Made by a program: the position numbers and the translations under genes. The notes under the pieces were generated by a model. It was not told the origin of the DNA and made no database searches. It saw only the letters and a program-made list of their open reading frames with translations. A stretch of 58,481 nucleotides of DNA, taken from IMG/VR virus record IMGVR_UViG_3300034004_000010, positions 1 to 58,481 of that record. The stretch is one strand, 5' to 3'. Below, piece after piece: positions 1 through 58,481 of the stretch (position 1 is its first letter; each line of letters starts with the position of its first letter). Source of the DNA: a virus (Duplodnaviria; Caudoviricetes).

Positions 1-18
1 TTGGGGGGGGGGGGGGGG

Positions 19-120
19 GGGACGCGGCGGGGATCGGGTGGACTGGGGATGGGGATGACTGGGACCAGATCGCCCGTTCGGTCGACCAGGGTGGCTTGAC
101 ACCCTGTCATGACACCCTCT
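19..120. repeat. Direct terminal repeat, copy 1 (assembly circularity overlap)
   Basis: Identical to 58380-58481 (gggacgcggcgggg...tgacaccctct); preceded by a poly-G run. Confidence 0.95.
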
Positions 121-125
121 AGTGT
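96..125 (+). promoter_or_regulatory. SigA-type promoter, probably leaderless, overlapped by operator-like repeats
   Basis: TTGACA 96-101, 18-nt spacer, TAGTGT 120-125, ATG at 133; TGACACCCT at 97 and 110; palindrome TGTCATGACA 105-114. Confidence 0.7.
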
Positions 126-132
126 CCTACCT

Positions 133-345
133 ATGACGAACAGCGAGAACCTCATCAAGGGCCAGCAGGTCATCCACGACATGACCGGCCTCGGCCACAA
201 CGTGCTCGGCGAGTACATGGGCCCCATCGCCCCCTCCGCCAAGTTCCCTGAGGGTGGCCACCGCATCAAGGTCCGGGGCAAGACCGTCTACCTCAGCCGC
301 TCCCCTCAGCCCTACAGCGGCAGCCTCGTCGCGGCCCCCCGCTGA
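133..345 (+). CDS. Hypothetical protein
   Basis: ATG 7 nt after the -10 box; GC3-rich codons; next gene starts 2 nt after the stop. Confidence 0.7.
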   Translation: MTNSENLIKGQQVIHDMTGLGHNVLGEYMGPIAPSAKFPEGGHRIKVRGKTVYLSRSPQPYSGSLVAAPR

Positions 346-346
346 G

Positions 347-526
347 ATGCCGAGCAAGGGCACCACGCGGCGCAGCGTCCGCATTCCCGACGAGGAGTGG
401 GTAGCCGCTCAGAACGCCGCCGCAGTCCTCAAGACGGACCTCTCCACCGAGGTCCGTGCCGCCCTGCGCGCTCTCGTGAAGCGCGCCGCCCGCCAGCCCA
501 AGCCCGACACCGAGGAGACCCCGTGA
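347..526 (+). CDS. Ribbon-helix-helix DNA-binding protein
   Basis: MPSKGTTRRSVRIPDEEWVAAQNAAAVLKTDLSTEVRAALRALV: beta-strand RSVRI followed by two helices, the Arc/CopG pattern. Confidence 0.75.
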   Translation: MPSKGTTRRSVRIPDEEWVAAQNAAAVLKTDLSTEVRAALRALVKRAARQPKPDTEETP

Positions 527-735
527 GCCGCTACATCGTCTACATCAACTACACCGCCAGCCAGGCCGTGGAGGTCGAGGCCGACACCCCCGAGGCCGCC
601 TCGGACGAGGCGTACAACCAGGCGTCTGGTTCGCTCTGCCACCAGTGCGCCCACCACTTCACCCTAGGCGACCCGTTCGGCGAGACCATCGTCGACGCCG
701 TGACGGGCGACGAGATCCCCACCCCCACCCGCTGA
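523..735 (+). CDS. Hypothetical protein with CxxC
   Basis: GTGA overlap with the previous gene; GAGGAG RBS; LCHQC motif. Confidence 0.7.
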   Translation: MSRYIVYINYTASQAVEVEADTPEAASDEAYNQASGSLCHQCAHHFTLGDPFGETIVDAVTGDEIPTPTR

Positions 736-743
736 CTCGACGA

Positions 744-776
744 GGCCCTGCCCCCACTCGACCTGGGGGCAGGGCC
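744..776. terminator. Hairpin between convergent genes
   Basis: GGCCCTGCCCCCA-7 nt loop-TGGGGGCAGGGCC, a perfect 13-bp stem. Confidence 0.75.
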
Positions 777-781
777 GCTCG

Positions 782-2170
782 TCATTCTCCCCGCACCCTC
801 GGCGTGATCCGCACCGTCGCCGGGTCGAACCCCCGCCGCCCCCGAGGCGATGGCAACACCTCTACCCGCATCAACGCCGCCACCACCCCGCGCCGGATCA
901 TCAACGACGCCCCGTCGAAGTACCCCACCGGGTCCGCCGCCGACACCAGACCCGCCGCCCCCCTCCCCGCAGCGGTCCGCGCCTGCGCCTGCTCTACCCG
1001 CCGCAACTCACTGAGGAGCTTGTCGCGCTTCGTGGCGTAACGGCGGGCGTCGATCAAGTCCTCGTCGTAGTCGGCCTCCACCCGCTCCAGCCGACGCCGC
1101 AGCCTCGTCAACTCCTCCGCGAGCCTCTTCGCCGCCGGGTCATCCCGCGCCGGCAACAGGTCCGCCAGGTCCGGGCGGGCCAGCAGCGCCCGCGTCAACG
1201 TCACCACGTACTCATCGACCGGGCCCTGCGTCCGCGACATACCGCACGCCCGGCACCAGTACCGCGCCTGGGAGAACGACGTCAGCTCCGGCCGGTCAGG
1301 GCACGCCCCACACAGGTACAGCCCCGACCCCAGGTACTTGCGGTCAGTCCCCACCTGCGTCCTGCGCCGGGGGTCCGCCAGACGCGCCTGGATGACGTCG
1401 AACGTGGCCTCATCGACCAGCGGCTCCCACCCGCCGAGGGTGCCCGTCGTCTGCCCCTGATACTTCTGCCGGCCGCAGTACCGCGGGTTCGTCAGGATGC
1501 CGCGGACGCTCGACGGCTTCCACCGCTCCGCATGCCGGGGCCGCAGGCTCGTGCCGTCCAGCCACGTCGTCAACCCGGCAAGGGACTCGCCAGCGGCGAA
1601 GAGGGCGAACACCTCCCGGATCACGTCTGCCTCCGCGGGGACGAGTTCACCCGCCGACGTGTACCCGGTGAGGCGCACCCCCAGGGGTGGCTTGCCGAGA
1701 TCGGCGCGCTGCCGGTTCGACCGCTTCCTGCGTGCACTGTTGCGCAGCACCTCACCGGCCGCGAACGCCAACTTCACCCGCGCCTGCGTGATCCCGTTGT
1801 CCGTCGTCAGGTCCGCGTCCCCGGACGACGTGACCAGCAGCAGTCCCCGGTCGGCTGCGGCGTCGATCCAGTCCTCGAGCTGGCGTGGCTGGCGGGTGAG
1901 CCGGTCCAGGTCGTAGCAGACGAGGGCGTCGAACCTGCCGGCGGCGTAGTCCTCGACGAGCGCGTTGTACCCGGGCCGATCCTTGCGCTTGTCAGATGCG
2001 GAGATGGAGTTGTCGACGTACTCGCGGACGATCGCCCACCCCCGGGACGCGGCGATGCGTCGGCAGTCCTCGCGCTGACGGGTCACGGCTAGGAGTTCGC
2101 CGGTGGCGTCGAGGGAGACGCGCAGGTAGAGGGCGCAGCGGGCACCGGCAGTAGCGTGAGCGTCAGGCAC
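782..2170 (-). CDS. int: Large serine integrase
   Basis: N-terminal YLRVS catalytic motif, DNSISAS, DLDRLTR; recombinase domain (LTNPRYCG...WEPLV); Zn ribbon CGAC...CRAC; coiled coil. Confidence 0.95.
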   Translation of the reverse strand: MPDAHATAGARCALYLRVSLDATGELLAVTRQREDCRRIAASRGWAIVREYVDNSISASDKRKDRPGYNALVEDYAAGRFDALVCYDLDRLTRQPRQLEDWIDAAADRGLLLVTSSGDADLTTDNGITQARVKLAFAAGEVLRNSARRKRSNRQRADLGKPPLGVRLTGYTSAGELVPAEADVIREVFALFAAGESLAGLTTWLDGTSLRPRHAERWKPSSVRGILTNPRYCGRQKYQGQTTGTLGGWEPLVDEATFDVIQARLADPRRRTQVGTDRKYLGSGLYLCGACPDRPELTSFSQARYWCRACGMSRTQGPVDEYVVTLTRALLARPDLADLLPARDDPAAKRLAEELTRLRRRLERVEADYDEDLIDARRYATKRDKLLSELRRVEQAQARTAAGRGAAGLVSAADPVGYFDGASLMIRRGVVAALMRVEVLPSPRGRRGFDPATVRITPRVRGE

Positions 2171-2190
2171 CCGGCCAAACCTGCCACACG

Positions 2191-2238
2191 GTGTTGCTGC
2201 GCGCCGTAACGTCGTCGAGTTCCGTCATGCACCAACAC
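2191..2238. other. Candidate attP site
   Basis: 48-bp imperfect inverted repeat GTGTTGCTGC...GCACCAACAC (9/10) with inner symmetry and central GT at 2214-2215, directly upstream of the integrase start. Confidence 0.65.
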
Positions 2239-2261
2239 GTTGAGTGCGGGGGCAAAGTGAA

Positions 2262-2296
2262 GCCCCTCAACCCGGGGTCCGGGGGTTGAGGGGCTC
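2262..2296. terminator. Hairpin terminator downstream of the repressor operon
   Basis: AGCCCCTCAACCCC / GGGGTTGAGGGGCT stem. Confidence 0.7.
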
Positions 2297-2310
2297 GCTG
2301 TCGTGCCTGG

Positions 2311-2529
2311 CTAGGACGCCATAGGCCTTCGGAGCCCGGCGTCCATCTGCTGATCCAGCCAGGTGATCGTGTCAACGGCGGCGATGGTCACCCGCACGTC
2401 GCCGGGGCGATCCGGGAACCACGCGCCGAACGCCAACCCCCCGAGGCTGGGACGGAACACGATGTCGTAGTCGGAGTGGGACACCGGCCGGTCCGTGGCC
2501 AGAGTCTTCGAGTCGGTTGGGTTGCTCAC
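2311..2529 (-). CDS. Hypothetical protein
   Basis: 72-aa ORF co-oriented between the repressor and the integrase. Confidence 0.5.
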   Translation of the reverse strand: MSNPTDSKTLATDRPVSHSDYDIVFRPSLGGLAFGAWFPDRPGDVRVTIAAVDTITWLDQQMDAGLRRPMAS

Positions 2530-2699
2530 TGCGGCGGTACCCCCACCATCACATTGCCTTGCCTGAAGGGGACGGGCACCGGGGTCGGCGCCTCGTCACC
2601 GTCGGCCCCCGGCCGGCGACTCCCTCACCCTATGCACCCCCACCGTCACAGCCGAGCGATGAACGGGGTGGGCATCCCCCGAACATGGGGGGTGTCGCG

Positions 2700-3215
2700 C
2701 TAGCTTCCGTCGCCCCGATGCGCGTCATCCGACCCACGCGCCACCCGTGACTGGTCGAACTCCCGGATCGCCTCCAGCGCAGCCGCCCGAGCCCGCGCCA
2801 ACGCCAACTCCCGCTCCACCGGCGTCAACTGCTCCAGCACCCCACGGGGGAAGCTCAGCACCACCCGGCCCTCGTCACCGCTCGTTGTCACTACATCGAC
2901 TCCGTCCAATGCCGCCACGACATCCCCGGGGCTCGCCCGGTACCTCCCGCCCCCGAGAGGCGTCAGGTGCAGGCCCAGTACCCGCTCGAGGGCCTCATGC
3001 ACTGCCTTCGACCGCACAGCGGCCGGCCGCTCAGCGTTCTCCCATGCGCTGACAGCGCGGAGGGAGACGCCCACGTCCCGCGCGAACTGCGCCTGAGAGA
3101 CGTGGTTCTGCTCCCGGTAGCGCTTCACGAGCTCGCCGATCGTCGCGGACACGGCGACATCGTTGACCCATCCATCACCCACAGCAACACCCGCTGCCTC
3201 CCGAAGTGCGTGCAC
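2700..3215 (-). CDS. Immunity repressor (XRE/Cro-C1 HTH); true start probably downstream of 3215
   Basis: IGELVKRYREQNHVSQAQFARDVGVSLRAVSAWEN HTH_3 motif; divergent from the cro-like gene, next to the integrase. Confidence 0.85.
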   Translation of the reverse strand: MHALREAAGVAVGDGWVNDVAVSATIGELVKRYREQNHVSQAQFARDVGVSLRAVSAWENAERPAAVRSKAVHEALERVLGLHLTPLGGGRYRASPGDVVAALDGVDVVTTSGDEGRVVLSFPRGVLEQLTPVERELALARARAAALEAIREFDQSRVARGSDDAHRGDGS

Positions 3216-3352
3216 TGTTGCGGGTCACAGTGGCAGGGTTGTGCGCAAGGTCGCTAGTGGCGCGCAGTAGGGGGCGCCCCATGCGGGGCGCATCGGGACA
3301 TCGGCCCTGCTCCACCGTTCGCATGAACTGCACAACAGACACGCGTTACTGC

Positions 3353-3381
3353 TTGTCAACTGCGCATGAGATGCGTACTGT
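3353..3381 (+). promoter_or_regulatory. Early lytic promoter (leaderless)
   Basis: TTGTCA 3353-58, 17-nt spacer, TACTGT 3376-81, ATG at 3389; flanked by the inverted repeat CTTGTCA...TGACAAG. Confidence 0.7.
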
Positions 3382-3388
3382 CGCACTC

Positions 3389-3622
3389 ATGACAAGAACC
3401 GCTCGGATCGTAGACACGGTCCGCTTGCGGACCCTGCGGGAGGACCGCATCGGGTCCCAGACCGCCCTCGCCCTCGAAGTCGGCGCCAGTTGGCGATCCG
3501 TCGCCCGCTGGGAAGCCGGCAGCACCCAGCCCTCTCCCACCACGCTCGTGAAGCTGGCGGAAGTCCTGGGAGCCCCCCTCGATGACTTCGCGCCCCGCGT
3601 GCCCATCGAGGCCGCCGCGTGA
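3389..3622 (+). CDS. Cro-like HTH regulator
   Basis: LRTLREDRIGSQTALALEVGASWRSVARWEAGSTQPS...LVKLAEVLG XRE HTH. Confidence 0.85.
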   Translation: MTRTARIVDTVRLRTLREDRIGSQTALALEVGASWRSVARWEAGSTQPSPTTLVKLAEVLGAPLDDFAPRVPIEAAA

Positions 3623-3750
3623 AGACCATCGCCGAGGCCGCCGCCGAACTCCTCGCGGACTGGCCCGCACCCACCCCGCAGCAGCGCGACGAACTCCGCG
3701 CCCTGCTCACCGCCGTCAAGCCAGCGGAGCGGCCCAGCGAAGCCGCCTAG
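3619..3750 (+). CDS. Small hypothetical protein (43 aa)
   Basis: GTGA overlap; VKTIAEAAAELLADWPAPTPQQRDELRALL; not in the supplied ORF track. Confidence 0.6.
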   Translation: MKTIAEAAAELLADWPAPTPQQRDELRALLTAVKPAERPSEAA

Positions 3751-3943
3751 ACCCCCGTCTCGCCCGGCGTGGGGAAGCGCTTGGCGGGACGGGACACCAC
3801 TCAGCACCACCAGCAACAAGCAGCAGGCCCCCGCAGCGGAGTTCGGATCTCACCGCTGCGAACGGCGAGAACTCCACGGCGGGGGCCGGCTGATCAGTGA
3901 CCGCAAGGGCGGCTTTCGCCGTCCCCTACGAGACGAGTGTGAC

Positions 3944-4288
3944 ATGACCGCTTCGCCCGTTCCACCCCCCGCGTACGTCGCCAACGTCATCACCATGGAC
4001 CGGCACACCGCCGCCCTCCTCGGCACCGCCGACCTGAACCCCCTCGACAGCGGCGCGGACCAGTTCGAGGTCCCCATCACCCTGTCGGGCACCAGCGAGC
4101 ACAGCCCCATCGCGCAGGCCGAGATCGCCATCCAGGACGCCATGCGGCCCGTGTACGGCCGGGAGACGTGCGCAGTCCTGTGGCGCGACCGGGACTGCGG
4201 CACGTTGTTCGTGATGCACAAGGGGCACCTTGAGCCCGTTGCCGCCCTGGAGCTCATCCCGGCGCAGCGGACGGGGCGTGCGGCATGA
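3944..4288 (+). CDS. Hypothetical protein
   Basis: ORF in the translationally coupled early operon. Confidence 0.65.
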   Translation: MTASPVPPPAYVANVITMDRHTAALLGTADLNPLDSGADQFEVPITLSGTSEHSPIAQAEIAIQDAMRPVYGRETCAVLWRDRDCGTLFVMHKGHLEPVAALELIPAQRTGRAA

Positions 4289-4563
4289 AGACCGCCGAGA
4301 TCGAGTCCGACATCGTCGTCCTGCACCGCCTGGCCCGCATGTGGCTCGACGGGACCACCCGCATCGTCATCGACCAGCGCGGCATCACCATCACCGTTCC
4401 CACTGACGCCGCAGCACGCCGGATCACCGAGTCTCACGGTCTGCGCCGCGCCACCACCCTCGTCCAGACCTGGGTCGGGATGGTGGGAGAGGTAGTCGTC
4501 ACGGTCACCGTCGAGCAGGGGACCGCCCCGATCGCCCCTCGGCAGCGGGCAGGCACCTCGTGA
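4285..4563 (+). CDS. Hypothetical protein
   Basis: ATGA overlap. Confidence 0.65.
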   Translation: MKTAEIESDIVVLHRLARMWLDGTTRIVIDQRGITITVPTDAAARRITESHGLRRATTLVQTWVGMVGEVVVTVTVEQGTAPIAPRQRAGTS

Positions 4564-4847
4564 CCACCCTGAGCCTCGTCGATGTCGCCGGCGTCATCGC
4601 CCGCCTCGACGGACGCATCCCCGACGGCGTCACCGTCCACCAGATGTTCGACGGGCAGCGCACCGTCACCCTCTCCACCACCAGCGACCAGACCGCGCGG
4701 CTCCTCGCCGCCTACCTGGACCTGCACCCCTGCCGCCCCTCGGACGCCCGCATCACCCGCTGGCGCGGCGCCACCCCCATCAACGACAAGCACGCCGTCC
4801 TGTGCGTCGAGCACGTCGACCGCATGTTCGGAACGGAGGCAGCGTGA
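4560..4847 (+). CDS. Hypothetical protein
   Basis: GTGA overlap. Confidence 0.65.
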   Translation: MTTLSLVDVAGVIARLDGRIPDGVTVHQMFDGQRTVTLSTTSDQTARLLAAYLDLHPCRPSDARITRWRGATPINDKHAVLCVEHVDRMFGTEAA

Positions 4848-5041
4848 TGGCAACCCCAGCCGAGGTTGAGGCGCTGCGCGAGTGGGCAGCGGCCAACCCC
4901 ATCCATGCCGTCACCGACCTGACCCACTTCGCGTGGTCCATCGTCACGGGCCACTGCGGCTACTGCGGCGACCCTGACTGCCACCCCGACCGTCTCTGCA
5001 CTGAGACTCGCGAATGCGAGCGGTGCGGGGGTGCGGCGTGA
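4847..5041 (+). CDS. Small Cys-rich hypothetical protein
   Basis: TGATG overlap, GGAGG RBS; CGYC and CERC motifs. Confidence 0.6.
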   Translation: MATPAEVEALREWAAANPIHAVTDLTHFAWSIVTGHCGYCGDPDCHPDRLCTETRECERCGGAA

Positions 5042-5823
5042 CCAACAACCAGCCGACAAGCCTCGGCCTGCGCCGCATCAACACCGGTCGCGGTCACCGC
5101 TACGAGCTCGACGGCCGCCAGGTCGACGGCGTCACCACCCTCCTCAAGGACGGGCTGCCCAAGCCGGCCCTCGTCGGGTGGGGCATCAAGTCCGTCGCCG
5201 AGTACGTCGCCGACAACCTCGACGCCGTCTACGGGATGCAGCCGATGGGCCGCAACGCCATCGTCCAGGCCCTCAAGCAGGCCCCGTACAGCCAGCGCGA
5301 CGAGGCCGCCAATCGCGGCACCCAGGTCCACGCCCTTGCCGAGAAGCTCATCAAGGATGAAGCGGTCGAGGTCCCGGAGCCGCTGCGCGGACATGTCGAG
5401 TCCTACGCCCGGTACCTCGACGAGTGGCAGCCCGAACCGGTCCTCGTCGAGGTGCCGGTGGCGCACCGCAAGGGCTGGTACGCCGGCACCCTCGACACCG
5501 TCGTCCGCCTCCCCGACGGGCGCGTCTGCCTGGACGACATCAAGACCACCAGGTCAGGCGTCTACGGCGAGACGGCCCTGCAGATCGCCGCGTACCGGTT
5601 CGCCGAGTTCTACGTCGGCGACGACGGCCTCGAGCACCCGATGGCCGACCTCAACATCACCGACACCCGCGTCGTGTGGGTCCGAGCGGATGGCTTCGAT
5701 GTCATCCCTGTCAAGGCCGACGACGACGCGTTCCTCACCTTCAAGTACGTCGCCACCGTGGCCCGAGCCGCACGCGGACTCAAGGAGCTGGTCGGCACAC
5801 CCATCTATCAGGAGGCATCGTGA
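5038..5823 (+). CDS. PD-(D/E)XK (Cas4/RecE-like) exonuclease
   Basis: GVTTLL, RGTQVH, E-VPV, YAGTLD, DIKT, LQIAAY motifs; paired with a RecT-like gene. Confidence 0.85.
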   Translation: MTNNQPTSLGLRRINTGRGHRYELDGRQVDGVTTLLKDGLPKPALVGWGIKSVAEYVADNLDAVYGMQPMGRNAIVQALKQAPYSQRDEAANRGTQVHALAEKLIKDEAVEVPEPLRGHVESYARYLDEWQPEPVLVEVPVAHRKGWYAGTLDTVVRLPDGRVCLDDIKTTRSGVYGETALQIAAYRFAEFYVGDDGLEHPMADLNITDTRVVWVRADGFDVIPVKADDDAFLTFKYVATVARAARGLKELVGTPIYQEAS

Positions 5824-6563
5824 CCGAGCTCGACGTCCGCCAGAACGGGACAGTCGCCTACCCGACCCACCCGGCCCTCTCCGTCGAGTCACACGTGGGC
5901 CGTTGGGCCGCCGACGTCGTTGAGGTCCACCGGGTCGCCATCTCCCTGGCCAAGACCAGCTTCGTCCCGCAGTCCATGCGGGGGAAGCCCGAGGAGGTCA
6001 CCGCAGCCATCCTCGCGGGCCGGGAGATCGGCTTGGAGCCGATGACCGCTCTCCGCTCCATCGACATCATCCAGGGCGTCCCCGCCATGCGGGCCCTCAC
6101 CCTCCGCGGCCTCGTCCAGTCCGCCGGCCACGAGATGTGGGTCAAGGAATCGACCGACACCCGCGCCATCGTCGAGGGCCGCCGCAAGGGCAGCGAGCAC
6201 GTCGAGCGATCCGTCTGGTCCATCGACCGGGCCGCGAAGCTTGGCCTGACCAGCAAGGACAACTGGAAGAAGCAGCCCGGCGCGATGCTCATCGCCCGCG
6301 CCACTTCGGAGATCGCCCGCCTCATCGCCGCCGACGTCCTCATGGGCATGCCGTACAGCATCGAGGAACTCGACCACGGCACCGAGACCGCGGAGGCAGC
6401 GCCCGCCACCGTCCGCCGGCGCCGCGCCGAACCCGCGCCCGAGGTCGAGCGGCCAGCCCTCCCTGAGACCCCCGCGCCCGTGGACATGAACACGGGCGAG
6501 GTCACGGTCGAGGACCCGCCCACCGACGCCCTCCTCGCGGAAGAGCCGGAGGGGTGGCGATGA
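5820..6563 (+). CDS. RecT-like single-strand annealing protein
   Basis: GREIGLEPMTAL, I-QG-P, NWKKQPGAMLIARATSEIAR...GMPYSIEEL; follows the exonuclease. Confidence 0.75.
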   Translation: MTELDVRQNGTVAYPTHPALSVESHVGRWAADVVEVHRVAISLAKTSFVPQSMRGKPEEVTAAILAGREIGLEPMTALRSIDIIQGVPAMRALTLRGLVQSAGHEMWVKESTDTRAIVEGRRKGSEHVERSVWSIDRAAKLGLTSKDNWKKQPGAMLIARATSEIARLIAADVLMGMPYSIEELDHGTETAEAAPATVRRRRAEPAPEVERPALPETPAPVDMNTGEVTVEDPPTDALLAEEPEGWR

Positions 6564-6925
6564 CCGCCCAGCACGACAACGTCATCCCGCTGCCCCTGGA
6601 CTGGGAGCCCCAGCTCGAGGCACTGGCCGAGGCTCGCCGCTACCCGCAGGACCACCTCGACAGCCTCCTGCTCGAGGCAGCCCAGGGCGACGCCGCCATC
6701 GGCACCCTCGTCACCGCCGGCCGCGCCATCCGCGTCCCCACCGCCGACGACCCCCGCACCGAGCAGGCCATCCGCCACGCCGTCCGCATGGAACAGCGCC
6801 TCGCCGAGATCGAGGAGCTGGCGCACCGCTGGGCCGCGATGAAGTCCGGCCAGATGCGCGGCGTCGGCAACACCCTCCTCGACGTCATCAACGGGACGCC
6901 CGGCGACCCCGACAACGCCGCTTAG
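6560..6925 (+). CDS. Hypothetical protein
   Basis: ATGA overlap. Confidence 0.65.
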   Translation: MTAQHDNVIPLPLDWEPQLEALAEARRYPQDHLDSLLLEAAQGDAAIGTLVTAGRAIRVPTADDPRTEQAIRHAVRMEQRLAEIEELAHRWAAMKSGQMRGVGNTLLDVINGTPGDPDNAA

Positions 6926-6956
6926 TCCCGCCCCAACCTTCCCCAGGAGTTCTGTC

Positions 6957-7214
6957 ATGCCCACGTTCGACGACTACGGCCTGGAGGAGTACCGCCTCCA
7001 GGCGGACCCCCAGCGCATCGGCCCCCGCCACCGCCGCGAGGGACGCCCCAGCACCGGCCTGCGCGTCACCGCCGCCACTACGGCGGCCAGCCTCGCGCAG
7101 GGCGCCCGTCAGGGCCTGCGGGACGGCGCCCGCGCCGCCCTCGCCCTCGACGTCCCCACCTCCACCCCAACCGGCACCGCCCGGTTCCAGCGCGTCTGGA
7201 GGACGTTCCAGTGA
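6957..7214 (+). CDS. Hypothetical protein
   Basis: AGGAG RBS upstream. Confidence 0.6.
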   Translation: MPTFDDYGLEEYRLQADPQRIGPRHRREGRPSTGLRVTAATTAASLAQGARQGLRDGARAALALDVPTSTPTGTARFQRVWRTFQ

Positions 7215-7450
7215 GCCGCATCATCCGCCGGCGGCAGCGCCCCACCGCGCGGCCCCATGACCTGGGTGAGCACCGCAACGTCGTAGGCAACTTCGGCATC
7301 CGCCTCGGCGCCGTCGTGAACGTCGGCGCCGCCTGGGTGGCCGTGTGCGGCGACTGCCGAATCCCGCTCGACCCCTGCGAGACCGACGAACTCGCCGTCG
7401 GCACCCTCAGCGACCACTGGGCCGCACGACACCCGGGCGTCGCCGCGTGA
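7211..7450 (+). CDS. Hypothetical protein with CxxC...H...H
   Basis: GTGA overlap. Confidence 0.6.
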   Translation: MSRIIRRRQRPTARPHDLGEHRNVVGNFGIRLGAVVNVGAAWVAVCGDCRIPLDPCETDELAVGTLSDHWAARHPGVAA

Positions 7451-7659
7451 CCGCCCCGGCGCCCTGCGCGACCTGCCGGCACGAGGTGCTGCACATCGCC
7501 GAGGTCGACCGCGTCCTCAACCGGTTCACCAGGCGCGCCGCCCACCAGCCCCGCATCCGCCGCCAGCTCGAGACCTACCGCGAAGCGCGCCGTGCCGCGA
7601 AAGCCCGCCACGACGCCCATCTCGCGCGCGACCACGGACGACAGGAGGCCGCAGCGTGA
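7447..7659 (+). CDS. Hypothetical protein
   Basis: GTGA overlaps at both ends. Confidence 0.55.
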   Translation: MTAPAPCATCRHEVLHIAEVDRVLNRFTRRAAHQPRIRRQLETYREARRAAKARHDAHLARDHGRQEAAA

Positions 7660-8042
7660 CCACCACCCAGGCACTCGACGTCCAGATCGCCGTCGGCCCC
7701 GGCTTCGTCTCCCAGCTCCTCAACGCCAACGACCGGGGCCACTGGGCCACCAAGGAAGCCCGCCGCCGCTACTGGCTCGACACCACCATGTACCGCCTCC
7801 GCGGCCACGCTGGCTTCGGCGACCAGCACGTCCACATCGTCGTCACCATCGCCTGGCCCGACCGCCGGCGCCGCGATATCGGGAACCTCGCTCCGACGGC
7901 AAAAGTGCTGGTCGATGCGGCAGTCCGCGCCGGGATCTTGGTGGACGACTCAGACCGCTACGTCACCGGCCCCGACCTCCGCCGCGCCTACGGCCCCCAC
8001 CAGATCCGCATGACCATCACCCCGACAGGAGCGGCAGCGTGA
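7656..8042 (+). CDS. RusA-like Holliday junction resolvase
   Basis: LLNAN..HW, PDRRRRDIGNLAPTAKVLVD, GILVDDS motifs. Confidence 0.7.
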   Translation: MTTTQALDVQIAVGPGFVSQLLNANDRGHWATKEARRRYWLDTTMYRLRGHAGFGDQHVHIVVTIAWPDRRRRDIGNLAPTAKVLVDAAVRAGILVDDSDRYVTGPDLRRAYGPHQIRMTITPTGAAA

Positions 8043-8590
8043 ACGGCCCCACGCCCGGCGCAGTCGCCGGCACCACCAGCACCCGCCAGCCCGACAACTG
8101 GCGCACCCACGCCGCCTGCAGCGGCGCCCCCCTCGGCCTCTGGTTCGCACCCGACCAGGAACGCGCCACCGCCCGCCGAGAGCGCGAAGACAAGGCCAAG
8201 GCCATCTGCGCCACCTGCCCCGTCAAGACCCAGTGCCTCGACGAAGCCGTCACCGACCGCCTCGCCGGCGTCTGGGGCGGCCTCACCGACGAAGAACGCC
8301 ACATCCGCGCCACCACAGCCCGCCCCGGCGGCGCCCTCGACGACAAGTGCGGCACCCCCGGCGGACGAGGCCGCCACAAGCGCGCCGGAACACCCCCATG
8401 CCGCGCCTGCCTCGACTACGAGAACTGGCGCCGCGACCAGTCCTTCCTCCGCGCCTGGGACGCCGCACAGCCCCTCATCGCCCGCGGCTACACCCGCGAA
8501 CAAGCCGCCGCCGAACTCGGCGTCACCGTCGAGTCCGTGGAGCGCGCCGAACGCACCGCGCGCCACCACCGCCAACAGAACGCCGCATAG
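8039..8590 (+). CDS. WhiB-family transcription factor with an extra Cys cluster and C-terminal HTH
   Basis: W...AAC...WF...AKAICATCPVKTQCL...GVWGGLTDEER; then CGT...H...PCRAC; TREQAAAELGVTVESVER. Confidence 0.9.
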   Translation: MNGPTPGAVAGTTSTRQPDNWRTHAACSGAPLGLWFAPDQERATARREREDKAKAICATCPVKTQCLDEAVTDRLAGVWGGLTDEERHIRATTARPGGALDDKCGTPGGRGRHKRAGTPPCRACLDYENWRRDQSFLRAWDAAQPLIARGYTREQAAAELGVTVESVERAERTARHHRQQNAA

Positions 8591-8648
8591 ACCAGCACGC
8601 CGGCCGGGGGGCCGAACGCCTCGACCGACCTGAGACACAGGAGCCCCC

Positions 8649-9263
8649 GTGAGCACCCCCACCAGCGTCTACCGCTACTACGACAGCGACGGCACGCTCA
8701 TCTATGTCGGCATCACCGGCCGTGGCGTCCAACGGCAGCGCGAGCACAACGAGCGGGCCGAATGGTGGCCCTTCGTTAGGCGGCAGGATGTCGAGCACTT
8801 CGACAACCGGCCTGAGGCTGCAGCCCGCGAAAGGGACCTCATCGGTCGGCACTGCCCGCCGTTCAATCGGCAGCACAACCCGCTGTACACGCAGAAGCGG
8901 GAGGACTACCTAGCCCTCCGTGCCAGCCAGAGCCGCGGGTGCAAGTGCGGGCCCAACTGCGAGTACGCCTCGGACGAGCACCACCGCGGCTGGGGGCTCG
9001 GCTGGGAGTACGCCATGCAGGCTTACCCGTCGATGTACCGGCACCACCTGGCGCGCCTGATCGCCAGCGCCGAGGATGACCCAGAACTTGCCGACCTCGC
9101 ACGCCACTTCATGCTTGCCGGCTCCCTGCTCGCACTTCGCCTGCAAGATCGCGAAGCCGTCACCGCCACCGAAGGACCGTCGGCGCTGACTCAAGAGATC
9201 CTTCCGCAGCAGGCAGAGATCGATGAGTACAGCCGTGAACTCGCGGCCACGGGTGCTGCCTGA
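8649..9263 (+). CDS. GIY-YIG nuclease domain protein
   Basis: SVYRYYD..G.LIYVGIT...R..EH...WW, AARERDLI, PPFN. Confidence 0.8.
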   Translation: MSTPTSVYRYYDSDGTLIYVGITGRGVQRQREHNERAEWWPFVRRQDVEHFDNRPEAAARERDLIGRHCPPFNRQHNPLYTQKREDYLALRASQSRGCKCGPNCEYASDEHHRGWGLGWEYAMQAYPSMYRHHLARLIASAEDDPELADLARHFMLAGSLLALRLQDREAVTATEGPSALTQEILPQQAEIDEYSRELAATGAA

Positions 9264-9264
9264 C

Positions 9265-10245
9265 ATGGCCCGCATGCGCTACCTCAAACCCGAGTTCTGG
9301 ACCGACAGTGCGGTCGTTGGGATGAGCCCTTGGGGTCGGCTGCTGTTCATCGGATCCTGGAACTTCGCGATCTGCGAGGCCGGCCACCTCGACGACGACG
9401 CCCTAGCCCTCAAGCTCAAGGTGCTCCCTGCTGACCCGATCAACGCCATTGAGGTGCTCGAAGAGGTCATCGCCAGCGGGCGGATCGTCCGCGAGCAGAC
9501 GCCCGATGGCCGCTCCTACCTGCGCATTCGCAACCTGGGCAAGCACCAGAAGGTCGACGCCAGGTGGGCAACCCGTTGCCCCTACTGTGCCACCTCAACC
9601 CTCGCCAACCCTCAGGAGAGTTTCGGTGAGGGTGGACGTGGCTCTACTACTCACGCCAACTCTCACCTTGACTCTGCCCAGGAGGGGATAGGAGGGGAGA
9701 GGAGAGAGAAGAACCCTTCCCCACCTGACGGCGGGGATGAGGTCGGCCAGGAGGGACTCCTCCTCGTCGCCAGCGAAGGCCGCCCCACCCGCAAGCCCGG
9801 GTTCGATGACTTCTGGGCCATCTACCCCCGCCGCGTCGGGAAGATCGCAGCCAAGGCCGCCTGGGACAAGGCCACCAAGACCCGCAAGGTTGACTCCGCA
9901 GTCATCCTCGCCGCCGCCCAGCGCTACCGCGACGACCCCAACCTCCCCGAGGAGACCCTGCGGCCCTACCCGCAGAAGTGGCTCAATGAGGGCCGCTGGG
10001 AAGACGACCCCCTCGCCGCCCCTCTGGACCTCGGTCGCCGCACAGAGCCGTCCGCGGTCCGACCCGACGGCTCCATCGATGCGGATGCCGTACTCGGCGC
10101 CGAGAAGTGGTCCCTGCCCTCACCCCCGCCCGGGATCGAGCCCGGCACCAGCGGCTACTCCGCATGGGCTCGACAGGCATGGAACGAACACCGAGCCGAA
10201 CGCGAGGCCAAGGCCCGCGAAGTCCTCGCAAGGAGGTCCGCATGA
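9265..10245 (+). CDS. Phage replication initiator (Rep)
   Basis: MARMRYLKPEFWTD...RLLFIG.WNFA N-terminus; FDDFWAIYPRRVGK..A..AW and P..WLNEGRWED C-terminal domain; upstream of DnaB. Confidence 0.8.
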   Translation: MARMRYLKPEFWTDSAVVGMSPWGRLLFIGSWNFAICEAGHLDDDALALKLKVLPADPINAIEVLEEVIASGRIVREQTPDGRSYLRIRNLGKHQKVDARWATRCPYCATSTLANPQESFGEGGRGSTTHANSHLDSAQEGIGGERREKNPSPPDGGDEVGQEGLLLVASEGRPTRKPGFDDFWAIYPRRVGKIAAKAAWDKATKTRKVDSAVILAAAQRYRDDPNLPEETLRPYPQKWLNEGRWEDDPLAAPLDLGRRTEPSAVRPDGSIDADAVLGAEKWSLPSPPPGIEPGTSGYSAWARQAWNEHRAEREAKAREVLARRSA

Positions 10246-11540
10246 TCGAGCTTCGTCACGACATCGACACCGAGCGGTACGTCCTCGGCGCAGTCCTGTT
10301 GTCCGCCGGCCGCGCGTTCGACCTGCTGGGCGACATCACCGGGACGGACTTCCACCGCCCCCAGCACGAGGCGCTGTGGGACCTGCTGTCCCGCATGCAC
10401 ACCAAGCGCGAGCCGGTGGAGCTGAAGCCCGTGGCGCAGCGCGCCGAGGACGAGAAGCTGCCGGGGATCGACGCCGGGTTCCTGTTCGACATCCAGTCCG
10501 GGTGCACCACGTGGCGGAACGTCGAGTGGTACGCCCGGAAGTTGCGGGACCTGGCGCGGCTGCGCCGCCTGCAGCAGGCAGGCCTGGAGGCCACACACCT
10601 TGCCTCGGAGGCGCCGCTGGAGTCCGCGGACGACGCGGTAGAGGCGATCCGCGCCAAGGTGGACGCAGCCGCCTCAGCGAGTCCGTTCGGCGCCGCCGAT
10701 GCGGACCCGTCGTTCGGGGACCTGCTGCTCGAGGCGATGGAACGGTGGGAGTCCCCGGCGGAGGCGACGCTGCCCACGGGGCTGTACGACCTGGACCAGA
10801 AGCTGAACGGCGGCCTGCGGGCCGGGCACCTGTTCATCGTCGGGGCTCGGCCTGCGGTCGGGAAATCCGTCGTGGCGTCCGTCATCGCCCACGCCGCCGT
10901 CCGGCACGGTGTCGGCACCCTGTTCGCGTCGCTTGAGATGTCCCGCGACGAGCTCATGGATCGGGTGTGCGCCGACGCCGCCAGCGTCGACCTCACGCGC
11001 CTCACGCAGCGCAGCCTCACTGAGGAGGACTGGCGCAAGGTCCGCAAGCTTCTGGGGGAGGCGTCCGACTGGCCGCTGACCATCGACGACCGGGCGCACC
11101 TGAACGTCACGATGATCCGCGCGAAGGCACGCGACGTGACCCGCAAGCCCACCGGCCTTGGCCTGGTCGTCGTGGACTACCTGCAGCTTGTGAAGCCGAC
11201 CACCGACAAGGTGAGCCGCCAGGAGCAGGTGGCGTCGGTGTCGCGCAACCTCAAGCTCCTGGCCCGCGAGTTGGGCGTGCCCGTGGTGGCGCTGGCGCAG
11301 GTGAACCGCGGCCCCGAGGGGCGCGCTGACCGCCGGCCGAGCATGTCCGACCTCCGTGAGTCGGGCGCCATTGAGGCCGACGCCGACGAGATCATCTTGC
11401 TCCACCGCGACGACAAGGAGTCGCCGGGGGAGATCGAGTTCATCATTGAGAAGAACCGCCACGGTCGCACAGGGACTGTTGCGATGGCGTGGGCGCCGCA
11501 CTACTCGCGGGTGGCGTCGATGGCGAGGGACTTCGCATGA
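10242..11540 (+). CDS. dnaB: DnaB-like replicative helicase
   Basis: GARPAVGKS Walker A, SLEM, VVVDYLQL, LAQVNR, SDLRESGAIEADAD, KNRHG. Confidence 0.97.
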   Translation: MIELRHDIDTERYVLGAVLLSAGRAFDLLGDITGTDFHRPQHEALWDLLSRMHTKREPVELKPVAQRAEDEKLPGIDAGFLFDIQSGCTTWRNVEWYARKLRDLARLRRLQQAGLEATHLASEAPLESADDAVEAIRAKVDAAASASPFGAADADPSFGDLLLEAMERWESPAEATLPTGLYDLDQKLNGGLRAGHLFIVGARPAVGKSVVASVIAHAAVRHGVGTLFASLEMSRDELMDRVCADAASVDLTRLTQRSLTEEDWRKVRKLLGEASDWPLTIDDRAHLNVTMIRAKARDVTRKPTGLGLVVVDYLQLVKPTTDKVSRQEQVASVSRNLKLLARELGVPVVALAQVNRGPEGRADRRPSMSDLRESGAIEADADEIILLHRDDKESPGEIEFIIEKNRHGRTGTVAMAWAPHYSRVASMARDFA

Positions 11541-11917
11541 GCGAGCACCGCACCCGCGCCGAGGTCGCTGGCCGCAGCCAGGGCCTCTGTGAACTCGGCG
11601 TCGGCCGCGCCGAGGAGATGTCCCACCGCCTCGCCGAAGGCCGCGGCGGTGACTGGTCCGTCGCGAACATCACGCACCTGTCGTCGTTCGCGCACCGCTG
11701 GCTGACCCTGAACCCCGCCAAGGCGTACGCCGGCGGCTGGTTCGTCGAGACCGGTGTCGACCCGGCGCAGGTCCCGATGTGGCTGGCGCGTCCCTACCTG
11801 GGGTGGTGGCTGGTGGTCGAGCCCGGCGACGGCGGCCCGCACATCCTGTGCCCCGTCGACCACGTCGAGGCCGGCCTCCCCGCCGTCCCCGACCTGCCCA
11901 CCAGGAGGGCCGCGTGA
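11537..11917 (+). CDS. Degenerate HNH-like protein
   Basis: V..RS.G.CE...HR...GRGG.WS..N...L...H...P..AY..GW pattern. Confidence 0.5.
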   Translation: MSEHRTRAEVAGRSQGLCELGVGRAEEMSHRLAEGRGGDWSVANITHLSSFAHRWLTLNPAKAYAGGWFVETGVDPAQVPMWLARPYLGWWLVVEPGDGGPHILCPVDHVEAGLPAVPDLPTRRAA

Positions 11918-12144
11918 CCGAGCTCATCCCCGCGGAGTGGATTGGCCGCCGAGTCGTCCTGACCCGTGTCGTCAACGGCGTTCCCGGACGCATCGCTGGA
12001 ACCTTGCTAGCCATCCACGGCCCGGACAAATGGGGGCAGGCGGTCGTGTTGGGCGACCTGCCGGATCACTCCACAGGTCACGCCGTCGTCAACTACGCCC
12101 CGTGGAACATCTACGGGGCTGTCACCCTCGAGGCCGCCGCGTGA
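11914..12144 (+). CDS. Hypothetical protein
   Basis: GTGA overlap, AGGAGG RBS. Confidence 0.6.
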   Translation: MTELIPAEWIGRRVVLTRVVNGVPGRIAGTLLAIHGPDKWGQAVVLGDLPDHSTGHAVVNYAPWNIYGAVTLEAAA

Positions 12145-12458
12145 GCGCCGTGCAGTGGTGGGCGGACCACGCCCGCGCCGCCGCAGCCGACCGCCTCCGC
12201 TCCGGCCGTCCCATCGACCGCGAGTTCGTCGCCGGCCTCGACGCCGACTGCGCCGCGATCGTCGCCCAGGTCGGCGGGGACCTCGAGACGGCCCTGTTCG
12301 CCCTCCACGCGGGGCTCTACAGCGCACACGCCACCGACAGGGCCACCAGCAACCCCCGCCCAGAGGCCACCAGCGCCACGCAGGGCGGCTCAAGCCCCCG
12401 GGGACGCCTCTTCGGTAGCCCCGCCCCGTCACGAGGCCGCTGGAGGGCCGCGTCGTGA
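12141..12458 (+). CDS. Hypothetical protein
   Basis: GTGA overlap. Confidence 0.55.
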   Translation: MSAVQWWADHARAAAADRLRSGRPIDREFVAGLDADCAAIVAQVGGDLETALFALHAGLYSAHATDRATSNPRPEATSATQGGSSPRGRLFGSPAPSRGRWRAAS

Positions 12459-12571
12459 CCTCGGCAGTGAGGGCGAGAGGCCCGCCCGCCACGGAGCAGG
12501 ACCGCGCGGGGGCGCGGAAGCAATACCGCCCCCACTACCCGGTGGGCGGCGGAGCCTCCGGAAGGATCACT

Positions 12572-13159
12572 GTGCTAGCCAGCAAGCTCGCGGCCATCGC
12601 GATCCCGGCCGCCTTCGTCCTCCCCGCGACCCTCGCGAGCCCGGCCGAAGCCGCCCAGGCCCCGACGGTCACCATCGCCGCACCCGCAGCGAAGAAGCTC
12701 ACCCCCAAGGAACGCGCCCGACTCCACAAGCTCCACATGAGGCACCTGCACCTGCTCCACCTGCAGCACCTGAAAGCCCTCGCGCAGCGCAGAGCGGCCA
12801 AGGCGCGCATGAGCGCCCGCGCCAGGGTTCTCCGTGAAGCCCGCAAGTGGCTCGGGACGCCCTACGGCTACGGCGGCACCAGCCGCCGACATGTGGACTG
12901 CTCAGGCTTCACCCAGGCCGTGATGCGGGCCGTCGGGGTGCGCATCCCACGCACCGCCGCGCAGCAGCTCGCCGCCGGCCGCCGTGTCCGGACACCGCGC
13001 CCCGGCGATCTCTACTTCTACAACGCCCACCACGTGGTGCTGATCGTCAAGGTCCGTCGCGGTCGCGTCATCCTCACCGAAGCCGCCAGGCGCGCGGGAA
13101 CTGTCGTCGGGTTCCAGAGGCCGTACGCGCCGGGCATCGTCCGCAGCTTCCTCGCCTGA
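12572..13159 (+). CDS. Secreted NlpC/P60 peptidoglycan hydrolase (alternative start 12455)
   Basis: Signal-peptide-like N-terminus with AEA; LGTPYGYGG...DCSGF, IPRTA..Q, PGDL, HHV; GAAGGA RBS. Confidence 0.85.
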   Translation: MLASKLAAIAIPAAFVLPATLASPAEAAQAPTVTIAAPAAKKLTPKERARLHKLHMRHLHLLHLQHLKALAQRRAAKARMSARARVLREARKWLGTPYGYGGTSRRHVDCSGFTQAVMRAVGVRIPRTAAQQLAAGRRVRTPRPGDLYFYNAHHVVLIVKVRRGRVILTEAARRAGTVVGFQRPYAPGIVRSFLA

Positions 13160-13227
13160 CCCACCCCCATGAACTGGCCGGGCGCGTCCAGCAGAGGGCG
13201 CGCCCGGCCCCACCGGAAGGAACCCCC

Positions 13228-13437
13228 ATGGCCAGCCCCGAGATCGAAAAGTTCGCCGACGACATGATGCGAGAGATCACCATGAACGGCTGCGACCTCG
13301 CCAACATCGTCATGGCGACCGAAGGCTTCACTCCCACCGACGAACACTCCGCCGCTGTGGAACTGGGCGTGCAGGCAGGCGCCAACGCGGCGCTTCAGTG
13401 GCTCAAGGACCACAAGATGATCGCGGGCATGTCATGA
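13228..13437 (+). CDS. Hypothetical protein
   Basis: GAAGGA RBS; ELGVQAG...ALQWL resembles the 13626 gene. Confidence 0.65.
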   Translation: MASPEIEKFADDMMREITMNGCDLANIVMATEGFTPTDEHSAAVELGVQAGANAALQWLKDHKMIAGMS

Positions 13438-13547
13438 ACATCCGCCGAGGTCCCAACTGGGGCCTCATCATCGGGCTCGTCTTCTGCCTCGCGGTCTGGA
13501 CCACCCTCGCATGGGTGTTCCTCGGCGCAGCCCTCAAGGCCCGCTGA
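13434..13547 (+). CDS. Small single-TM membrane protein
   Basis: ATGA overlap; WGLIIGLVFCLAVWTTLAWVFLG. Confidence 0.6.
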   Translation: MNIRRGPNWGLIIGLVFCLAVWTTLAWVFLGAALKAR

Positions 13548-13625
13548 CAATCCGCCGCACCGCCACCATCGCCTGACACAATCAACCAACGGCCGGGGGG
13601 CCACGCACAGCGACCAAGGAGCCCC

Positions 13626-13835
13626 GTGAGCCCCGAGATCGTCCCCCCCGCGGCGATGACCGCCCGCATCACCGAACAAGCCCTCATCGACGCCCGCGCC
13701 GCCCTCATCCTCCAAGACACCCACCTCACCGAAGACGAACTCACCGTCCTCGAGGTCGGCGTCGCCGCAGGCGTCAACCGCACCCTCCGCTGGCTCCACA
13801 CCCACGGCCACCTCAGCGGAAGGGGCAACGCGTGA
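13626..13835 (+). CDS. Hypothetical protein
   Basis: AAGGAG RBS; EVGVAAG...TLRWL. Confidence 0.6.
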   Translation: MSPEIVPPAAMTARITEQALIDARAALILQDTHLTEDELTVLEVGVAAGVNRTLRWLHTHGHLSGRGNA

Positions 13836-14986
13836 GCCTCGCCTGCGTCTCCGGCTGCACCCAGCACCGCCAGCACCTCACCGGCTGCCCCTGCGCCGAC
13901 CCCCAGCACCAACACGGGTTCAACCCTGTCGACTGGGAAGCCGAGAACCGCCTCTTCGACGGCGACATCCCGGTCCATGAAGCCCCCGGCTGCGAAGAAT
14001 GCCCCCGCTGCGACGGCTGCCTCCCACGCCTCGCCGCCAGCCACCTCGACGTCTGCGACTCCTGCGAACGCGCCACCACCACCGCCCTCAACGAACTCCC
14101 CGACCTCTGGGTAGACCTCGCCGAACGCCCCCGCCTCGCAGGCGTCTCAAAAGCCCCCACCACCGAAGGCGACCCCGCGTCACCCGCCAACGACGACCAA
14201 ATCGCCGAACGCTCCGTCATCAAGTCCATCCTCGTCACCTGGTGCAAGGTGCTCGAGGAAGACCACAGCATCACCGTCCCCCACGAGACCGTCGTCGCCG
14301 CCACCAGCCGCACACTCGCCGCCTGGCACTCCGACCAAGCCCGCCACGCCCGCGAAGCCGCCAACCTCCTCGACATGCCCACCACCGGCCCCCTCCACCG
14401 AGACGCCGACGGCGCGGTCGCCATGCGCAAACAAGCCGCCCAAGCAGCCGACAACGCCAGAGCCGTCCGCGACGACCGCGAAACCGGCCGCGACATCCTC
14501 CGCGCCCTCTGCGAACACCTCCACCGCCACAACACCACCCTCCTCACCAGCCCCCACGCCAAGAAGTACGTCTCCGACCTCCGAGACGCCCGCCACGACG
14601 CCCGCGGCAAGGCCTACCCCACAAGCCCCGAACGCCTCACCGTCCCCTGCCCCCAATGCGGAGGCCGCAACAAAGCCCGCCTCGACACCGACGGCGACAT
14701 CACCTGCCGCCAATGCGGAGCCCGAGGAGACGCCCGCTGGTGGGGAGCGAACGCCGAACACGAACCCATGACCCTCACCGACCTCCGCGCCTACCTCGCC
14801 ACCGAAGGCCTCTACCCCACACCCAGACAGCTCCGCTCATGGGCCGACAAGGGCAAACTCGAAACCACCCGCCCAGGACGCGGCCCAGACGGCAAGATGC
14901 AAGACCGCACCTTCGACCCCCTCAAAAGCCTCCACGTCGTCGCCGAACTCCTCGCCCACAAGCGACACGAACGCAGAGTCGCTTGA
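13832..14986 (+). CDS. Zn-ribbon/HTH protein, putative late transcription activator
   Basis: Several CxxC pairs (CDSC, CPQC, CRQC); C-terminal RQLRSWADKGKL HTH-like motif; last early gene before the packaging module. Confidence 0.65.
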   Translation: MSLACVSGCTQHRQHLTGCPCADPQHQHGFNPVDWEAENRLFDGDIPVHEAPGCEECPRCDGCLPRLAASHLDVCDSCERATTTALNELPDLWVDLAERPRLAGVSKAPTTEGDPASPANDDQIAERSVIKSILVTWCKVLEEDHSITVPHETVVAATSRTLAAWHSDQARHAREAANLLDMPTTGPLHRDADGAVAMRKQAAQAADNARAVRDDRETGRDILRALCEHLHRHNTTLLTSPHAKKYVSDLRDARHDARGKAYPTSPERLTVPCPQCGGRNKARLDTDGDITCRQCGARGDARWWGANAEHEPMTLTDLRAYLATEGLYPTPRQLRSWADKGKLETTRPGRGPDGKMQDRTFDPLKSLHVVAELLAHKRHERRVA

Positions 14987-15011
14987 CGCCAACCCGCGTT
15001 CATGTGACCAT
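14983..15011 (+). promoter_or_regulatory. Candidate late promoter
   Basis: TTGACG 14983-88, 17-nt spacer, TGn-GACCAT 15006-11. Confidence 0.45.
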
Positions 15012-15016
15012 GCCAT

Positions 15017-15343
15017 TCAGTGGGGCACAGTTGTCCCCTGAGGCAGGTCGAGCGTCACGCTCCCGCTCCCACATGCGCCCCCGCTGGTCCCGTCGGGGCA
15101 GGGACAAACCGCCGGCATAGTCACCACGCCATCAGCGGCAGACGGACTGAGAGAGCCCTGAGCTAACGGGACACACCCACGAACACCCGCAGCGGCGTCC
15201 ACCTCGCGCTAGCCAACCACCGCGCCCTCTCGGGGAGCGCAACACCACTGGGCGAGCGATGCGACGCACTGCGGGGTAGCACCCAGGGGGTACCGCAACA
15301 GCCAGTCCCCCACAGATAGCCCCCTGTTCTGGGAGGTACCCCC
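15017..15343 (+). ncRNA. Candidate structured ncRNA or late-mRNA leader
   Basis: About 330 nt with no convincing ORF and many nested complementary segments (see findings). Confidence 0.45.
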
Positions 15344-15571
15344 ATGGCAGACACCAAGCCAGGGGATGGCAACGCCCAGAACCTCAAGGCCTACTGGACC
15401 AAGGGCCAGGGCCTAGCCAAGTGGGCCACCCACGCACACCCCTGGACAGCCCTGTACAACCACCTGCGCCAGCACATGCCAGACGAGATGGCCAAGCGTG
15501 TCGCCAGTGAGTGGTACCACCTCGTGCTAGGCCACTGGCCAGGCGAACGCAACGGCAAGGGCAAGGGCTGA
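15344..15571 (+). CDS. Small Trp/His-rich hypothetical protein
   Basis: GGGAGG RBS; LKAYWTKGQGLAKW...HLVLGHWPG. Confidence 0.75.
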   Translation: MADTKPGDGNAQNLKAYWTKGQGLAKWATHAHPWTALYNHLRQHMPDEMAKRVASEWYHLVLGHWPGERNGKGKG

Positions 15572-15572
15572 C

Positions 15573-15875
15573 ATGCCTGCCTGGCAGGGCAGCACCAGAC
15601 GCTCTCGTCTCCCCACTGACTGGCCCACGCGTATCCAGCCCGCCGTGCTGAGGCGTGACCGCTACACGTGCCAGCTCCAGTACGACGACTGCTGCATCGG
15701 CAAGGCGACACAGGCTGACCACATCAAGGCCGGCGACGACCACTCGATGAGCAACCTGCAAGCGGTGTGTGTCCCGTGTCATGCACGCAAGAGCGCACTC
15801 GAGGGCGCTGCAGCCAGGGCAGCCAAGCGCGCCGACCTCAAGCGCACACCCGAAGCGCACCCAGGCATCAGGTAG
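15573..15875 (+). CDS. HNH endonuclease (terminase-associated)
   Basis: VLRRDRYTCQ...ATQADHI...DDHSMSNLQAVCVPCHARKS; upstream of the terminase. Confidence 0.9.
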   Translation: MPAWQGSTRRSRLPTDWPTRIQPAVLRRDRYTCQLQYDDCCIGKATQADHIKAGDDHSMSNLQAVCVPCHARKSALEGAAARAAKRADLKRTPEAHPGIR

Positions 15876-15999
15876 GGCCACCATCCCCTCCCGCCCCTCC
15901 TCGCCCAGCACCGGCTCGTTCTGGCCCTGAGGCTGGCTGCAGTCCTGGGGGTTTCGTGTCGGAGACGCATCGCGGTGAGCGTCTAGTAATATTCCGCCT

Positions 16000-16737
16000 G
16001 TGACCTGCGCCGTTTGCTCTGAGCCCCTCCCGCCTTACTTGGGCAGGGGGCGCCCGCGGACCGTCTGCTCGCGTCGATGCCACAACTGGCGACAGACCCA
16101 CGGCGATCGGCGCCCGTCGTGGCTAGATGCCCGGACGTGCGAGTACTGCGGCAGCGCCATCAGCGATCCCGACATCAGGGTTCGGTTCTGCTCGCTCCGA
16201 TGTCGCACCCGCAATGGGATCGGCAGCTCAGTCGGCAAGACCAAGACGTGCCGGTACTGCGATGCGGAGTTCACCGTCGAGCGGCACAGTCGCCAGATCT
16301 ACTGTTCTGTGAGCTGCCGAGCTAAGTACAACGGGCAGTTCGGCTCCGCTTCCGGCCTCAGGCGCCACGCCGAACGCCGGGGTGCTTCGCGGGGCGAGAG
16401 GTTCACCATGCTCGACCTCGCCAAGAGGGACGGCTGGGTGTGCGCCCTCTGTATCGGCCCGATCGACTGGCGGATCAGAGGCGACCGATACCTCGAGCCC
16501 ACCGTCGACCACGTCGTCCCCCTGTCGAAGGGTGGCGAGCACAGCTTGGCCAACGCACAGTTGGCCCACTGGACGTGCAACGCGGCGAAGCGCAACTCCA
16601 CGGACGTCATCACGATGTCCGTTCCCGCCAAGGGAGTCTCGAAGAGGGAGATACGCAGATGGCCGGGAAGGGTCCAGCCCCCAAGCCGAGCAGCCGGCGA
16701 GTCCGCACCAACGGTGACACGATCCCCTCGCGGGTGA
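16000..16737 (+). CDS. HNH endonuclease with N-terminal Zn-finger repeats
   Basis: Three CxxC...CSxxC repeats; RDGWVCALC, TVDHVVPLSKGGEHSLANAQLAHWTCNAAK. Confidence 0.85.
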   Translation: MTCAVCSEPLPPYLGRGRPRTVCSRRCHNWRQTHGDRRPSWLDARTCEYCGSAISDPDIRVRFCSLRCRTRNGIGSSVGKTKTCRYCDAEFTVERHSRQIYCSVSCRAKYNGQFGSASGLRRHAERRGASRGERFTMLDLAKRDGWVCALCIGPIDWRIRGDRYLEPTVDHVVPLSKGGEHSLANAQLAHWTCNAAKRNSTDVITMSVPAKGVSKREIRRWPGRVQPPSRAAGESAPTVTRSPRG

Positions 16738-17123
16738 TCGAGAACTGGCAGGCCGACCGCAAGGAACTGCCCAACGACCTCCTCCCTGACGGTGAGGTGT
16801 GGCACCCGGCCACCGTCCGCTGGTGGCAGCGCTGGCTCATGTCGCCTCTGAGCGAGAAGTGGACCGAGGTCGACTGGTCCGAGCTCGAGGCGTGCGCGGT
16901 GCTCCATCAGGAGTTCATGAAGAAGCGCACCTTCACGCTGGCGTCGGAGATCCGGCTGCGCGTGGCCAAATTCGGCGCAACCCCTGAGGACCGGGCAAGA
17001 CTTCGCATCGTCTTCGCTGACGCTGACGAGAAGGACGCCAAGCGCCCTGCTGCTGGATCGGCTAGCCGTGAGCGCTTCGGCGACCTCCGCATCCTTCCTG
17101 GGGCTGGCGCGGCGGGCTCCTGA
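16659..17123 (+). CDS. Terminase small subunit
   Basis: MAGKGPAPKP, WHPAT..WW..W..SP, EIRLRVAKFGATPEDRARLRI; GAGGGAG RBS. Confidence 0.9.
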   Translation: MAGKGPAPKPSSRRVRTNGDTIPSRVIENWQADRKELPNDLLPDGEVWHPATVRWWQRWLMSPLSEKWTEVDWSELEACAVLHQEFMKKRTFTLASEIRLRVAKFGATPEDRARLRIVFADADEKDAKRPAAGSASRERFGDLRILPGAGAAGS

Positions 17124-18724
17124 TGCCCTGGAAGCCCTCGCGTCCCGGTGAGATCCCGACGCTCGGCTGGGGCGTGCTGGACTGGATGAGCGAGGTTCTC
17201 GCCGCTCCTGACCGCTCGGACTACGAGCCGTTCGTCCCGACGCGCGACCAAGCCGGCTTCGTCTTGCGGCTGTACCAGCTCGATCCGCGGACTGGTCGTC
17301 GGGTTCACCGACGCGCCGTGTACTCGCGCCCGAAGGGTTCCGGAAAGAGCCCGTTCTTGGCGGCGATCGTCCTGGCCGAGTGCTTGGCCGAGGTGGTCCC
17401 GGATGGCTGGGATGCGTACGGGCAGCCCGTAGCGCGCCCGTGGAGCGATCTGCGGACGCCGTGGGGCCAGGTGATGGCCGTGTCCGAAGACCAGACGCGT
17501 AACGCTTGGGCGCCACTGCTCGAGATGCTCCGCAACGGTCCGGCGTGTGACATCTACCCGAATCTCGATCCGATGGACACCTTCGTGGCGCTCCCGGCGG
17601 GTCGCATCGAGGCAGTGACGGCGTCGGCGACCTCGCGAGAGGGCAACCGGCCGATCATCTGCCTACTGGACCAGACCGAGTCATGGTCCCCCTCGAACGG
17701 CGGCGTGCGACTGGCTGCCGTGGCTCGACGGAACCTCGGCAAGACCAACGGGGTCAGCGTCGAGGCCCCGAACGCCTATGTCCCCGGCTCGGGGTCGGTG
17801 GCGCAGTCCTCCGCGGAGTACGCGGCGCTCATCACGGCGGGCAAGGCCAAGGACGAAGGCCTGTTGTACGACCACCGTGAGGCGCCAGCCGGAACCCGCC
17901 TCGACGACCGCGACAGTCTCCTGGCGGGGCTGCAGGTCGCCTACGGAGATTCGGCGGCGGTCAACGGCGGATGGGTCGACCTTGACCGCATCGTGGCGGA
18001 GATCTGGGACCCGGCGACGGACCCGCAAGACGCGCGCCAGTATTACTTGAACCAGATCACGCACGCGTCGGACTCTTGGCTGTCTCAGCCGGAGTGGGCA
18101 GCATGCGCGGACGCAACGCGGCACCTGGCCGACCGGGAGCTCGTGACCCTCGGCTTCGACGGTTCGGTGCGTGATGACGCTTCGGCGTTGGTCGCGTGCC
18201 GTGTCGCTGACGGGCATCTCGAGGTGCTCGGCGTGTGGGAGCCGCGGGGCGCCAAGGACGACGCGCAGGTGGACCGCGAGGCGGTCGACGCGGCGGTTGA
18301 GGCTGCATTCGGGCGGTTCGACGTGGCCGGCATGTACTGCGACCCGGCGCTGTGGCAGGACTACGTGGACCGGTGGACGCAGAAGTATGGCGCCAAAGTC
18401 CGACAGAAGGCGTCGGCGAACCGACCGCTGGAGTGGTGGACGAACCGGCCGACGGCGATGGCTGCGGCTCTGGAGCGGTTCCACACGGCGGTCCTGGGTG
18501 GCCAGTTGTCGCATGACGGCGACTCGCTGCTGACGTCGCACGTGCTGAACGCGCGCCGGCGGGAGTCCCGGTCGGGTCTGCTGATCGGGAAAGAACACCC
18601 AAAATCGGCGCGAAAGATCGACGCGGCGATGGCTGCCGTCCTGGCGTATGAATGCCGTAGCGATGCCGTGGCCTCGGGCGTGACAGCCGCCCGCCGTAAG
18701 ACGGCCCCGAAGCGAATCATGTGA
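17123..18724 (+). CDS. Terminase large subunit
   Basis: RPKGSGKS Walker A, LLDQT Walker B variant, LGFDGS..DDA and KIDAAMA nuclease motifs. Confidence 0.95.
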   Translation: MPWKPSRPGEIPTLGWGVLDWMSEVLAAPDRSDYEPFVPTRDQAGFVLRLYQLDPRTGRRVHRRAVYSRPKGSGKSPFLAAIVLAECLAEVVPDGWDAYGQPVARPWSDLRTPWGQVMAVSEDQTRNAWAPLLEMLRNGPACDIYPNLDPMDTFVALPAGRIEAVTASATSREGNRPIICLLDQTESWSPSNGGVRLAAVARRNLGKTNGVSVEAPNAYVPGSGSVAQSSAEYAALITAGKAKDEGLLYDHREAPAGTRLDDRDSLLAGLQVAYGDSAAVNGGWVDLDRIVAEIWDPATDPQDARQYYLNQITHASDSWLSQPEWAACADATRHLADRELVTLGFDGSVRDDASALVACRVADGHLEVLGVWEPRGAKDDAQVDREAVDAAVEAAFGRFDVAGMYCDPALWQDYVDRWTQKYGAKVRQKASANRPLEWWTNRPTAMAAALERFHTAVLGGQLSHDGDSLLTSHVLNARRRESRSGLLIGKEHPKSARKIDAAMAAVLAYECRSDAVASGVTAARRKTAPKRIM

Positions 18725-18745
18725 CCCCGGAGGGGTGGTGGCGTC

Positions 18746-20299
18746 GTGCCGATCGACACGGAGACGCCACGGTCCCCGGGGTGGTGGCTGGTGCAGCTCG
18801 AGAAGCGGCTGTCGGCTCGCCGGATGGGCGAGGCGGTGCCGGGGGTGTCGTCGCCGGCGGGGCGTCTGGCGGCGCCGGATCCGCAGTCTGCGGCTCGGGC
18901 GTGGCAGTCGACGCGGTACCGAGGCGTGCGGCCGGGCCTGGACCTGTTGAACGACTACCTACGCGGCGAGCCGCCGCTGCCGTACGCGTCGGATTCGTGG
19001 CGCGAGGCGATGTTGCCGTTCATCCGGCAGGCGCGGACGAACCTTGCCGACCTGAGTGTGTCGTCGGTGCTGGATCGTGCGATCCCGTTGGGGTGGGCCA
19101 CTGCGGCGCAGGACGACCGCGACGGCGACGAGGCCGCGGCGCGGGTGGCGCTGGTCAACGATTTCGCGAACGTGGTCCCGGAGACGCTGGAGTACGCCCT
19201 GTCGATGGGCGACGGCTACATGCTGGTGGGGCCGCTGGAGGGCCGTGAGGTCCCGCTGGTGACGGCGGAGGACCCGCGCGAGGTCATCACGGCGCATGAC
19301 TCGGCAACGGGCCGCGTGATCGCGGCGCTGAAGCTGTACCAGGACGAGTGGACCGAGAAGCGCCGGGCGCACGTGTACCTGCCGGGCGGCTTGGTGTTCG
19401 TGTTCGCTCAGACGGGCACGTCGCCGGCGAAGTGGGAGCTCGACAACGAGGCGTCGGGGCGCATCGAGGGGCTGGCGGGTACGGATCTGGTGCCGGTGGT
19501 GCGGTTCAAGAACCGCCGCGGTGTCGGGGAGTACGAGCCGCACCTGGATCTGCTGGACCGGATCGACGACACGGTGTTCCAGCGGATCGCGATCGCCAAG
19601 TATCAGGCGTTCCGTCAGCGGGCCGGGATCGGCCTGCCGGACGAGGACGAGGACGGCAACGAGATCGACTACAGCACGATCTTCACGGCGGACCCGGGGG
19701 CGTGGTTCAAGCTCCCTGAGGGTTCGTCGATGTGGGAGTCGGGCGTGGTCGACCTCACGGGCGTCCGCATGGCCATCAAGGACGACATCATCGCGTTCGC
19801 CGCGGTGACGAAGACTCCATTGCACTACCTGACCCCGGATGCTGCCGCTGGCAGCGCTGAGGGCGCGTCGATGATGCGTGAGGGTCTGGTGTACCGCGTG
19901 GAGGACCGGCGTCGCCGGTTCGAGGGGCCCCTGGCGCAGGTGATGGGCATGTGCTTCCGGTTGATGGGTGACGAGTCGCGGGCGGATGCGCTGGCGATCC
20001 GGACTCTCTGGCAGCCGGCGGAGCGATTCTCGCTGTCGGAGAAGGCGTCGGCTGCGGCGCAGGCGTTGACGACGCTGCCGCAGGAGCAGATCTGGACGGA
20101 CGTGTGGCAGTACACGCCGTCGGATCTGCCTCGGTTGCGGGCGGCGAAGGCCGAGGACCTGCTGTACGCGCCACTGGAGGCCACCCCGACCGGTCCAGCG
20201 GCTGCTGGGCGGGCTCCCGTGGCGTCTGCGAGCGGTCAGCCGAACGTCCCGGCGTCTTCGGGCGCGGGCCAGGGTGCGACGCCTCAGACGGGCGCGTAG
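18746..20299 (+). CDS. Portal protein
   Basis: Follows TerL; 517 aa; VPVVRF.N..GVGEYE.H..LLDRI, SAEGA motifs. Confidence 0.9.
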   Translation: MPIDTETPRSPGWWLVQLEKRLSARRMGEAVPGVSSPAGRLAAPDPQSAARAWQSTRYRGVRPGLDLLNDYLRGEPPLPYASDSWREAMLPFIRQARTNLADLSVSSVLDRAIPLGWATAAQDDRDGDEAAARVALVNDFANVVPETLEYALSMGDGYMLVGPLEGREVPLVTAEDPREVITAHDSATGRVIAALKLYQDEWTEKRRAHVYLPGGLVFVFAQTGTSPAKWELDNEASGRIEGLAGTDLVPVVRFKNRRGVGEYEPHLDLLDRIDDTVFQRIAIAKYQAFRQRAGIGLPDEDEDGNEIDYSTIFTADPGAWFKLPEGSSMWESGVVDLTGVRMAIKDDIIAFAAVTKTPLHYLTPDAAAGSAEGASMMREGLVYRVEDRRRRFEGPLAQVMGMCFRLMGDESRADALAIRTLWQPAERFSLSEKASAAAQALTTLPQEQIWTDVWQYTPSDLPRLRAAKAEDLLYAPLEATPTGPAAAGRAPVASASGQPNVPASSGAGQGATPQTGA

Positions 20300-20302
20300 C
20301 GC

Positions 20303-21133
20303 GTGGCCGACCAGCGGCGCGTCCTGGCCCTCGTCGACCGGCAGGCAGCGACCCGGGAACGCCTCTCGACCAACCTCGTCGGCCTCTTGGCGCGGCTGTG
20401 GGCGTCGCTGACGCCTCAGCAGCGGTACGACGACGCTCAGGTGGCGGCGTTCGCGGCGCGGGCCGCGGCGCTGTCCAAGGGCGCCAGGACCGCCGCCAGC
20501 GGCGCCCAGGAGGCGTACCTGCGGCAGATCCTCGCCCTCCTCGGCACCCAACCGGGGCGGGGGCTGAAGGTCGCCATCGCGGACGCCCCGCGTGGTGTTG
20601 ACCCCGTGGCGCAGTACACGCGGCCCGTCGAAGAGTTCCGGCGGCTGCGGGTCGCGGGGCTGGACGAGTTCGAGGCGAACGAGCGGGCGCAGCGCCGGCT
20701 GCAACTCATCGGCGACACGGACGTGTCGCTGGCGATCCGGGACACGTCCGCGCAGGTGCTCGCCTCAGCGGACAAAGTGACGGGTTGGCGCCGCGTGGTG
20801 CACCCGGAGCTCGCCAAGGGCGGCACCTGTGGGCTGTGCATAGTCGCCAGCGACCGCGTGTACAAGCGCGGCGACCTGATGCCGCTGCACGCCCGCTGCA
20901 ACTGCGCCGTCGTCCCGATCGTGAAGGGCCAGACCGACCCCGGCGCGGCCCTGAACAGGGACAGCCTCAAGACGCTCTACGAAGCCGCCGGGTCCACGAA
21001 GGCCGCCGACCTCGCCAAGACCCGCTACGTGGTCAGGACGCATGGCGAACTCGGGCCGGTCCTGGCCGTCGAGGGCGACCACCACCGTGGCCCCGTTGAG
21101 GTCGAGCGCGACACCGAACGCGCCGCCTCCTAG
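20303..21133 (+). CDS. Capsid maturation / MuF-like minor head protein
   Basis: GWRRVVHPEL..GGTCGLCIVAS.R.Y...LMPLHARCNC; between portal and scaffold. Confidence 0.8.
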   Translation: MADQRRVLALVDRQAATRERLSTNLVGLLARLWASLTPQQRYDDAQVAAFAARAAALSKGARTAASGAQEAYLRQILALLGTQPGRGLKVAIADAPRGVDPVAQYTRPVEEFRRLRVAGLDEFEANERAQRRLQLIGDTDVSLAIRDTSAQVLASADKVTGWRRVVHPELAKGGTCGLCIVASDRVYKRGDLMPLHARCNCAVVPIVKGQTDPGAALNRDSLKTLYEAAGSTKAADLAKTRYVVRTHGELGPVLAVEGDHHRGPVEVERDTERAAS

Positions 21134-21200
21134 AACCCCCGGAGCCCCGTTACGGGGCCCGGAAGCACCCACGCCCACACCCGCCAAGGGAGCCCTACGC

Positions 21201-21791
21201 ATGCCCGAGAACACCCCCGACGTCCCCACCGAGGAGCCGCAGGTCGAGGGCGCCACGCCCGACACCGACGACGGCCCTAAGGACTGGGAAGCCGAGGCAT
21301 CCCGCTGGAAGTCTCTCGCCCGCAAGCACGAGGAACGCGCCAAGGCCAACAGGGTCGCCGCCGACCGGCTCGAGCAACTCGAGAAGGAGCGGATGACCGC
21401 CGAGGAGCGGACCCGCGTCGAAGCATTCGAGGGTGGCCGCGCCGCCGAGCGCACTGCTCTCACCGAGCGACTGGTCGCCGCCGAGTTCAAGGCCGCCGCT
21501 GCCATCGCCGGCAAGGACGTCAGCACCGTCACGGGCCTCCTCGAGGACCTCAACGTGGCCAAGTTCCTCACCGCAGAAGGCGACGTCGACACGGAGCGCA
21601 TCACGGCCCGCGTCTCGGCGCTGCCGGTGGCGGCCCCCGCCTCAACCGAGCCTGCCGCGCCCCGGATCCCGGACCTCGGTCAGGGTCGCCGCGCCCCGGC
21701 GCCGGTGAACGCGGCCGAGGAGATGGCGCGGGCACAGCTCGAGCGGTTCAAGCCCCCGCAGGGCGTCTCGTGGGGCCAGCAGCAGCAGTAA
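21201..21791 (+). CDS. Scaffolding protein
   Basis: Acidic N-terminus, WKSLARKHEER coiled coil, DLGQG; position. Confidence 0.8.
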   Translation: MPENTPDVPTEEPQVEGATPDTDDGPKDWEAEASRWKSLARKHEERAKANRVAADRLEQLEKERMTAEERTRVEAFEGGRAAERTALTERLVAAEFKAAAAIAGKDVSTVTGLLEDLNVAKFLTAEGDVDTERITARVSALPVAAPASTEPAAPRIPDLGQGRRAPAPVNAAEEMARAQLERFKPPQGVSWGQQQQ

Positions 21792-21832
21792 CCAGACCGC
21801 ATCGCGGTCAGCGGTAGTCAACCCAGGAAGGA

Positions 21833-22261
21833 ATGACCTCCATGACCGAGATTGCGGTCACCAGCACCAGCTACACCACGGGCGACCGCTCGTGGCTCCT
21901 GTTCGAGGCCGACGGCCAGCCCGGCCCCGTGTCCCGCCGAACCGCCGAGATCGACTTCTCGCTGTTCACGAGCGGCACCCACTACCCGAACGGCCACCTG
22001 CGCTCGGGTCAGCTCGTCGGGAAGGTCACGGCGACGGGTCGCCTGGGCCCGTACACGTCGGGCGCCTCCAACGGCACCCAGACGGCGGTCGGGCTGCTCT
22101 ACAACGACGTCCCGGTCCCCACGGGCGCCCCGGCCGCGTCGAAGGTCAACACGGTGTACGTGGCGTCGTTCGCTGCAGTGTCCGAGTCCCGCCTGCCGGC
22201 GAACAGCGGTGTCGACTCGACCGCCAAGACCGCCCTCAAGCTCATCGACTTCCAGGCCTGA
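21833..22261 (+). CDS. Head decoration protein
   Basis: HYPNGHLRSG...GPY...A.NG.Q...GLL...SRLP; between scaffold and capsid. Confidence 0.75.
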   Translation: MTSMTEIAVTSTSYTTGDRSWLLFEADGQPGPVSRRTAEIDFSLFTSGTHYPNGHLRSGQLVGKVTATGRLGPYTSGASNGTQTAVGLLYNDVPVPTGAPAASKVNTVYVASFAAVSESRLPANSGVDSTAKTALKLIDFQA

Positions 22262-22286
22262 GGGCCGGACAGGAGACTGATCACAC

Positions 22287-23318
22287 GTGGCCATCGTCTG
22301 GGACTCTTACGTCCCTCCCGCCGCACTCACCACCTTCATCCGCGACCTGCCGGTCCGTCAGGACTACGTGCTGTCGCAGGTGTTCCCCAACCGGACGATC
22401 CCGGACACGCAGGTCGCGTTCGACGACGTCACCATCACCACCCGGGCCGCGAAGTACCGCGCCTGGGACGCCCCTCCGCTGCCCATCAAGCGCGACTCGT
22501 TCGTCACCAAGACGGTGAAGCTGCCGCCCGTGTCGAGCATGCTCGGCCTCGGTGAGCGGGAGCGCCTGGAGATCGAGCGCCTCCGTTCGGGCGGCCAGAA
22601 CCGCCAGGGCGCGATCAACGCCATCTTCGACGACGCCGCAGCGGCTACCCGGTCGGTGCAGGCGCGTGTCGAGCTCGCCCGGGGTGACCTGCTGCAGGAC
22701 GGCAAGGTCACCATCGCCGAGGCGGGTCTGGTCATGGAGGCCGACTTCGGCGTCCCTGGCGGGAACATCGCCACGGCGGGCACGCTGTGGACGAACCCGG
22801 CTGCGGACATCCTGGGCGATCTGCGCACGTGGTCGCAGGCGTACCGGACGACGAACGGGTTCCTGCCCGGCGGCATGATCATGTCCGAGACGGTCATGTA
22901 CAACATGCTCGCCAACACCGCGGTCAAGAACCTCTACTCCAGCACGGTCGGCGCCCCGTCGATCCTGTCGATCGACCAGCTCGACAACACGCTGCGGTCC
23001 TACGGCCTGCCCGTTCGGGCGTTCACGTACGACGCGCAGGCCGACGTCGATGGCGTCACCACGTCGATCCTGCCGACGAACAAGGTGTTCTTCATCCCGC
23101 CGGCGGGCACGGAGCTCGGCTACACCGCGTTCGGTCTCACCGTGACGGGCATGGAGCTGGCCAACGCCGGCGTCATGTCGTTCGACGCGGCGGCCGGCAT
23201 GGTCGGCGTGATCGACAAGGACGTGCGGCCTCCCTACCGGCAGACCACGTACGTGGACGCCACGGCGCTGCCGGTTCTGACCAACCCGAAGGCCCTCGCC
23301 ATCTACACGGTGGGCTGA
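22287..23318 (+). CDS. Major capsid protein
   Basis: 343 aa; AKYRAWDA, KLPP, ARVELARG, DFGVP, W...ADILGDL; position. Confidence 0.9.
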   Translation: MAIVWDSYVPPAALTTFIRDLPVRQDYVLSQVFPNRTIPDTQVAFDDVTITTRAAKYRAWDAPPLPIKRDSFVTKTVKLPPVSSMLGLGERERLEIERLRSGGQNRQGAINAIFDDAAAATRSVQARVELARGDLLQDGKVTIAEAGLVMEADFGVPGGNIATAGTLWTNPAADILGDLRTWSQAYRTTNGFLPGGMIMSETVMYNMLANTAVKNLYSSTVGAPSILSIDQLDNTLRSYGLPVRAFTYDAQADVDGVTTSILPTNKVFFIPPAGTELGYTAFGLTVTGMELANAGVMSFDAAAGMVGVIDKDVRPPYRQTTYVDATALPVLTNPKALAIYTVG

Positions 23319-23321
23319 CCG

Positions 23322-23708
23322 ATGGCCACCAAGAAGGCGGCGGTCAACTTCAGCTACAAGGGCGAGTGGTACGGCCCGTCGCACGGTGACGGCACCGTTC
23401 CTGCCGAGGTCGCCAAGGAGGTCGGACCCCACGTCTTTGGCGAGGACGGCGACCTCGCCGAAGCGCCTCTCGAGCAGGTCAAGGCCGCCCCGCCGAGTGA
23501 GGAGCGCGACGTGCGCCTCTCGCAGGCGGCGACCAGCGGTGGCAGCCCGTCGGGCGTCGTCGGTTCGGCTCCGCCCCGCGCGGGTGCCGGCTCAAGCGTC
23601 GAGGCGTGGCGGACGTACGCCGCGGACAACGGCGTGAAGGTCAAGGACGACGCGTCTCGCGCGGCTGTCATCGAGGCCGTCGAGAAGGCCGGCCTTCCGG
23701 TCGAGTGA
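23322..23708 (+). CDS. Small head-associated protein with a C-terminal helix-loop-helix-like domain
   Basis: PPRAGAGSSVEAWRTYA...SRAAVIEAV after the capsid gene. Confidence 0.7.
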   Translation: MATKKAAVNFSYKGEWYGPSHGDGTVPAEVAKEVGPHVFGEDGDLAEAPLEQVKAAPPSEERDVRLSQAATSGGSPSGVVGSAPPRAGAGSSVEAWRTYAADNGVKVKDDASRAAVIEAVEKAGLPVE

Positions 23709-23713
23709 CGTAT

Positions 23714-23748
23714 CGGCCACCCCGCCCCCTCGCGGGGCGGGGTGGCCG
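23714..23748 (+). terminator. Hairpin after the head genes
   Basis: CGGCCACCCCGCCCC-5 nt-GGGGCGGGGTGGCCG, a perfect 15-bp stem. Confidence 0.75.
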
Positions 23749-23766
23749 CCACCGGAAGGGGCTGCG

Positions 23767-24207
23767 ATGCAGTACGCCACGTTCGCTGACGTTCAGCTGA
23801 AGTACGACCAGTCCCTGACGGTCGAGACTCAGTCGCGCGTCGAAGAGATCCTGAACGACCTGTCGGATCAGCTCGACGACCTCGTTCCGACTCTCGCGGG
23901 CCGGATCGCAAGCGGCGACGATGCACTGGCTAGGCGGGCCCGGCGAGTCGTTCGGGCTGCGGCGATCCGCGAGCTCGACAACCCTCGCGGCTACCAGGGT
24001 GAGCACGCCGGCGAGGTCGGCTACTACTACGCCCTGGGCAGCGGCAAGGACCGGACGGGGCCGGGGAAGCCGTTCACGGAAGCGGAGTTGCGTTCACTGC
24101 GACCGGCTGGCCGGGTCAGGGTGGGCACGATCCGCGCCCGCATCCCCGGCGATAACACGGCCGGGGCGAACCGCATCAGTGACGCGCCGGGTGTCGTGGT
24201 CCTGTGA
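23767..24207 (+). CDS. Head-to-tail adaptor
   Basis: YATFADV..., R.L.NP.GY..E..G...Y; position. Confidence 0.8.
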   Translation: MQYATFADVQLKYDQSLTVETQSRVEEILNDLSDQLDDLVPTLAGRIASGDDALARRARRVVRAAAIRELDNPRGYQGEHAGEVGYYYALGSGKDRTGPGKPFTEAELRSLRPAGRVRVGTIRARIPGDNTAGANRISDAPGVVVL

Positions 24208-24539
24208 GCTTGATCGACGGCCCGGACTTCGTCACCGTCTACCCCGAGGTGTTGGGGACGGACTCGGACGGCAACCGAGTCCGCAAGCCTGGCGCTACCC
24301 CAGCAGTGGTCAGGGGCCGCATGCAGCCGCTGACGGCGGCTGAGGCGCAGGCCGAGGGGCAGGGCATCACCACCACCTACAAGTTCCTCTGCCGGGAGTT
24401 CCCTGGCGGGGCGTGGTCGCGGGTTGAGTGGGGCGGCCGGGACTGGGATGTGCAGGGCGAGCCGCAGTGGATTGCGCTGTCTCCAGCCACGGCGCACTTC
24501 CGGGTGGTCCTGCGCGCTCGAGCCCCGAAGGGGCTGTGA
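24204..24539 (+). CDS. Head-to-tail stopper
   Basis: MSLID...D.DGN, MQP, WSRVEW.GR.WDV.GEP, S..TAH. Confidence 0.8.
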   Translation: MSLIDGPDFVTVYPEVLGTDSDGNRVRKPGATPAVVRGRMQPLTAAEAQAEGQGITTTYKFLCREFPGGAWSRVEWGGRDWDVQGEPQWIALSPATAHFRVVLRARAPKGL

Positions 24540-24838
24540 TGGGCGAGGTCTACCCGGCTACGGACGCGAAGATGGCGCACCTGCCGGGCGTGAAGGCCGC
24601 CGTCCACGCGAAGGGCCGCGAGATCCAGTCGACCGCGCAGTCCCTGCTCGCGTCGCACCGCCACACCGGGGCCGCCCGCATCGACGGCGAGACACAGGAC
24701 ACCGACTACGTCATCTACCTGGTCGACCCTGCCGCCCTGTCGATCGAGTTCGGCCGTAGCGGCTACACCACCAAGCGTGGCGGTCACGTCGGCCCGATGG
24801 AGGGCCTGCACGTCTTGCGCCGCGCCGCCGGCATCTAG
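24539..24838 (+). CDS. Neck / tail completion protein
   Basis: AALSIEFGR...GLHVL; position. Confidence 0.7.
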   Translation: MGEVYPATDAKMAHLPGVKAAVHAKGREIQSTAQSLLASHRHTGAARIDGETQDTDYVIYLVDPAALSIEFGRSGYTTKRGGHVGPMEGLHVLRRAAGI

Positions 24839-24855
24839 CTAGGGAGGCGCCGCGC

Positions 24856-25239
24856 ATGTACGTGGACGGCGTCATCCTCGCCGCATTGAGGCACTACCTG
24901 CCCGGCACGAACATCTACTCACGGCAGCCTGCGGACGTCCTGGACGTCCTGCCCTGCATCGTCGCCAGGAGCTACGGCGGCGGTGACCTGCACCTCAACT
25001 TGGCCGCCCGCCCCTCCATTCAGGTCGACTCCTACGCCGACGACCGCCGGCCCGCGGGGGTCCTCGCCGACCAGGCTGCGGCTGCCCTCATCGCCGCGTG
25101 GCGCAACAGCTACCGCACCCCTGACGGGGTCATCTGCGGCGTCACCACCACCGCCAGGCCGGCGGAGTTCCCCGACGACCAGGCCCCCTCGGGTCTGGTG
25201 CGGTTCACCGCGACATACCAACTCACGATTCGACCCTAA
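24856..25239 (+). CDS. Tail terminator
   Basis: GGGAGG RBS; directly before the major tail gene; RFTATY.L.IRP. Confidence 0.75.
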   Translation: MYVDGVILAALRHYLPGTNIYSRQPADVLDVLPCIVARSYGGGDLHLNLAARPSIQVDSYADDRRPAGVLADQAAAALIAAWRNSYRTPDGVICGVTTTARPAEFPDDQAPSGLVRFTATYQLTIRP

Positions 25240-25253
25240 GGAAGGGCCCTCCC

Positions 25254-25823
25254 GTGGCTTTGACAGACGCTGCCGTGCTCGTACCAGGGGTTGGGTCCAT
25301 CTGGACCGGCGTCGTTGGTACCGCAACCAAGCCCACCATCACCCAGCTCAACACGTTCGCCACCGCCGGCACCATCCCCAGCGGCTGGACGAACCTGGGG
25401 CACACCAGCCTCGACGACATCCTCGCGCCCGGCCAGGACGGCGGCGACACCGAGGTCAAGGGGTCGTGGCAAAACCCCTCCCTGCGGACCGTCATCACTG
25501 AGTCGTCGGTCGACTACTTCGTCATCAAGGCGCTGCAGGTCGACAACACCACCCTCGGCCTCTACTACGGCGGCGGCGACGCGACCGTGGCGAACGAGTT
25601 CGGGGTGCCGGATTCGCCGGCCGCGACCGAGCTCGCCACGACCATCGTGATGCTCGACGGGACGACCCCGACGGCGATCTACATGCCGAAGGCGTCGTGG
25701 CTGCGTGAGGACGAGATGGAGTTCGACTCCGCCGAGTTCACGACCATCCCGCTGCGGGTGACTGCGCTGAAGTACAACACCCTCAAGCGCATCTACTGGA
25801 TCAACGACTCCCTCGGCATCTGA
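25254..25823 (+). CDS. Major tail protein
   Basis: MALTDAAVLVPG.G, W.NLGHTS, GGDTEVKGSWQN..LR. Confidence 0.9.
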   Translation: MALTDAAVLVPGVGSIWTGVVGTATKPTITQLNTFATAGTIPSGWTNLGHTSLDDILAPGQDGGDTEVKGSWQNPSLRTVITESSVDYFVIKALQVDNTTLGLYYGGGDATVANEFGVPDSPAATELATTIVMLDGTTPTAIYMPKASWLREDEMEFDSAEFTTIPLRVTALKYNTLKRIYWINDSLGI

Positions 25824-25922
25824 TCCGCCGCGCTTCTCTGACCCCCCGGCCCGCGTCCTCTGGCGTGGGTGCCGCGGGCCGGGGTCACCCACGCCTACCC
25901 ACGCCAGAACCGGAGTACAGCC

Positions 25923-26261
25923 ATGCCCACGATCACGCTCGACTCCCTCAAGAAGACCATCCAGGACAAGTACGGCCCGTTCGAGGTCGAGTTCGGCGAC
26001 GGCGACAAGCTGGTGCTGACGCCGTACCTGCGGCTGTCCGAGGACCGCCGCAAGCAGGTGGCCGCCGCGCAGAAGCGCCTGAGTGAGGCCGACGCCGAAT
26101 CGGACGACCTCGGTGAGCTCCTGGTGGACATCTTGCGGGCGGCAGCGACCGAGCCCGGCGCTGTGGATCGTCTGTTCGAAGCGATGGGCGACGATCGCCT
26201 CGTCGGCGCCAAGGAGATCATGGACGCCTACGGGAAGGCTTCGCAGGTGGGGGAAGCGTAG
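25923..26261 (+). CDS. Tail assembly chaperone (short form)
   Basis: TITLDSLK....KY; ends SQVGEA* across the slippery site. Confidence 0.85.
   Translation: MPTITLDSLKKTIQDKYGPFEVEFGDGDKLVLTPYLRLSEDRRKQVAAAQKRLSEADAESDDLGELLVDILRAAATEPGAVDRLFEAMGDDRLVGAKEIMDAYGKASQVGEA
26249..26255 (+). other. Programmed -1 frameshift site GGGGGAA
   Basis: G GGG GAA just before the chaperone stop; the -1 frame stays open to 26662 (GSVALAQLFDEHGPALVHDFRHHYGVDL). Confidence 0.85.
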
Positions 26262-26662
26262 CGCTGGCCCAGCTCTTCGATGAGCACGGGCCGGCGCTTG
26301 TGCACGACTTCCGGCACCACTACGGCGTCGACCTCCCCGTCGTCGTCAGGGACTTGTGCTCGGCCACGCCGACGCGGGATCCCGTCGAGGTGCTGACGCT
26401 CATCACCGAACTGCCCGACGACTCGGCCTTCGTCGCGTCTCTTCAGGGCGGTCGGGAGTACCGAGGGTGGGGCGCGGGTCGCCACCTTGAGGCATCGCGC
26501 CTCGATGCCCTCCATGCGCTCATCTACGTCCTGCGGGCCGTGAACGGCGACAAGAAGACCAAGCCCCCGGAGCCGTTCCCTCGGCCCGGAGCCAAGAAGC
26601 GCAAGCCCATGGGCGTGCGGTCGCTGGCGCAGATGGCGAAGACGCGACCGAAGGGCGGGTGA
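26252..26662 (+). CDS. Tail assembly chaperone, frameshifted extension
   Basis: DFRHHYGVDL...LITELPDDS...GW...PEPFPRPG; abuts the tape measure gene. Confidence 0.8.
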   Translation, partial: GSVALAQLFDEHGPALVHDFRHHYGVDLPVVVRDLCSATPTRDPVEVLTLITELPDDSAFVASLQGGREYRGWGAGRHLEASRLDALHALIYVLRAVNGDKKTKPPEPFPRPGAKKRKPMGVRSLAQMAKTRPKGG

Positions 26663-26666
26663 GAGC

Positions 26667-29600
26667 GTGGCCGGTCCTGGTGGTGTTGAGGTGGGTCGCG
26701 CGGCCGTCCGCGTTTTGCCTGACACGTCACAGTTCGGCAAGTCGCTGGGCGCTTACATCCAGCGGATCGAGCGTTCCCTCAAGGTCGAGATCCCCACGAC
26801 GATCGACACCACCGGCCTCCGCGCGGATCTCGCGCGGGTGCAGGCCGAGGTCAAGGCCGCCAAGCCCACCATCAAAGTGGACGTTGACGTTGACCGCCCG
26901 GCGCTGGTGGGGCTCGCGTCGGTGTCGCGGTCGTTCCGCAGCGCCTCGAGCGAGGGGTCGACCCTCACGACGGTCATGGGGCAGATCCGCACCTCGGCGG
27001 CGAGTGTGGGCGCGACCCTGCTGACGTGGGGCCCGCCGATCGTGGGGGCGGCTGCGGGTGTGGTGGCTCTGGCGCCGGCGGTGCTCGCGCTGGTTCCTGC
27101 GGCGACCGCTGCTGGTGGCGCGATCGGCGCCTTGGCGTTGGGCGTCAAGGGGCTGGGTGACGCGTTCAAGTACGCGGGTGACCCGAAGAAGGTCGAGGAG
27201 TTCAACGCGGCGATGAAGGCGCTGGCGCCGTCGGCGCGGGCGTCTGTCCGTGAGGTGCTGGCGCTGAAGCCGGCGTTCCAGAACGTGCAGCAGGCGACAC
27301 AGCAAGCCCTGTTCCGTGGGGTCGCTCCGCTGATCGAGAAGATGAAGCCGCTGCTGGGCGTCCTCAAGACGGCCATGGTCGGGTTCGCGAACGTGGCGAA
27401 CACGGCGTTGCGGTCCTTCCTGAAGTTCGTCGCGTCGGCGCCTGGGATGCAGTTGATCGCGCAGGCGTTCAAGGCGTCGCAGCAGGCCACGGCTCCGTTC
27501 GTGCAGTCGCTGCTGCCGCTGGTGCAGATCATGCTGCGGTTGACGGTGGCCGCGGCGCCGGCGCTGAAGCTGATGGCGGACGGGTTCCTGTCCGTCGTCC
27601 AGCGGATCAACGGGTTCATCGCGGCCGGTGTGAAGTCGGGCAGCCTGACCCGCACGATCACGGGTGCGATGCAGGCGCTGGGCCGGGTGTTCGGGGCCGT
27701 GGGCGGGGCGCTGGCTCCGCTGATCTCGATCCTGGCGAAGCTGGGGCCGCTGGTCATTGGTGGCCTCGTGGCTGCGTTCCAGGGCCTCGGCGCGGCGCTG
27801 ACGTACATCAACGGCAAGTCCGGGCAGATCGCGACCATCTTCCAGGGCATCGCGGCGGCGTTGGCGCCGCTGGCGGCCATGTTCCAGCGGCTCCTGGCTG
27901 CGGCGGTCCCGGTCATCACGCAGGTGTTCGCGTGGCTCGCCGCTAACGTTCCGGGCCTGGTGGGGGTCGTCCGGGGCGTGGGGACGGCGCTGCAGCCGTT
28001 GGTTGACGGGTTCCGGGGCCTCGTGTCGGCGATCGGCCCGCAGTTGGCACCGACGTTCGCCGCGCTGCGGACGTTCGTGGCGGCGGTGCTGCCGTCGCTG
28101 CAGGAGTTCGGGGCGAAGCTGATCGGGCTCGTGGGGCCGGCGATCTCGCAGATCGGTCGGCTCATCGCCACGGACTTGCTGCCGGCGTTCCAGCGGTTCC
28201 TGCCGGTCATCACGCCGGTAGTGCAGTTCCTGATCCGCACCTTCGGCGGAGTGGTCATCGGGGCCGTGAACGGCGCGATCAACGTCATCAAGGGCGTCAT
28301 CATCGTGCTGTCGGGGCTGATGGACTTCATCACGGGCGTGTTCACCGGCAACTGGTCGCGGGCGTGGCAGGGCATCAAGACGATCGTCGTGGGCATCCTC
28401 AACGCGCTCCTGGGTGTCATCCAGATCGTGTGGAACGCCGGGGTGGTCGGCTCGTTCGCGAAGGGCTTCGCCGCGATCAAGGGGCTGTTCTCGAGCGGTG
28501 TGGCCGCGATCCGTGGACTGTTCTCCAGTGGGGTGGCGGTCCTGAAGGGGATCGCGTCGGGCGCGATGAACCTCGCCACGAGCGCGTTCAAGTCGGGCCT
28601 GTCGGGTGCGTTGAGCCTGTTCAAGGCGCTGCCGGGGCAGATCCTGTCGGCCCTGGGCCGACTGGACCGACTGCTGTTCGATGCCGGCGTCAAGCTCATC
28701 GGCGGCCTGGTCAATGGGATCAAGTCGATGTTCGGCGCGGTCACGGGCGCCGTCGGCAGCCTCGCGGGCAAGATCAAGGACTTCTTTCCCGGGTCGCCGG
28801 TGAAGACGGGCCCGCTGACGGCCTGGAACAACGGCGGCCCCGGCAAGAAGCTCGTCGAGATGCTCATCAAGGGGCTGACGGGGTCGCAGTCGCAGGTGGC
28901 GTCCGCGGCGGCCAGTGTGGGCGACACGATCCAGAAGGCCGTGGCCGCGTACCTGAACGAGAAGTCGTCCCTCGCCAAGAAGATCGCGGCCGACGCTGAG
29001 CGGGTCAACGCGGCGCGGAAGCGGTACGCCGACGTGGTGAAGCTGCACGGCCTGACGGCGGCGAACGCGATCAACTCGGCGCGGGACGCCGTGGCCAAGG
29101 CCGGCGCGAAGTTCGCGGCGGACAAGTCGCGGGGCGCGTCCGCGGCGGTGCTGCGCAAGGACACGGCGGCGCTGACGCAGGCACAGGGGCGGCTGCAGCA
29201 GGTCATCAAGACGCAGGGGACGCGGACGGCGATCGCGGTCTCGAACGCGCGGGCGGCGCTGCAGAAGGCTGTCGCGAAGCTCGCCGGCGACAAGATCGAC
29301 CTGACGTCGCTGAACAAGCAGTTTGGTGCCCTGGGTGACCCGAAGAAGGTCGCCCTGGTCCTGAAGGTCACGAAGAACTACGAGGGTGCCCTGGCCCGGA
29401 TCGCCGTCGCCCGTGAGGCGTTGGCGGAGCGGTTGAAGGATGCGCAGTCGAAGCTGGCCGACGCGATGAAGATCCGCGACGACTACGCGGCGTCGGTGCG
29501 GCAGGCGGTGGTCGACTTCGGGAACCTGACGCGGGCGCAGGCTGAGGATGGCAAGGCCCTCACCTCGGACAACGTCTTGGCGAACCTGCGGCAGAAGCTC

Positions 29601-30137
29601 GCCGCGATCCAACTGTTCCGGCAGAACATCCGCGCCTTGCAGTCGCAGGGTCTGTCGAACGACGCGTTGAAGCAGCTTGTGGATGCGGGTGTCGAGGCGG
29701 GCAGTGCGACGGCGACGGCGCTGGTGCAGGGCGGTCAGGCGGCGGTGCAGGAGGTCAACAACCTCACGGCGTCGATCGGGGCGGCGGCGAACGACCTGGG
29801 GGTGTCGACGTCGCAGCAGTTCTTCCAGGCGGGCGTGAATCAGGCGCAGGCGCTGGTGGCGGGGTTGCAGGCGCAGTCGGCTCAGTTGGAGTCGCAGGCC
29901 ACGGCCATCGCGCTGGCGATGGTCAACGCGATCAAGCGGGTGTTCGCTGGCGCGTCGTACGACTACGGCTTCAAGGGCACGGTCCCGACGACCGTTGGCG
30001 GGAAGAAGGCGGGCGTTCAGGCGCCGCCGGTGGTCGTGAACATCACGAACCCGGTGCCGGAGAAGGCCAGCACGTCTGTGACGCGGATCCAGCGGAACAT
30101 GGCGCTGCTCGGTCCGGCCGTCGCCCGTCCTGCCTGA
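26667..30137 (+). CDS. Tape measure protein
   Basis: 1156 aa, Ala/Gly-rich helical repeats, FTGNWSRAWQGIK, FPGSPVKTGPL. Confidence 0.95.
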   Translation: MAGPGGVEVGRAAVRVLPDTSQFGKSLGAYIQRIERSLKVEIPTTIDTTGLRADLARVQAEVKAAKPTIKVDVDVDRPALVGLASVSRSFRSASSEGSTLTTVMGQIRTSAASVGATLLTWGPPIVGAAAGVVALAPAVLALVPAATAAGGAIGALALGVKGLGDAFKYAGDPKKVEEFNAAMKALAPSARASVREVLALKPAFQNVQQATQQALFRGVAPLIEKMKPLLGVLKTAMVGFANVANTALRSFLKFVASAPGMQLIAQAFKASQQATAPFVQSLLPLVQIMLRLTVAAAPALKLMADGFLSVVQRINGFIAAGVKSGSLTRTITGAMQALGRVFGAVGGALAPLISILAKLGPLVIGGLVAAFQGLGAALTYINGKSGQIATIFQGIAAALAPLAAMFQRLLAAAVPVITQVFAWLAANVPGLVGVVRGVGTALQPLVDGFRGLVSAIGPQLAPTFAALRTFVAAVLPSLQEFGAKLIGLVGPAISQIGRLIATDLLPAFQRFLPVITPVVQFLIRTFGGVVIGAVNGAINVIKGVIIVLSGLMDFITGVFTGNWSRAWQGIKTIVVGILNALLGVIQIVWNAGVVGSFAKGFAAIKGLFSSGVAAIRGLFSSGVAVLKGIASGAMNLATSAFKSGLSGALSLFKALPGQILSALGRLDRLLFDAGVKLIGGLVNGIKSMFGAVTGAVGSLAGKIKDFFPGSPVKTGPLTAWNNGGPGKKLVEMLIKGLTGSQSQVASAAASVGDTIQKAVAAYLNEKSSLAKKIAADAERVNAARKRYADVVKLHGLTAANAINSARDAVAKAGAKFAADKSRGASAAVLRKDTAALTQAQGRLQQVIKTQGTRTAIAVSNARAALQKAVAKLAGDKIDLTSLNKQFGALGDPKKVALVLKVTKNYEGALARIAVAREALAERLKDAQSKLADAMKIRDDYAASVRQAVVDFGNLTRAQAEDGKALTSDNVLANLRQKLAAIQLFRQNIRALQSQGLSNDALKQLVDAGVEAGSATATALVQGGQAAVQEVNNLTASIGAAANDLGVSTSQQFFQAGVNQAQALVAGLQAQSAQLESQATAIALAMVNAIKRVFAGASYDYGFKGTVPTTVGGKKAGVQAPPVVVNITNPVPEKASTSVTRIQRNMALLGPAVARPA

Positions 30138-30162
30138 CCCGCCCGACCGAGAGGGGTAGCGC

Positions 30163-31014
30163 GTGGCTGTCCTCGCGGAAGGTTGGTACATCGACGGGGA
30201 GCCGCTGGAGAACCACGCCGTCTACATCGAGTCCCGGGATGGTTGGGATGACACCCCGGAGGTTCGTGGTGACGACGTGGAGCTCCTGGGGCGGCATGGC
30301 CGCAGGTTCCGCCGCAAGAAGTACGGGCCGGGCCGGAAGACTCTCGCTGTCGCGGTCCACGGCGTGGACGAGGCTGGGCTGGTCCCGGAGGCGGGGTCGG
30401 CGCAGCGGGCGCGGTATGAGCGGAACCTGGACGCCCTGATCCGGGTGTTCTCGGTGCGGCACCGGCCGTTGCTGGTGCAGCGGGTCCACGCGGACGGGTC
30501 GCGCCGGCAGGCCGAGTGCGAGGTCACCAGCGCGCTGACCCCGGCGGTGACGGGCAACACGTACGGGCTGATGTCGGTGGAGTTCAGTGTCCCGGGCTCG
30601 TTCTGGGAGGACGTGGACCCGCAGACGTACACGTTGCCGTACGACGTGGCGGCGGGCGGGGCGCAGTCGCTCGAGGTGTTCTCGCTGCAGGGGCAGACGG
30701 GGTACTGCGGGGACGCTGTGGTGACCATCACGGGGCCGTGCACGACGGTCGCGGTGCGGGACCACGAGACGGGCCGTGGGTTCGCCTACGGCGCGTTGAC
30801 GCTCGGCCAGTCGCTGGTGGTGGACGCGGGCGCGTTCACCGCAACGGTGGCCGCCGCGAACGTCCTGACGGACCTGATTCCGGATGACGCGCAACTGCTC
30901 GAGGTGGGTCCGGCGCCGCAGACGTACCGGGGTCCGCTGGTGGACGTGACGACCACGGGTGCTGCGGCTGGGTTCTCGGTGACGTTCCAGACGCAGCGGA
31001 AGTGGCTGCGTTGA
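30163..31014 (+). CDS. Distal tail (Dit-like) minor tail protein
   Basis: First gene after the tape measure; FW.D motif; ends KWLR. Confidence 0.75.
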   Translation: MAVLAEGWYIDGEPLENHAVYIESRDGWDDTPEVRGDDVELLGRHGRRFRRKKYGPGRKTLAVAVHGVDEAGLVPEAGSAQRARYERNLDALIRVFSVRHRPLLVQRVHADGSRRQAECEVTSALTPAVTGNTYGLMSVEFSVPGSFWEDVDPQTYTLPYDVAAGGAQSLEVFSLQGQTGYCGDAVVTITGPCTTVAVRDHETGRGFAYGALTLGQSLVVDAGAFTATVAAANVLTDLIPDDAQLLEVGPAPQTYRGPLVDVTTTGAAAGFSVTFQTQRKWLR

Positions 31015-32108
31015 TCCCGGCGCCGTTGGTGCAGGTGTGGGACGCGACCGGCTCGACCGCCCTGGGGGTCCTGGCCGGGTACGCGTCGATCACGGTGTCC
31101 GATGTCCTCAACGACCTGGGGTCGCTCACGCTGGTGTTCCCGCGGGACGTTGACGGCGGGACGCTGCTGGACACCGACGAGGACCGGCAGTTGAAGCTGC
31201 TGCTGCCGGGTGCGCCGGCGATGTGGTTCCTAAACGACGACGACGCCTCGACGTATGTGTCGGACGCACCGGAGTCGGAGCCCATCAGTTACACGTGCCG
31301 GTCGCTGGCGGGGGTGCTCGACGAGGCTGTGGTGTACCCGGAGGCGACGTTCACGACGGCGACGCCGGGCGCGATTGTCGCGTCTCTGTTCGCTGCGGCG
31401 CAGTCGCGGGGGCTGCTGCAGGGCCTCACGTTGACCGGTGGCGCCACTCTGGACGCTTCGGGGGTGGCGTGGCCGACGAACGCCCCGACCGTTACGTACC
31501 GGGTCGGCACGAGCCTCCTGACGGTATTGAAGGGCCTCGCGGACGCGGGGCTGTTGGAGTGGCGGATGAACGCCCGCGCCTTGGAGGTCCACCGCGTCAG
31601 TGGCGGTCTGGATCGGACGCTGGACGTGGTCTTGCGGCCTAGGCGTGACGTGCTCGCTGCGCCTCTCACGCGGTCCCGTAGGGCGGTCGCTACGGCGGTC
31701 GTCGTCGAGGGTGACGCGGGCGCCACGGTGCGCCGCACGCAGGCCCTGACGGGCCGCAGGGCCCGCGAGGAGTACCTGTCGCAGACCTCCGCCCCTAGTG
31801 GCGCTCTCAACGACGTGGGGGACCTGTACCTCGCGGCCCACGCCGCTGCGGACGTGCAGTTCACGCATGACTTGACCGACGCGGACGAGTCGCCGGTTCC
31901 GTGGGTGGCGTACCGCCCTGGGGATCGCATCCAGACGGTTGCGGCCGGCGCGGGTGTCACGTCCCGGCGGGTGGCGCAGGTCGCGCTGTCGATGACCCCT
32001 GAGGACACGAAGGTGACGCTTGAGTTGGGGTCGCTGTTGAAGACGGCGGAGGAGCAGTTCGACGCGAAGCTGCGCCGGATCCTGCCGGGCGCCTCGTCCC
32101 TGACCTGA
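31002..32108 (+). CDS. Minor tail protein (Tal/hub-like)
   Basis: Second gene after the tape measure; LND.GS, PWV.YRPGD motifs. Confidence 0.75.
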   Translation: MAALIPAPLVQVWDATGSTALGVLAGYASITVSDVLNDLGSLTLVFPRDVDGGTLLDTDEDRQLKLLLPGAPAMWFLNDDDASTYVSDAPESEPISYTCRSLAGVLDEAVVYPEATFTTATPGAIVASLFAAAQSRGLLQGLTLTGGATLDASGVAWPTNAPTVTYRVGTSLLTVLKGLADAGLLEWRMNARALEVHRVSGGLDRTLDVVLRPRRDVLAAPLTRSRRAVATAVVVEGDAGATVRRTQALTGRRAREEYLSQTSAPSGALNDVGDLYLAAHAAADVQFTHDLTDADESPVPWVAYRPGDRIQTVAAGAGVTSRRVAQVALSMTPEDTKVTLELGSLLKTAEEQFDAKLRRILPGASSLT

Positions 32109-32127
32109 CCGATTCTGGAGGCTGCTG

Positions 32128-32604
32128 GTGCCCACACCGCCGATTCCCTACAAGACGGTGACGGGCCGCTACGACGGCCCTGATGGCACCGACGTCGCCG
32201 GCGTGACGCTGCGGTTCATCCCGTCGACCACTGTGGTTGATGCCGGCGGGAACGTCGTGGTCCCGGCGCTGCCGATCACTGTGATCACGGACGGCACGGG
32301 CGCGTTCTCAGTGAACCTGATGGTCACCGATGACCCGGACACGAACCCGACCGGCTGGTCGTGGCGCCTGTCGGAACTGTTCCCCGGCGGGCGCGAGGTC
32401 GACTTCTTCGTCCCGTCCACGTCGCCGGCGTCGGTGGCCTTTGCTGACCTAACGCCTGCGACGGACATCGACGAGCGGTACGCGTACACGACGACCGCGA
32501 CGACTGCAGCCCTCGACGCACGGATGACGTCGCTGGAAGCCACGGCGGCGATCGTCAACGCTGGGGCCGTCCTCATTCACCCCTACATCTGGGCGGGCAT
32601 CTGA
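32128..32604 (+). CDS. Minor tail protein
   Basis: Beta-rich N-terminal domain similar to that of 33776..36451. Confidence 0.7.
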   Translation: MPTPPIPYKTVTGRYDGPDGTDVAGVTLRFIPSTTVVDAGGNVVVPALPITVITDGTGAFSVNLMVTDDPDTNPTGWSWRLSELFPGGREVDFFVPSTSPASVAFADLTPATDIDERYAYTTTATTAALDARMTSLEATAAIVNAGAVLIHPYIWAGI

Positions 32605-32942
32605 TGGCAACCGCGCGCTACCTCGTTCTTGGCCAGAGCGCTCCGACCAGCACGACCGAGGCGGCCCTCTACACCGTTCCTGGCGGACGCGAAGCGATCG
32701 GCGCCACAGTCAGCGCCTGCTGCCTCGCGACGGCAGGTCAGGTGAAGGTGCGCCTGGCAGTCTGCCCCGGTGGGGCAGCAACGGTGAACAAGCACTACCT
32801 CTGGTACGACATGGTGCTCTACCCGGGGCAGACGGAGACGCTGACCATCGGCATGGGCCTCGCCGCCACGGATGTCGTCCGCGTCAAGACCGACACGGCC
32901 AATGGAGTGGCGTTCACCGCGTTCGGCACGGAGATCTACTGA
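32604..32942 (+). CDS. Minor tail/virion protein
   Basis: TGATG coupling; LYTVP...FTAFG.EI beta-sandwich pattern. Confidence 0.7.
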   Translation: MATARYLVLGQSAPTSTTEAALYTVPGGREAIGATVSACCLATAGQVKVRLAVCPGGAATVNKHYLWYDMVLYPGQTETLTIGMGLAATDVVRVKTDTANGVAFTAFGTEIY

Positions 32943-33418
32943 TGAGCGGGTACAGGTCGGGCGCCACGCCACCCCACTTCGTCACCAAGCCGAACCTGCC
33001 CGGGCGCATTCTTATCGGCGGGCCGGTCCAGATCGGTTTCCCGGGGAATGGCTACAGCGCTTGGAACGAACTCGTCGCGTCCCTTGGGACGGAGCACTAC
33101 CTGACCAGCGTCGGATGTTTCGGCGACCACGCAAGCTCAACCTTCTCGGGGCCGACCCTGGTGGATGTCGGAGTCGGTGGCAGCGGTGCCGAAGTCGTAA
33201 CGTCCACGTCGATGATCGTGGGGGCCTCCCCTGCCTACCAGGGATCATCGATCACGATCTGGGCGCCGGGCGGAGACGGCCCACTGATGCCCGCGACCCG
33301 TATCGCGGCGGGGACGCGGATCGCGGTGCGCGGGAAGATGGGTTCCGGCGGGTCGGCGGGGGCTAACTTTTACGTCTACCTGTTCGGGGTTTCCGTCACG
33401 TCCGTGGACAACTTCTGA
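32942..33418 (+). CDS. Minor tail/virion protein
   Basis: TGATG coupling; VDVGVGGSGAEVV...IAAGTRIAVR. Confidence 0.65.
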   Translation: MSGYRSGATPPHFVTKPNLPGRILIGGPVQIGFPGNGYSAWNELVASLGTEHYLTSVGCFGDHASSTFSGPTLVDVGVGGSGAEVVTSTSMIVGASPAYQGSSITIWAPGGDGPLMPATRIAAGTRIAVRGKMGSGGSAGANFYVYLFGVSVTSVDNF

Positions 33419-33747
33419 TGGCCGCGCCGAAGACTCCGCAGTCGGAGCAGTGCTGGGCGGTCGTTGACGCCACCGGCGCGCTGATCTCGGTGGGGACGGT
33501 CGTGGCGAACCCGCTGCGCAGCGGCCTGTCGAAGGTGAAGGTCGACGGCCCGTCGAACGGTCGCCCCTGGGATCCGCAGGCGAAGGCGTGGGGCGAGATT
33601 CCTGCACCTGCCGAGCCGGAACCAACCGTCACGGAGACGGTCCTGCCGATCCTCGCTGGCATCGCCGCCGACGAATCGAAGACCCGCGACGAGCGGGTCG
33701 ACGCGATCCTCGCGGCCCTCGCCGCTGTAGCGCCCGACAGCCCCTGA
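33418..33747 (+). CDS. Hypothetical tail-associated protein
   Basis: TGATG coupling. Confidence 0.6.
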   Translation: MAAPKTPQSEQCWAVVDATGALISVGTVVANPLRSGLSKVKVDGPSNGRPWDPQAKAWGEIPAPAEPEPTVTETVLPILAGIAADESKTRDERVDAILAALAAVAPDSP

Positions 33748-33775
33748 CCCGCCCGTACTCGACGAAGGGGCTTCC

Positions 33776-36451
33776 GTGAGCCTGCCCACCGGTCTGTCCA
33801 CCGTCACCGTGACCTGCGGCCCGTACGTGGACGCGAAGGGCGCCCCCTACACGGGGACCGTCACGTTCACCCCATCCACGAAGGTCCGCTGGGCCGCGAC
33901 CGGCGCCGTCGTCCTCGACGGCACCGTGAACGTCCCCATCGACACCACCGGCGTCGGGCAGGTCACCCTCCCCGCGACCGACGCCGCCGGCCTGAACGTC
34001 ACCGGGTTCACCTACAGCGTGGCGTACTCCCTGCGCGGCGCAGGCGGCGCCGTCACGGGTGTCCGCGCCGCGTACTCGATCCAGATCCCGGCCGCCGCGC
34101 CGACAGTGACGCTCGAGCTCCTGCAGCCGTTCGCCTCGACCGGCGGCATCGATGTGTCCGTGCCCGCGGTGACATCAGTGGCGGGCTTGACGGGGGCAGT
34201 GTCGGCCAGCGACCTCACCACGGCTCTCGGTGGCGTCCCTGGTGGCGGCGGGGGTGGGGGTGGAGGGGTTGTCAGCGAGCCCGTCGCAGACGCCACCGCT
34301 GTCACCAAGGGCATCCTGCAACTCACCGGCGACCTCGCCGGGACCGCCTCGTCACCCATCATCGCCACAGGCGCCGTCACCAGCGCCAAGCTCGCGGCCG
34401 GCGCCGTGGGCGCTGCGGCCCTCGGCGCAGGCGCGGTGACCAGCGCGAAACTCGCGCCCGACCTCAAGTCGACCCTGCCGCTGCTCACCCCCGCCGTGTC
34501 CACCACCACCATCGGCACCCTCGTCGCCGGAGCGGTCAACCGGATCACCCCGACCGCTGCGGCAACGCGCGGCCTGCCGGACGCCGTCAACGCAGGCGCG
34601 GGCGCCATCATCGTGGTCAAGGCCGCGGCGAACCCCGTCACCATCACCTCGCAGGGGTCCATCCCCAGCCTCGTCGGGACGTCGGGCGGCACCAGCAACG
34701 GCCTCACCCTGCCCGGCGGGATCCAGGCCGGCGACGTCATCCTCCTCGTCTGCGCCTCCTACACCCTCGGCCTCGCCGTCCCCGCCGGGTTCACGCTGCT
34801 CGCGACTGCGGCGAACGCCACCAGCGGCTCCGGCCAGGCCACGATCTTCTACAAGGTCGCGGCAGGCACGGAGTCCAGCTCGAGCATCCCCGGGATCACG
34901 AACAACACCGGCATGGCCGCCGTCGTGGTGCGCGGCGCCAACGGCACCGCCCCATTCGACCCGTCGAAGCCGACGGCGACGTTCGGGTACCAGCTCACCC
35001 ACACCCCGCCGTCGATCACCACCTCAAGCGCCTGCTACCTGCTGTTCATCGACTCCACCACGCAGGACACCACCGGCGGCTCCGTCACCGGCCCCCCGAT
35101 CCTGAACGGAAAGACGGCCACTTTCGGGATCACCATCTGGGGCGCCACGCAGAGCGGCGCGGGCACCACCGCATGCCCGGGCACCGTCACGTTCGGGAGT
35201 GCTGTCGCCGGGTCCGGCATCACCATCGGCCTCACGTCCGGTGTGACCGTCAGTTCCATCAACGGCACCGTCGGCGCCAGCCGCGTCGTCGCGGCCGGCG
35301 AGACGGTCATTCTTCGCTCCGACGGCGTCTCCGACTGGGCCGACATCACCGGCGGCTCGCCCGTATCGGTCCTGGACGCCCGCTACGACGCGGCCGGGGC
35401 GGCGACAGCCGTGGACGCCAGGGTTACGGCCCTCGCGTCGTCCATGTCGAACACCCTTGACCGGTCCCCGGTGCTGTGGCCGTTCTCGGTCGACTCGATC
35501 TGGAACCTGCCGGTCGCCACCACTGCGCGGTTCGAGAAGTCCACAGACACGATGACCGCCGCGCTGCTCGGGGCCTCGGGCACGCCGTGGATGAACTCGG
35601 AGCAGTACAGCCACCCGGTGACGCAGGCTTCGGACAGTGACCCGTTGGCGACTGTCACCGACTTCTACGAACCCACTCGGTCGGGCATCTTCCGAGTGCC
35701 AGCCAACGCCACGATCGCTGGCGGCGGCGACCAGCACATGCACATCGTGGACCCGCTACAGGTGTGGGTGCACGAGTGCTTCGGCACGACCAGGAACTCG
35801 CCGACGTCGTACACGGTCGGCCGGCACGAGGCATCAAACCTCTACGGCCCGGGCGCGGGGCCAATCGGCGGTACGCGTGCCTATGGCGGGTCCGCGATCG
35901 GGGGGCTGATCCGCAAATGGGAAGTGGACCCCACGCACCCGGCCTACACGGGTGAGATCCGGCACGCCCTAGCCATCGCACTCGGAAACAACCAGCTGTA
36001 CTACAACTCCGTCGGCTCCGCTGTCGGGCAAGACCAGTACGGGTGGGGTGCCAGCCGCGGCTACGTGTGGCCCGCGACCGAGCAGGACTACGACTCGCCG
36101 TACACGTACTTCGGCGTCATCCCGATGGGGTCGTTCTGCGCGATCCCATCGTGGGTGAACGTGGAGGCGTTGCCGTTGTCGGCGGCCGGGAAGATGGTCG
36201 CGCGGGCGATGCAGCGTTACGGCGTCTACGTCACTGACCGGTCGGCGGCGTTCACGATGTACGTCGAACCGGGAACCCCCACGTCCTGGCTGTATCCGGC
36301 CAGAGACAACATCGCCGTTCTGAGGGCGCAGCTGCGAATCGTCACCAACAGTGGAAAGGGCACCCCAGGCGGCGGTGTCTGGCTGGGTGACGACTCGAAC
36401 CGCGTCGCACCGCTGGCGCCCCCCCTTCCCCCCCTCCCGAAGGGAGCGTGA
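33776..36451 (+). CDS. Tail fibre / receptor-binding protein, multidomain
   Basis: VTSVAG, KGILQLTGDL, GAVTSAKLA repeats, poly-Gly linker, globular C-terminal domain. Confidence 0.8.
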   Translation: MSLPTGLSTVTVTCGPYVDAKGAPYTGTVTFTPSTKVRWAATGAVVLDGTVNVPIDTTGVGQVTLPATDAAGLNVTGFTYSVAYSLRGAGGAVTGVRAAYSIQIPAAAPTVTLELLQPFASTGGIDVSVPAVTSVAGLTGAVSASDLTTALGGVPGGGGGGGGGVVSEPVADATAVTKGILQLTGDLAGTASSPIIATGAVTSAKLAAGAVGAAALGAGAVTSAKLAPDLKSTLPLLTPAVSTTTIGTLVAGAVNRITPTAAATRGLPDAVNAGAGAIIVVKAAANPVTITSQGSIPSLVGTSGGTSNGLTLPGGIQAGDVILLVCASYTLGLAVPAGFTLLATAANATSGSGQATIFYKVAAGTESSSSIPGITNNTGMAAVVVRGANGTAPFDPSKPTATFGYQLTHTPPSITTSSACYLLFIDSTTQDTTGGSVTGPPILNGKTATFGITIWGATQSGAGTTACPGTVTFGSAVAGSGITIGLTSGVTVSSINGTVGASRVVAAGETVILRSDGVSDWADITGGSPVSVLDARYDAAGAATAVDARVTALASSMSNTLDRSPVLWPFSVDSIWNLPVATTARFEKSTDTMTAALLGASGTPWMNSEQYSHPVTQASDSDPLATVTDFYEPTRSGIFRVPANATIAGGGDQHMHIVDPLQVWVHECFGTTRNSPTSYTVGRHEASNLYGPGAGPIGGTRAYGGSAIGGLIRKWEVDPTHPAYTGEIRHALAIALGNNQLYYNSVGSAVGQDQYGWGASRGYVWPATEQDYDSPYTYFGVIPMGSFCAIPSWVNVEALPLSAAGKMVARAMQRYGVYVTDRSAAFTMYVEPGTPTSWLYPARDNIAVLRAQLRIVTNSGKGTPGGGVWLGDDSNRVAPLAPPLPPLPKGA

Positions 36452-37572
36452 CCGCGATGCGGGTCCTGTATGACGTCGACCTCAAGGCGTACGCCGACAG
36501 CGCGTCGCTGCCGCAACCCGACTTCAGGGTTGTGACCAACGGCGGCGCCACCTTCGCCGTCAGCGGCGGCGCGGGCGTCTTCACCGCGACGTCAGCGACG
36601 AACTACTCGTCGTACGCGTACGCGAAGCTACGCACGCAGGTCGAGGACAACTACGAGATCCTCGTCCAGTACAAGCTGGTGAACATCGGGGCCGGTGCAT
36701 TCGCCAGCCTGTACTTCCGGTCCTCCGACTTCAATGCAGTGAACTCCAGCCCCGACTGGTGCTACAACGCGGGCTTCCCGGTCGCCACCTCCTCGTACGG
36801 GTACTCGAAGCGGGCGAACGCGTCCACCGTAACGTTGGCGCCCAAGCAAGACGGCGCGCTATCGCGGACGCCGGTGAACGGCGACATCATCAGCTACCGG
36901 CTCCGGGTCGAGGGCGACCTGTTCCGCAGTAAGGCGTGGTTCGAGGGCACCACCGAGCCGTCCACCTGGGGCGCGTACGCGATGGACCCGGGGCAGGTGG
37001 GCCGCGGCGGGATGTACCTCTCCTTCAGCGGGGGCACCTTCGGCGCGGCAGTGATCGAGCTCCGCCGCGTCGTCGTCGCCGACCTGACGACCGACCGCGA
37101 AGGTGCGATCACCGAGTCGCAAAGCCTCGTGCACATCGGCCGAACCGAGACGATCCACGGCGTCAAGACGTTCAGCCAGCCTCCAACCATGCCCACTCCG
37201 ACGGCGACCGGGCATGCTGCGACGAAGGCGTACGTCGACGGCCTCGCCCTCACCAGGACTGTCAACGTCGTCGCCGCATCCGGCGCCGCGCAGACCATCC
37301 CGGCGCCAACGACGGCACTCATGCACAAGTACACCCTGACCGCGAACTGCACCTTCACGCTCCCGACTGCGGTGGCAGGGCAGTCGTTCCTCGTGTCGCT
37401 CGTGCAGGACGGCACAGGCTCCCGGACCGCCACCTTCACCGGTGCGAAGTGGCCGGGTGGCACGGCCCCCACTCTCTCCACCGGCGCGGGGAAGATCGAC
37501 GACCTGGCGTTCGTGTGCACCGACGCGACGACGGGCTGGAAGGGCCAAGTTGTGGGCTTGGACATGCGATAG
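36448..37572 (+). CDS. Tail fibre-like protein with a lectin-like N-terminal domain
   Basis: ETIHGVKTFS, HAATKAYVD fibre motifs; C-terminal domain paralogous to 39176..40141. Confidence 0.75.
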   Translation: MTAMRVLYDVDLKAYADSASLPQPDFRVVTNGGATFAVSGGAGVFTATSATNYSSYAYAKLRTQVEDNYEILVQYKLVNIGAGAFASLYFRSSDFNAVNSSPDWCYNAGFPVATSSYGYSKRANASTVTLAPKQDGALSRTPVNGDIISYRLRVEGDLFRSKAWFEGTTEPSTWGAYAMDPGQVGRGGMYLSFSGGTFGAAVIELRRVVVADLTTDREGAITESQSLVHIGRTETIHGVKTFSQPPTMPTPTATGHAATKAYVDGLALTRTVNVVAASGAAQTIPAPTTALMHKYTLTANCTFTLPTAVAGQSFLVSLVQDGTGSRTATFTGAKWPGGTAPTLSTGAGKIDDLAFVCTDATTGWKGQVVGLDMR

Positions 37573-37626
37573 CAGCCGCGCCTGTCTGACCAGCATCACT
37601 ACACACCTCACGATCCGGAAGGCGCC

Positions 37627-39108
37627 TTGATGGCCACGTACGTGTTCATCCCCACCCCGGTCACGGGCGGCGCGACGGTGCGGTTCGACACCGCCTCCGG
37701 GTCGACCAGCCCAGCAACGATCTATCCGATGGACTACTCGGAGCCCATCCCTGGCGCGCTGGTGCGGGCGCACACGTTCAGCGGGAACCTCCCGAAGATC
37801 GAGTCCGACAGCGCCACGCTGTACCAGAAGACCCTGGACTACCGGGGGACCACCGTCACCGCGACGACGACGCTGACGGGCGTAGCGCAGGCCACGGGCG
37901 CGCCTGTCTCGGGCGTTGACCTGTCTGCTCTCAATGCCACCTTCGCTCAAGACAAGCAGGGCTACTACGTCCCCCCGGGTTGGGGCGCGTCGTGGCGTGC
38001 GGCCCGGGCGACCGCTGCGGCTGGCACAGGCCTAGCTCGCGTCGCCTTCGTGGGCGACTCCATCACGCAGGGGTTCGACGCCTCGAACCTCTACACCACG
38101 TCCTACCCGCACTTGATCCGCTCCACGTTGCAGACCACCTTTGGCGACGGCGGTTCCGGCTTCCTGGGCATGGCGCACACCAGCAACTACTCCGTGTTCG
38201 AGGCCAGCGGCTACAGCGGCCAGCTCCGTGTTGCACTGTCGGGCACGTGGACCACCAACACCCCCGAGTCGGGCAGCGTCGGCGGCGAAGGCACGGGGGG
38301 TGTCGGGTACTCCTCCTCCACGTCGGGGAACACCGCAACGTTCTCCCAGGTCCGGGGCACCAGCATCACCATCTGGTACAGCACCTTCCCCTCGAACGGC
38401 ACCTTCACGGTCACTGTCGACGGCTCAGTGGTGGGCACCATCAACGCCGGCATAGCGCAGAGCATGGCGTCCACGACGTACGCCGTGTCGGCGGGCACCC
38501 ACACTGTCATCCTCACCCTCACCGCCGCTGCCGGCGTGACCATCTTCGGGGTGACCGGCTCCAACGCGACCGGCGTCCGCGTCGACAACTACGGCCGATC
38601 GAGTGCGGACTCCCGGCACTTCAACCTCAGCACCAACGGCGCAGCCAACGCCACCGTGACCGGCGGCACCGCCGCCACCTACTCCGGCGGCTCGGCCAAT
38701 CCGTGCGACCTGCTCATCTACGCGATGTTCGTCAACGACTCCGGCAACGGCGTGACGGGCACGCAGTACATGTCGAACATCAAGCAGCACATGGATCAGG
38801 TGCGCAACCGCGTGGCCAACCCAGCCACCGACATCATCTTCTTCCACCCCCACATCGGGAGGTGGGACGGCACGAACTACCGCAGCCTGGAGTACGCGGC
38901 GCAGATGCACTCCGCCGCCGCCATCTTCGGCGCCGCATACGTCAACGCGGGGGCGATCAACAAAAACTCCTGGGACTACTTCAACAGCCTGGGCGGCTGG
39001 GGTTCCGGCCACAACACCACTGGCGCGTCGGGCACCGACTCCGTCCATCCTGGCGATGCTGGCCACCAGCTGTACGCGAACTATCTGCTGACTCTCATCA
39101 ACAGCTAG
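37627..39108 (+). CDS. Virion-associated SGNH/GDSL esterase
   Basis: VGDSITQG block I, NYGRS block II, VND block III, DSVHP block V. Confidence 0.85.
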   Translation: MMATYVFIPTPVTGGATVRFDTASGSTSPATIYPMDYSEPIPGALVRAHTFSGNLPKIESDSATLYQKTLDYRGTTVTATTTLTGVAQATGAPVSGVDLSALNATFAQDKQGYYVPPGWGASWRAARATAAAGTGLARVAFVGDSITQGFDASNLYTTSYPHLIRSTLQTTFGDGGSGFLGMAHTSNYSVFEASGYSGQLRVALSGTWTTNTPESGSVGGEGTGGVGYSSSTSGNTATFSQVRGTSITIWYSTFPSNGTFTVTVDGSVVGTINAGIAQSMASTTYAVSAGTHTVILTLTAAAGVTIFGVTGSNATGVRVDNYGRSSADSRHFNLSTNGAANATVTGGTAATYSGGSANPCDLLIYAMFVNDSGNGVTGTQYMSNIKQHMDQVRNRVANPATDIIFFHPHIGRWDGTNYRSLEYAAQMHSAAAIFGAAYVNAGAINKNSWDYFNSLGGWGSGHNTTGASGTDSVHPGDAGHQLYANYLLTLINS

Positions 39109-39175
39109 CCCGCATGGTCGTCACCTGACCTGCAGGCCCCGCCGCTCGAACAGCCACCCCGGAGGAGACCCCCTG

Positions 39176-40141
39176 ATGGCGCGGTACTACTTCCAACTCT
39201 CCACCGTCACCCCCGGGACGTACGTCCGGCTCGACTCCGCCTCCGGCTCAACATCCCCCACGGCGATCAGCCCCCGGGATTCCGCGGTGGTCATCCCCGG
39301 CTCGATCCTGAGATCAGATGCCACGACCGGGGGACTGCCGGGGGTGGCTGCCGGGGTGGCGACGCTGTACCAGAAGACCCTCAGTGCCACTGGCGCGGTG
39401 ACCGCCACTGCGACTCTGACGGGCACGCTCGTCGACGGCTCCGATCCGGGCGCGCTGCCTCCGTTGACCTTCCCGCAGCAGGTCAACACGTCGAGCGACC
39501 CGCCGAAGCTCGCGGGGCCTAACGCGTGGACCGGAACGCAGGACTTCACCGGCGCCACAGTGACCGGCATCAGTGGTGGCGGTAGTGCCACGGTTGGCAC
39601 TACCGCCGGCACAGTCGCGGCCGGGGACGACTCGCGGATCACTGGTGCGGCGCAGAAGTCGGCGAACCTGTCCGACCTGGCCTCCGCCTCCACCGCGCGA
39701 ACAAACCTCGGCCTCGGCACGGCCTCAACCCAAGCCACCGGAACCTTCCTGCAGGCCGTGAACAACCTGTCCGACGTCACTGCGGCGACAGCTCGCGCCA
39801 ACCTCGGCGCGGTGGGCATCACGGAGGCCGTGAACGTCGTCGCGACGTCAGGCTCCGCCCAGACGATCCCCGCGCCGACCACGGCGACGATGCACAAGTA
39901 CACCCTCACGGCGAACTGCACGTTCACTATGCCCACGGCCACAGCCGGGCAGTCGTTCTCCGTGTCACTCGTGCAAGACGCCACCGGCAGCCGCACAGCC
40001 ACCTTCACCGGTGCGAAGTGGGCCGGCGGCACCGCCCCGACCCTGTCGACAGGCGCCAGCAAGATTGACGACCTGGTGTTCCAGTGCACCGACGCCACCG
40101 TGGGCTGGAAGGGCTACGTCGCCGGACTGGACATGCGGTGA
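39176..40141 (+). CDS. Tail fibre-like adaptor protein
   Basis: GTVAAGDDSRI, NLSDL...ARTNLG repeats; N-terminus like 37627, C-terminus like 36448. Confidence 0.75.
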   Translation: MARYYFQLSTVTPGTYVRLDSASGSTSPTAISPRDSAVVIPGSILRSDATTGGLPGVAAGVATLYQKTLSATGAVTATATLTGTLVDGSDPGALPPLTFPQQVNTSSDPPKLAGPNAWTGTQDFTGATVTGISGGGSATVGTTAGTVAAGDDSRITGAAQKSANLSDLASASTARTNLGLGTASTQATGTFLQAVNNLSDVTAATARANLGAVGITEAVNVVATSGSAQTIPAPTTATMHKYTLTANCTFTMPTATAGQSFSVSLVQDATGSRTATFTGAKWAGGTAPTLSTGASKIDDLVFQCTDATVGWKGYVAGLDMR

Positions 40142-41019
40142 GCGGGCGCGCCGCGTTCCGACTGCTCGAGGCGAACAAGGCGGCGGCGCCGTCGACACCC
40201 CTGCTGCTCGACTCGGCCACGCCGTTCGCGGCGTTCTCCGTGCGGAAGCTGCGCACGGCCTACGGGGGTTCGGCGCTGCGCGTCCAGCGCGCCTCCGACA
40301 GCACCGAACAGGACATCGGCTTCACCTCGGGTGGCGATCTGGACACGACAGCGCTGGGGACGTTCTGCTCAGGCACCACCGGCTACGTCTCGAAGTGGTA
40401 CGACCAGTCCGGGAATGGCCGCGACCTGGCGCAGACCACGCAGGCCCGCATGTGGCGCATCTACGCCAGCGGCGCCGTCGACACGAAGAACAGCAAGCCG
40501 TCACTGCTTGCCACGGATGACACGCGCGGCATGCTCACCGCCGCGTTCACCGCGAGCACATCGAACATCGCCAATGCCGCCGCTGTCGCGAGCCATCCGA
40601 GCCTGTCCGCGACCACCTCGCCGCGTCTCGTGAGCGCTGTCGGCGCGTCGAACATCGACAGCACCGTAGCGGACGGAATCGCGTTGATCATGCGCAACGG
40701 GAACACGTCACCCACCCAGCAGTGGCGCCTGCTCAGGCAGAGCTCGAACCTTCTACAAACAGCGGTGTATGACCAGCTTCAGCAGGTCTACTCGTTCACG
40801 TCGAACGGGTCGGCTGTTCTCGCGGTCGACGGAGCGCAGGTGAGTGGAACGGTACCTGGCGGCACGATCACCGCCACGAACCTCCTGCTCAGCATGTTGG
40901 GGACCGCGGGTTATGCCAGCGTGAACGGGCTGCGCGTGTCGGAGGTGCTGTTCTCCTTCGCCGCGCTGGACCAGGCGACGATCCGCTCAAGCCAGAAGGC
41001 CTACTTCGCCACGGCCTAA
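40138..41019 (+). CDS. LamG/concanavalin-like (arabinofuranosidase-B-catalytic-like) receptor-binding protein
   Basis: AAFSVRKLRTAYGG.ALRV.R.SD..EQDIGF...G.LD...VSKWYDQSGNG. Confidence 0.7.
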   Translation: MSGRAAFRLLEANKAAAPSTPLLLDSATPFAAFSVRKLRTAYGGSALRVQRASDSTEQDIGFTSGGDLDTTALGTFCSGTTGYVSKWYDQSGNGRDLAQTTQARMWRIYASGAVDTKNSKPSLLATDDTRGMLTAAFTASTSNIANAAAVASHPSLSATTSPRLVSAVGASNIDSTVADGIALIMRNGNTSPTQQWRLLRQSSNLLQTAVYDQLQQVYSFTSNGSAVLAVDGAQVSGTVPGGTITATNLLLSMLGTAGYASVNGLRVSEVLFSFAALDQATIRSSQKAYFATA

Positions 41020-41045
41020 CCAGTCGGGCGACGAGAGGGGTGGGG

Positions 41046-41276
41046 ATGCGGATCCCGGTGGACCGGCTGCTCCTGAAGCCCGCGGTGACCGTCGGGATGT
41101 CGCCCTGGGTGCTGCACTCTCTGGCGCACCGGTACCGCACCACCACCGAGGACGCCGACCCCATCACCGTCACCGCCCTCGACGGCGGCCTGTACCGCAT
41201 CGAGGACGGCCGACACAGGTACTTCGCGTCCGTCATCGCGGGGCGCCCTGACGTTCTCGCCGTGCTCGCCGACTAG
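41046..41276 (+). CDS. Stand-alone ParB/Srx-like domain protein
   Basis: DPITV...YRIEDGRHRYFAS..AG. Confidence 0.65.
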   Translation: MRIPVDRLLLKPAVTVGMSPWVLHSLAHRYRTTTEDADPITVTALDGGLYRIEDGRHRYFASVIAGRPDVLAVLAD

Positions 41277-41288
41277 GGAGGGGACGCC

Positions 41289-42137
41289 ATGCCACTGGAC
41301 TGGCTACCAGCCGCCGTCCGCGACCCCCACGGCCGAGCCCTCGCATGGGCCGAGACGACCGACCCCAAGGGCGTGCTCCACACCACGGAGAGCTCAAGCT
41401 GGCCGGGATACCGCAACTGGGCCGACGCCCCCCACGCCACGATCATGCCCACTCCGGGCAAGGGCGTGACCATCCGCCAGCACATTCCGTTCAGCCGCGC
41501 CAGCTTCGCCCTCGTCCACGCCGCTGGACAGCAAGCCACCAACACCGACTTCGCGTTCCAGTTCGAACTCATCGGCACCTCCGAGAAGGGCGGGCCGGGC
41601 TACTACTGGCCAGGCGCCGACGACGACGTGCTACTCGACCTGTACCACAAGCTCATCAAGCCCCTGTCGGACGCCTACGGCATCCCGCTGCGCGCCCCGA
41701 CGTGGCTGCCCTACCCGGCGTCCTACGGCGCTACCAGGGTCCGCTTGAGCAGCGCTCAATGGGACACCTACAGCGGTTGGCTAGGGCACCAGCATGCCCC
41801 CCAAAACTTGCACGGGGATCCTGGCGCGTTCCCGTGGGACCGGATGATGCGCCTCGCCGCCGGCCCCCAGGAGGACGACATGCCCCTCACCGAAGACGAC
41901 GTGGCCCGCATCGCCCGCGCCGTCCACAACCAGATCCTCGGCGGCTCCACCATCACCGTCGGCGCCGCCCTCGACGTCCTGTACCGCCGCACCGGGCCGA
42001 CACCGGAGCAGATCGCGCAAGCCGTCCGCGCGGCCCTCCCCACGGGCGGCACCGTCGCGGGCGGGCTCAGCGACGCGGACGTCGCCCGGCTCCGCAAGGA
42101 GATCGTGGACGAGATCAGTTCGCGGCTCGTCAGGTAG
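41289..42137 (+). CDS. Endolysin, N-acetylmuramoyl-L-alanine amidase
   Basis: VLHTTE, PH, QFELIG, GHQHAPQNLHGDPG Zn-amidase motifs; internal GGAGG-ATG at the EDDMP linker; GGAGG RBS. Confidence 0.85.
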   Translation: MPLDWLPAAVRDPHGRALAWAETTDPKGVLHTTESSSWPGYRNWADAPHATIMPTPGKGVTIRQHIPFSRASFALVHAAGQQATNTDFAFQFELIGTSEKGGPGYYWPGADDDVLLDLYHKLIKPLSDAYGIPLRAPTWLPYPASYGATRVRLSSAQWDTYSGWLGHQHAPQNLHGDPGAFPWDRMMRLAAGPQEDDMPLTEDDVARIARAVHNQILGGSTITVGAALDVLYRRTGPTPEQIAQAVRAALPTGGTVAGGLSDADVARLRKEIVDEISSRLVR

Positions 42138-42231
42138 CACCACCCGCAAGCCGCTCGGGGGAGCCGCAGACACGGAAGGAACCAACCGTGCCCACGCGCC
42201 CCCCGCCCCACCGCCATACTGAACCAAAGGC

Positions 42232-42546
42232 ATGACCGCAGTGGCCGACCCCCTCAGCAGCACCCAGGGAGTGTTCGTCCAATACGGCGCGATCGGAGCG
42301 ATCCTCCTCGTCCTCCTCTGGTTCGCTTACGGTGCGATCAAGCGGGAACGGGACGCCACCGACAGGGAGAGAGCCCGTGCAGAAAAGGCCGAGAGCGAGA
42401 AGGACGAGCTCAACCGCCTCATGCGCACGGAGGTCATCCCTGTGCTGACGAAAGCCACCGAGGCCACCACTCGAGTCACTGAAGTCGTCGGCCGCGTCAC
42501 CGATGTCCTCGCCGACGTGTCCGCCGTCCTACGAGACAGGCGGTGA
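42232..42546 (+). CDS. Lysis-associated membrane protein (1 TM plus coiled coil)
   Basis: QYGAIGAILLVLLWFAY then a charged helix; follows the lysin. Confidence 0.7.
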   Translation: MTAVADPLSSTQGVFVQYGAIGAILLVLLWFAYGAIKRERDATDRERARAEKAESEKDELNRLMRTEVIPVLTKATEATTRVTEVVGRVTDVLADVSAVLRDRR

Positions 42547-42752
42547 AGGCGGTGCCGGGGGGCGACCCTGACCGACTCCCACCCGACCTCGCCATCAAGG
42601 CCGACGTCGTCGCATGGGTCGGCAAGCTCGACGACGCCGTCGAGCAGTTGTACCGAGAGATTGACAGGCTACCGGGGCTGATCCGAAAGGCGGGTCGTGG
42701 AACGGATCCAGAACCTGGCCAACGCAGTGGGGGAACTACGCAAGGAGGGTGA
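42543..42752 (+). CDS. Hypothetical protein
   Basis: GTGA overlap; 3' end overlaps the next gene. Confidence 0.4.
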   Translation: MKAVPGGDPDRLPPDLAIKADVVAWVGKLDDAVEQLYREIDRLPGLIRKAGRGTDPEPGQRSGGTTQGG

Positions 42753-43026
42753 GGGCATCCGCCGGGAACTGCGGCGCCGCACCGCCCTCCTGGCGTGGCT
42801 GTTCGCCGCTGGCGCCGTCATCCTCGTCTGCTGCATCGCCGCCGCATACACGGTCTCCCTGAACAACCAGGCCGCGATCGAGAAGTCGAACCGGCAGTGG
42901 TGCCCGATGGTGAGCCTGCTGATCCCGACGCCGGGTGAGGCCCGCGCTTCCACGCCCCGCGGTAAGGACCTCGAGGCCAACGCCCGGCTGCTGTACACGA
43001 CGTTCGGCTGCGGCACCGCCCGCTAG
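42697..43026 (+). CDS. Lysis-associated membrane protein
   Basis: One TM; C-terminal WC...FGC Cys pair. Confidence 0.65.
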   Translation: MERIQNLANAVGELRKEGEGIRRELRRRTALLAWLFAAGAVILVCCIAAAYTVSLNNQAAIEKSNRQWCPMVSLLIPTPGEARASTPRGKDLEANARLLYTTFGCGTAR

Positions 43027-43094
43027 CCCTGCCCCCACCACTGACCCGACCGCCACCCGGCGGCCGGGCTACACGTACGCGCCCAGGAGGCACC

Positions 43095-43616
43095 GTGAGC
43101 ACCACCGTCCCCACGCCCGGCTCCCGCCCCCAGGACGTCGTCGAGCGGGTCGTCCGGCAGCTCGTCCAGACGTTCGGGCCCAGCCTGCTGCTGGTCCTCA
43201 CCGCGGCCGGCGCGTCCCACGACCTCAAGGCCACCCTCGTCATGCTGGCGATGGCCGTCGTCACCACCCTCGTGAAGATCGGGCTGAAGCTCCGCAGCGA
43301 GCCGGGCGACCCCATCTGGAAGGTCATCCTCGACCGCGCCGGTTCGGCGTTCGCCGGTGTCCTCGCCGGCGCCGGGGTCAACGACCTCACCAGCCTGCTG
43401 TCCGTCGACTGGAACGAGGCGTTCGCCGTCGCCGGCCTCGCCGCCGCCACGGCCCTGGTCATGTTCTACCTCAGCCCGCCGTCGAACCCGCCGTCGCCCG
43501 CGCCCGCCGCTGAGACGACCAGCGACGCCCCGGCCGACCCCGACTCGCAGCTGTTCCAGTCCCGCAACCGCGACAGCGACTTCCCGTACAGCCCCGGCGC
43601 CACCGACCGGCTGTGA
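43095..43616 (+). CDS. Holin (multi-TM)
   Basis: AGGAGG RBS; ERVVRQLVQTF / DRAGSAF duplicated units, VDW; lysis cassette. Confidence 0.7.
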   Translation: MSTTVPTPGSRPQDVVERVVRQLVQTFGPSLLLVLTAAGASHDLKATLVMLAMAVVTTLVKIGLKLRSEPGDPIWKVILDRAGSAFAGVLAGAGVNDLTSLLSVDWNEAFAVAGLAAATALVMFYLSPPSNPPSPAPAAETTSDAPADPDSQLFQSRNRDSDFPYSPGATDRL

Positions 43617-44008
43617 CGGCCGCCTGGACCTATCGCTACCGCGCGACGCCCGTCAAGGTCGTGGATGGCGACACTTTCCGCCTCGCGGTCGACGCCGGTC
43701 TGCGGATGACCGCCACCATCCCTGTCCGTCTCCGTGGCTGCAACGCCCCTGAGCGGGGGACGCCGGAAGGTGCGGCGGCGACGGAGTTCGTCGTCCGCTG
43801 GCTCATCCGGCACGGCGACGCACAGGGCTGGGTCGCCGTCACCACCCACAAGGACCCCGAAGACCCGTACGGGCGGTGGATGGGGGACATCGAGTCCCTT
43901 GACGGCACGGCGAACCTCACCGCTGACCTCATCGCCGCTGGCCTCGCTGCAGCGTGGGATGGACGAGGTGGCAAGCCGGTGCCCGGTGGCGCGGCATCGG
44001 GCACGTAG
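43613..44008 (+). CDS. Thermonuclease (SNase-like)
   Basis: VVDGDT, VRLRGCNAPE, DPYGRW, LIAAGLA. Confidence 0.85.
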   Translation: MTAAWTYRYRATPVKVVDGDTFRLAVDAGLRMTATIPVRLRGCNAPERGTPEGAAATEFVVRWLIRHGDAQGWVAVTTHKDPEDPYGRWMGDIESLDGTANLTADLIAAGLAAAWDGRGGKPVPGGAASGT

Positions 44009-44226
44009 GTCGCCGCTGGCGGTCCTGCGGCGCCTTGACCCCGGCCTGGTCCTCATCGTCGGCCTGTACTGCGTCATCGCCACACTGGCCGTCCTAACCA
44101 GCCACTGGTAGGCCGTACGGGCGAACTACCGTCGTGTAACACGACGACGCTCCGTGTCGTTGACTACCGTAAGTGTGAGCGGGGCGGTGCGGCCCCCGAC
44201 GCCCGCCCCGCTCACTTGCACAGCAT

Positions 44227-44260
44227 GATGCCCCCCACCTCGCCTGAGGTGGGGGGCATC
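44227..44260. terminator. Bidirectional hairpin where the two arms converge
   Basis: GATGCCCCCCACCTC-gcct-GAGGTGGGGGGCATC, a perfect 15-bp stem; a second hairpin lies at about 44175-44216. Confidence 0.8.
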
Positions 44261-44274
44261 GCTGCGTTTGCCGC

Positions 44275-45078
44275 CTAGTCGATGTCCATCGGCTCTGTCG
44301 TCACCACCACCCGCCGCGTCGTCCCCACCGTCCGCAGCGTCCACAGCGACCCCGGGTGCACGACCCGCACCGTGTGGAGCCCGCCGCCGAGACGCACCAT
44401 CCCCGACGCGTACCCGCTCGAGCGGGTCACGAGGGTCCGCGCCACGACCCAGCGGCCCTTGCGCAGCACCTGCACCTGCACGGGCGACCAGGGGGAGGGG
44501 ACCCACCCGCAGGACGGCACGAACTCGTTCAAGGGAGCTGCGACGAACAGGACGCCGCCGCCCTGGTTGAACCAGGCGCCCTTGGCGAACGCTGTCCGGT
44601 GCTTCACCGGCGGGTGCGGCACAGGGTCAGGCTCGGGGCTCTCGATCGCAGGGACGGCGGACGCCGACGACCACGTCTTCCCTGCTGTGGCGGCCGACGC
44701 CGCGGGGGAGAACCCCACCGACAGCGCCCCCAGCCCCACAACCAGCGCCAGGGCCATAGCGCCGGCCGCAAGGACCCGCATCCGCTGCGCCCAGAACCCG
44801 GCCAGCGACGACGCCATCTCCGCGACGCCCCGGCTGGCGCCGTCGGCCATCACGTCGGCGAGGAGCCGCAGCGAACCGAACGCCTCCGCGGCCTCGTCGA
44901 GGTCGGCGACGTCGATGACGTTGACCGACGGGAGGCCGGGCAGGTCGATGGTCCCGACGGCGCGGTAACCGCGGGGACGGAAGTCCTTCTCGCGGTGCTT
45001 CGGCAGGGTCGGCAGTTCAGTGGAGCGGCGCGCGTCGTCGTTGCCGCTGGACGCGGGCGTGGCAAGGTGCTTCGACAT
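44275..45078 (-). CDS. Membrane/secreted protein with a C-terminal beta-rich domain
   Basis: GGAGG RBS; internal hydrophobic segment plus ASA; VQVQ...W....T..T...G. Confidence 0.6.
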   Translation of the reverse strand: MSKHLATPASSGNDDARRSTELPTLPKHREKDFRPRGYRAVGTIDLPGLPSVNVIDVADLDEAAEAFGSLRLLADVMADGASRGVAEMASSLAGFWAQRMRVLAAGAMALALVVGLGALSVGFSPAASAATAGKTWSSASAVPAIESPEPDPVPHPPVKHRTAFAKGAWFNQGGGVLFVAAPLNEFVPSCGWVPSPWSPVQVQVLRKGRWVVARTLVTRSSGYASGMVRLGGGLHTVRVVHPGSLWTLRTVGTTRRVVVTTEPMDID

Positions 45079-45320
45079 CAGGGCCTCCTAGTGGCTCTGA
45101 TCGGGGGCCTGTCCGTTGAGTGTTGATCCGCTTGGTGTTACCAGCACCTTGCGGGGAGCTCCGGACGGGCCCTTGAGGTTGTGTACCTACCTCATCGGCG
45201 CCTGAGGCCAGGACTTGAGCGGTCCCTGGCACGTATCGTCGTTGCTGCCCCCGTCCCCCCGTCGGGGAGCCGGTGGCGCGGCGCTCGAGGAAGCAGTCCT
45301 CGCGCCGCGCCACCACAACC

Positions 45321-45602
45321 TCAGCCGTCCCAGCTCAGTCGATAGTCGGGATGGTCGCGGTAGGGCTGGGCGAGCGCGCGGATCGCGACCAGGATGCCGG
45401 TGGCGTGGTAGCCGATGACTTCACCGCCGGGCAGGGCGCCCTGCTCGCGACGCAGATGGTAGGCGTCCAGGACGGCCCGCTTCGCCTCGACCTCGGCCAA
45501 GAGCCGCGCGGGCCAGCCGTAAGCGAGACCCAGCCCTGCATCGGCGCGGATGGCCCGCTCGTCCTCATCCAGCCGGCCGCGCAGGAACTCGGTCAGGTCC
45601 AC
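45321..45602 (-). CDS. DUF6221-like protein
   Basis: DLTEFLRGRLDEDE...PARLLAEVEAKR...LAQPYRDHPDY...W. Confidence 0.75.
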   Translation of the reverse strand: MDLTEFLRGRLDEDERAIRADAGLGLAYGWPARLLAEVEAKRAVLDAYHLRREQGALPGGEVIGYHATGILVAIRALAQPYRDHPDYRLSWDG

Positions 45603-45865
45603 GTCACTGCCTCCACCATCTCGGGGGCATCCCACGTCGTCCCCAGCTTCGCCGCGAGCCACACCAGCCCCGGCATGTCCAACTCCGGCCCCGCCAACCC
45701 CTCACACTCCACACACGGCGTCGGATGCCCCCACTCCGCCACCAGCACCTGGCACGGCAGCCCACGACGCGGCAGGCTTTCCGCCGGCGGGTTGCACAGG
45801 ACGCCGCTGTTACGGCGCCCGCAGTGCGGGCAGGCGGGCGGCGCGGGGGAGGGGGCGTCAGTCAT
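45593..45865 (-). CDS. Small Cys-rich hypothetical protein
   Basis: CPHC...CVEC; overlaps neighbours in the operon. Confidence 0.5.
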   Translation of the reverse strand: MTDAPSPAPPACPHCGRRNSGVLCNPPAESLPRRGLPCQVLVAEWGHPTPCVECEGLAGPELDMPGLVWLAAKLGTTWDAPEMVEAVTWT

Positions 45866-46193
45866 GGCGTATCGCCGATCGCAGCACTCGGACTCCTCGC
45901 GCCCGAGCCCGAGCCGTTGGGTACAACTCCACGTAGTGCAGTAGCTCGTCGGCAGCTTCGCGCAGAGTCGCCCCGACGTAGTGCCCTCGCCGTCCGACCC
46001 ATCGGCCGGCAACGACGACGACGGCGTCGCCGCGTTCGATGGGGTGAGAGGCAAGGTCAGCCACCGGAGCGCACCTCGCTGGATGGGCACGCGAGCATAC
46101 CGTCGTCGTGCCACCACATCGAGCGGTCGTCTTTGCGGCGGAGGCGACCCCCGCAACATGCGCAGGACGCCTCGTGCTCGCTGATGCGTTCAC
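45858..46193 (-). CDS. Hypothetical protein (start uncertain)
   Basis: Fills the operon gap on the minus strand. Confidence 0.4.
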   Translation of the reverse strand: MNASASTRRPAHVAGVASAAKTTARCGGTTTVCSRAHPARCAPVADLASHPIERGDAVVVVAGRWVGRRGHYVGATLREAADELLHYVELYPTARARARGVRVLRSAIRHD

Positions 46194-46249
46194 CGGGGAT
46201 GGCGACGCCCATCACGCCAGCCTCCCGCGCGGCACCGACACATGCGCCG

Positions 46250-46582
46250 TCACGGCCCGATCCTCAGGTTGGCCAACGCCTGGTCGTCTAGCCACACACG
46301 TACGGGGGCCCGCTCCATGTCGTGCAGCACGGCCTGCATCCGCGCCGCATCCTCCGCCGCCGCCCGCTCCGCCCCCTCCAGCGTCCGGCCGACAACGCCC
46401 CGCAGGCGGTCCTCGACCATCCGCTCCGGCATCTGCAACGCCCGCAACTCGGCACGCACCTCCTCGAGCAGCGGCGCCCACGAATCCACGTACGCCTTGA
46501 ACGCCGCGCTCGACACGTAGTAGCGGAAGCTCGCTGGCCGCAGCCGCACGACATCCGCGACCAGATCCGCCACGTCGGTCAC
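46250..46582 (-). CDS. Hypothetical protein
   Basis: GTGA overlap, GAGGTGG RBS. Confidence 0.6.
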   Translation of the reverse strand: MTDVADLVADVVRLRPASFRYYVSSAAFKAYVDSWAPLLEEVRAELRALQMPERMVEDRLRGVVGRTLEGAERAAAEDAARMQAVLHDMERAPVRVWLDDQALANLRIGP

Positions 46583-47001
46583 GACGCCACCTCAGCGGGC
46601 AGTGCGGGGACCTTCAGCAGGTCCAGTGCGACGCCCAACGCCCGGGCCAGCTTCTCCGCCTGCATCACGACGGCGAGGAAGCCCGGCGGGCAAGTGCCGC
46701 AGTCCTCGCCGTTGCGGATCTGCTCCAGCAGTCGCTCCTTCGTCCCGGCGCACTTGTCCAACGTCTCCGCGATCTCCCATCGGACCGTCTCGGCGGTGTC
46801 GCAGTCGACCGCGGCGGCAAGGGTGGTGAACTCCGCGTCCGCCGGGGCGGGAGGCATGACCGCGTCCAGCACGCGGATCGCGGCCTGGTAGGCGGTCAGG
46901 TTGACCTCGCCCGTGGACGGGTCGACGTACTTGGCAAGGGCCGCGCAGCCCACGTCATACATCTCGTCTGACACGGCCGGGGGGACAGTGTTGGTCCTCA
47001 T
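46579..47001 (-). CDS. Hypothetical protein
   Basis: GAGGT RBS before the ATG at 47001. Confidence 0.6.
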   Translation of the reverse strand: MRTNTVPPAVSDEMYDVGCAALAKYVDPSTGEVNLTAYQAAIRVLDAVMPPAPADAEFTTLAAAVDCDTAETVRWEIAETLDKCAGTKERLLEQIRNGEDCGTCPPGFLAVVMQAEKLARALGVALDLLKVPALPAEVAS

Positions 47002-47088
47002 GTCGCTACCTCTCGTGAGTGGACGTGTACTGACGGTCAGGTCCCCCGAGTCGATCTCGCGCTGCAAGTGCATAAGATCCGTGCGAGA

Positions 47089-48171
47089 TCAGAGGCCGAG
47101 CTTCGTGGCCGCGTTGTGCTTCCACACGCCGGCCTCTTCGCGGTAGCCGCGCATCACGTTCGGCGACTTCCACCCGCCCTGCTGCATGATGTCCATCTCG
47201 GACACCTCCTGCGCGTACGCCTCGGTGGCGAACCCGCGGCGGCCGGAGTGCCCACCCCAGTCCCCGGCGAGGCCAGCGGCAGCGGCGCGGCGCTTCACGA
47301 CCTCCGCGACGTCGCGGCCATCCAGCCTGCGCGGCTGGCCCCCGAGGGCCTTGAGGTTGCCCCACTGGTCCATCGACGGGAACGCGGGCCCCTCCGTGAC
47401 GCCGTAGACCTTGAGCCACGCCAGCCACGACCTCACAGGGCACGTGGCCATGTGTGAGCCGTAGGGGAGACCCTTCGTCTTCCCCTCGCCGGTCTGGTCC
47501 GTTTTCGACCGGCCCAGGACCACCTCGAGCCCGTCCTCGACGACGGTGAAGTCGGTGATGTCGAGGGCGGCGACCTCGGAGCGGCGGAACGCTCCGGAGA
47601 ACAGGACCAGCAGCAGCGCCCGATCCCGAACGTCGAGCGGGTCGCTGGCGAACGTGGCGAGGATGCGGCGAAGGTCCTTGGTCCGCATGGCCTTCTTCTT
47701 GCGCTTGCGCCTACCAGCGTCGGCCTGCGCCTTGCGGATGCCGGTGAGGACGGACACCACCTGCTCGGCCCACACGATCTGCCTGTGGGCGGTGACGCCG
47801 GCGTGGGCGTAGCCGACGCTGATGCTGGACAGCTTCTTCGTCAGCGTGGACGCCGCCAGCCCGGGCCGGTCGCCGTTCGGCTCGGCGAGGGCGGTGAGGT
47901 AGAGGCGGATCGTCTCGGACACGTACTGCGCGGGGGTCGCGCCCTCGCTGGTGGCGTCGTCCGGGCTGGGGAACACGGTTCGGGCGTGCTTGCCGCACCA
48001 CTCGACGTACAGCTTCCAGTCCGTCTCGTACACCCGCCACGTTGACGCCTTGCGCGAGTTGTCGGCGTGCTCGTCGGCCTTCGCCTTGAGCTCGGCGAGG
48101 ATCAGGGCGGCGTCGGGGCGGACGGGGGAGAGGGTGACCGGGGACGCCGTGGCGAGGTCGGTGGAGGTCAT
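47089..48171 (-). CDS. Tyrosine recombinase, Cre-like
   Basis: RDRALLLVLFSGAFRRSEV (R), RSKTDQ (K), GHSGRRGFAT (HxxR), GGWKS (W), MRGY (Y); N-terminal core-binding domain; no arm-binding domain evident. Confidence 0.92.
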   Translation of the reverse strand: MTSTDLATASPVTLSPVRPDAALILAELKAKADEHADNSRKASTWRVYETDWKLYVEWCGKHARTVFPSPDDATSEGATPAQYVSETIRLYLTALAEPNGDRPGLAASTLTKKLSSISVGYAHAGVTAHRQIVWAEQVVSVLTGIRKAQADAGRRKRKKKAMRTKDLRRILATFASDPLDVRDRALLLVLFSGAFRRSEVAALDITDFTVVEDGLEVVLGRSKTDQTGEGKTKGLPYGSHMATCPVRSWLAWLKVYGVTEGPAFPSMDQWGNLKALGGQPRRLDGRDVAEVVKRRAAAAGLAGDWGGHSGRRGFATEAYAQEVSEMDIMQQGGWKSPNVMRGYREEAGVWKHNAATKLGL

Positions 48172-48419
48172 GGCGCCAGCCTCGGCAGGCCGTCGGGTCC
48201 GAGGTCGAGCGGCCTGTCGGAGAACTCAACGTCTCGCTCACGGATCAGGCGCCACAGCCATAGCGCGTCATCGTGCGCGACATGCGCTCCGGCGGTCGGT
48301 TGGACGATCAGGCGCGTGGGCTGCCCGTCTCCATCGACAACGGCGTCGACCCTGACGCCCCAGGCCGTCCGAGCCGGACTCCCGTGATCGGGGTCGCAAT
48401 GAGGGCAGGTGCTGGTCAT
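48168..48419 (-). CDS. Hypothetical protein
   Basis: ATGA overlaps; CPHC. Confidence 0.6.
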   Translation of the reverse strand: MTSTCPHCDPDHGSPARTAWGVRVDAVVDGDGQPTRLIVQPTAGAHVAHDDALWLWRLIRERDVEFSDRPLDLGPDGLPRLAP

Positions 48420-48649
48420 CGCGCGATGTGCTCGATGCGGCCGGGGTGGATCCACATGGGGGTGGCGGCGCCATCCCAGAGGACGTAAACGGAGGCGCAC
48501 CACAGAGGCGGGCTCTGAACAGTCCCAGTCGTGCAGTCACCGAAGAAGGCGGTCCAGACGCGCTGACCGGGTTGGAAGGCGTCGGTGGGCAGGCAGTCGG
48601 CGATGCCAGTGCTGCCGTCATCGTGCGTGACGAAGCGGAGGGCGGTCAT
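48416..48649 (-). CDS. Hypothetical protein (SH3-like beta pattern)
   Basis: FQPGQRV...GTV...VYVLWD...W.HP. Confidence 0.6.
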   Translation of the reverse strand: MTALRFVTHDDGSTGIADCLPTDAFQPGQRVWTAFFGDCTTGTVQSPPLWCASVYVLWDGAATPMWIHPGRIEHIAR

Positions 48650-48825
48650 GACTGCCGCCCCAGGCGGCAAGCCCGCTCAGCCCAGTCGACGACGCGAGCG
48701 GCTATGAAGAACGCGGGGCGCAGAGGTAGTTCCAGCCGGGTGCCTCGTGCAGCCATCTCGGAACGGTCGAGAGCGGAGTCGACGGCGTACTCGATCCGCT
48801 GGGCGACAGTGGGAGTCTCGCTCAC
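48646..48825 (-). CDS. Hypothetical protein
   Basis: AGGAG RBS; ATGA overlap; 59 aa, not in the ORF track. Confidence 0.55.
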   Translation of the reverse strand: MSETPTVAQRIEYAVDSALDRSEMAARGTRLELPLRPAFFIAARVVDWAERACRLGRQS

Positions 48826-48878
48826 GGTGTGTCTCCTGTCGGTGGCGTTCAGTGACTGGCGTTCCTGCTGGTCCCCGC

Positions 48879-48907
48879 TATCTTACCACTGAGAATGGAA
48901 TATTCTC
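48879..48907 (-). promoter_or_regulatory. Extended -10 promoter with a palindromic operator
   Basis: Minus strand TGGTAAGAT; GAGAAT-N5-ATTCTC at 48891-48907; AT-rich island. Confidence 0.55.
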
Positions 48908-48921
48908 GGGGGTTAGCAAGA

Positions 48922-49125
48922 TCAGCAGACGGACGTGACGACGCCCCGGATCGACGGCTCCACCACGACCGCACCCCAACGCCACTCCGCGCGGAACGCT
49001 CGCTCCCGCGCCGCGAGGTCGCGGTCCTGCTCACACAGGAGCGCCAGCACGGCGCGCACCTCCTCGGCTGCGACCTCGTCGCCAGCCTTGGCCTTGCGGA
49101 TCAGATCCAGCAGGATCGCGCTCAC
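48922..49125 (-). CDS. Hypothetical protein
   Basis: AAGGAG RBS. Confidence 0.55.
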   Translation of the reverse strand: MSAILLDLIRKAKAGDEVAAEEVRAVLALLCEQDRDLAARERAFRAEWRWGAVVVEPSIRGVVTSVC

Positions 49126-49173
49126 GTCAGGTCTCCTTGATCACGAAACGCTAGTTTCGGGCGGTCGGTGGTG

Positions 49174-49433
49174 TCAGAACATGGCGAGAACGTCGGGCGC
49201 CTCGCCTGCACCGGCCCCCTGGCACTGCGCACGTAGCGCCCCGCGATGCAGGTACTCATGCGGCCCGTGATCCCCGCTCTCGCCGCACTCCTGCGGCCGG
49301 TAGTGCGTGGCGAGCATGTTCCCGGCCACGAGCATCCGGTACACGGCGTCGGCGCGGCGCTCAGTGCCCAACTCGGCACTGTCCTCCAGGGCCTTCTGGA
49401 TGACCGCCTTCACGTACTCCTCTGGCCGACTCA
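49174..49433 (-). CDS. Hypothetical protein
   Basis: GTGA-coupled small gene. Confidence 0.55.
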
Positions 49434-49543
49434 CGCGAGTCGCCCGGGGTCGAGGACTCCGCCGTCGCAGCGGCATCCGCCGTGCGTCCCGCAGTCGCCG
49501 CAGCATCGCGGGTCGGTGTGGCAGTCGTGGGTCTCGGTCTGGC

Positions 49544-49759
49544 TCACGTCGTCCTCCTGTCGTCGGCCCGCTCGGCGGGCACTCTCTCCGTCGGTGTCTC
49601 GCACGGCGTGTCCGTGGACTTCCGCACCAAGTCCAGGGCGTGGCGTATCGCCTCCAGGTACCCCTGGAGGTACGGCCCGTCTACCGCAGCCTTGGCCTCG
49701 GCGGCGTGCTCGTTGAGGTGCTCAAGTTGGGCGATGATGCGGGCCTGGATGTCGCTCAC
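49544..49759 (-). CDS. Hypothetical protein
   Basis: GTGA-coupled small gene. Confidence 0.55.
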   Translation of the reverse strand: MSDIQARIIAQLEHLNEHAAEAKAAVDGPYLQGYLEAIRHALDLVRKSTDTPCETPTERVPAERADDRRTT

Positions 49760-49938
49760 GCGCTCTCCGCCCTCTCGTCGTCCCCTACTGACGCCAGCAG
49801 CCCCGCCTCGGCGAGCATGTCGGCCTGGTGCTCGGGGTGGTCGCACAGGCAGATGGCGCGGACCCCGGCCTGGTCGCCGGCGCGGACCCGGGCGAGGGCG
49901 TGGTCAGCGAGGACCAGGGCCGCCGGGCGGGCGGTCAC
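49756..49938 (-). CDS. Hypothetical protein
   Basis: GTGA-coupled, GGAGG RBS. Confidence 0.5.
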   Translation of the reverse strand: MTARPAALVLADHALARVRAGDQAGVRAICLCDHPEHQADMLAEAGLLASVGDDERAESA

Positions 49939-50159
49939 ACATCCTCCCCAGCGTCGAGCTGCCGCTGCGTCCACCACGTCATCGCGTGGCCGTGACAGCA
50001 CGTCGGCCAGCCGATAGCCATGTAGCGGCCGAGAGGCTTCTCCTCCCGCCTGCACGTAGCGCAGCGCAGGACGCCGCCGAACCTGCTGACGACGTCGCCG
50101 CCGATGCGTTCAGGCAGAGTTGAGAGTTGCGCCGCTCGGACTGCCAGGTTCTCGCTCAT
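49935..50159 (-). CDS. Small Cys-containing hypothetical protein
   Basis: ATGA-coupled, GGAGG RBS; CATC...GWPTCC. Confidence 0.55.
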   Translation of the reverse strand: MSENLAVRAAQLSTLPERIGGDVVSRFGGVLRCATCRREEKPLGRYMAIGWPTCCHGHAMTWWTQRQLDAGEDV

Positions 50160-50275
50160 TCGTCCTCCCCGATCTCGTCTCGTGCGCGGTCCAGGCACAG
50201 GCAGCCGTCGGGATGCGGCCGGGCGTAGTCGGCGCGGCGGGCCGCAGCCCACTCCTCACGCTCCCAGGTGGTCAT
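50156..50275 (-). CDS. Small hypothetical protein (39 aa)
   Basis: GAGGAG RBS; coupled to the next gene. Confidence 0.5.
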   Translation of the reverse strand: MTTWEREEWAAARRADYARPHPDGCLCLDRARDEIGEDE

Positions 50276-50290
50276 GTCTACTCCTCGGGA

Positions 50291-50401
50291 CTAGCGGCGC
50301 GATCGGTGTACGCACCGGTCGACGTGGATGTCGTAGGCCATGCGATTGCGGAACGACGAGGCGCAGTACTCGCAGCGCCACACGTAGATCCGTCGCCTCA
50401 T
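50291..50401 (-). CDS. Mini C2HC zinc-finger protein (36 aa)
   Basis: GAGGAGG RBS; C-x2-C-x3-F-x5-Y-x2-H-x3-C. Confidence 0.6.
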   Translation of the reverse strand: MRRRIYVWRCEYCASSFRNRMAYDIHVDRCVHRSRR

Positions 50402-50412
50402 GCCGTCCTCCT

Positions 50413-51252
50413 CTACTGTCCGCCTGCGACGACGCGCAGGGTCGGGTTCTTGGCGGCACGGATGGCGTCCTTGACGCGGCCGGTGTTGCCGACGGACCAC
50501 CCGGCGTCCTTGATGGCGGTCGTGACGGTGGTGTACCCAGCGTCGGGACTGTCGGCGAGGGCGGCGCGGATGATGCGGTCGAGCTCGGTGTCGGGCACCG
50601 TCACAGGCGGGGGCGGACTCTGCCGGCCCTTGAGTGCAGCGATGGCGTCCGCGACGGCCTTGGCGCGGAGCGCTTCCTGCTCAGCGAGAACAGCCGCGAC
50701 GGCGGCATCGACGGCGCGGTGCGTCTCATCCTCGGCCTGGCGCAGGCGCTCGACGGCTTCGTCGAGCGCCGCCTGCAGTTCCGCAGTCCCATCCGTTGTC
50801 GTCTCTGCCTGGGCCGTGTCTGTGGCACCCTCCCCGGCGAGGTGCCACAGCAGGGACGCCGCGCCGAGAACCAGCACCGGCAGGCAGGACACGGCCACCA
50901 CCACCCACGGCGGAGCGGACGCGATCCCCCCCGCCGCCATCAGGTGGTACGCGGCCTGCCCGAACATGCCAAGGGCCAGAGCCGCCCCGCTCGAGGCCCA
51001 TGCGAACCCACGGGCCCGATCAGTGAGGCGCTCCGAGCTGGTGGCGACATAGAGGGCGTAGATGGCGTACGCCTCCACGCCGATCGGCAGCGTGATCGCT
51101 GTGTTCAGGGCGACGTTGTCGGCGATGCCAGGGAACGGCTTCACGACACCGAACCCCGTGAGGGAGCCGAGGCCCACCCACCCCGACCACGTGGACGCAC
51201 CTGCCGCCGCGCCGATGACGATCAGCGGCCACCTCTTGCGCGCGGGACTCAT
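50413..51252 (-). CDS. SpdB2/DUF2637-like plasmid-spread membrane protein
   Basis: About 4 hydrophobic segments (TLPIGVEAYA, GQAAYHL, VSCLPVLVLG), coiled coil, C-terminal HTH-like segment; ATGA-coupled to the traB-like gene. Confidence 0.7.
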   Translation of the reverse strand: MSPARKRWPLIVIGAAAGASTWSGWVGLGSLTGFGVVKPFPGIADNVALNTAITLPIGVEAYAIYALYVATSSERLTDRARGFAWASSGAALALGMFGQAAYHLMAAGGIASAPPWVVVAVSCLPVLVLGAASLLWHLAGEGATDTAQAETTTDGTAELQAALDEAVERLRQAEDETHRAVDAAVAAVLAEQEALRAKAVADAIAALKGRQSPPPPVTVPDTELDRIIRAALADSPDAGYTTVTTAIKDAGWSVGNTGRVKDAIRAAKNPTLRVVAGGQ

Positions 51253-53231
51253 GCCGCCGCCACCGTCCAGCCGGGCTCGCCCTTTGGGGTGGTCGCACGC
51301 TTCACGGCCTTGCCCTCCATCTCCTTGAGCAGCCCACTGACATAGGTGGGGTTCTGTCCGATCCTGTCGGCAATCTCCCCGCGAGTGAGTGCGTGACCCG
51401 CCGTGCGCAGCACATCGGGGATGAGTTCGCGGGCCGTGCGCCCCCCGCTCTGGGGGGGGACGAGGGCGAGGCGGCGGGGCTCCTCGACGTGAACGCCGGC
51501 AGCGACCTCGACGACCTCGCGGATCGGCTCCGCGGCTGGTGCGGCCTCGGGCTCGGCGTCCATGAACTCCGGCAGCCACCGCGCCACGATCGCCTCGTCG
51601 TCCGGGTGCAGCTTCGCCACCCGCGTCTCCGCCAGCCAGTCCTCCACCGTTCCGTGCGGCGCGGCGAAGTCCATGAACTCCAGCTCATCGCGGGTCGGCA
51701 GCATCCTCGCCCGCATCGGCACCAGCGGCACCGCATGCAGGGACGACTTGATGAACCACCAGCCAGCGGCAGCGGGCAGCCTCGTGGGGTCCACGTCGAA
51801 CCCCTGGGTGGCGTCCCTGGCGGCCTGGGCGTCGGCGTACCGGCCGATGTAGACGGTGCCGTTGCCGCGCAGGTCGTTACGGAACGCCGTGGAACCGAGG
51901 GACTCCCCGTCGCCCTTCTGGGTGTTCAGGATGAGGTTGCAGCCGAAGCTGGCGCCCTGGGAGGCGATGTCCTCGAGCTTGCCGATGACGGCCCGCCCCC
52001 AGACCTTGTTCATCTTCCGCATCTCGTCGATCATCGTGGCGAACAGGGGGTCCTGGTAGCCGTCGACCACTGCGTCCGGGTGGTAGAAGTTGCGCCCCGC
52101 CCGCCCGTACCTGCCGGCGCGGGCGGAGAACACCTCGTGGGACATCTCGACCACGCACCGCCACTGGTCGCGGGTCCACCCGTACACGTCAGCGCCGGCG
52201 CGCAGCTCGGGGACGCCGGCGCCGCCCTCGTGCTCGCCCTTGCAGTCAGCGATGGCGAGGAACGCCTGATCCCAGCGGGCCAGGGCCACGCCGAACTGGC
52301 GCATCACGATGCCCTTGCCGTGACGCGACGGCGCCAGGATGACGGCGTGCGCGGCGCCTGAGGGGCCACGGAGCGCGGCGAGAGCAGCACGCCCGTCGGC
52401 GGAGTCGGCGGACTCGAACGCGCCCCGCTCGGACACGTTCCCGTCGGACCAGTACCGCACCACGGACGCGTCGTGCCGGTCGGTGACGGCCACGAGGAAG
52501 TCGTTCGCGTCGCCCTCGGGGTCCGGGGAGATGGACACGGTCCCGCGGGGGCGGCACAGCAGCCGGCACGCCCGTTCCGATGCGCCTTCCACGCCGTCGT
52601 CGCCGTCGATGGGTGCGCGGAGGTGGAACCTGTCGGTGGCGGGGTCGTGGCGGAGCTCGGTGAGGGCGAGGGGCCCGGCCTTGGGGTGCTGGGCGACCTC
52701 CCACTCCCACTGCTCCACCAGCGGGTGGGCCTGGATGGGTTCGGGGCGGTCGTCGCGGAGCATCCACGCGCGGCCCTTCCAGAACGGCCACAGGGCGCCG
52801 ACGGTGACGGCGACCCAGAGGGCGGCCTGGACGCGCCAGTCGATGTCGGGGGTGGCGTCGAGCCACACCTGCCAGGCGGCGGCGGCAGCGCAGGCGCGGC
52901 GCAGGCGGGTCTGCTCGAGCGCGCTGATCCACCGCTTCGGTTCGCGCCACAGGTCGAACGCGAACCCCAGCGCCAGCCACACCCACGGCGTCCACCACGA
53001 CACGTAGCAGGCGGTGGCAGCGAAGTAGACGGGCCGCAGGTGGTAGCGGTAGCGGCCACGGGCGGTCTGGTTGCCCAGCCAGTACAGGGTCATCCCGGTG
53101 AGGGTGACGCCCTGGACGAGGGGCTTGAGGGTGGCGGTCCAGAACAGGAACCGCAGGACGGCGACGCCGGGGGCGCGGCCGGGCGGGGCGGGGGCGGGAG
53201 GCGCCGGGCGGGCGATCGTGACGAGCGGCAT
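51249..53231 (-). CDS. TraB-like FtsK/SpoIIIE conjugal DNA translocase
   Basis: N-terminal TM segments; Walker A variant APSRHGKG; DCKG; Walker B TMIDE; NTQK; C-terminal winged helix (LTRGEIADRIGQNPTYVSGLLKEM...GW); AAGGAGG RBS. Confidence 0.8.
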   Translation of the reverse strand: MPLVTIARPAPPAPAPPGRAPGVAVLRFLFWTATLKPLVQGVTLTGMTLYWLGNQTARGRYRYHLRPVYFAATACYVSWWTPWVWLALGFAFDLWREPKRWISALEQTRLRRACAAAAAWQVWLDATPDIDWRVQAALWVAVTVGALWPFWKGRAWMLRDDRPEPIQAHPLVEQWEWEVAQHPKAGPLALTELRHDPATDRFHLRAPIDGDDGVEGASERACRLLCRPRGTVSISPDPEGDANDFLVAVTDRHDASVVRYWSDGNVSERGAFESADSADGRAALAALRGPSGAAHAVILAPSRHGKGIVMRQFGVALARWDQAFLAIADCKGEHEGGAGVPELRAGADVYGWTRDQWRCVVEMSHEVFSARAGRYGRAGRNFYHPDAVVDGYQDPLFATMIDEMRKMNKVWGRAVIGKLEDIASQGASFGCNLILNTQKGDGESLGSTAFRNDLRGNGTVYIGRYADAQAARDATQGFDVDPTRLPAAAGWWFIKSSLHAVPLVPMRARMLPTRDELEFMDFAAPHGTVEDWLAETRVAKLHPDDEAIVARWLPEFMDAEPEAAPAAEPIREVVEVAAGVHVEEPRRLALVPPQSGGRTARELIPDVLRTAGHALTRGEIADRIGQNPTYVSGLLKEMEGKAVKRATTPKGEPGWTVAAA

Positions 53232-53334
53232 CGGTGCCTCCTTCAGGGGTTAGGTGAGGTTCAGGTGGGGTTCAGGGATGGGGTGGCCCGCCGAGCCGGG
53301 ACGGCGGCTCGGCGGGCCCGATTGCCCGGCGAGG

Positions 53335-54192
53335 TCAGTCGCCGGACAGCTCTCGAGCGAGGTCAGCGACGTGCGTCGCGTGCTCGCGCAGCGCCTCCCC
53401 GTCCCGTGCGACCGCGGTGGCGGCCTCAACGAACGCGACAACCTCGCGATTCATGTCGCCGCCGAAGTCACGGACCACGTCCTGCAGCCCCGCGCACGCC
53501 TTGATGACCTGCACGAAGTCAGAGCCGTCGCCGAGGGCACTGATCTGCTCGGCGAACCTGCGCACGGACGCCAGGTCGCCGAACTCACCACCGCCCTGCG
53601 CGGGGCCGCCGACGTCGTGCCAACGGGAAGCGCTGGCCATCCCCGCCATCCGGCGCTCGTCCTCGCGGCTCTGCCAGACCTTGTCCGCGTCGTAACCCCT
53701 GCGCAGGAGGTCCTGGCGTTCTTCGGGCGTGAGGTTGGGGGTCTCGCCGCGCCCCCTCGAGCCACGCAGCGACGCGTTCGCCGCGCGCCAGTCTGCGGCT
53801 GCCCGCTCAGGGGTGTCGGGCCCGCTCATCCCGACGAGACGCGTGGTGCTGCCCGCAGGGATGGGCGGGGGTGGGGTGCTCGTGGTCATGTTGTCCTCAT
53901 CTCGTGTCGTTTCAAGGGTGCGGGTGGGCTGGGCTTCTCCGAGCGACTTGTGGTGTTCCGCGCACTCCACGCAGAGCCGGACCTGGGTCCAGTCCTTGTA
54001 GGTGATGTCGACGGTGGCCGGCTGCCAGCAGGACCCGCACCTGCAGAGCCCTGCCCGCGGCTCGTTGGGGTCGTAATTGGCCCGCAGATGGCGACGACAG
54101 ACCAGGCGGCCTTTGATCCAGAACTCGCCGAGGATGTCGGCGCCTGACGCGCAGTCCTGGCACCAGCCGAACTCCTCGGCATGCCTGTGCAT
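53335..54192 (-). CDS. Cys-rich Zn-binding protein fused to a helical-hairpin domain
   Basis: CQDC...CRRH, CRCGSC...CVECAEHH; C-terminal domain paralogous to that of 54198..55163. Confidence 0.65.
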   Translation of the reverse strand: MHRHAEEFGWCQDCASGADILGEFWIKGRLVCRRHLRANYDPNEPRAGLCRCGSCWQPATVDITYKDWTQVRLCVECAEHHKSLGEAQPTRTLETTRDEDNMTTSTPPPPIPAGSTTRLVGMSGPDTPERAAADWRAANASLRGSRGRGETPNLTPEERQDLLRRGYDADKVWQSREDERRMAGMASASRWHDVGGPAQGGGEFGDLASVRRFAEQISALGDGSDFVQVIKACAGLQDVVRDFGGDMNREVVAFVEAATAVARDGEALREHATHVADLARELSGD

Positions 54193-54197
54193 GACCG

Positions 54198-55163
54198 CTA
54201 GCTGCCCTGGACGGACATGGACGTCTTCGCCAGCTTGCTCGCCTGCTCCCGCAGTGAGTCCACTGCGGACGCGAACTGGCGGGCGGTCGCCTCGAGCTCG
54301 TCGACCGCCGAGTCCATCTCGGCGCCGAACCCGCCGGCGCGGGACTGCTCGCCGATCACGTGGGCCTTCGCGGCGACGACGATGAAGTCGGACGCGATGG
54401 TCAGGGCGTCGATCTGCTGGGCGAAGTCCTGGACGGCGGTGTGGGTGCGCAGCTCGGTGGGGACAGGCATGGGTGCTCCGTTCGTCGGGGTAGGTGCAGT
54501 GCGGCCTGCCGGGCTGGTTCCGGCTGGCGGGTCCATGGGTGTGGGGAACGGCCAGTCCCCTGCGAAGCGGTTGCCGTCCTGGTCGATGGGGCCGGTGTAC
54601 CCGCCGTGCCGCAGGGTCCAGAAGCGGCGCTCCTTGTCCGTCAGGGGGGCGGGGTGCATGGCGTTCCACTCGGGCGTCCAGCGGTCCCGAATGGACGCCT
54701 CACTGTCGAGCTGCGGACTGTCCTCGACCGCCGGGGACACCTGTCCCGGGGGGGTGTCCTGGCCCTGTGCCTGCGGGGTGTCCTGCCTGTCCTCGCCGGG
54801 TGTCCCAGCGGCTGTCCTGGCCTTGTAGGCCTCCTTGGCCTGGCGCCACGCGGAGGCTGTCCCGGCGGCACCCACTGCACCTGCCAGGCCCACCGCCTTC
54901 GCGGTCTTCCCCGCAGCGAGGACAGCTCGCCCCGCCTTGCGCTGGGACAGCTTCTTGCTCACGGCGCCGGGCTGTACCGATCTGGCCCACCGCTGGCTGG
55001 CCCCAGCCTTGAACCCGCCCGGGACAGCCTTCGCGCCCGCACCGAGGCCACCCGCGACCCGGCCTGTCCTGGCCTTCGCGGGACCATCCGGGACAAGCTT
55101 CCAGGCGTACCGCCCAGCGACGATCAGGCAGAACAGGACCACGCAGGCCCGGACCAGTCCCAT
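54198..55163 (-). CDS. Membrane-anchored protein of the tra region with a C-terminal helical domain
   Basis: N-terminal TM, low-complexity linker with repeats, possible internal start at 54470 (GGAG RBS). Confidence 0.65.
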   Translation of the reverse strand: MGLVRACVVLFCLIVAGRYAWKLVPDGPAKARTGRVAGGLGAGAKAVPGGFKAGASQRWARSVQPGAVSKKLSQRKAGRAVLAAGKTAKAVGLAGAVGAAGTASAWRQAKEAYKARTAAGTPGEDRQDTPQAQGQDTPPGQVSPAVEDSPQLDSEASIRDRWTPEWNAMHPAPLTDKERRFWTLRHGGYTGPIDQDGNRFAGDWPFPTPMDPPAGTSPAGRTAPTPTNGAPMPVPTELRTHTAVQDFAQQIDALTIASDFIVVAAKAHVIGEQSRAGGFGAEMDSAVDELEATARQFASAVDSLREQASKLAKTSMSVQGS

Positions 55164-55612
55164 CACCCGAACCACCCGCTCGTCTGCTGCCGGGCCGGCT
55201 CACTGATCTGGTTCACGACGTGGCTGACGTTGCGGCCGAACTTCCCCGGGATCGCGCCCTGGGCCAACGCCGAGGGCAGGACCAGCAGGACAAGGACCAC
55301 CGGGACCGCGACCGACGACCCAGGGGCCAGGTTCTGCGGCAGGACAGCCTCGACCGCGAGGAACAGTCCCACGACCAGTCCCACGGCGATCGCCAGCCGC
55401 AGCCATGGGTTCAACCCGATGACGTACCCGATGAACCGGTACAGCGCCGTGGCGGTCGCCCAGTATCCGGCGACCAACGCCAGGACAGCCGCGACCAGCC
55501 CGACGATCGACATGATGACGCCCTGCCTGTTGCCGAAGTTCAGCCGCCCCGCGAGGGTCAGCAGCCCGACGGCGACAGCGGTCAGGAGCGCCGCGTACGT
55601 GTATGCCCTCAC
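55163..55612 (-). CDS. 4-TM membrane protein (Spd-like)
   Basis: AAGGAAGG RBS; four hydrophobic segments; TGATG-coupled to the next gene. Confidence 0.7.
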   Translation of the reverse strand: MRAYTYAALLTAVAVGLLTLAGRLNFGNRQGVIMSIVGLVAAVLALVAGYWATATALYRFIGYVIGLNPWLRLAIAVGLVVGLFLAVEAVLPQNLAPGSSVAVPVVLVLLVLPSALAQGAIPGKFGRNVSHVVNQISEPARQQTSGWFG

Positions 55613-55654
55613 GGGCTCGCCTTCCTTTCTGTGGTGGGTGCAGTGGGTCGGGAT

Positions 55655-55757
55655 GGGTGTCAGGGGGGGGGTGTCAGGTCCTGACGGTGTTCGTGCTCCG
55701 CCTCGCGCGCCCACGCACGTAGGGAGCCACCCCCTGACACCTGACGGACCCCCTGAC
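55655..55757. repeat. Cluster of CCTGAC / TGACACC repeats in both orientations
   Basis: GGGTGTCAGG at 55655 and 55669; CCTGAC at 55680, 55733, 55740 and 55752; intergenic. Confidence 0.7.
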
Positions 55758-55764
55758 TGTGCGG

Positions 55765-55968
55765 CTACTGGGGGCGGTGCTCGATCCAGCCGGCGTAGGC
55801 GTCCCACGCGTCGATCCGGTACCGCGTCCAATCCCCCAGACCGCGTGCCTTCACCTCGTTGCGCAGGACCAGCAGGCAGGCGAGTCGGTCGCGGGGCTTC
55901 ACGTCGCGGCTGACCTCGCCGCGGACGAGTCCCATCGCGTCTTCCTCTACGAGCCGCAGCCTGGTCAT
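55765..55968 (-). CDS. Hypothetical protein
   Basis: ATGA overlap. Confidence 0.55.
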   Translation of the reverse strand: MTRLRLVEEDAMGLVRGEVSRDVKPRDRLACLLVLRNEVKARGLGDWTRYRIDAWDAYAGWIEHRPQ

Positions 55969-56279
55969 GCAGCCTTCCGCTCCCCCGCCTCAATGGCGGC
56001 GACCTCGGCGCGGTCCCGCTCCCTGGCGACCCGGACTCGCTCGGGAGAGAACACGTCCACGTTCGGCGGGAGGTCGTACCGGTAGCTGCGCCGGATCGCG
56101 GGACCTACGGCGACGACGAGGATGAGCGCGAGGGCGACGGCCCCGCCGTAGACGGCACCGATGAACCCCCATGAGACGCCACCGAATCGGGCGACCGCGA
56201 AGGGGCCGAGGACGACAGGCGCGGCGAGGACGAGGTTCCAGCGGGTGGCCCAGGACAGGCTCGCCAGGTGCGCGATCAC
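55965..56279 (-). CDS. 2-TM membrane protein
   Basis: GTGA overlap; hydrophobic segments. Confidence 0.65.
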   Translation of the reverse strand: MIAHLASLSWATRWNLVLAAPVVLGPFAVARFGGVSWGFIGAVYGGAVALALILVVAVGPAIRRSYRYDLPPNVDVFSPERVRVARERDRAEVAAIEAGERKAA

Positions 56280-56557
56280 GCCGCCACCTGGCCTCGGTCG
56301 GCCCGGCGCCGCTGTCGGCGGATGGCCTGCCGCTCCTCATCGGAGGTCGCCCCCCAGATACCCCACTCGAACCGCTCGACGGCGTACTGCAGGCACTGCT
56401 CCATGACGGGGCAGCGACGGCAGACGGCCTTGGCGGCGAGGGTGTTGCCGCCCTTGTCGGGGAACCACTCGTCTCCGCCGACCTGCGCGCAGAGCCCGCG
56501 GGTCATCCACTCGGCGCCGTCGAGGTCGAGGTCGGCGAGGGAGTCGAGGCCGATCAC
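56276..56557 (-). CDS. WhiB-family transcription factor (second copy)
   Basis: W..RGLCAQ....WFPDKG...AKAVCRRCPVMEQCLQYA....WGIWGATS..ER. Confidence 0.92.
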   Translation of the reverse strand: MIGLDSLADLDLDGAEWMTRGLCAQVGGDEWFPDKGGNTLAAKAVCRRCPVMEQCLQYAVERFEWGIWGATSDEERQAIRRQRRRADRGQVAA

Positions 56558-56718
56558 GACGCTCTCCGCATGCAGGAGGAGCGGTGGCTACGGAGCTGGA
56601 AGTGTGACGGGAAGACTTGCGGGCAGAAGCCGCAGGGCCAGCCTGCCGAACCGCCACGCGGAGTGGGCTTGGCGGGCTTGGGAAGCTTGCTGCGACCCGG
56701 AACGCGACGGTCGATCAC
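56554..56718 (-). CDS. Mini C2HC zinc-finger protein
   Basis: GTGA overlaps; C-GF-C-PQV-F-PSHFQ-L-RS-H-RSS-C. Confidence 0.6.
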   Translation of the reverse strand: MIDRRVPGRSKLPKPAKPTPRGGSAGWPCGFCPQVFPSHFQLRSHRSSCMRRAS

Positions 56719-56978
56719 GACACACCCGCCCTGTCTGCGGCCTCGTCGGCGCGAAGGTCGCTGCGGGCGCCGTCGAGGGGGCCCGTGACGGTCCAGGCGG
56801 CGGCGCAGAGCGTCAGCGACGCCACCAGGAAGCTGATGTCGCCGGTGGCGACCATCGCAGCGAAGGATGCGACTGCGGCGGCCAGGGCAAGGCCGTAGGC
56901 ACCCCACAGGAAGCGGACGATGCGCCGCATCTCGGCGGGAGTGGGGTCCGGCAGGTCGGCGCTGTAGACGCTGGTCAT
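56715..56978 (-). CDS. 2-TM membrane protein
   Basis: GGAGG RBS, ATGA overlap. Confidence 0.65.
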   Translation of the reverse strand: MTSVYSADLPDPTPAEMRRIVRFLWGAYGLALAAAVASFAAMVATGDISFLVASLTLCAAAWTVTGPLDGARSDLRADEAADRAGVS

Positions 56979-57142
56979 GAGGTGCCTCCCCGGGTGATGA
57001 CGAGTGCGGTGACGCCGACCCCGGCCAGGACCATCACGACCACGGCGGGGACGTACAGGACGCCCTTGCTGCTAGCGGTGGTGACGGCGATGAGCAGGGA
57101 CGCGGCGAACAGGACGCCGAGCTGGGCACGCAGGTGCTTCAT
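56975..57142 (-). CDS. Small 2-TM membrane protein
   Basis: TGATG-coupled; MKHLRAQLGVLFAASLLIAV... Confidence 0.6.
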   Translation of the reverse strand: MKHLRAQLGVLFAASLLIAVTTASSKGVLYVPAVVVMVLAGVGVTALVITRGGTS

Positions 57143-57348
57143 CACGCCACCTGCTCCTTCTGCTCGCCCTGGCGGACGTAGGCGTCGATGGCGGCCCAGC
57201 TGGTGCGGACGCCGGACTTGCCGAGGGGGATCCGCGGCAGGGTGCCGTCGGTCATGAACTTGCGGATCTGGTCTTCGCTGCAGGCGAGGGCGACGGCCGC
57301 CTCGCTGACGCGGGCCAGGCGTGGCGCCTGGATAACTGCCTCGGTCAC
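57142..57348 (-). CDS. Excisionase-like (HTH_17/Xis) DNA-binding protein
   Basis: RVSEAAVALACSEDQIRKFMTDGTLPRIPLG..GVR....AIDAYV; GGAGG RBS. Confidence 0.8.
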   Translation of the reverse strand: MTEAVIQAPRLARVSEAAVALACSEDQIRKFMTDGTLPRIPLGKSGVRTSWAAIDAYVRQGEQKEQVA

Positions 57349-57367
57349 ATCGCCTCCTGTCATACGC

Positions 57368-57403
57368 TGTCGTGTGGTGCCGTATGCGTACGGTAGCACG
57401 ACA
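57368..57403. promoter_or_regulatory. Palindromic operator between the divergent GntR gene and the tra operon
   Basis: TGTCGTG...GCCGTA-tgcg-TACGGT...CACGACA. Confidence 0.6.
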
Positions 57404-57477
57404 CGTTGGGCGGTGCGCAAGTCCTATCGCTGGCGGGTCGGGCACACTGAGCGCATGCGCACGAACGGTCACGCCGG

Positions 57478-57783
57478 GTGAGCCCGCCGGAGAAGTGGCG
57501 ACAGGTCTACGAAGACCTCGCCGCCGGGATCCGCAGCGGCCAGTACGCGCCCGGCGAGGCACTGCCCGGGGTCATCCGCATCCAGGCGCAGTGGACCGTG
57601 TCCAACTCCACTGCCGTCCGGGCGTTGCGTGAGCTGGTTGCGTCAGGGTTGGCCGTCTCGGTCGCCGGCCGCGGGACCTACGCGGCGCAGGACTTGCCGG
57701 GTGAGGACGCAGCGCCCTCCCTTGCTGACCGCGTGGCCGAGCTCGAGCGGCGCATGGACGCCCATGAGCAGGGGCACGCCTAG
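57478..57783 (+). CDS. GntR-family repressor (KorSA/TraR-like)
   Basis: WRQVYEDL...I.SGQY.PG..LP......W.VS..T..RALREL...GL.....GRGTY. Confidence 0.9.
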   Translation: MSPPEKWRQVYEDLAAGIRSGQYAPGEALPGVIRIQAQWTVSNSTAVRALRELVASGLAVSVAGRGTYAAQDLPGEDAAPSLADRVAELERRMDAHEQGHA

Positions 57784-57793
57784 CCTGAACACA

Positions 57794-57836
57794 GAACGGC
57801 GCGTAGCCCCAGACTGGAGGGGGCTGCGCGCCGTTC
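57794..57836. terminator. Hairpin between convergent genes
   Basis: GAACGGCGCGTAGCCCC...GGGGCTGCGCGCCGTTC. Confidence 0.7.
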
Positions 57837-57850
57837 GCGTGTCCGGGGAG

Positions 57851-58342
57851 CTACAGGCGGGTCCACGCTCCGCAGCCGCGGGTCTCGAACGCCTTGTCGG
57901 TGCGGGCAATGGTGACGACCTTCCGGCCGCCGCCGAGGCCGTTGGCGAGGACGGACGACAGGTCCCCGTCGGTGTCCTTGAGCCGCGCCCAGTAGCAGGC
58001 ATCGCCACCCGGGGCGCGGTAGGTGCCGGGTGCGATGTCGGGCCCGACGAGGTAGGTGCCGTCGTCGGGCATGGACGCGGCAGCGGCAGCGGGGACGGGC
58101 TTTGGCGCGGGCTTCGCTGCCGCGGTCGCGGTCTTCGTCGCGGTCTTCGTCTCGGTCGCGGTGACGGCGCTCCCGGTGGTGGCGGGGCCGGCGTCGGTGG
58201 CGGGCGTGCCCTTCCCTCCGGCGCCGATGGCGATCCCTGCAAGGAAGGCGACGGGGGCGAGGACGCGGGCGCGACGCCACCACGCCCGCTTCGGGGCAGG
58301 GGTCGGGGGTGGCGGCGCGGGGTAGGCATGGGGCTGGCTCAT
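57851..58342 (-). CDS. Membrane-anchored extracytoplasmic protein
   Basis: TM plus Thr/Ala linker plus DGTYLVGPDIAPGTYR...CYWARL...FETRGCG.W domain; leaderless promoter TGG-C-TACGTT 7 nt before the ATG. Confidence 0.8.
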   Translation of the reverse strand: MSQPHAYPAPPPPTPAPKRAWWRRARVLAPVAFLAGIAIGAGGKGTPATDAGPATTGSAVTATETKTATKTATAAAKPAPKPVPAAAAASMPDDGTYLVGPDIAPGTYRAPGGDACYWARLKDTDGDLSSVLANGLGGGRKVVTIARTDKAFETRGCGAWTRL

Positions 58343-58379
58343 GGTGGCGAACGTAGCCAGCGAGAGGGCGCGGGCGGGT

Positions 58380-58481
58380 GGGACGCGGCGGGGATCGGGT
58401 GGACTGGGGATGGGGATGACTGGGACCAGATCGCCCGTTCGGTCGACCAGGGTGGCTTGACACCCTGTCATGACACCCTCT
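58380..58481. repeat. Direct terminal repeat, copy 2
   Basis: Identical to 19-120. Confidence 0.95.

Follow-up and report, generated by a model that had tools for sequence, protein, structure and literature searches.

This locus raises the question of why a temperate bacteriophage would carry a gene resembling the DNA pumps of conjugative actinomycete plasmids. On plasmid pSVH1, traB is paired with the GntR-type gene traR as a kil-kor system, and TraB binds 8-bp repeats in the clt locus (PMC4447253). FtsK/SpoIIIE-like genes have been noted, with no function assigned, in several Streptomyces phages (PMC13587820), and one such actinophage gene, described here, links to the plasmid Tra/TraB branch.

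A translocase gene in a complete phage genome

The window, that is, the whole stretch of DNA analysed, is the entire 58.5-kb genome of a temperate tailed actinophage with 116-nt terminal repeats; among its products are a terminase, a portal, a protease, capsid and tape-measure proteins, a repressor, and a serine integrase whose gene adjoins the immunity genes. The carrier of the translocase is thus a complete phage genome and neither a plasmid nor an AICE, a point absent from the preliminary description of this DNA and one that sets the protein apart from the TraB/Tra proteins of Streptomyces plasmids and AICEs. The gene and its ribosome-binding site are:

51249-53231, minus strand: TraB/FtsK-type translocase gene (P0001), 660 aa, very probably so assigned from its ORF and translation, family profile against PDB, hhalign and HMM matches, AlphaFold2 and Foldseek
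53237-53244, minus strand: Shine-Dalgarno sequence GAAGGAGG, read directly, 5 nt before the translocase ATG

The preliminary description had reported an uninterrupted reading frame with a strong ribosome-binding site, and both are confirmed. It had not stated that the frame lies on the minus strand, with its ATG at 53231; a plus-strand reading of 51249-53231 contains a stop. The motifs it had listed are all where it implied, namely HAVILAPSRHGKG at aa 295-307, DCKG at 329, MIDE at 400 and NTQK at 436. GC content by codon position (0.72/0.53/0.93) is as expected for a real high-GC gene, and the N-terminus MPLVTIARPAP is also present in homologues.

Domain architecture and family membership

An AlphaFold2 model of the translocase (mean pLDDT 86.8) divides the protein into four parts:

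52758-53171, minus strand: aa 21-158, N-terminal helical domain, probably membrane-embedded (five helices in the model; Trp-rich segments)
51552-52724, minus strand: aa 170-560, FtsK-like alpha/beta motor (Foldseek matches to FtsK 2ius, 6t8b and 6t8o and to TcpA 6o1w)
51435-51551, minus strand: aa 561-599, disordered Pro/Glu-rich linker (pLDDT below 50 at aa 565-596)
51261-51434, minus strand: aa 600-657, C-terminal winged helix-turn-helix (three helices and two strands, pLDDT above 90)

The domain order proposed earlier is therefore borne out for the alpha/beta motor, P-loop, Pro/Glu linker and winged helix, and moderately supported for the transmembrane part: a Kyte-Doolittle scan finds no 19-residue window above 1.2, the Wimley-White octanol scale favours three segments rich in Trp, at about aa 26-44, 68-94 and 132-150, and similar segments occur in 11 of 12 relatives checked. 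Within the motor, the model has a beta-rich domain and a RecA-like core at about aa 192-510, forming a single ATPase domain; the RecA-like fold that the preliminary description expected is thus predicted, and its first-ranking Foldseek matches are TcpA (6o1w, E 1.1e-12) and the motor of FtsK (2ius, 6t8b and 6t8o, E about 4e-12; TM normalised by target 0.60-0.66). For the winged helix, the family profile searched against PDB matches Z-alpha, LexA and MarR-type winged helices, and the models HTH_24, HTH_IclR and MarR_2 are each found in 7-11 of the 47 family members.

Taken alone, the translocase matches no model of Pfam or NCBIfam at E <= 1, including PF01580 (FtsK_SpoIIIE), and tblastn with it finds no match in 72,556 plasmid records or in 50,697 phage records; in the phage records, its plasmid Tra-type relative and the family member P0021 are likewise without a match. 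Scans for loci related to those of the translocase family found no relative. On the sequence side, the affiliation draws on the family profile (47 members, 630 positions, mean column identity 19%), nine of whose members match PF01580 at E <= 0.01. A 703-aa Streptomyces plasmid protein (NZ_CP119148.1) is matched by HMM (E 1.2e-39), positions 15-622 of the 630 in the profile being aligned, and by hhalign with a probability of 99.7% (E 2.5e-26) over 412 columns that include the winged helix; the near-full-profile homology is to this protein. Its gene neighbours encode DUF2637, NUDIX and RRQRL proteins, and 192 records of actinomycete plasmids contain relatives of it, some labelled 'transfer protein' or 'DNA translocase FtsK'. 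By BLASTP the match of the translocase itself to the TraB/Tra kind has E 2e-10, with 24% identity over 211 aa. In the ESM Atlas the closest clusters (0.95-0.97) consist of actinobacterial proteins, about 590-720 aa long, in which FtsK_SpoIIIE is combined with a winged helix, and top BFVD matches include predicted viral structures named 'DNA translocase FtsK'.

We have little doubt that the protein is an FtsK/TraB-type translocase, and the evidence supports its placement in the branch of the FtsK/SpoIIIE superfamily that actinomycete plasmids and AICEs use for conjugation (Tra/TraB type). The earlier label of TraB-like translocase is accordingly backed by homology (family profile and plasmid Tra-type protein), by fold (Foldseek) and by architecture, with a probable N-terminal membrane part, an FtsK-like motor and a C-terminal winged helix as in pSVH1 TraB. 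The protein is nonetheless very divergent from the TraB/Tra kind, with a GKG P-loop, no arginine finger and an Arg at position 4 of Walker A. With FtsK/SpoIIIE it shares the motor fold, and its Walker B, catalytic Glu and TQ(K/R) triad are spaced exactly as in Pseudomonas aeruginosa FtsK, but neither the long linker nor the gamma signature of FtsK is present, Ala stands for R620 and Gly for the Walker A Ser/Thr, and PF01580 does not match the protein. TcpA of the Clostridium plasmid pCW3, the top structural match, is an FtsK-like conjugation ATPase; it differs in belonging to a multi-protein Tcp apparatus in Firmicutes, in lacking such a C-terminal winged helix, and in its identity of about 17%. 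The phage FtsK/SpoIIIE-like proteins of PHROG 1358 are phage-borne members of the same superfamily, but the translocase matches them weakly (E 0.044; 15 of the 47 family members match, the best at E 1.9e-17) and is without tblastn match in the phage records.

The same family profile would allow another assignment, in which the protein would be no DNA pump but an ATPase of type VII protein secretion like EccC and EssC, as the best PDB matches of the profile are EccC and EssC chains (E 3e-23 to 1e-10), with EccC 4nh0 at 3.2e-23, FtsK 2ius at 2.4e-8 and TcpA 6o1w at 5.7e-7. We consider this very improbable: EccC and EssC have three tandem FtsK-like ATPase domains and the translocase one, the two EccC domains fall on one and the same profile region, TcpA and FtsK stand above EccC in Foldseek, the translocase has a C-terminal DNA-binding winged helix, and no other type VII component is found among the neighbours scanned.

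A remodelled ATP site

The active-site and DNA-gripping residues are encoded as follows:

52311-52334, minus strand: Walker A, APSRHGKG, aa 300-307, with Gly replacing Ser/Thr and Arg at position 4
52023-52037, minus strand: Walker B and catalytic Glu, TMIDE, aa 399-403 (D402 in 47/47 rows, E403 in 45/47)
51951-51953, minus strand: Ala427, where the spacing of P. aeruginosa FtsK places the canonical arginine finger
51915-51923, minus strand: sensor and DNA-gripping triad T437-Q438-K439, aligned with FtsK T630-Q631-R632

The preliminary description called the Walker A motif non-canonical on two counts, of which one stands. Gly in place of Ser/Thr is a true departure; the classical pattern [AG]-x4-G-K-[ST] allows Ala at the first position, where 19 of the 47 family rows also have it. 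Across the family G305 and K306 are invariant (47/47), and position 8 is G in 41 rows, S in five and Q in one, so that the GKG P-loop is the norm of the family and not a sign of decay, which had not been noted before.

The arginine finger tells a second story. The spacing of E596, R620 and Q631 in P. aeruginosa FtsK (+24, +11) is the same in the translocase, where the equivalent of R620 is Ala427. The finger Arg is present in 36 of the 47 rows and absent in 11, and the sensor Gln (Q438) is kept in 40, with K or R at position 439 in 36. Walker A position 4 is Arg in 10 rows, and R303 is invariant among seven close homologues. The finger Arg is missing from all 10 rows with this P-loop Arg, which in turn occurs in none of the 36 finger-bearing rows; of the 11 finger-less rows, 10 thus combine both changes, and they are distributed over three separate lineages. 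A tree built without the Walker A Arg and finger columns gives three coupled switches, and an independent-pairs test finds three changes in the same direction, none in the opposite direction and one pair without change (p 0.25). We thereby recognise, from aligned sequences, a clade that lacks the canonical trans-acting arginine finger and has a new Walker A Arg, a feature missing from the preliminary description. Ten further fragments also obey the mutual exclusion of P-loop Arg and finger.

A parallel exists among viral packaging motors. In large terminases, position 3 or 4 of Walker A is nearly always Arg (PMC6379665), which provides a precedent for a functional P-loop Arg in viral DNA motors. 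This 'arginine toggle' is, like R303, a conserved Arg at the same motif position of a viral double-stranded DNA motor, but terminases belong to another ASCE branch, and their Arg coexists with a trans finger, whereas that of the translocase family is seen only where the finger is lost; the parallel is an analogy and not homology.

The Walker A Ser/Thr coordinates Mg. With this residue replaced by Gly and the finger by Ala, a non-catalytic role is conceivable, in which hydrolysis was lost and the protein, tethered to the membrane, would only bind DNA or serve as a scaffold, perhaps for regulation or superinfection exclusion; that the Pfam FtsK_SpoIIIE model fails to match the translocase fits such a pseudo-ATPase. 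Yet GKG is common to 41 of the 47 rows, most of which retain the finger; the loss of the finger is matched by a gained and then invariant P-loop Arg; and the PADLOC defence models give no match. The invariance of K306 and D402 and the presence of E403 in 45 and Q438 in 40 of the 47 rows, at a mean column identity of 19%, make the case against decay stronger than the intact frame and ribosome-binding site from which it was previously argued. We therefore judge the pseudo-ATPase quite improbable, and think it reasonably likely that the translocase is still an NTP-driven ring pump in which the P-loop Arg would take over part of the finger's job. The family as a whole forms a natural experiment in ring-ATPase mechanism, having GKG in most members and three lineages that trade the finger for a P-loop Arg.

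Gene neighbourhood

Small membrane proteins abound in the leftward operon to which the translocase gene belongs, and the following features lie around that gene:

47089-48171, minus strand: tyrosine recombinase, 360 aa, Cre-like (Pfam Phage_integrase, E 7e-14), 3 kb downstream on the same strand
50413-51252, minus strand: 279-aa membrane protein (gene call), whose ATG overlaps the translocase stop codon (ATGA)
53285-53318, no strand: perfect 14-bp-stem hairpin (inverted repeat I21), between the upstream gene and the translocase ribosome-binding site
53335-54192, minus strand: 285-aa Cys-rich protein (gene call, translation), directly upstream of the translocase
54198-55166, minus strand: 322-aa protein with an N-terminal hydrophobic segment and a low-complexity region (gene call; no family found)
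54635-55095, no strand: GGACA(G) array in both orientations within the 322-aa gene, candidate clt-like cis-site
55163-55612, minus strand: 149-aa protein with four hydrophobic segments (gene call, hydropathy)
55650-55760, no strand: intergenic GTCAGG(G) repeats (repeat search), candidate operator
55965-56279, 56715-56978 and 56975-57145, minus strand: three small two-segment membrane proteins (hydropathy)
56276-56557, minus strand: WhiB-like gene (PHROG WhiB, E 4e-21)
57142-57348, minus strand: first gene of the leftward operon, weak excisionase-type HTH_17 (Pfam E 0.019, below the curated cut-off)
57478-57783, plus strand: GntR-family winged-helix regulator, 101 aa (Pfam GntR, E 7e-14), divergent from the leftward operon

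Several of these features recall TraB/Tra systems, namely the nearby GntR-type regulator, as with traR/korA, the co-operonic small membrane proteins and the short repeated DNA motifs near the translocase. A difference is that the phage has no recognisable Spd homologue, none of the translocase neighbours being assignable to a known Spd family. The 279-aa protein has 1799 homologues in Actinomycetota and matches no Pfam family; DUF2637, a weak Atlas lead, is a model matched by none of 25 homologues, and a homologue on a Nocardia plasmid adjoins ParA and not a translocase. Searches of Pfam, PHROGs, PADLOC and PDB give no family for the 285-aa Cys-rich protein.

FtsK works with XerCD, and the tyrosine recombinase could suggest a comparable partnership, in which the pump and the Cre-like enzyme would maintain a prophage that is circular, like a plasmid, by clearing or segregating it across septa, and would aid dimer resolution. 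The recombinase lies on the same strand and in the same gene block, in the PDB it matches Cre and Tre and nothing else at E <= 0.001 (best E 2.6e-11), and the separate serine integrase by the immunity genes leaves it free for another job; moreover, the GGACA motifs change orientation near 54.88 kb, recalling polar loading sequences. We nevertheless regard prophage maintenance as unlikely, as the proteins scanned include no ParA, ParB or plasmid Rep, translocase and recombinase are about eight small genes apart, the winged helix has no FtsK gamma match among the best 60 PDB matches, and, of the full-length homologues whose surroundings are annotated, the nearest is a plasmid protein in a transfer-type neighbourhood.

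The same block can also be read as a passenger, the 47-58 kb arm being an AICE-like element that lost or never had a Rep, so that the translocase serves the element and not the phage. AICEs combine Int, Rep and Tra modules between att repeats, most often at a tRNA gene. Both Int and Tra are present in this arm, and what it packs into about 10.5 kb resembles the set of an AICE (as outlined in PMC3429521): tyrosine recombinase, excisionase-like HTH_17 gene, GntR regulator, Tra-type translocase and small membrane proteins. Phage VWB, the closest characterised phage examined, with a terminase about 50% identical, has neither the translocase gene nor its block. Against a passenger, the block has no flanking direct repeat longer than 12 nt, no tRNA gene is found in the window, and no AICE-type Rep is recognised among the proteins scanned, which leave aside the eight small ORFs from int to the 279-aa gene. 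In addition, translocase homologues (37-63% identity) lie on contigs of 58.3-60.0 kb, close to the 58.5 kb of this genome, and a portal homologue lies on a contig of 58.9 kb, which indirectly suggests a stable part of a phage lineage; an AICE-like passenger seems decidedly unlikely.

A possible route of DNA transfer and its candidate loading sites

Set beside these alternatives, we tentatively favour a membrane-anchored double-stranded DNA translocase that moves phage DNA between cells, a reading that, taken as a whole chain including its function, has somewhat under an even chance. Controlled by a GntR-type regulator that is Kor/TraR-like, the pump and the small membrane proteins of its operon might transfer phage or prophage double-stranded DNA between hyphal compartments or cells, a step about as tentative as the whole, and the result would be a virion-independent, conjugation-like spread. 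The Tra/TraB link on which the proposal builds spans nearly the whole family profile and is joined by a plasmid-like regulatory and membrane-protein context within a complete phage genome. If the system is active, the phage would gain a second, virion-independent way to spread, and in mycelial bacteria phages and conjugative elements would become less sharply distinct.

The winged helix may load the translocase on a cis-site of the phage, for which the GGACA(G) array (54.6-55.1 kb) and the GTCAGG repeats (55.65-55.76 kb) are candidates. The former is the strongest local 8-mer cluster of the genome (Poisson p 2e-12), with nine of the 39 genomic GGACAG hexamers within 420 nt. Its 17 GGACA pentamers, which occur in all three codon phases, compare with 6.3 +/- 1.7 in synonymous-codon shuffles, and as none of 2000 shuffles reaches 17 the array exceeds what the encoded protein and its codon usage explain. 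The array could, however, serve a DNA-binding protein other than the translocase, and it is doubtful that all elements combine into a temperate tailed phage that doubles as a Streptomyces-type conjugative element, its pump having a rebuilt catalytic centre (GKG P-loop, and a cis P-loop Arg for the trans finger) and the GGACA(G) array as loading site. Such a phage would make virions and also drive its double-stranded genome across hyphal cross-walls or into adjacent cells. Among the GTCAGG(G) repeats, positions 55673-55685 hold the only exact GTCAGGTCCTGAC palindrome in the genome.

Phage genome and translocase gene

A 116-nt direct repeat, 97% identical between its copies at 5-120 and 58366-58481, marks the two ends of the 58,481-bp virus record, all of which is covered by the window. 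The genome that encodes the translocase is therefore complete, and was either assembled as a circle or has terminal redundancy; its unit length is ~58,361 bp. Its packaging, head and tail genes (large terminase, portal, protease, major capsid and a 1148-aa tape measure) are accompanied by genes for tail and tail-fibre proteins, an exonuclease, a RecT-like protein, a replication initiator and a DnaB-like helicase, and the terminase shares ~50-54% identity with its counterparts in phages of Rhodococcus, Streptomyces and Gordonia. An HTH_3 repressor adjoins the large serine integrase (782-2170, minus strand), which lies next to Cro-like genes as well. No tRNA genes or Rfam families were found in the window. 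Two tail/tail-fibre genes 2.6 kb apart share a 300-nt repeat (37232-37531 and 39801-40100, 77% identity), possibly a duplicated receptor-binding module.

The preliminary description proposed a TraB-like translocase encoded by an uninterrupted reading frame with a strong ribosome-binding site. The frame indeed runs for 660 codons at 51249-53231 on the minus strand (the plus strand over the same interval contains a stop), and GAAGGAGG stands before its ATG at 53231 with a 5-nt spacer. GC content per codon position (0.72/0.53/0.93) is that of a real gene in DNA of 70% GC, and the N-terminus is common to the homologues. All of the motifs that had been quoted are present: HAVILAPSRHGKG (aa 295-307), DCKG (329), MIDE (400) and NTQK (436). 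Three to four CCTGAAC-like direct heptamers (CCTGAAC, CCTGAAC, CCTAACC and CCTGAAG, spaced by 7-12 nt) lie at 53242-53276 (minus strand), directly upstream of the ribosome-binding site and right after a hairpin at 53285-53318.

Sequence family and predicted structure

Searched as a single sequence, the translocase has no match in Pfam or NCBIfam at E <= 1; its best PDB chain is not significant (E 1.3), PHROG 1358 (FtsK/SpoIIIE-like) reaches E 0.044 only, and tblastn yields no match in 50,697 phage and 72,556 plasmid records. The family is rare: six close homologues (53-70% identity) were found, and a search through all 1.84 billion representatives returned 61 proteins at E <= 0.001. Our alignment, A2, has 47 sequences: to the window protein we added 42 of those 61 and four of the six close homologues, leaving out 19 fragments shorter than 500 aa and the truncated homologue P0006. 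As a profile, A2 matches EccC (4nh0, E 3.2e-23), FtsK (2ius, 2.4e-8) and TcpA (6o1w, 5.7e-7) in the PDB, and its C-terminal part matches winged-helix domains. Of its 47 members taken singly, 9 match Pfam FtsK_SpoIIIE, 7-11 match winged-helix families and 15 match PHROG 1358.

An AlphaFold2 model built on A2 (mean pLDDT 86.8) comprises five N-terminal helices (aa 21-158), a RecA-like core together with a beta-rich domain, a disordered linker (aa 565-596) and a winged helix (aa 600-657). Of the domain order described previously, the alpha/beta motor, linker and winged helix are thus reproduced, while the supposed transmembrane part is only moderately hydrophobic; its helices contain three Trp-rich segments for which membrane insertion is favourable on the Wimley-White scale. 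When the motor domain (aa 170-560) was modelled as a pair, the complex prediction scored 0.00, which speaks neither for nor against ring formation. By Foldseek, TcpA and the FtsK motor are the top matches of the model (E ~1e-12, TM by target <= 0.66). These rankings bear on the rival reading that the protein is a secretion ATPase: EccC gives the lowest E-value of the PDB matches to the profile named above, and EssC/EccC and HerA rank below TcpA and the FtsK motor in the structural comparison. We are confident that the window protein is an FtsK/TraB-type translocase.

Relationship to plasmid transfer proteins

Through a distant member of the family we reached a linear Streptomyces plasmid (NZ_CP119148.1) that encodes a 703-aa 'hypothetical protein', adjoined by DUF2637, NUDIX and RRQRL-zinc-protein genes. 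Almost the entire family profile aligns to this protein by HMMER (E 1.2e-39, profile positions 15-622 of 630), hhalign pairs 412 columns, beta domain through winged helix, at a probability of 99.7%, and BLASTP with the window protein alone gives E 2e-10. Relatives of the plasmid protein are carried by 192 actinomycete plasmid records, some under the names 'transfer protein' or 'DNA translocase FtsK'; none was found in the phage collection. In the ESM Atlas, the closest clusters consist of actinobacterial proteins (~590-720 aa) in which FtsK_SpoIIIE is joined to a winged helix. Judged by these sequence matches and clusters, the translocase belongs, as a divergent member, to the Tra/TraB-type branch, which bears out the TraB-like identity first proposed. 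Literature searches on phages with TraB-type genes and on SpdB2 in actinophages turned up no account of a TraB-type translocase in a phage genome.

Active site and arginine finger

The preliminary description had pointed to a non-canonical Walker A (APSRHGKG), which leaves room for the rival view that the protein is a pseudo-ATPase. The catalytic positions across the family are as follows.

Residues at active-site positions in the 47 aligned sequences (numbering of the window protein)
aa 300, Walker A position 1: G 24, A 19, S 4
aa 305, Walker A Gly: G 47
aa 306, Walker A Lys: K 47
aa 307, residue following the Walker Lys: G 41, S 5, Q 1
aa 402, Walker B Asp: D 47
aa 403, catalytic Glu: E 45, D 2
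aa 438, sensor Gln: Q 40, H 6, L 1

Since GKG is conserved in 41 of 47 sequences, it is a family trait and not a sign of decay; the argument against decay, made originally from the reading frame, is strengthened by the invariant Walker Lys and Walker B Asp. Adenylate kinases likewise function with GKG.

FtsK of P. aeruginosa has its catalytic Glu at 596, a trans arginine finger at 620 and a sensor Thr630-Gln631, as described in the preprint text (bioRxiv 10.1101/2022.01.03.474797). In the window protein, E403, A427 and T437-Q438 keep these spacings exactly (+24 and +11), so that Ala427 occupies the canonical position of the arginine finger. Arg is present at position 427 in 36 of the 47 sequences and missing from 11; ten of these 11 carry an Arg at Walker A position 4, which none of the 36 finger-bearing sequences does. 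Half of the 20 sequences excluded from the alignment span both sites, and these ten obey the same rule (1 and 9). On a tree built without the two trait columns (finger and Walker A position 4), the finger was lost at least four times. Three losses, in the window's clade and in the homologue pairs P0016/P0017 and P0015/P0018, were accompanied by gain of the position-4 Arg; the loss in homologue P0047 was not. An independent-pairs test of finger loss against the P-loop Arg gave three pairs in the same direction, none opposite and one without change, p being 0.25 for this small number of events. In terminases, Walker A position 3 or 4 is almost always an Arg, for which the text of one report proposes a coupling role (PMC6379665); a functional arginine in the P-loop of a viral DNA motor thus has a precedent. 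We infer that R303 compensates for the lost arginine finger, and predict that the translocase is probably still an active NTPase.

Gene neighborhood

The translocase belongs to a long leftward block of genes.

Leftward gene block, 57348 to 44275, minus strand, in order of transcription from the gene map
Weak HTH_17 gene
Two small two-segment membrane proteins, then a WhiB-like gene
Small membrane protein, 67-aa gene and protein with four hydrophobic segments
322-aa low-complexity membrane protein and 285-aa Cys-rich protein
53285-53318, perfect hairpin between the Cys-rich gene and the translocase
51249-53231, minus strand, translocase
50413-51252, minus strand, 279-aa membrane protein, its ATG overlapping the translocase stop codon
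About eight small genes, then a tyrosine recombinase

A GntR-domain gene (101 aa, Pfam E 7e-14) diverges from the block. On plasmid pSVH1, traB makes up a kil-kor pair with traR, which is of GntR type, and translational coupling links the spd genes in an operon, according to the text of PMC4447253. None of the translocase's neighbours could be placed in a known Spd family. Assignment of the 279-aa protein to DUF2637/SpdB2 was rejected: the Atlas lead was weak, none of 25 homologues matches the Pfam model, and BLASTP detects no similarity to the plasmid's DUF2637 protein. A Nocardia plasmid homologue of the 279-aa protein adjoins ParA, not a translocase. Its family is large, uncurated and actinobacterial (1799 matches at E <= 0.001), with a highly conserved N-terminal membrane domain of ~140 aa, rich in invariant Trp, Gly and Pro and covered by no Pfam model, and with a C-terminal HTH in many members.

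Conjugation-like spread, in which the translocase would carry the phage genome, is the best-supported function, which we put forward tentatively, at somewhat less than even chances. One rival joins the translocase with the Cre-like recombinase in prophage segregation or dimer resolution: in its favour, the recombinase matches only Cre and Tre in the PDB at E <= 0.001 and lies in the same block; against it stands the plasmid-borne homologue of the translocase, with its transfer-type neighbours. Another makes the arm an AICE-like passenger element. The arm holds its own recombinase; direct repeats longer than 12 nt, sought as nested-element boundaries, were not found, and translocase homologues on contigs of 58.3-60.0 kb, with a portal homologue on one of 58.9 kb, hint at a gene stably maintained in a phage lineage. 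A scan with a portal homologue returned five viral loci, the 58.9-kb contig not among them, and the three of these that were searched with the family profile (L002-L004) have no member. Family relatives were absent from scans of all three collections with the close-family alignment, of viral contigs with homologues P0009 and P0003, of metagenome contigs with P0009 and of genome contigs with P0076. PADLOC gave no significant model for the translocase or nine neighbours; a defence-system reading was dropped, the sole match being a marginal Csm2 (E 0.0066) on a neighbouring 140-aa protein (46579-47001).

The Cre-like tyrosine recombinase (47089-48171, minus strand) is the second site-specific recombinase of the genome, and the distal arm also encodes a DUF6221 protein (45321-45602, minus strand, Pfam E 2.9e-18). 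WhiB-like genes occur twice, at 8039-8590 (plus strand) in the early rightward region and at 56276-56557 (minus strand) in the leftward operon upstream of the translocase. Between 44 and 58.5 kb we found no sigma-70-type promoters or T-tailed terminators, which is unsurprising in DNA of 70% GC. At the junctions of convergent gene blocks, near-perfect hairpins at 44227-44260 and 57794-57836 (15-nt and 17-nt arms) probably act as terminators in both directions, lacking T-tails.

Candidate cis-acting sites

In a genome-wide scan for clustered 8-mers, 54680-55095 stood far ahead of other regions (Poisson p 2e-12 before correction), with a core of GGACAG, of which 9 of the 39 genomic copies fall inside 420 nt. 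Gene 54198-55166 contains 17 GGACA pentamers against 6.3 +/- 1.7 in synonymous-codon shuffles, none of 2000 reaching 17, and the motif occurs on both strands and in all three codon phases, its orientation switching near 54.88 kb. Given this excess, the use of all phases and the presence on both strands, the GGACA(G) array is selected at the DNA level and is a candidate cis-site. As a genome-wide 8-mer, CCGGGACA was rejected (85 one-mismatch matches against 117 expected), only its local clustering being significant.

The intergenic region 55650-55760 combines GTCAGG(G) repeats with the genome's only exact GTCAGGTCCTGAC palindrome, a plausible candidate for a GntR-type operator. A second candidate operator is an imperfect palindrome of ~35 nt (57371-57405), placed where the promoters of the leftward operon and the GntR gene diverge. 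Weaker 8-mer clusters (p ~3e-7 before correction) are formed by CAGGAGGG at 9426-9748 and by CCTTGCCA at 15367-15698, the latter directly upstream of the packaging genes.
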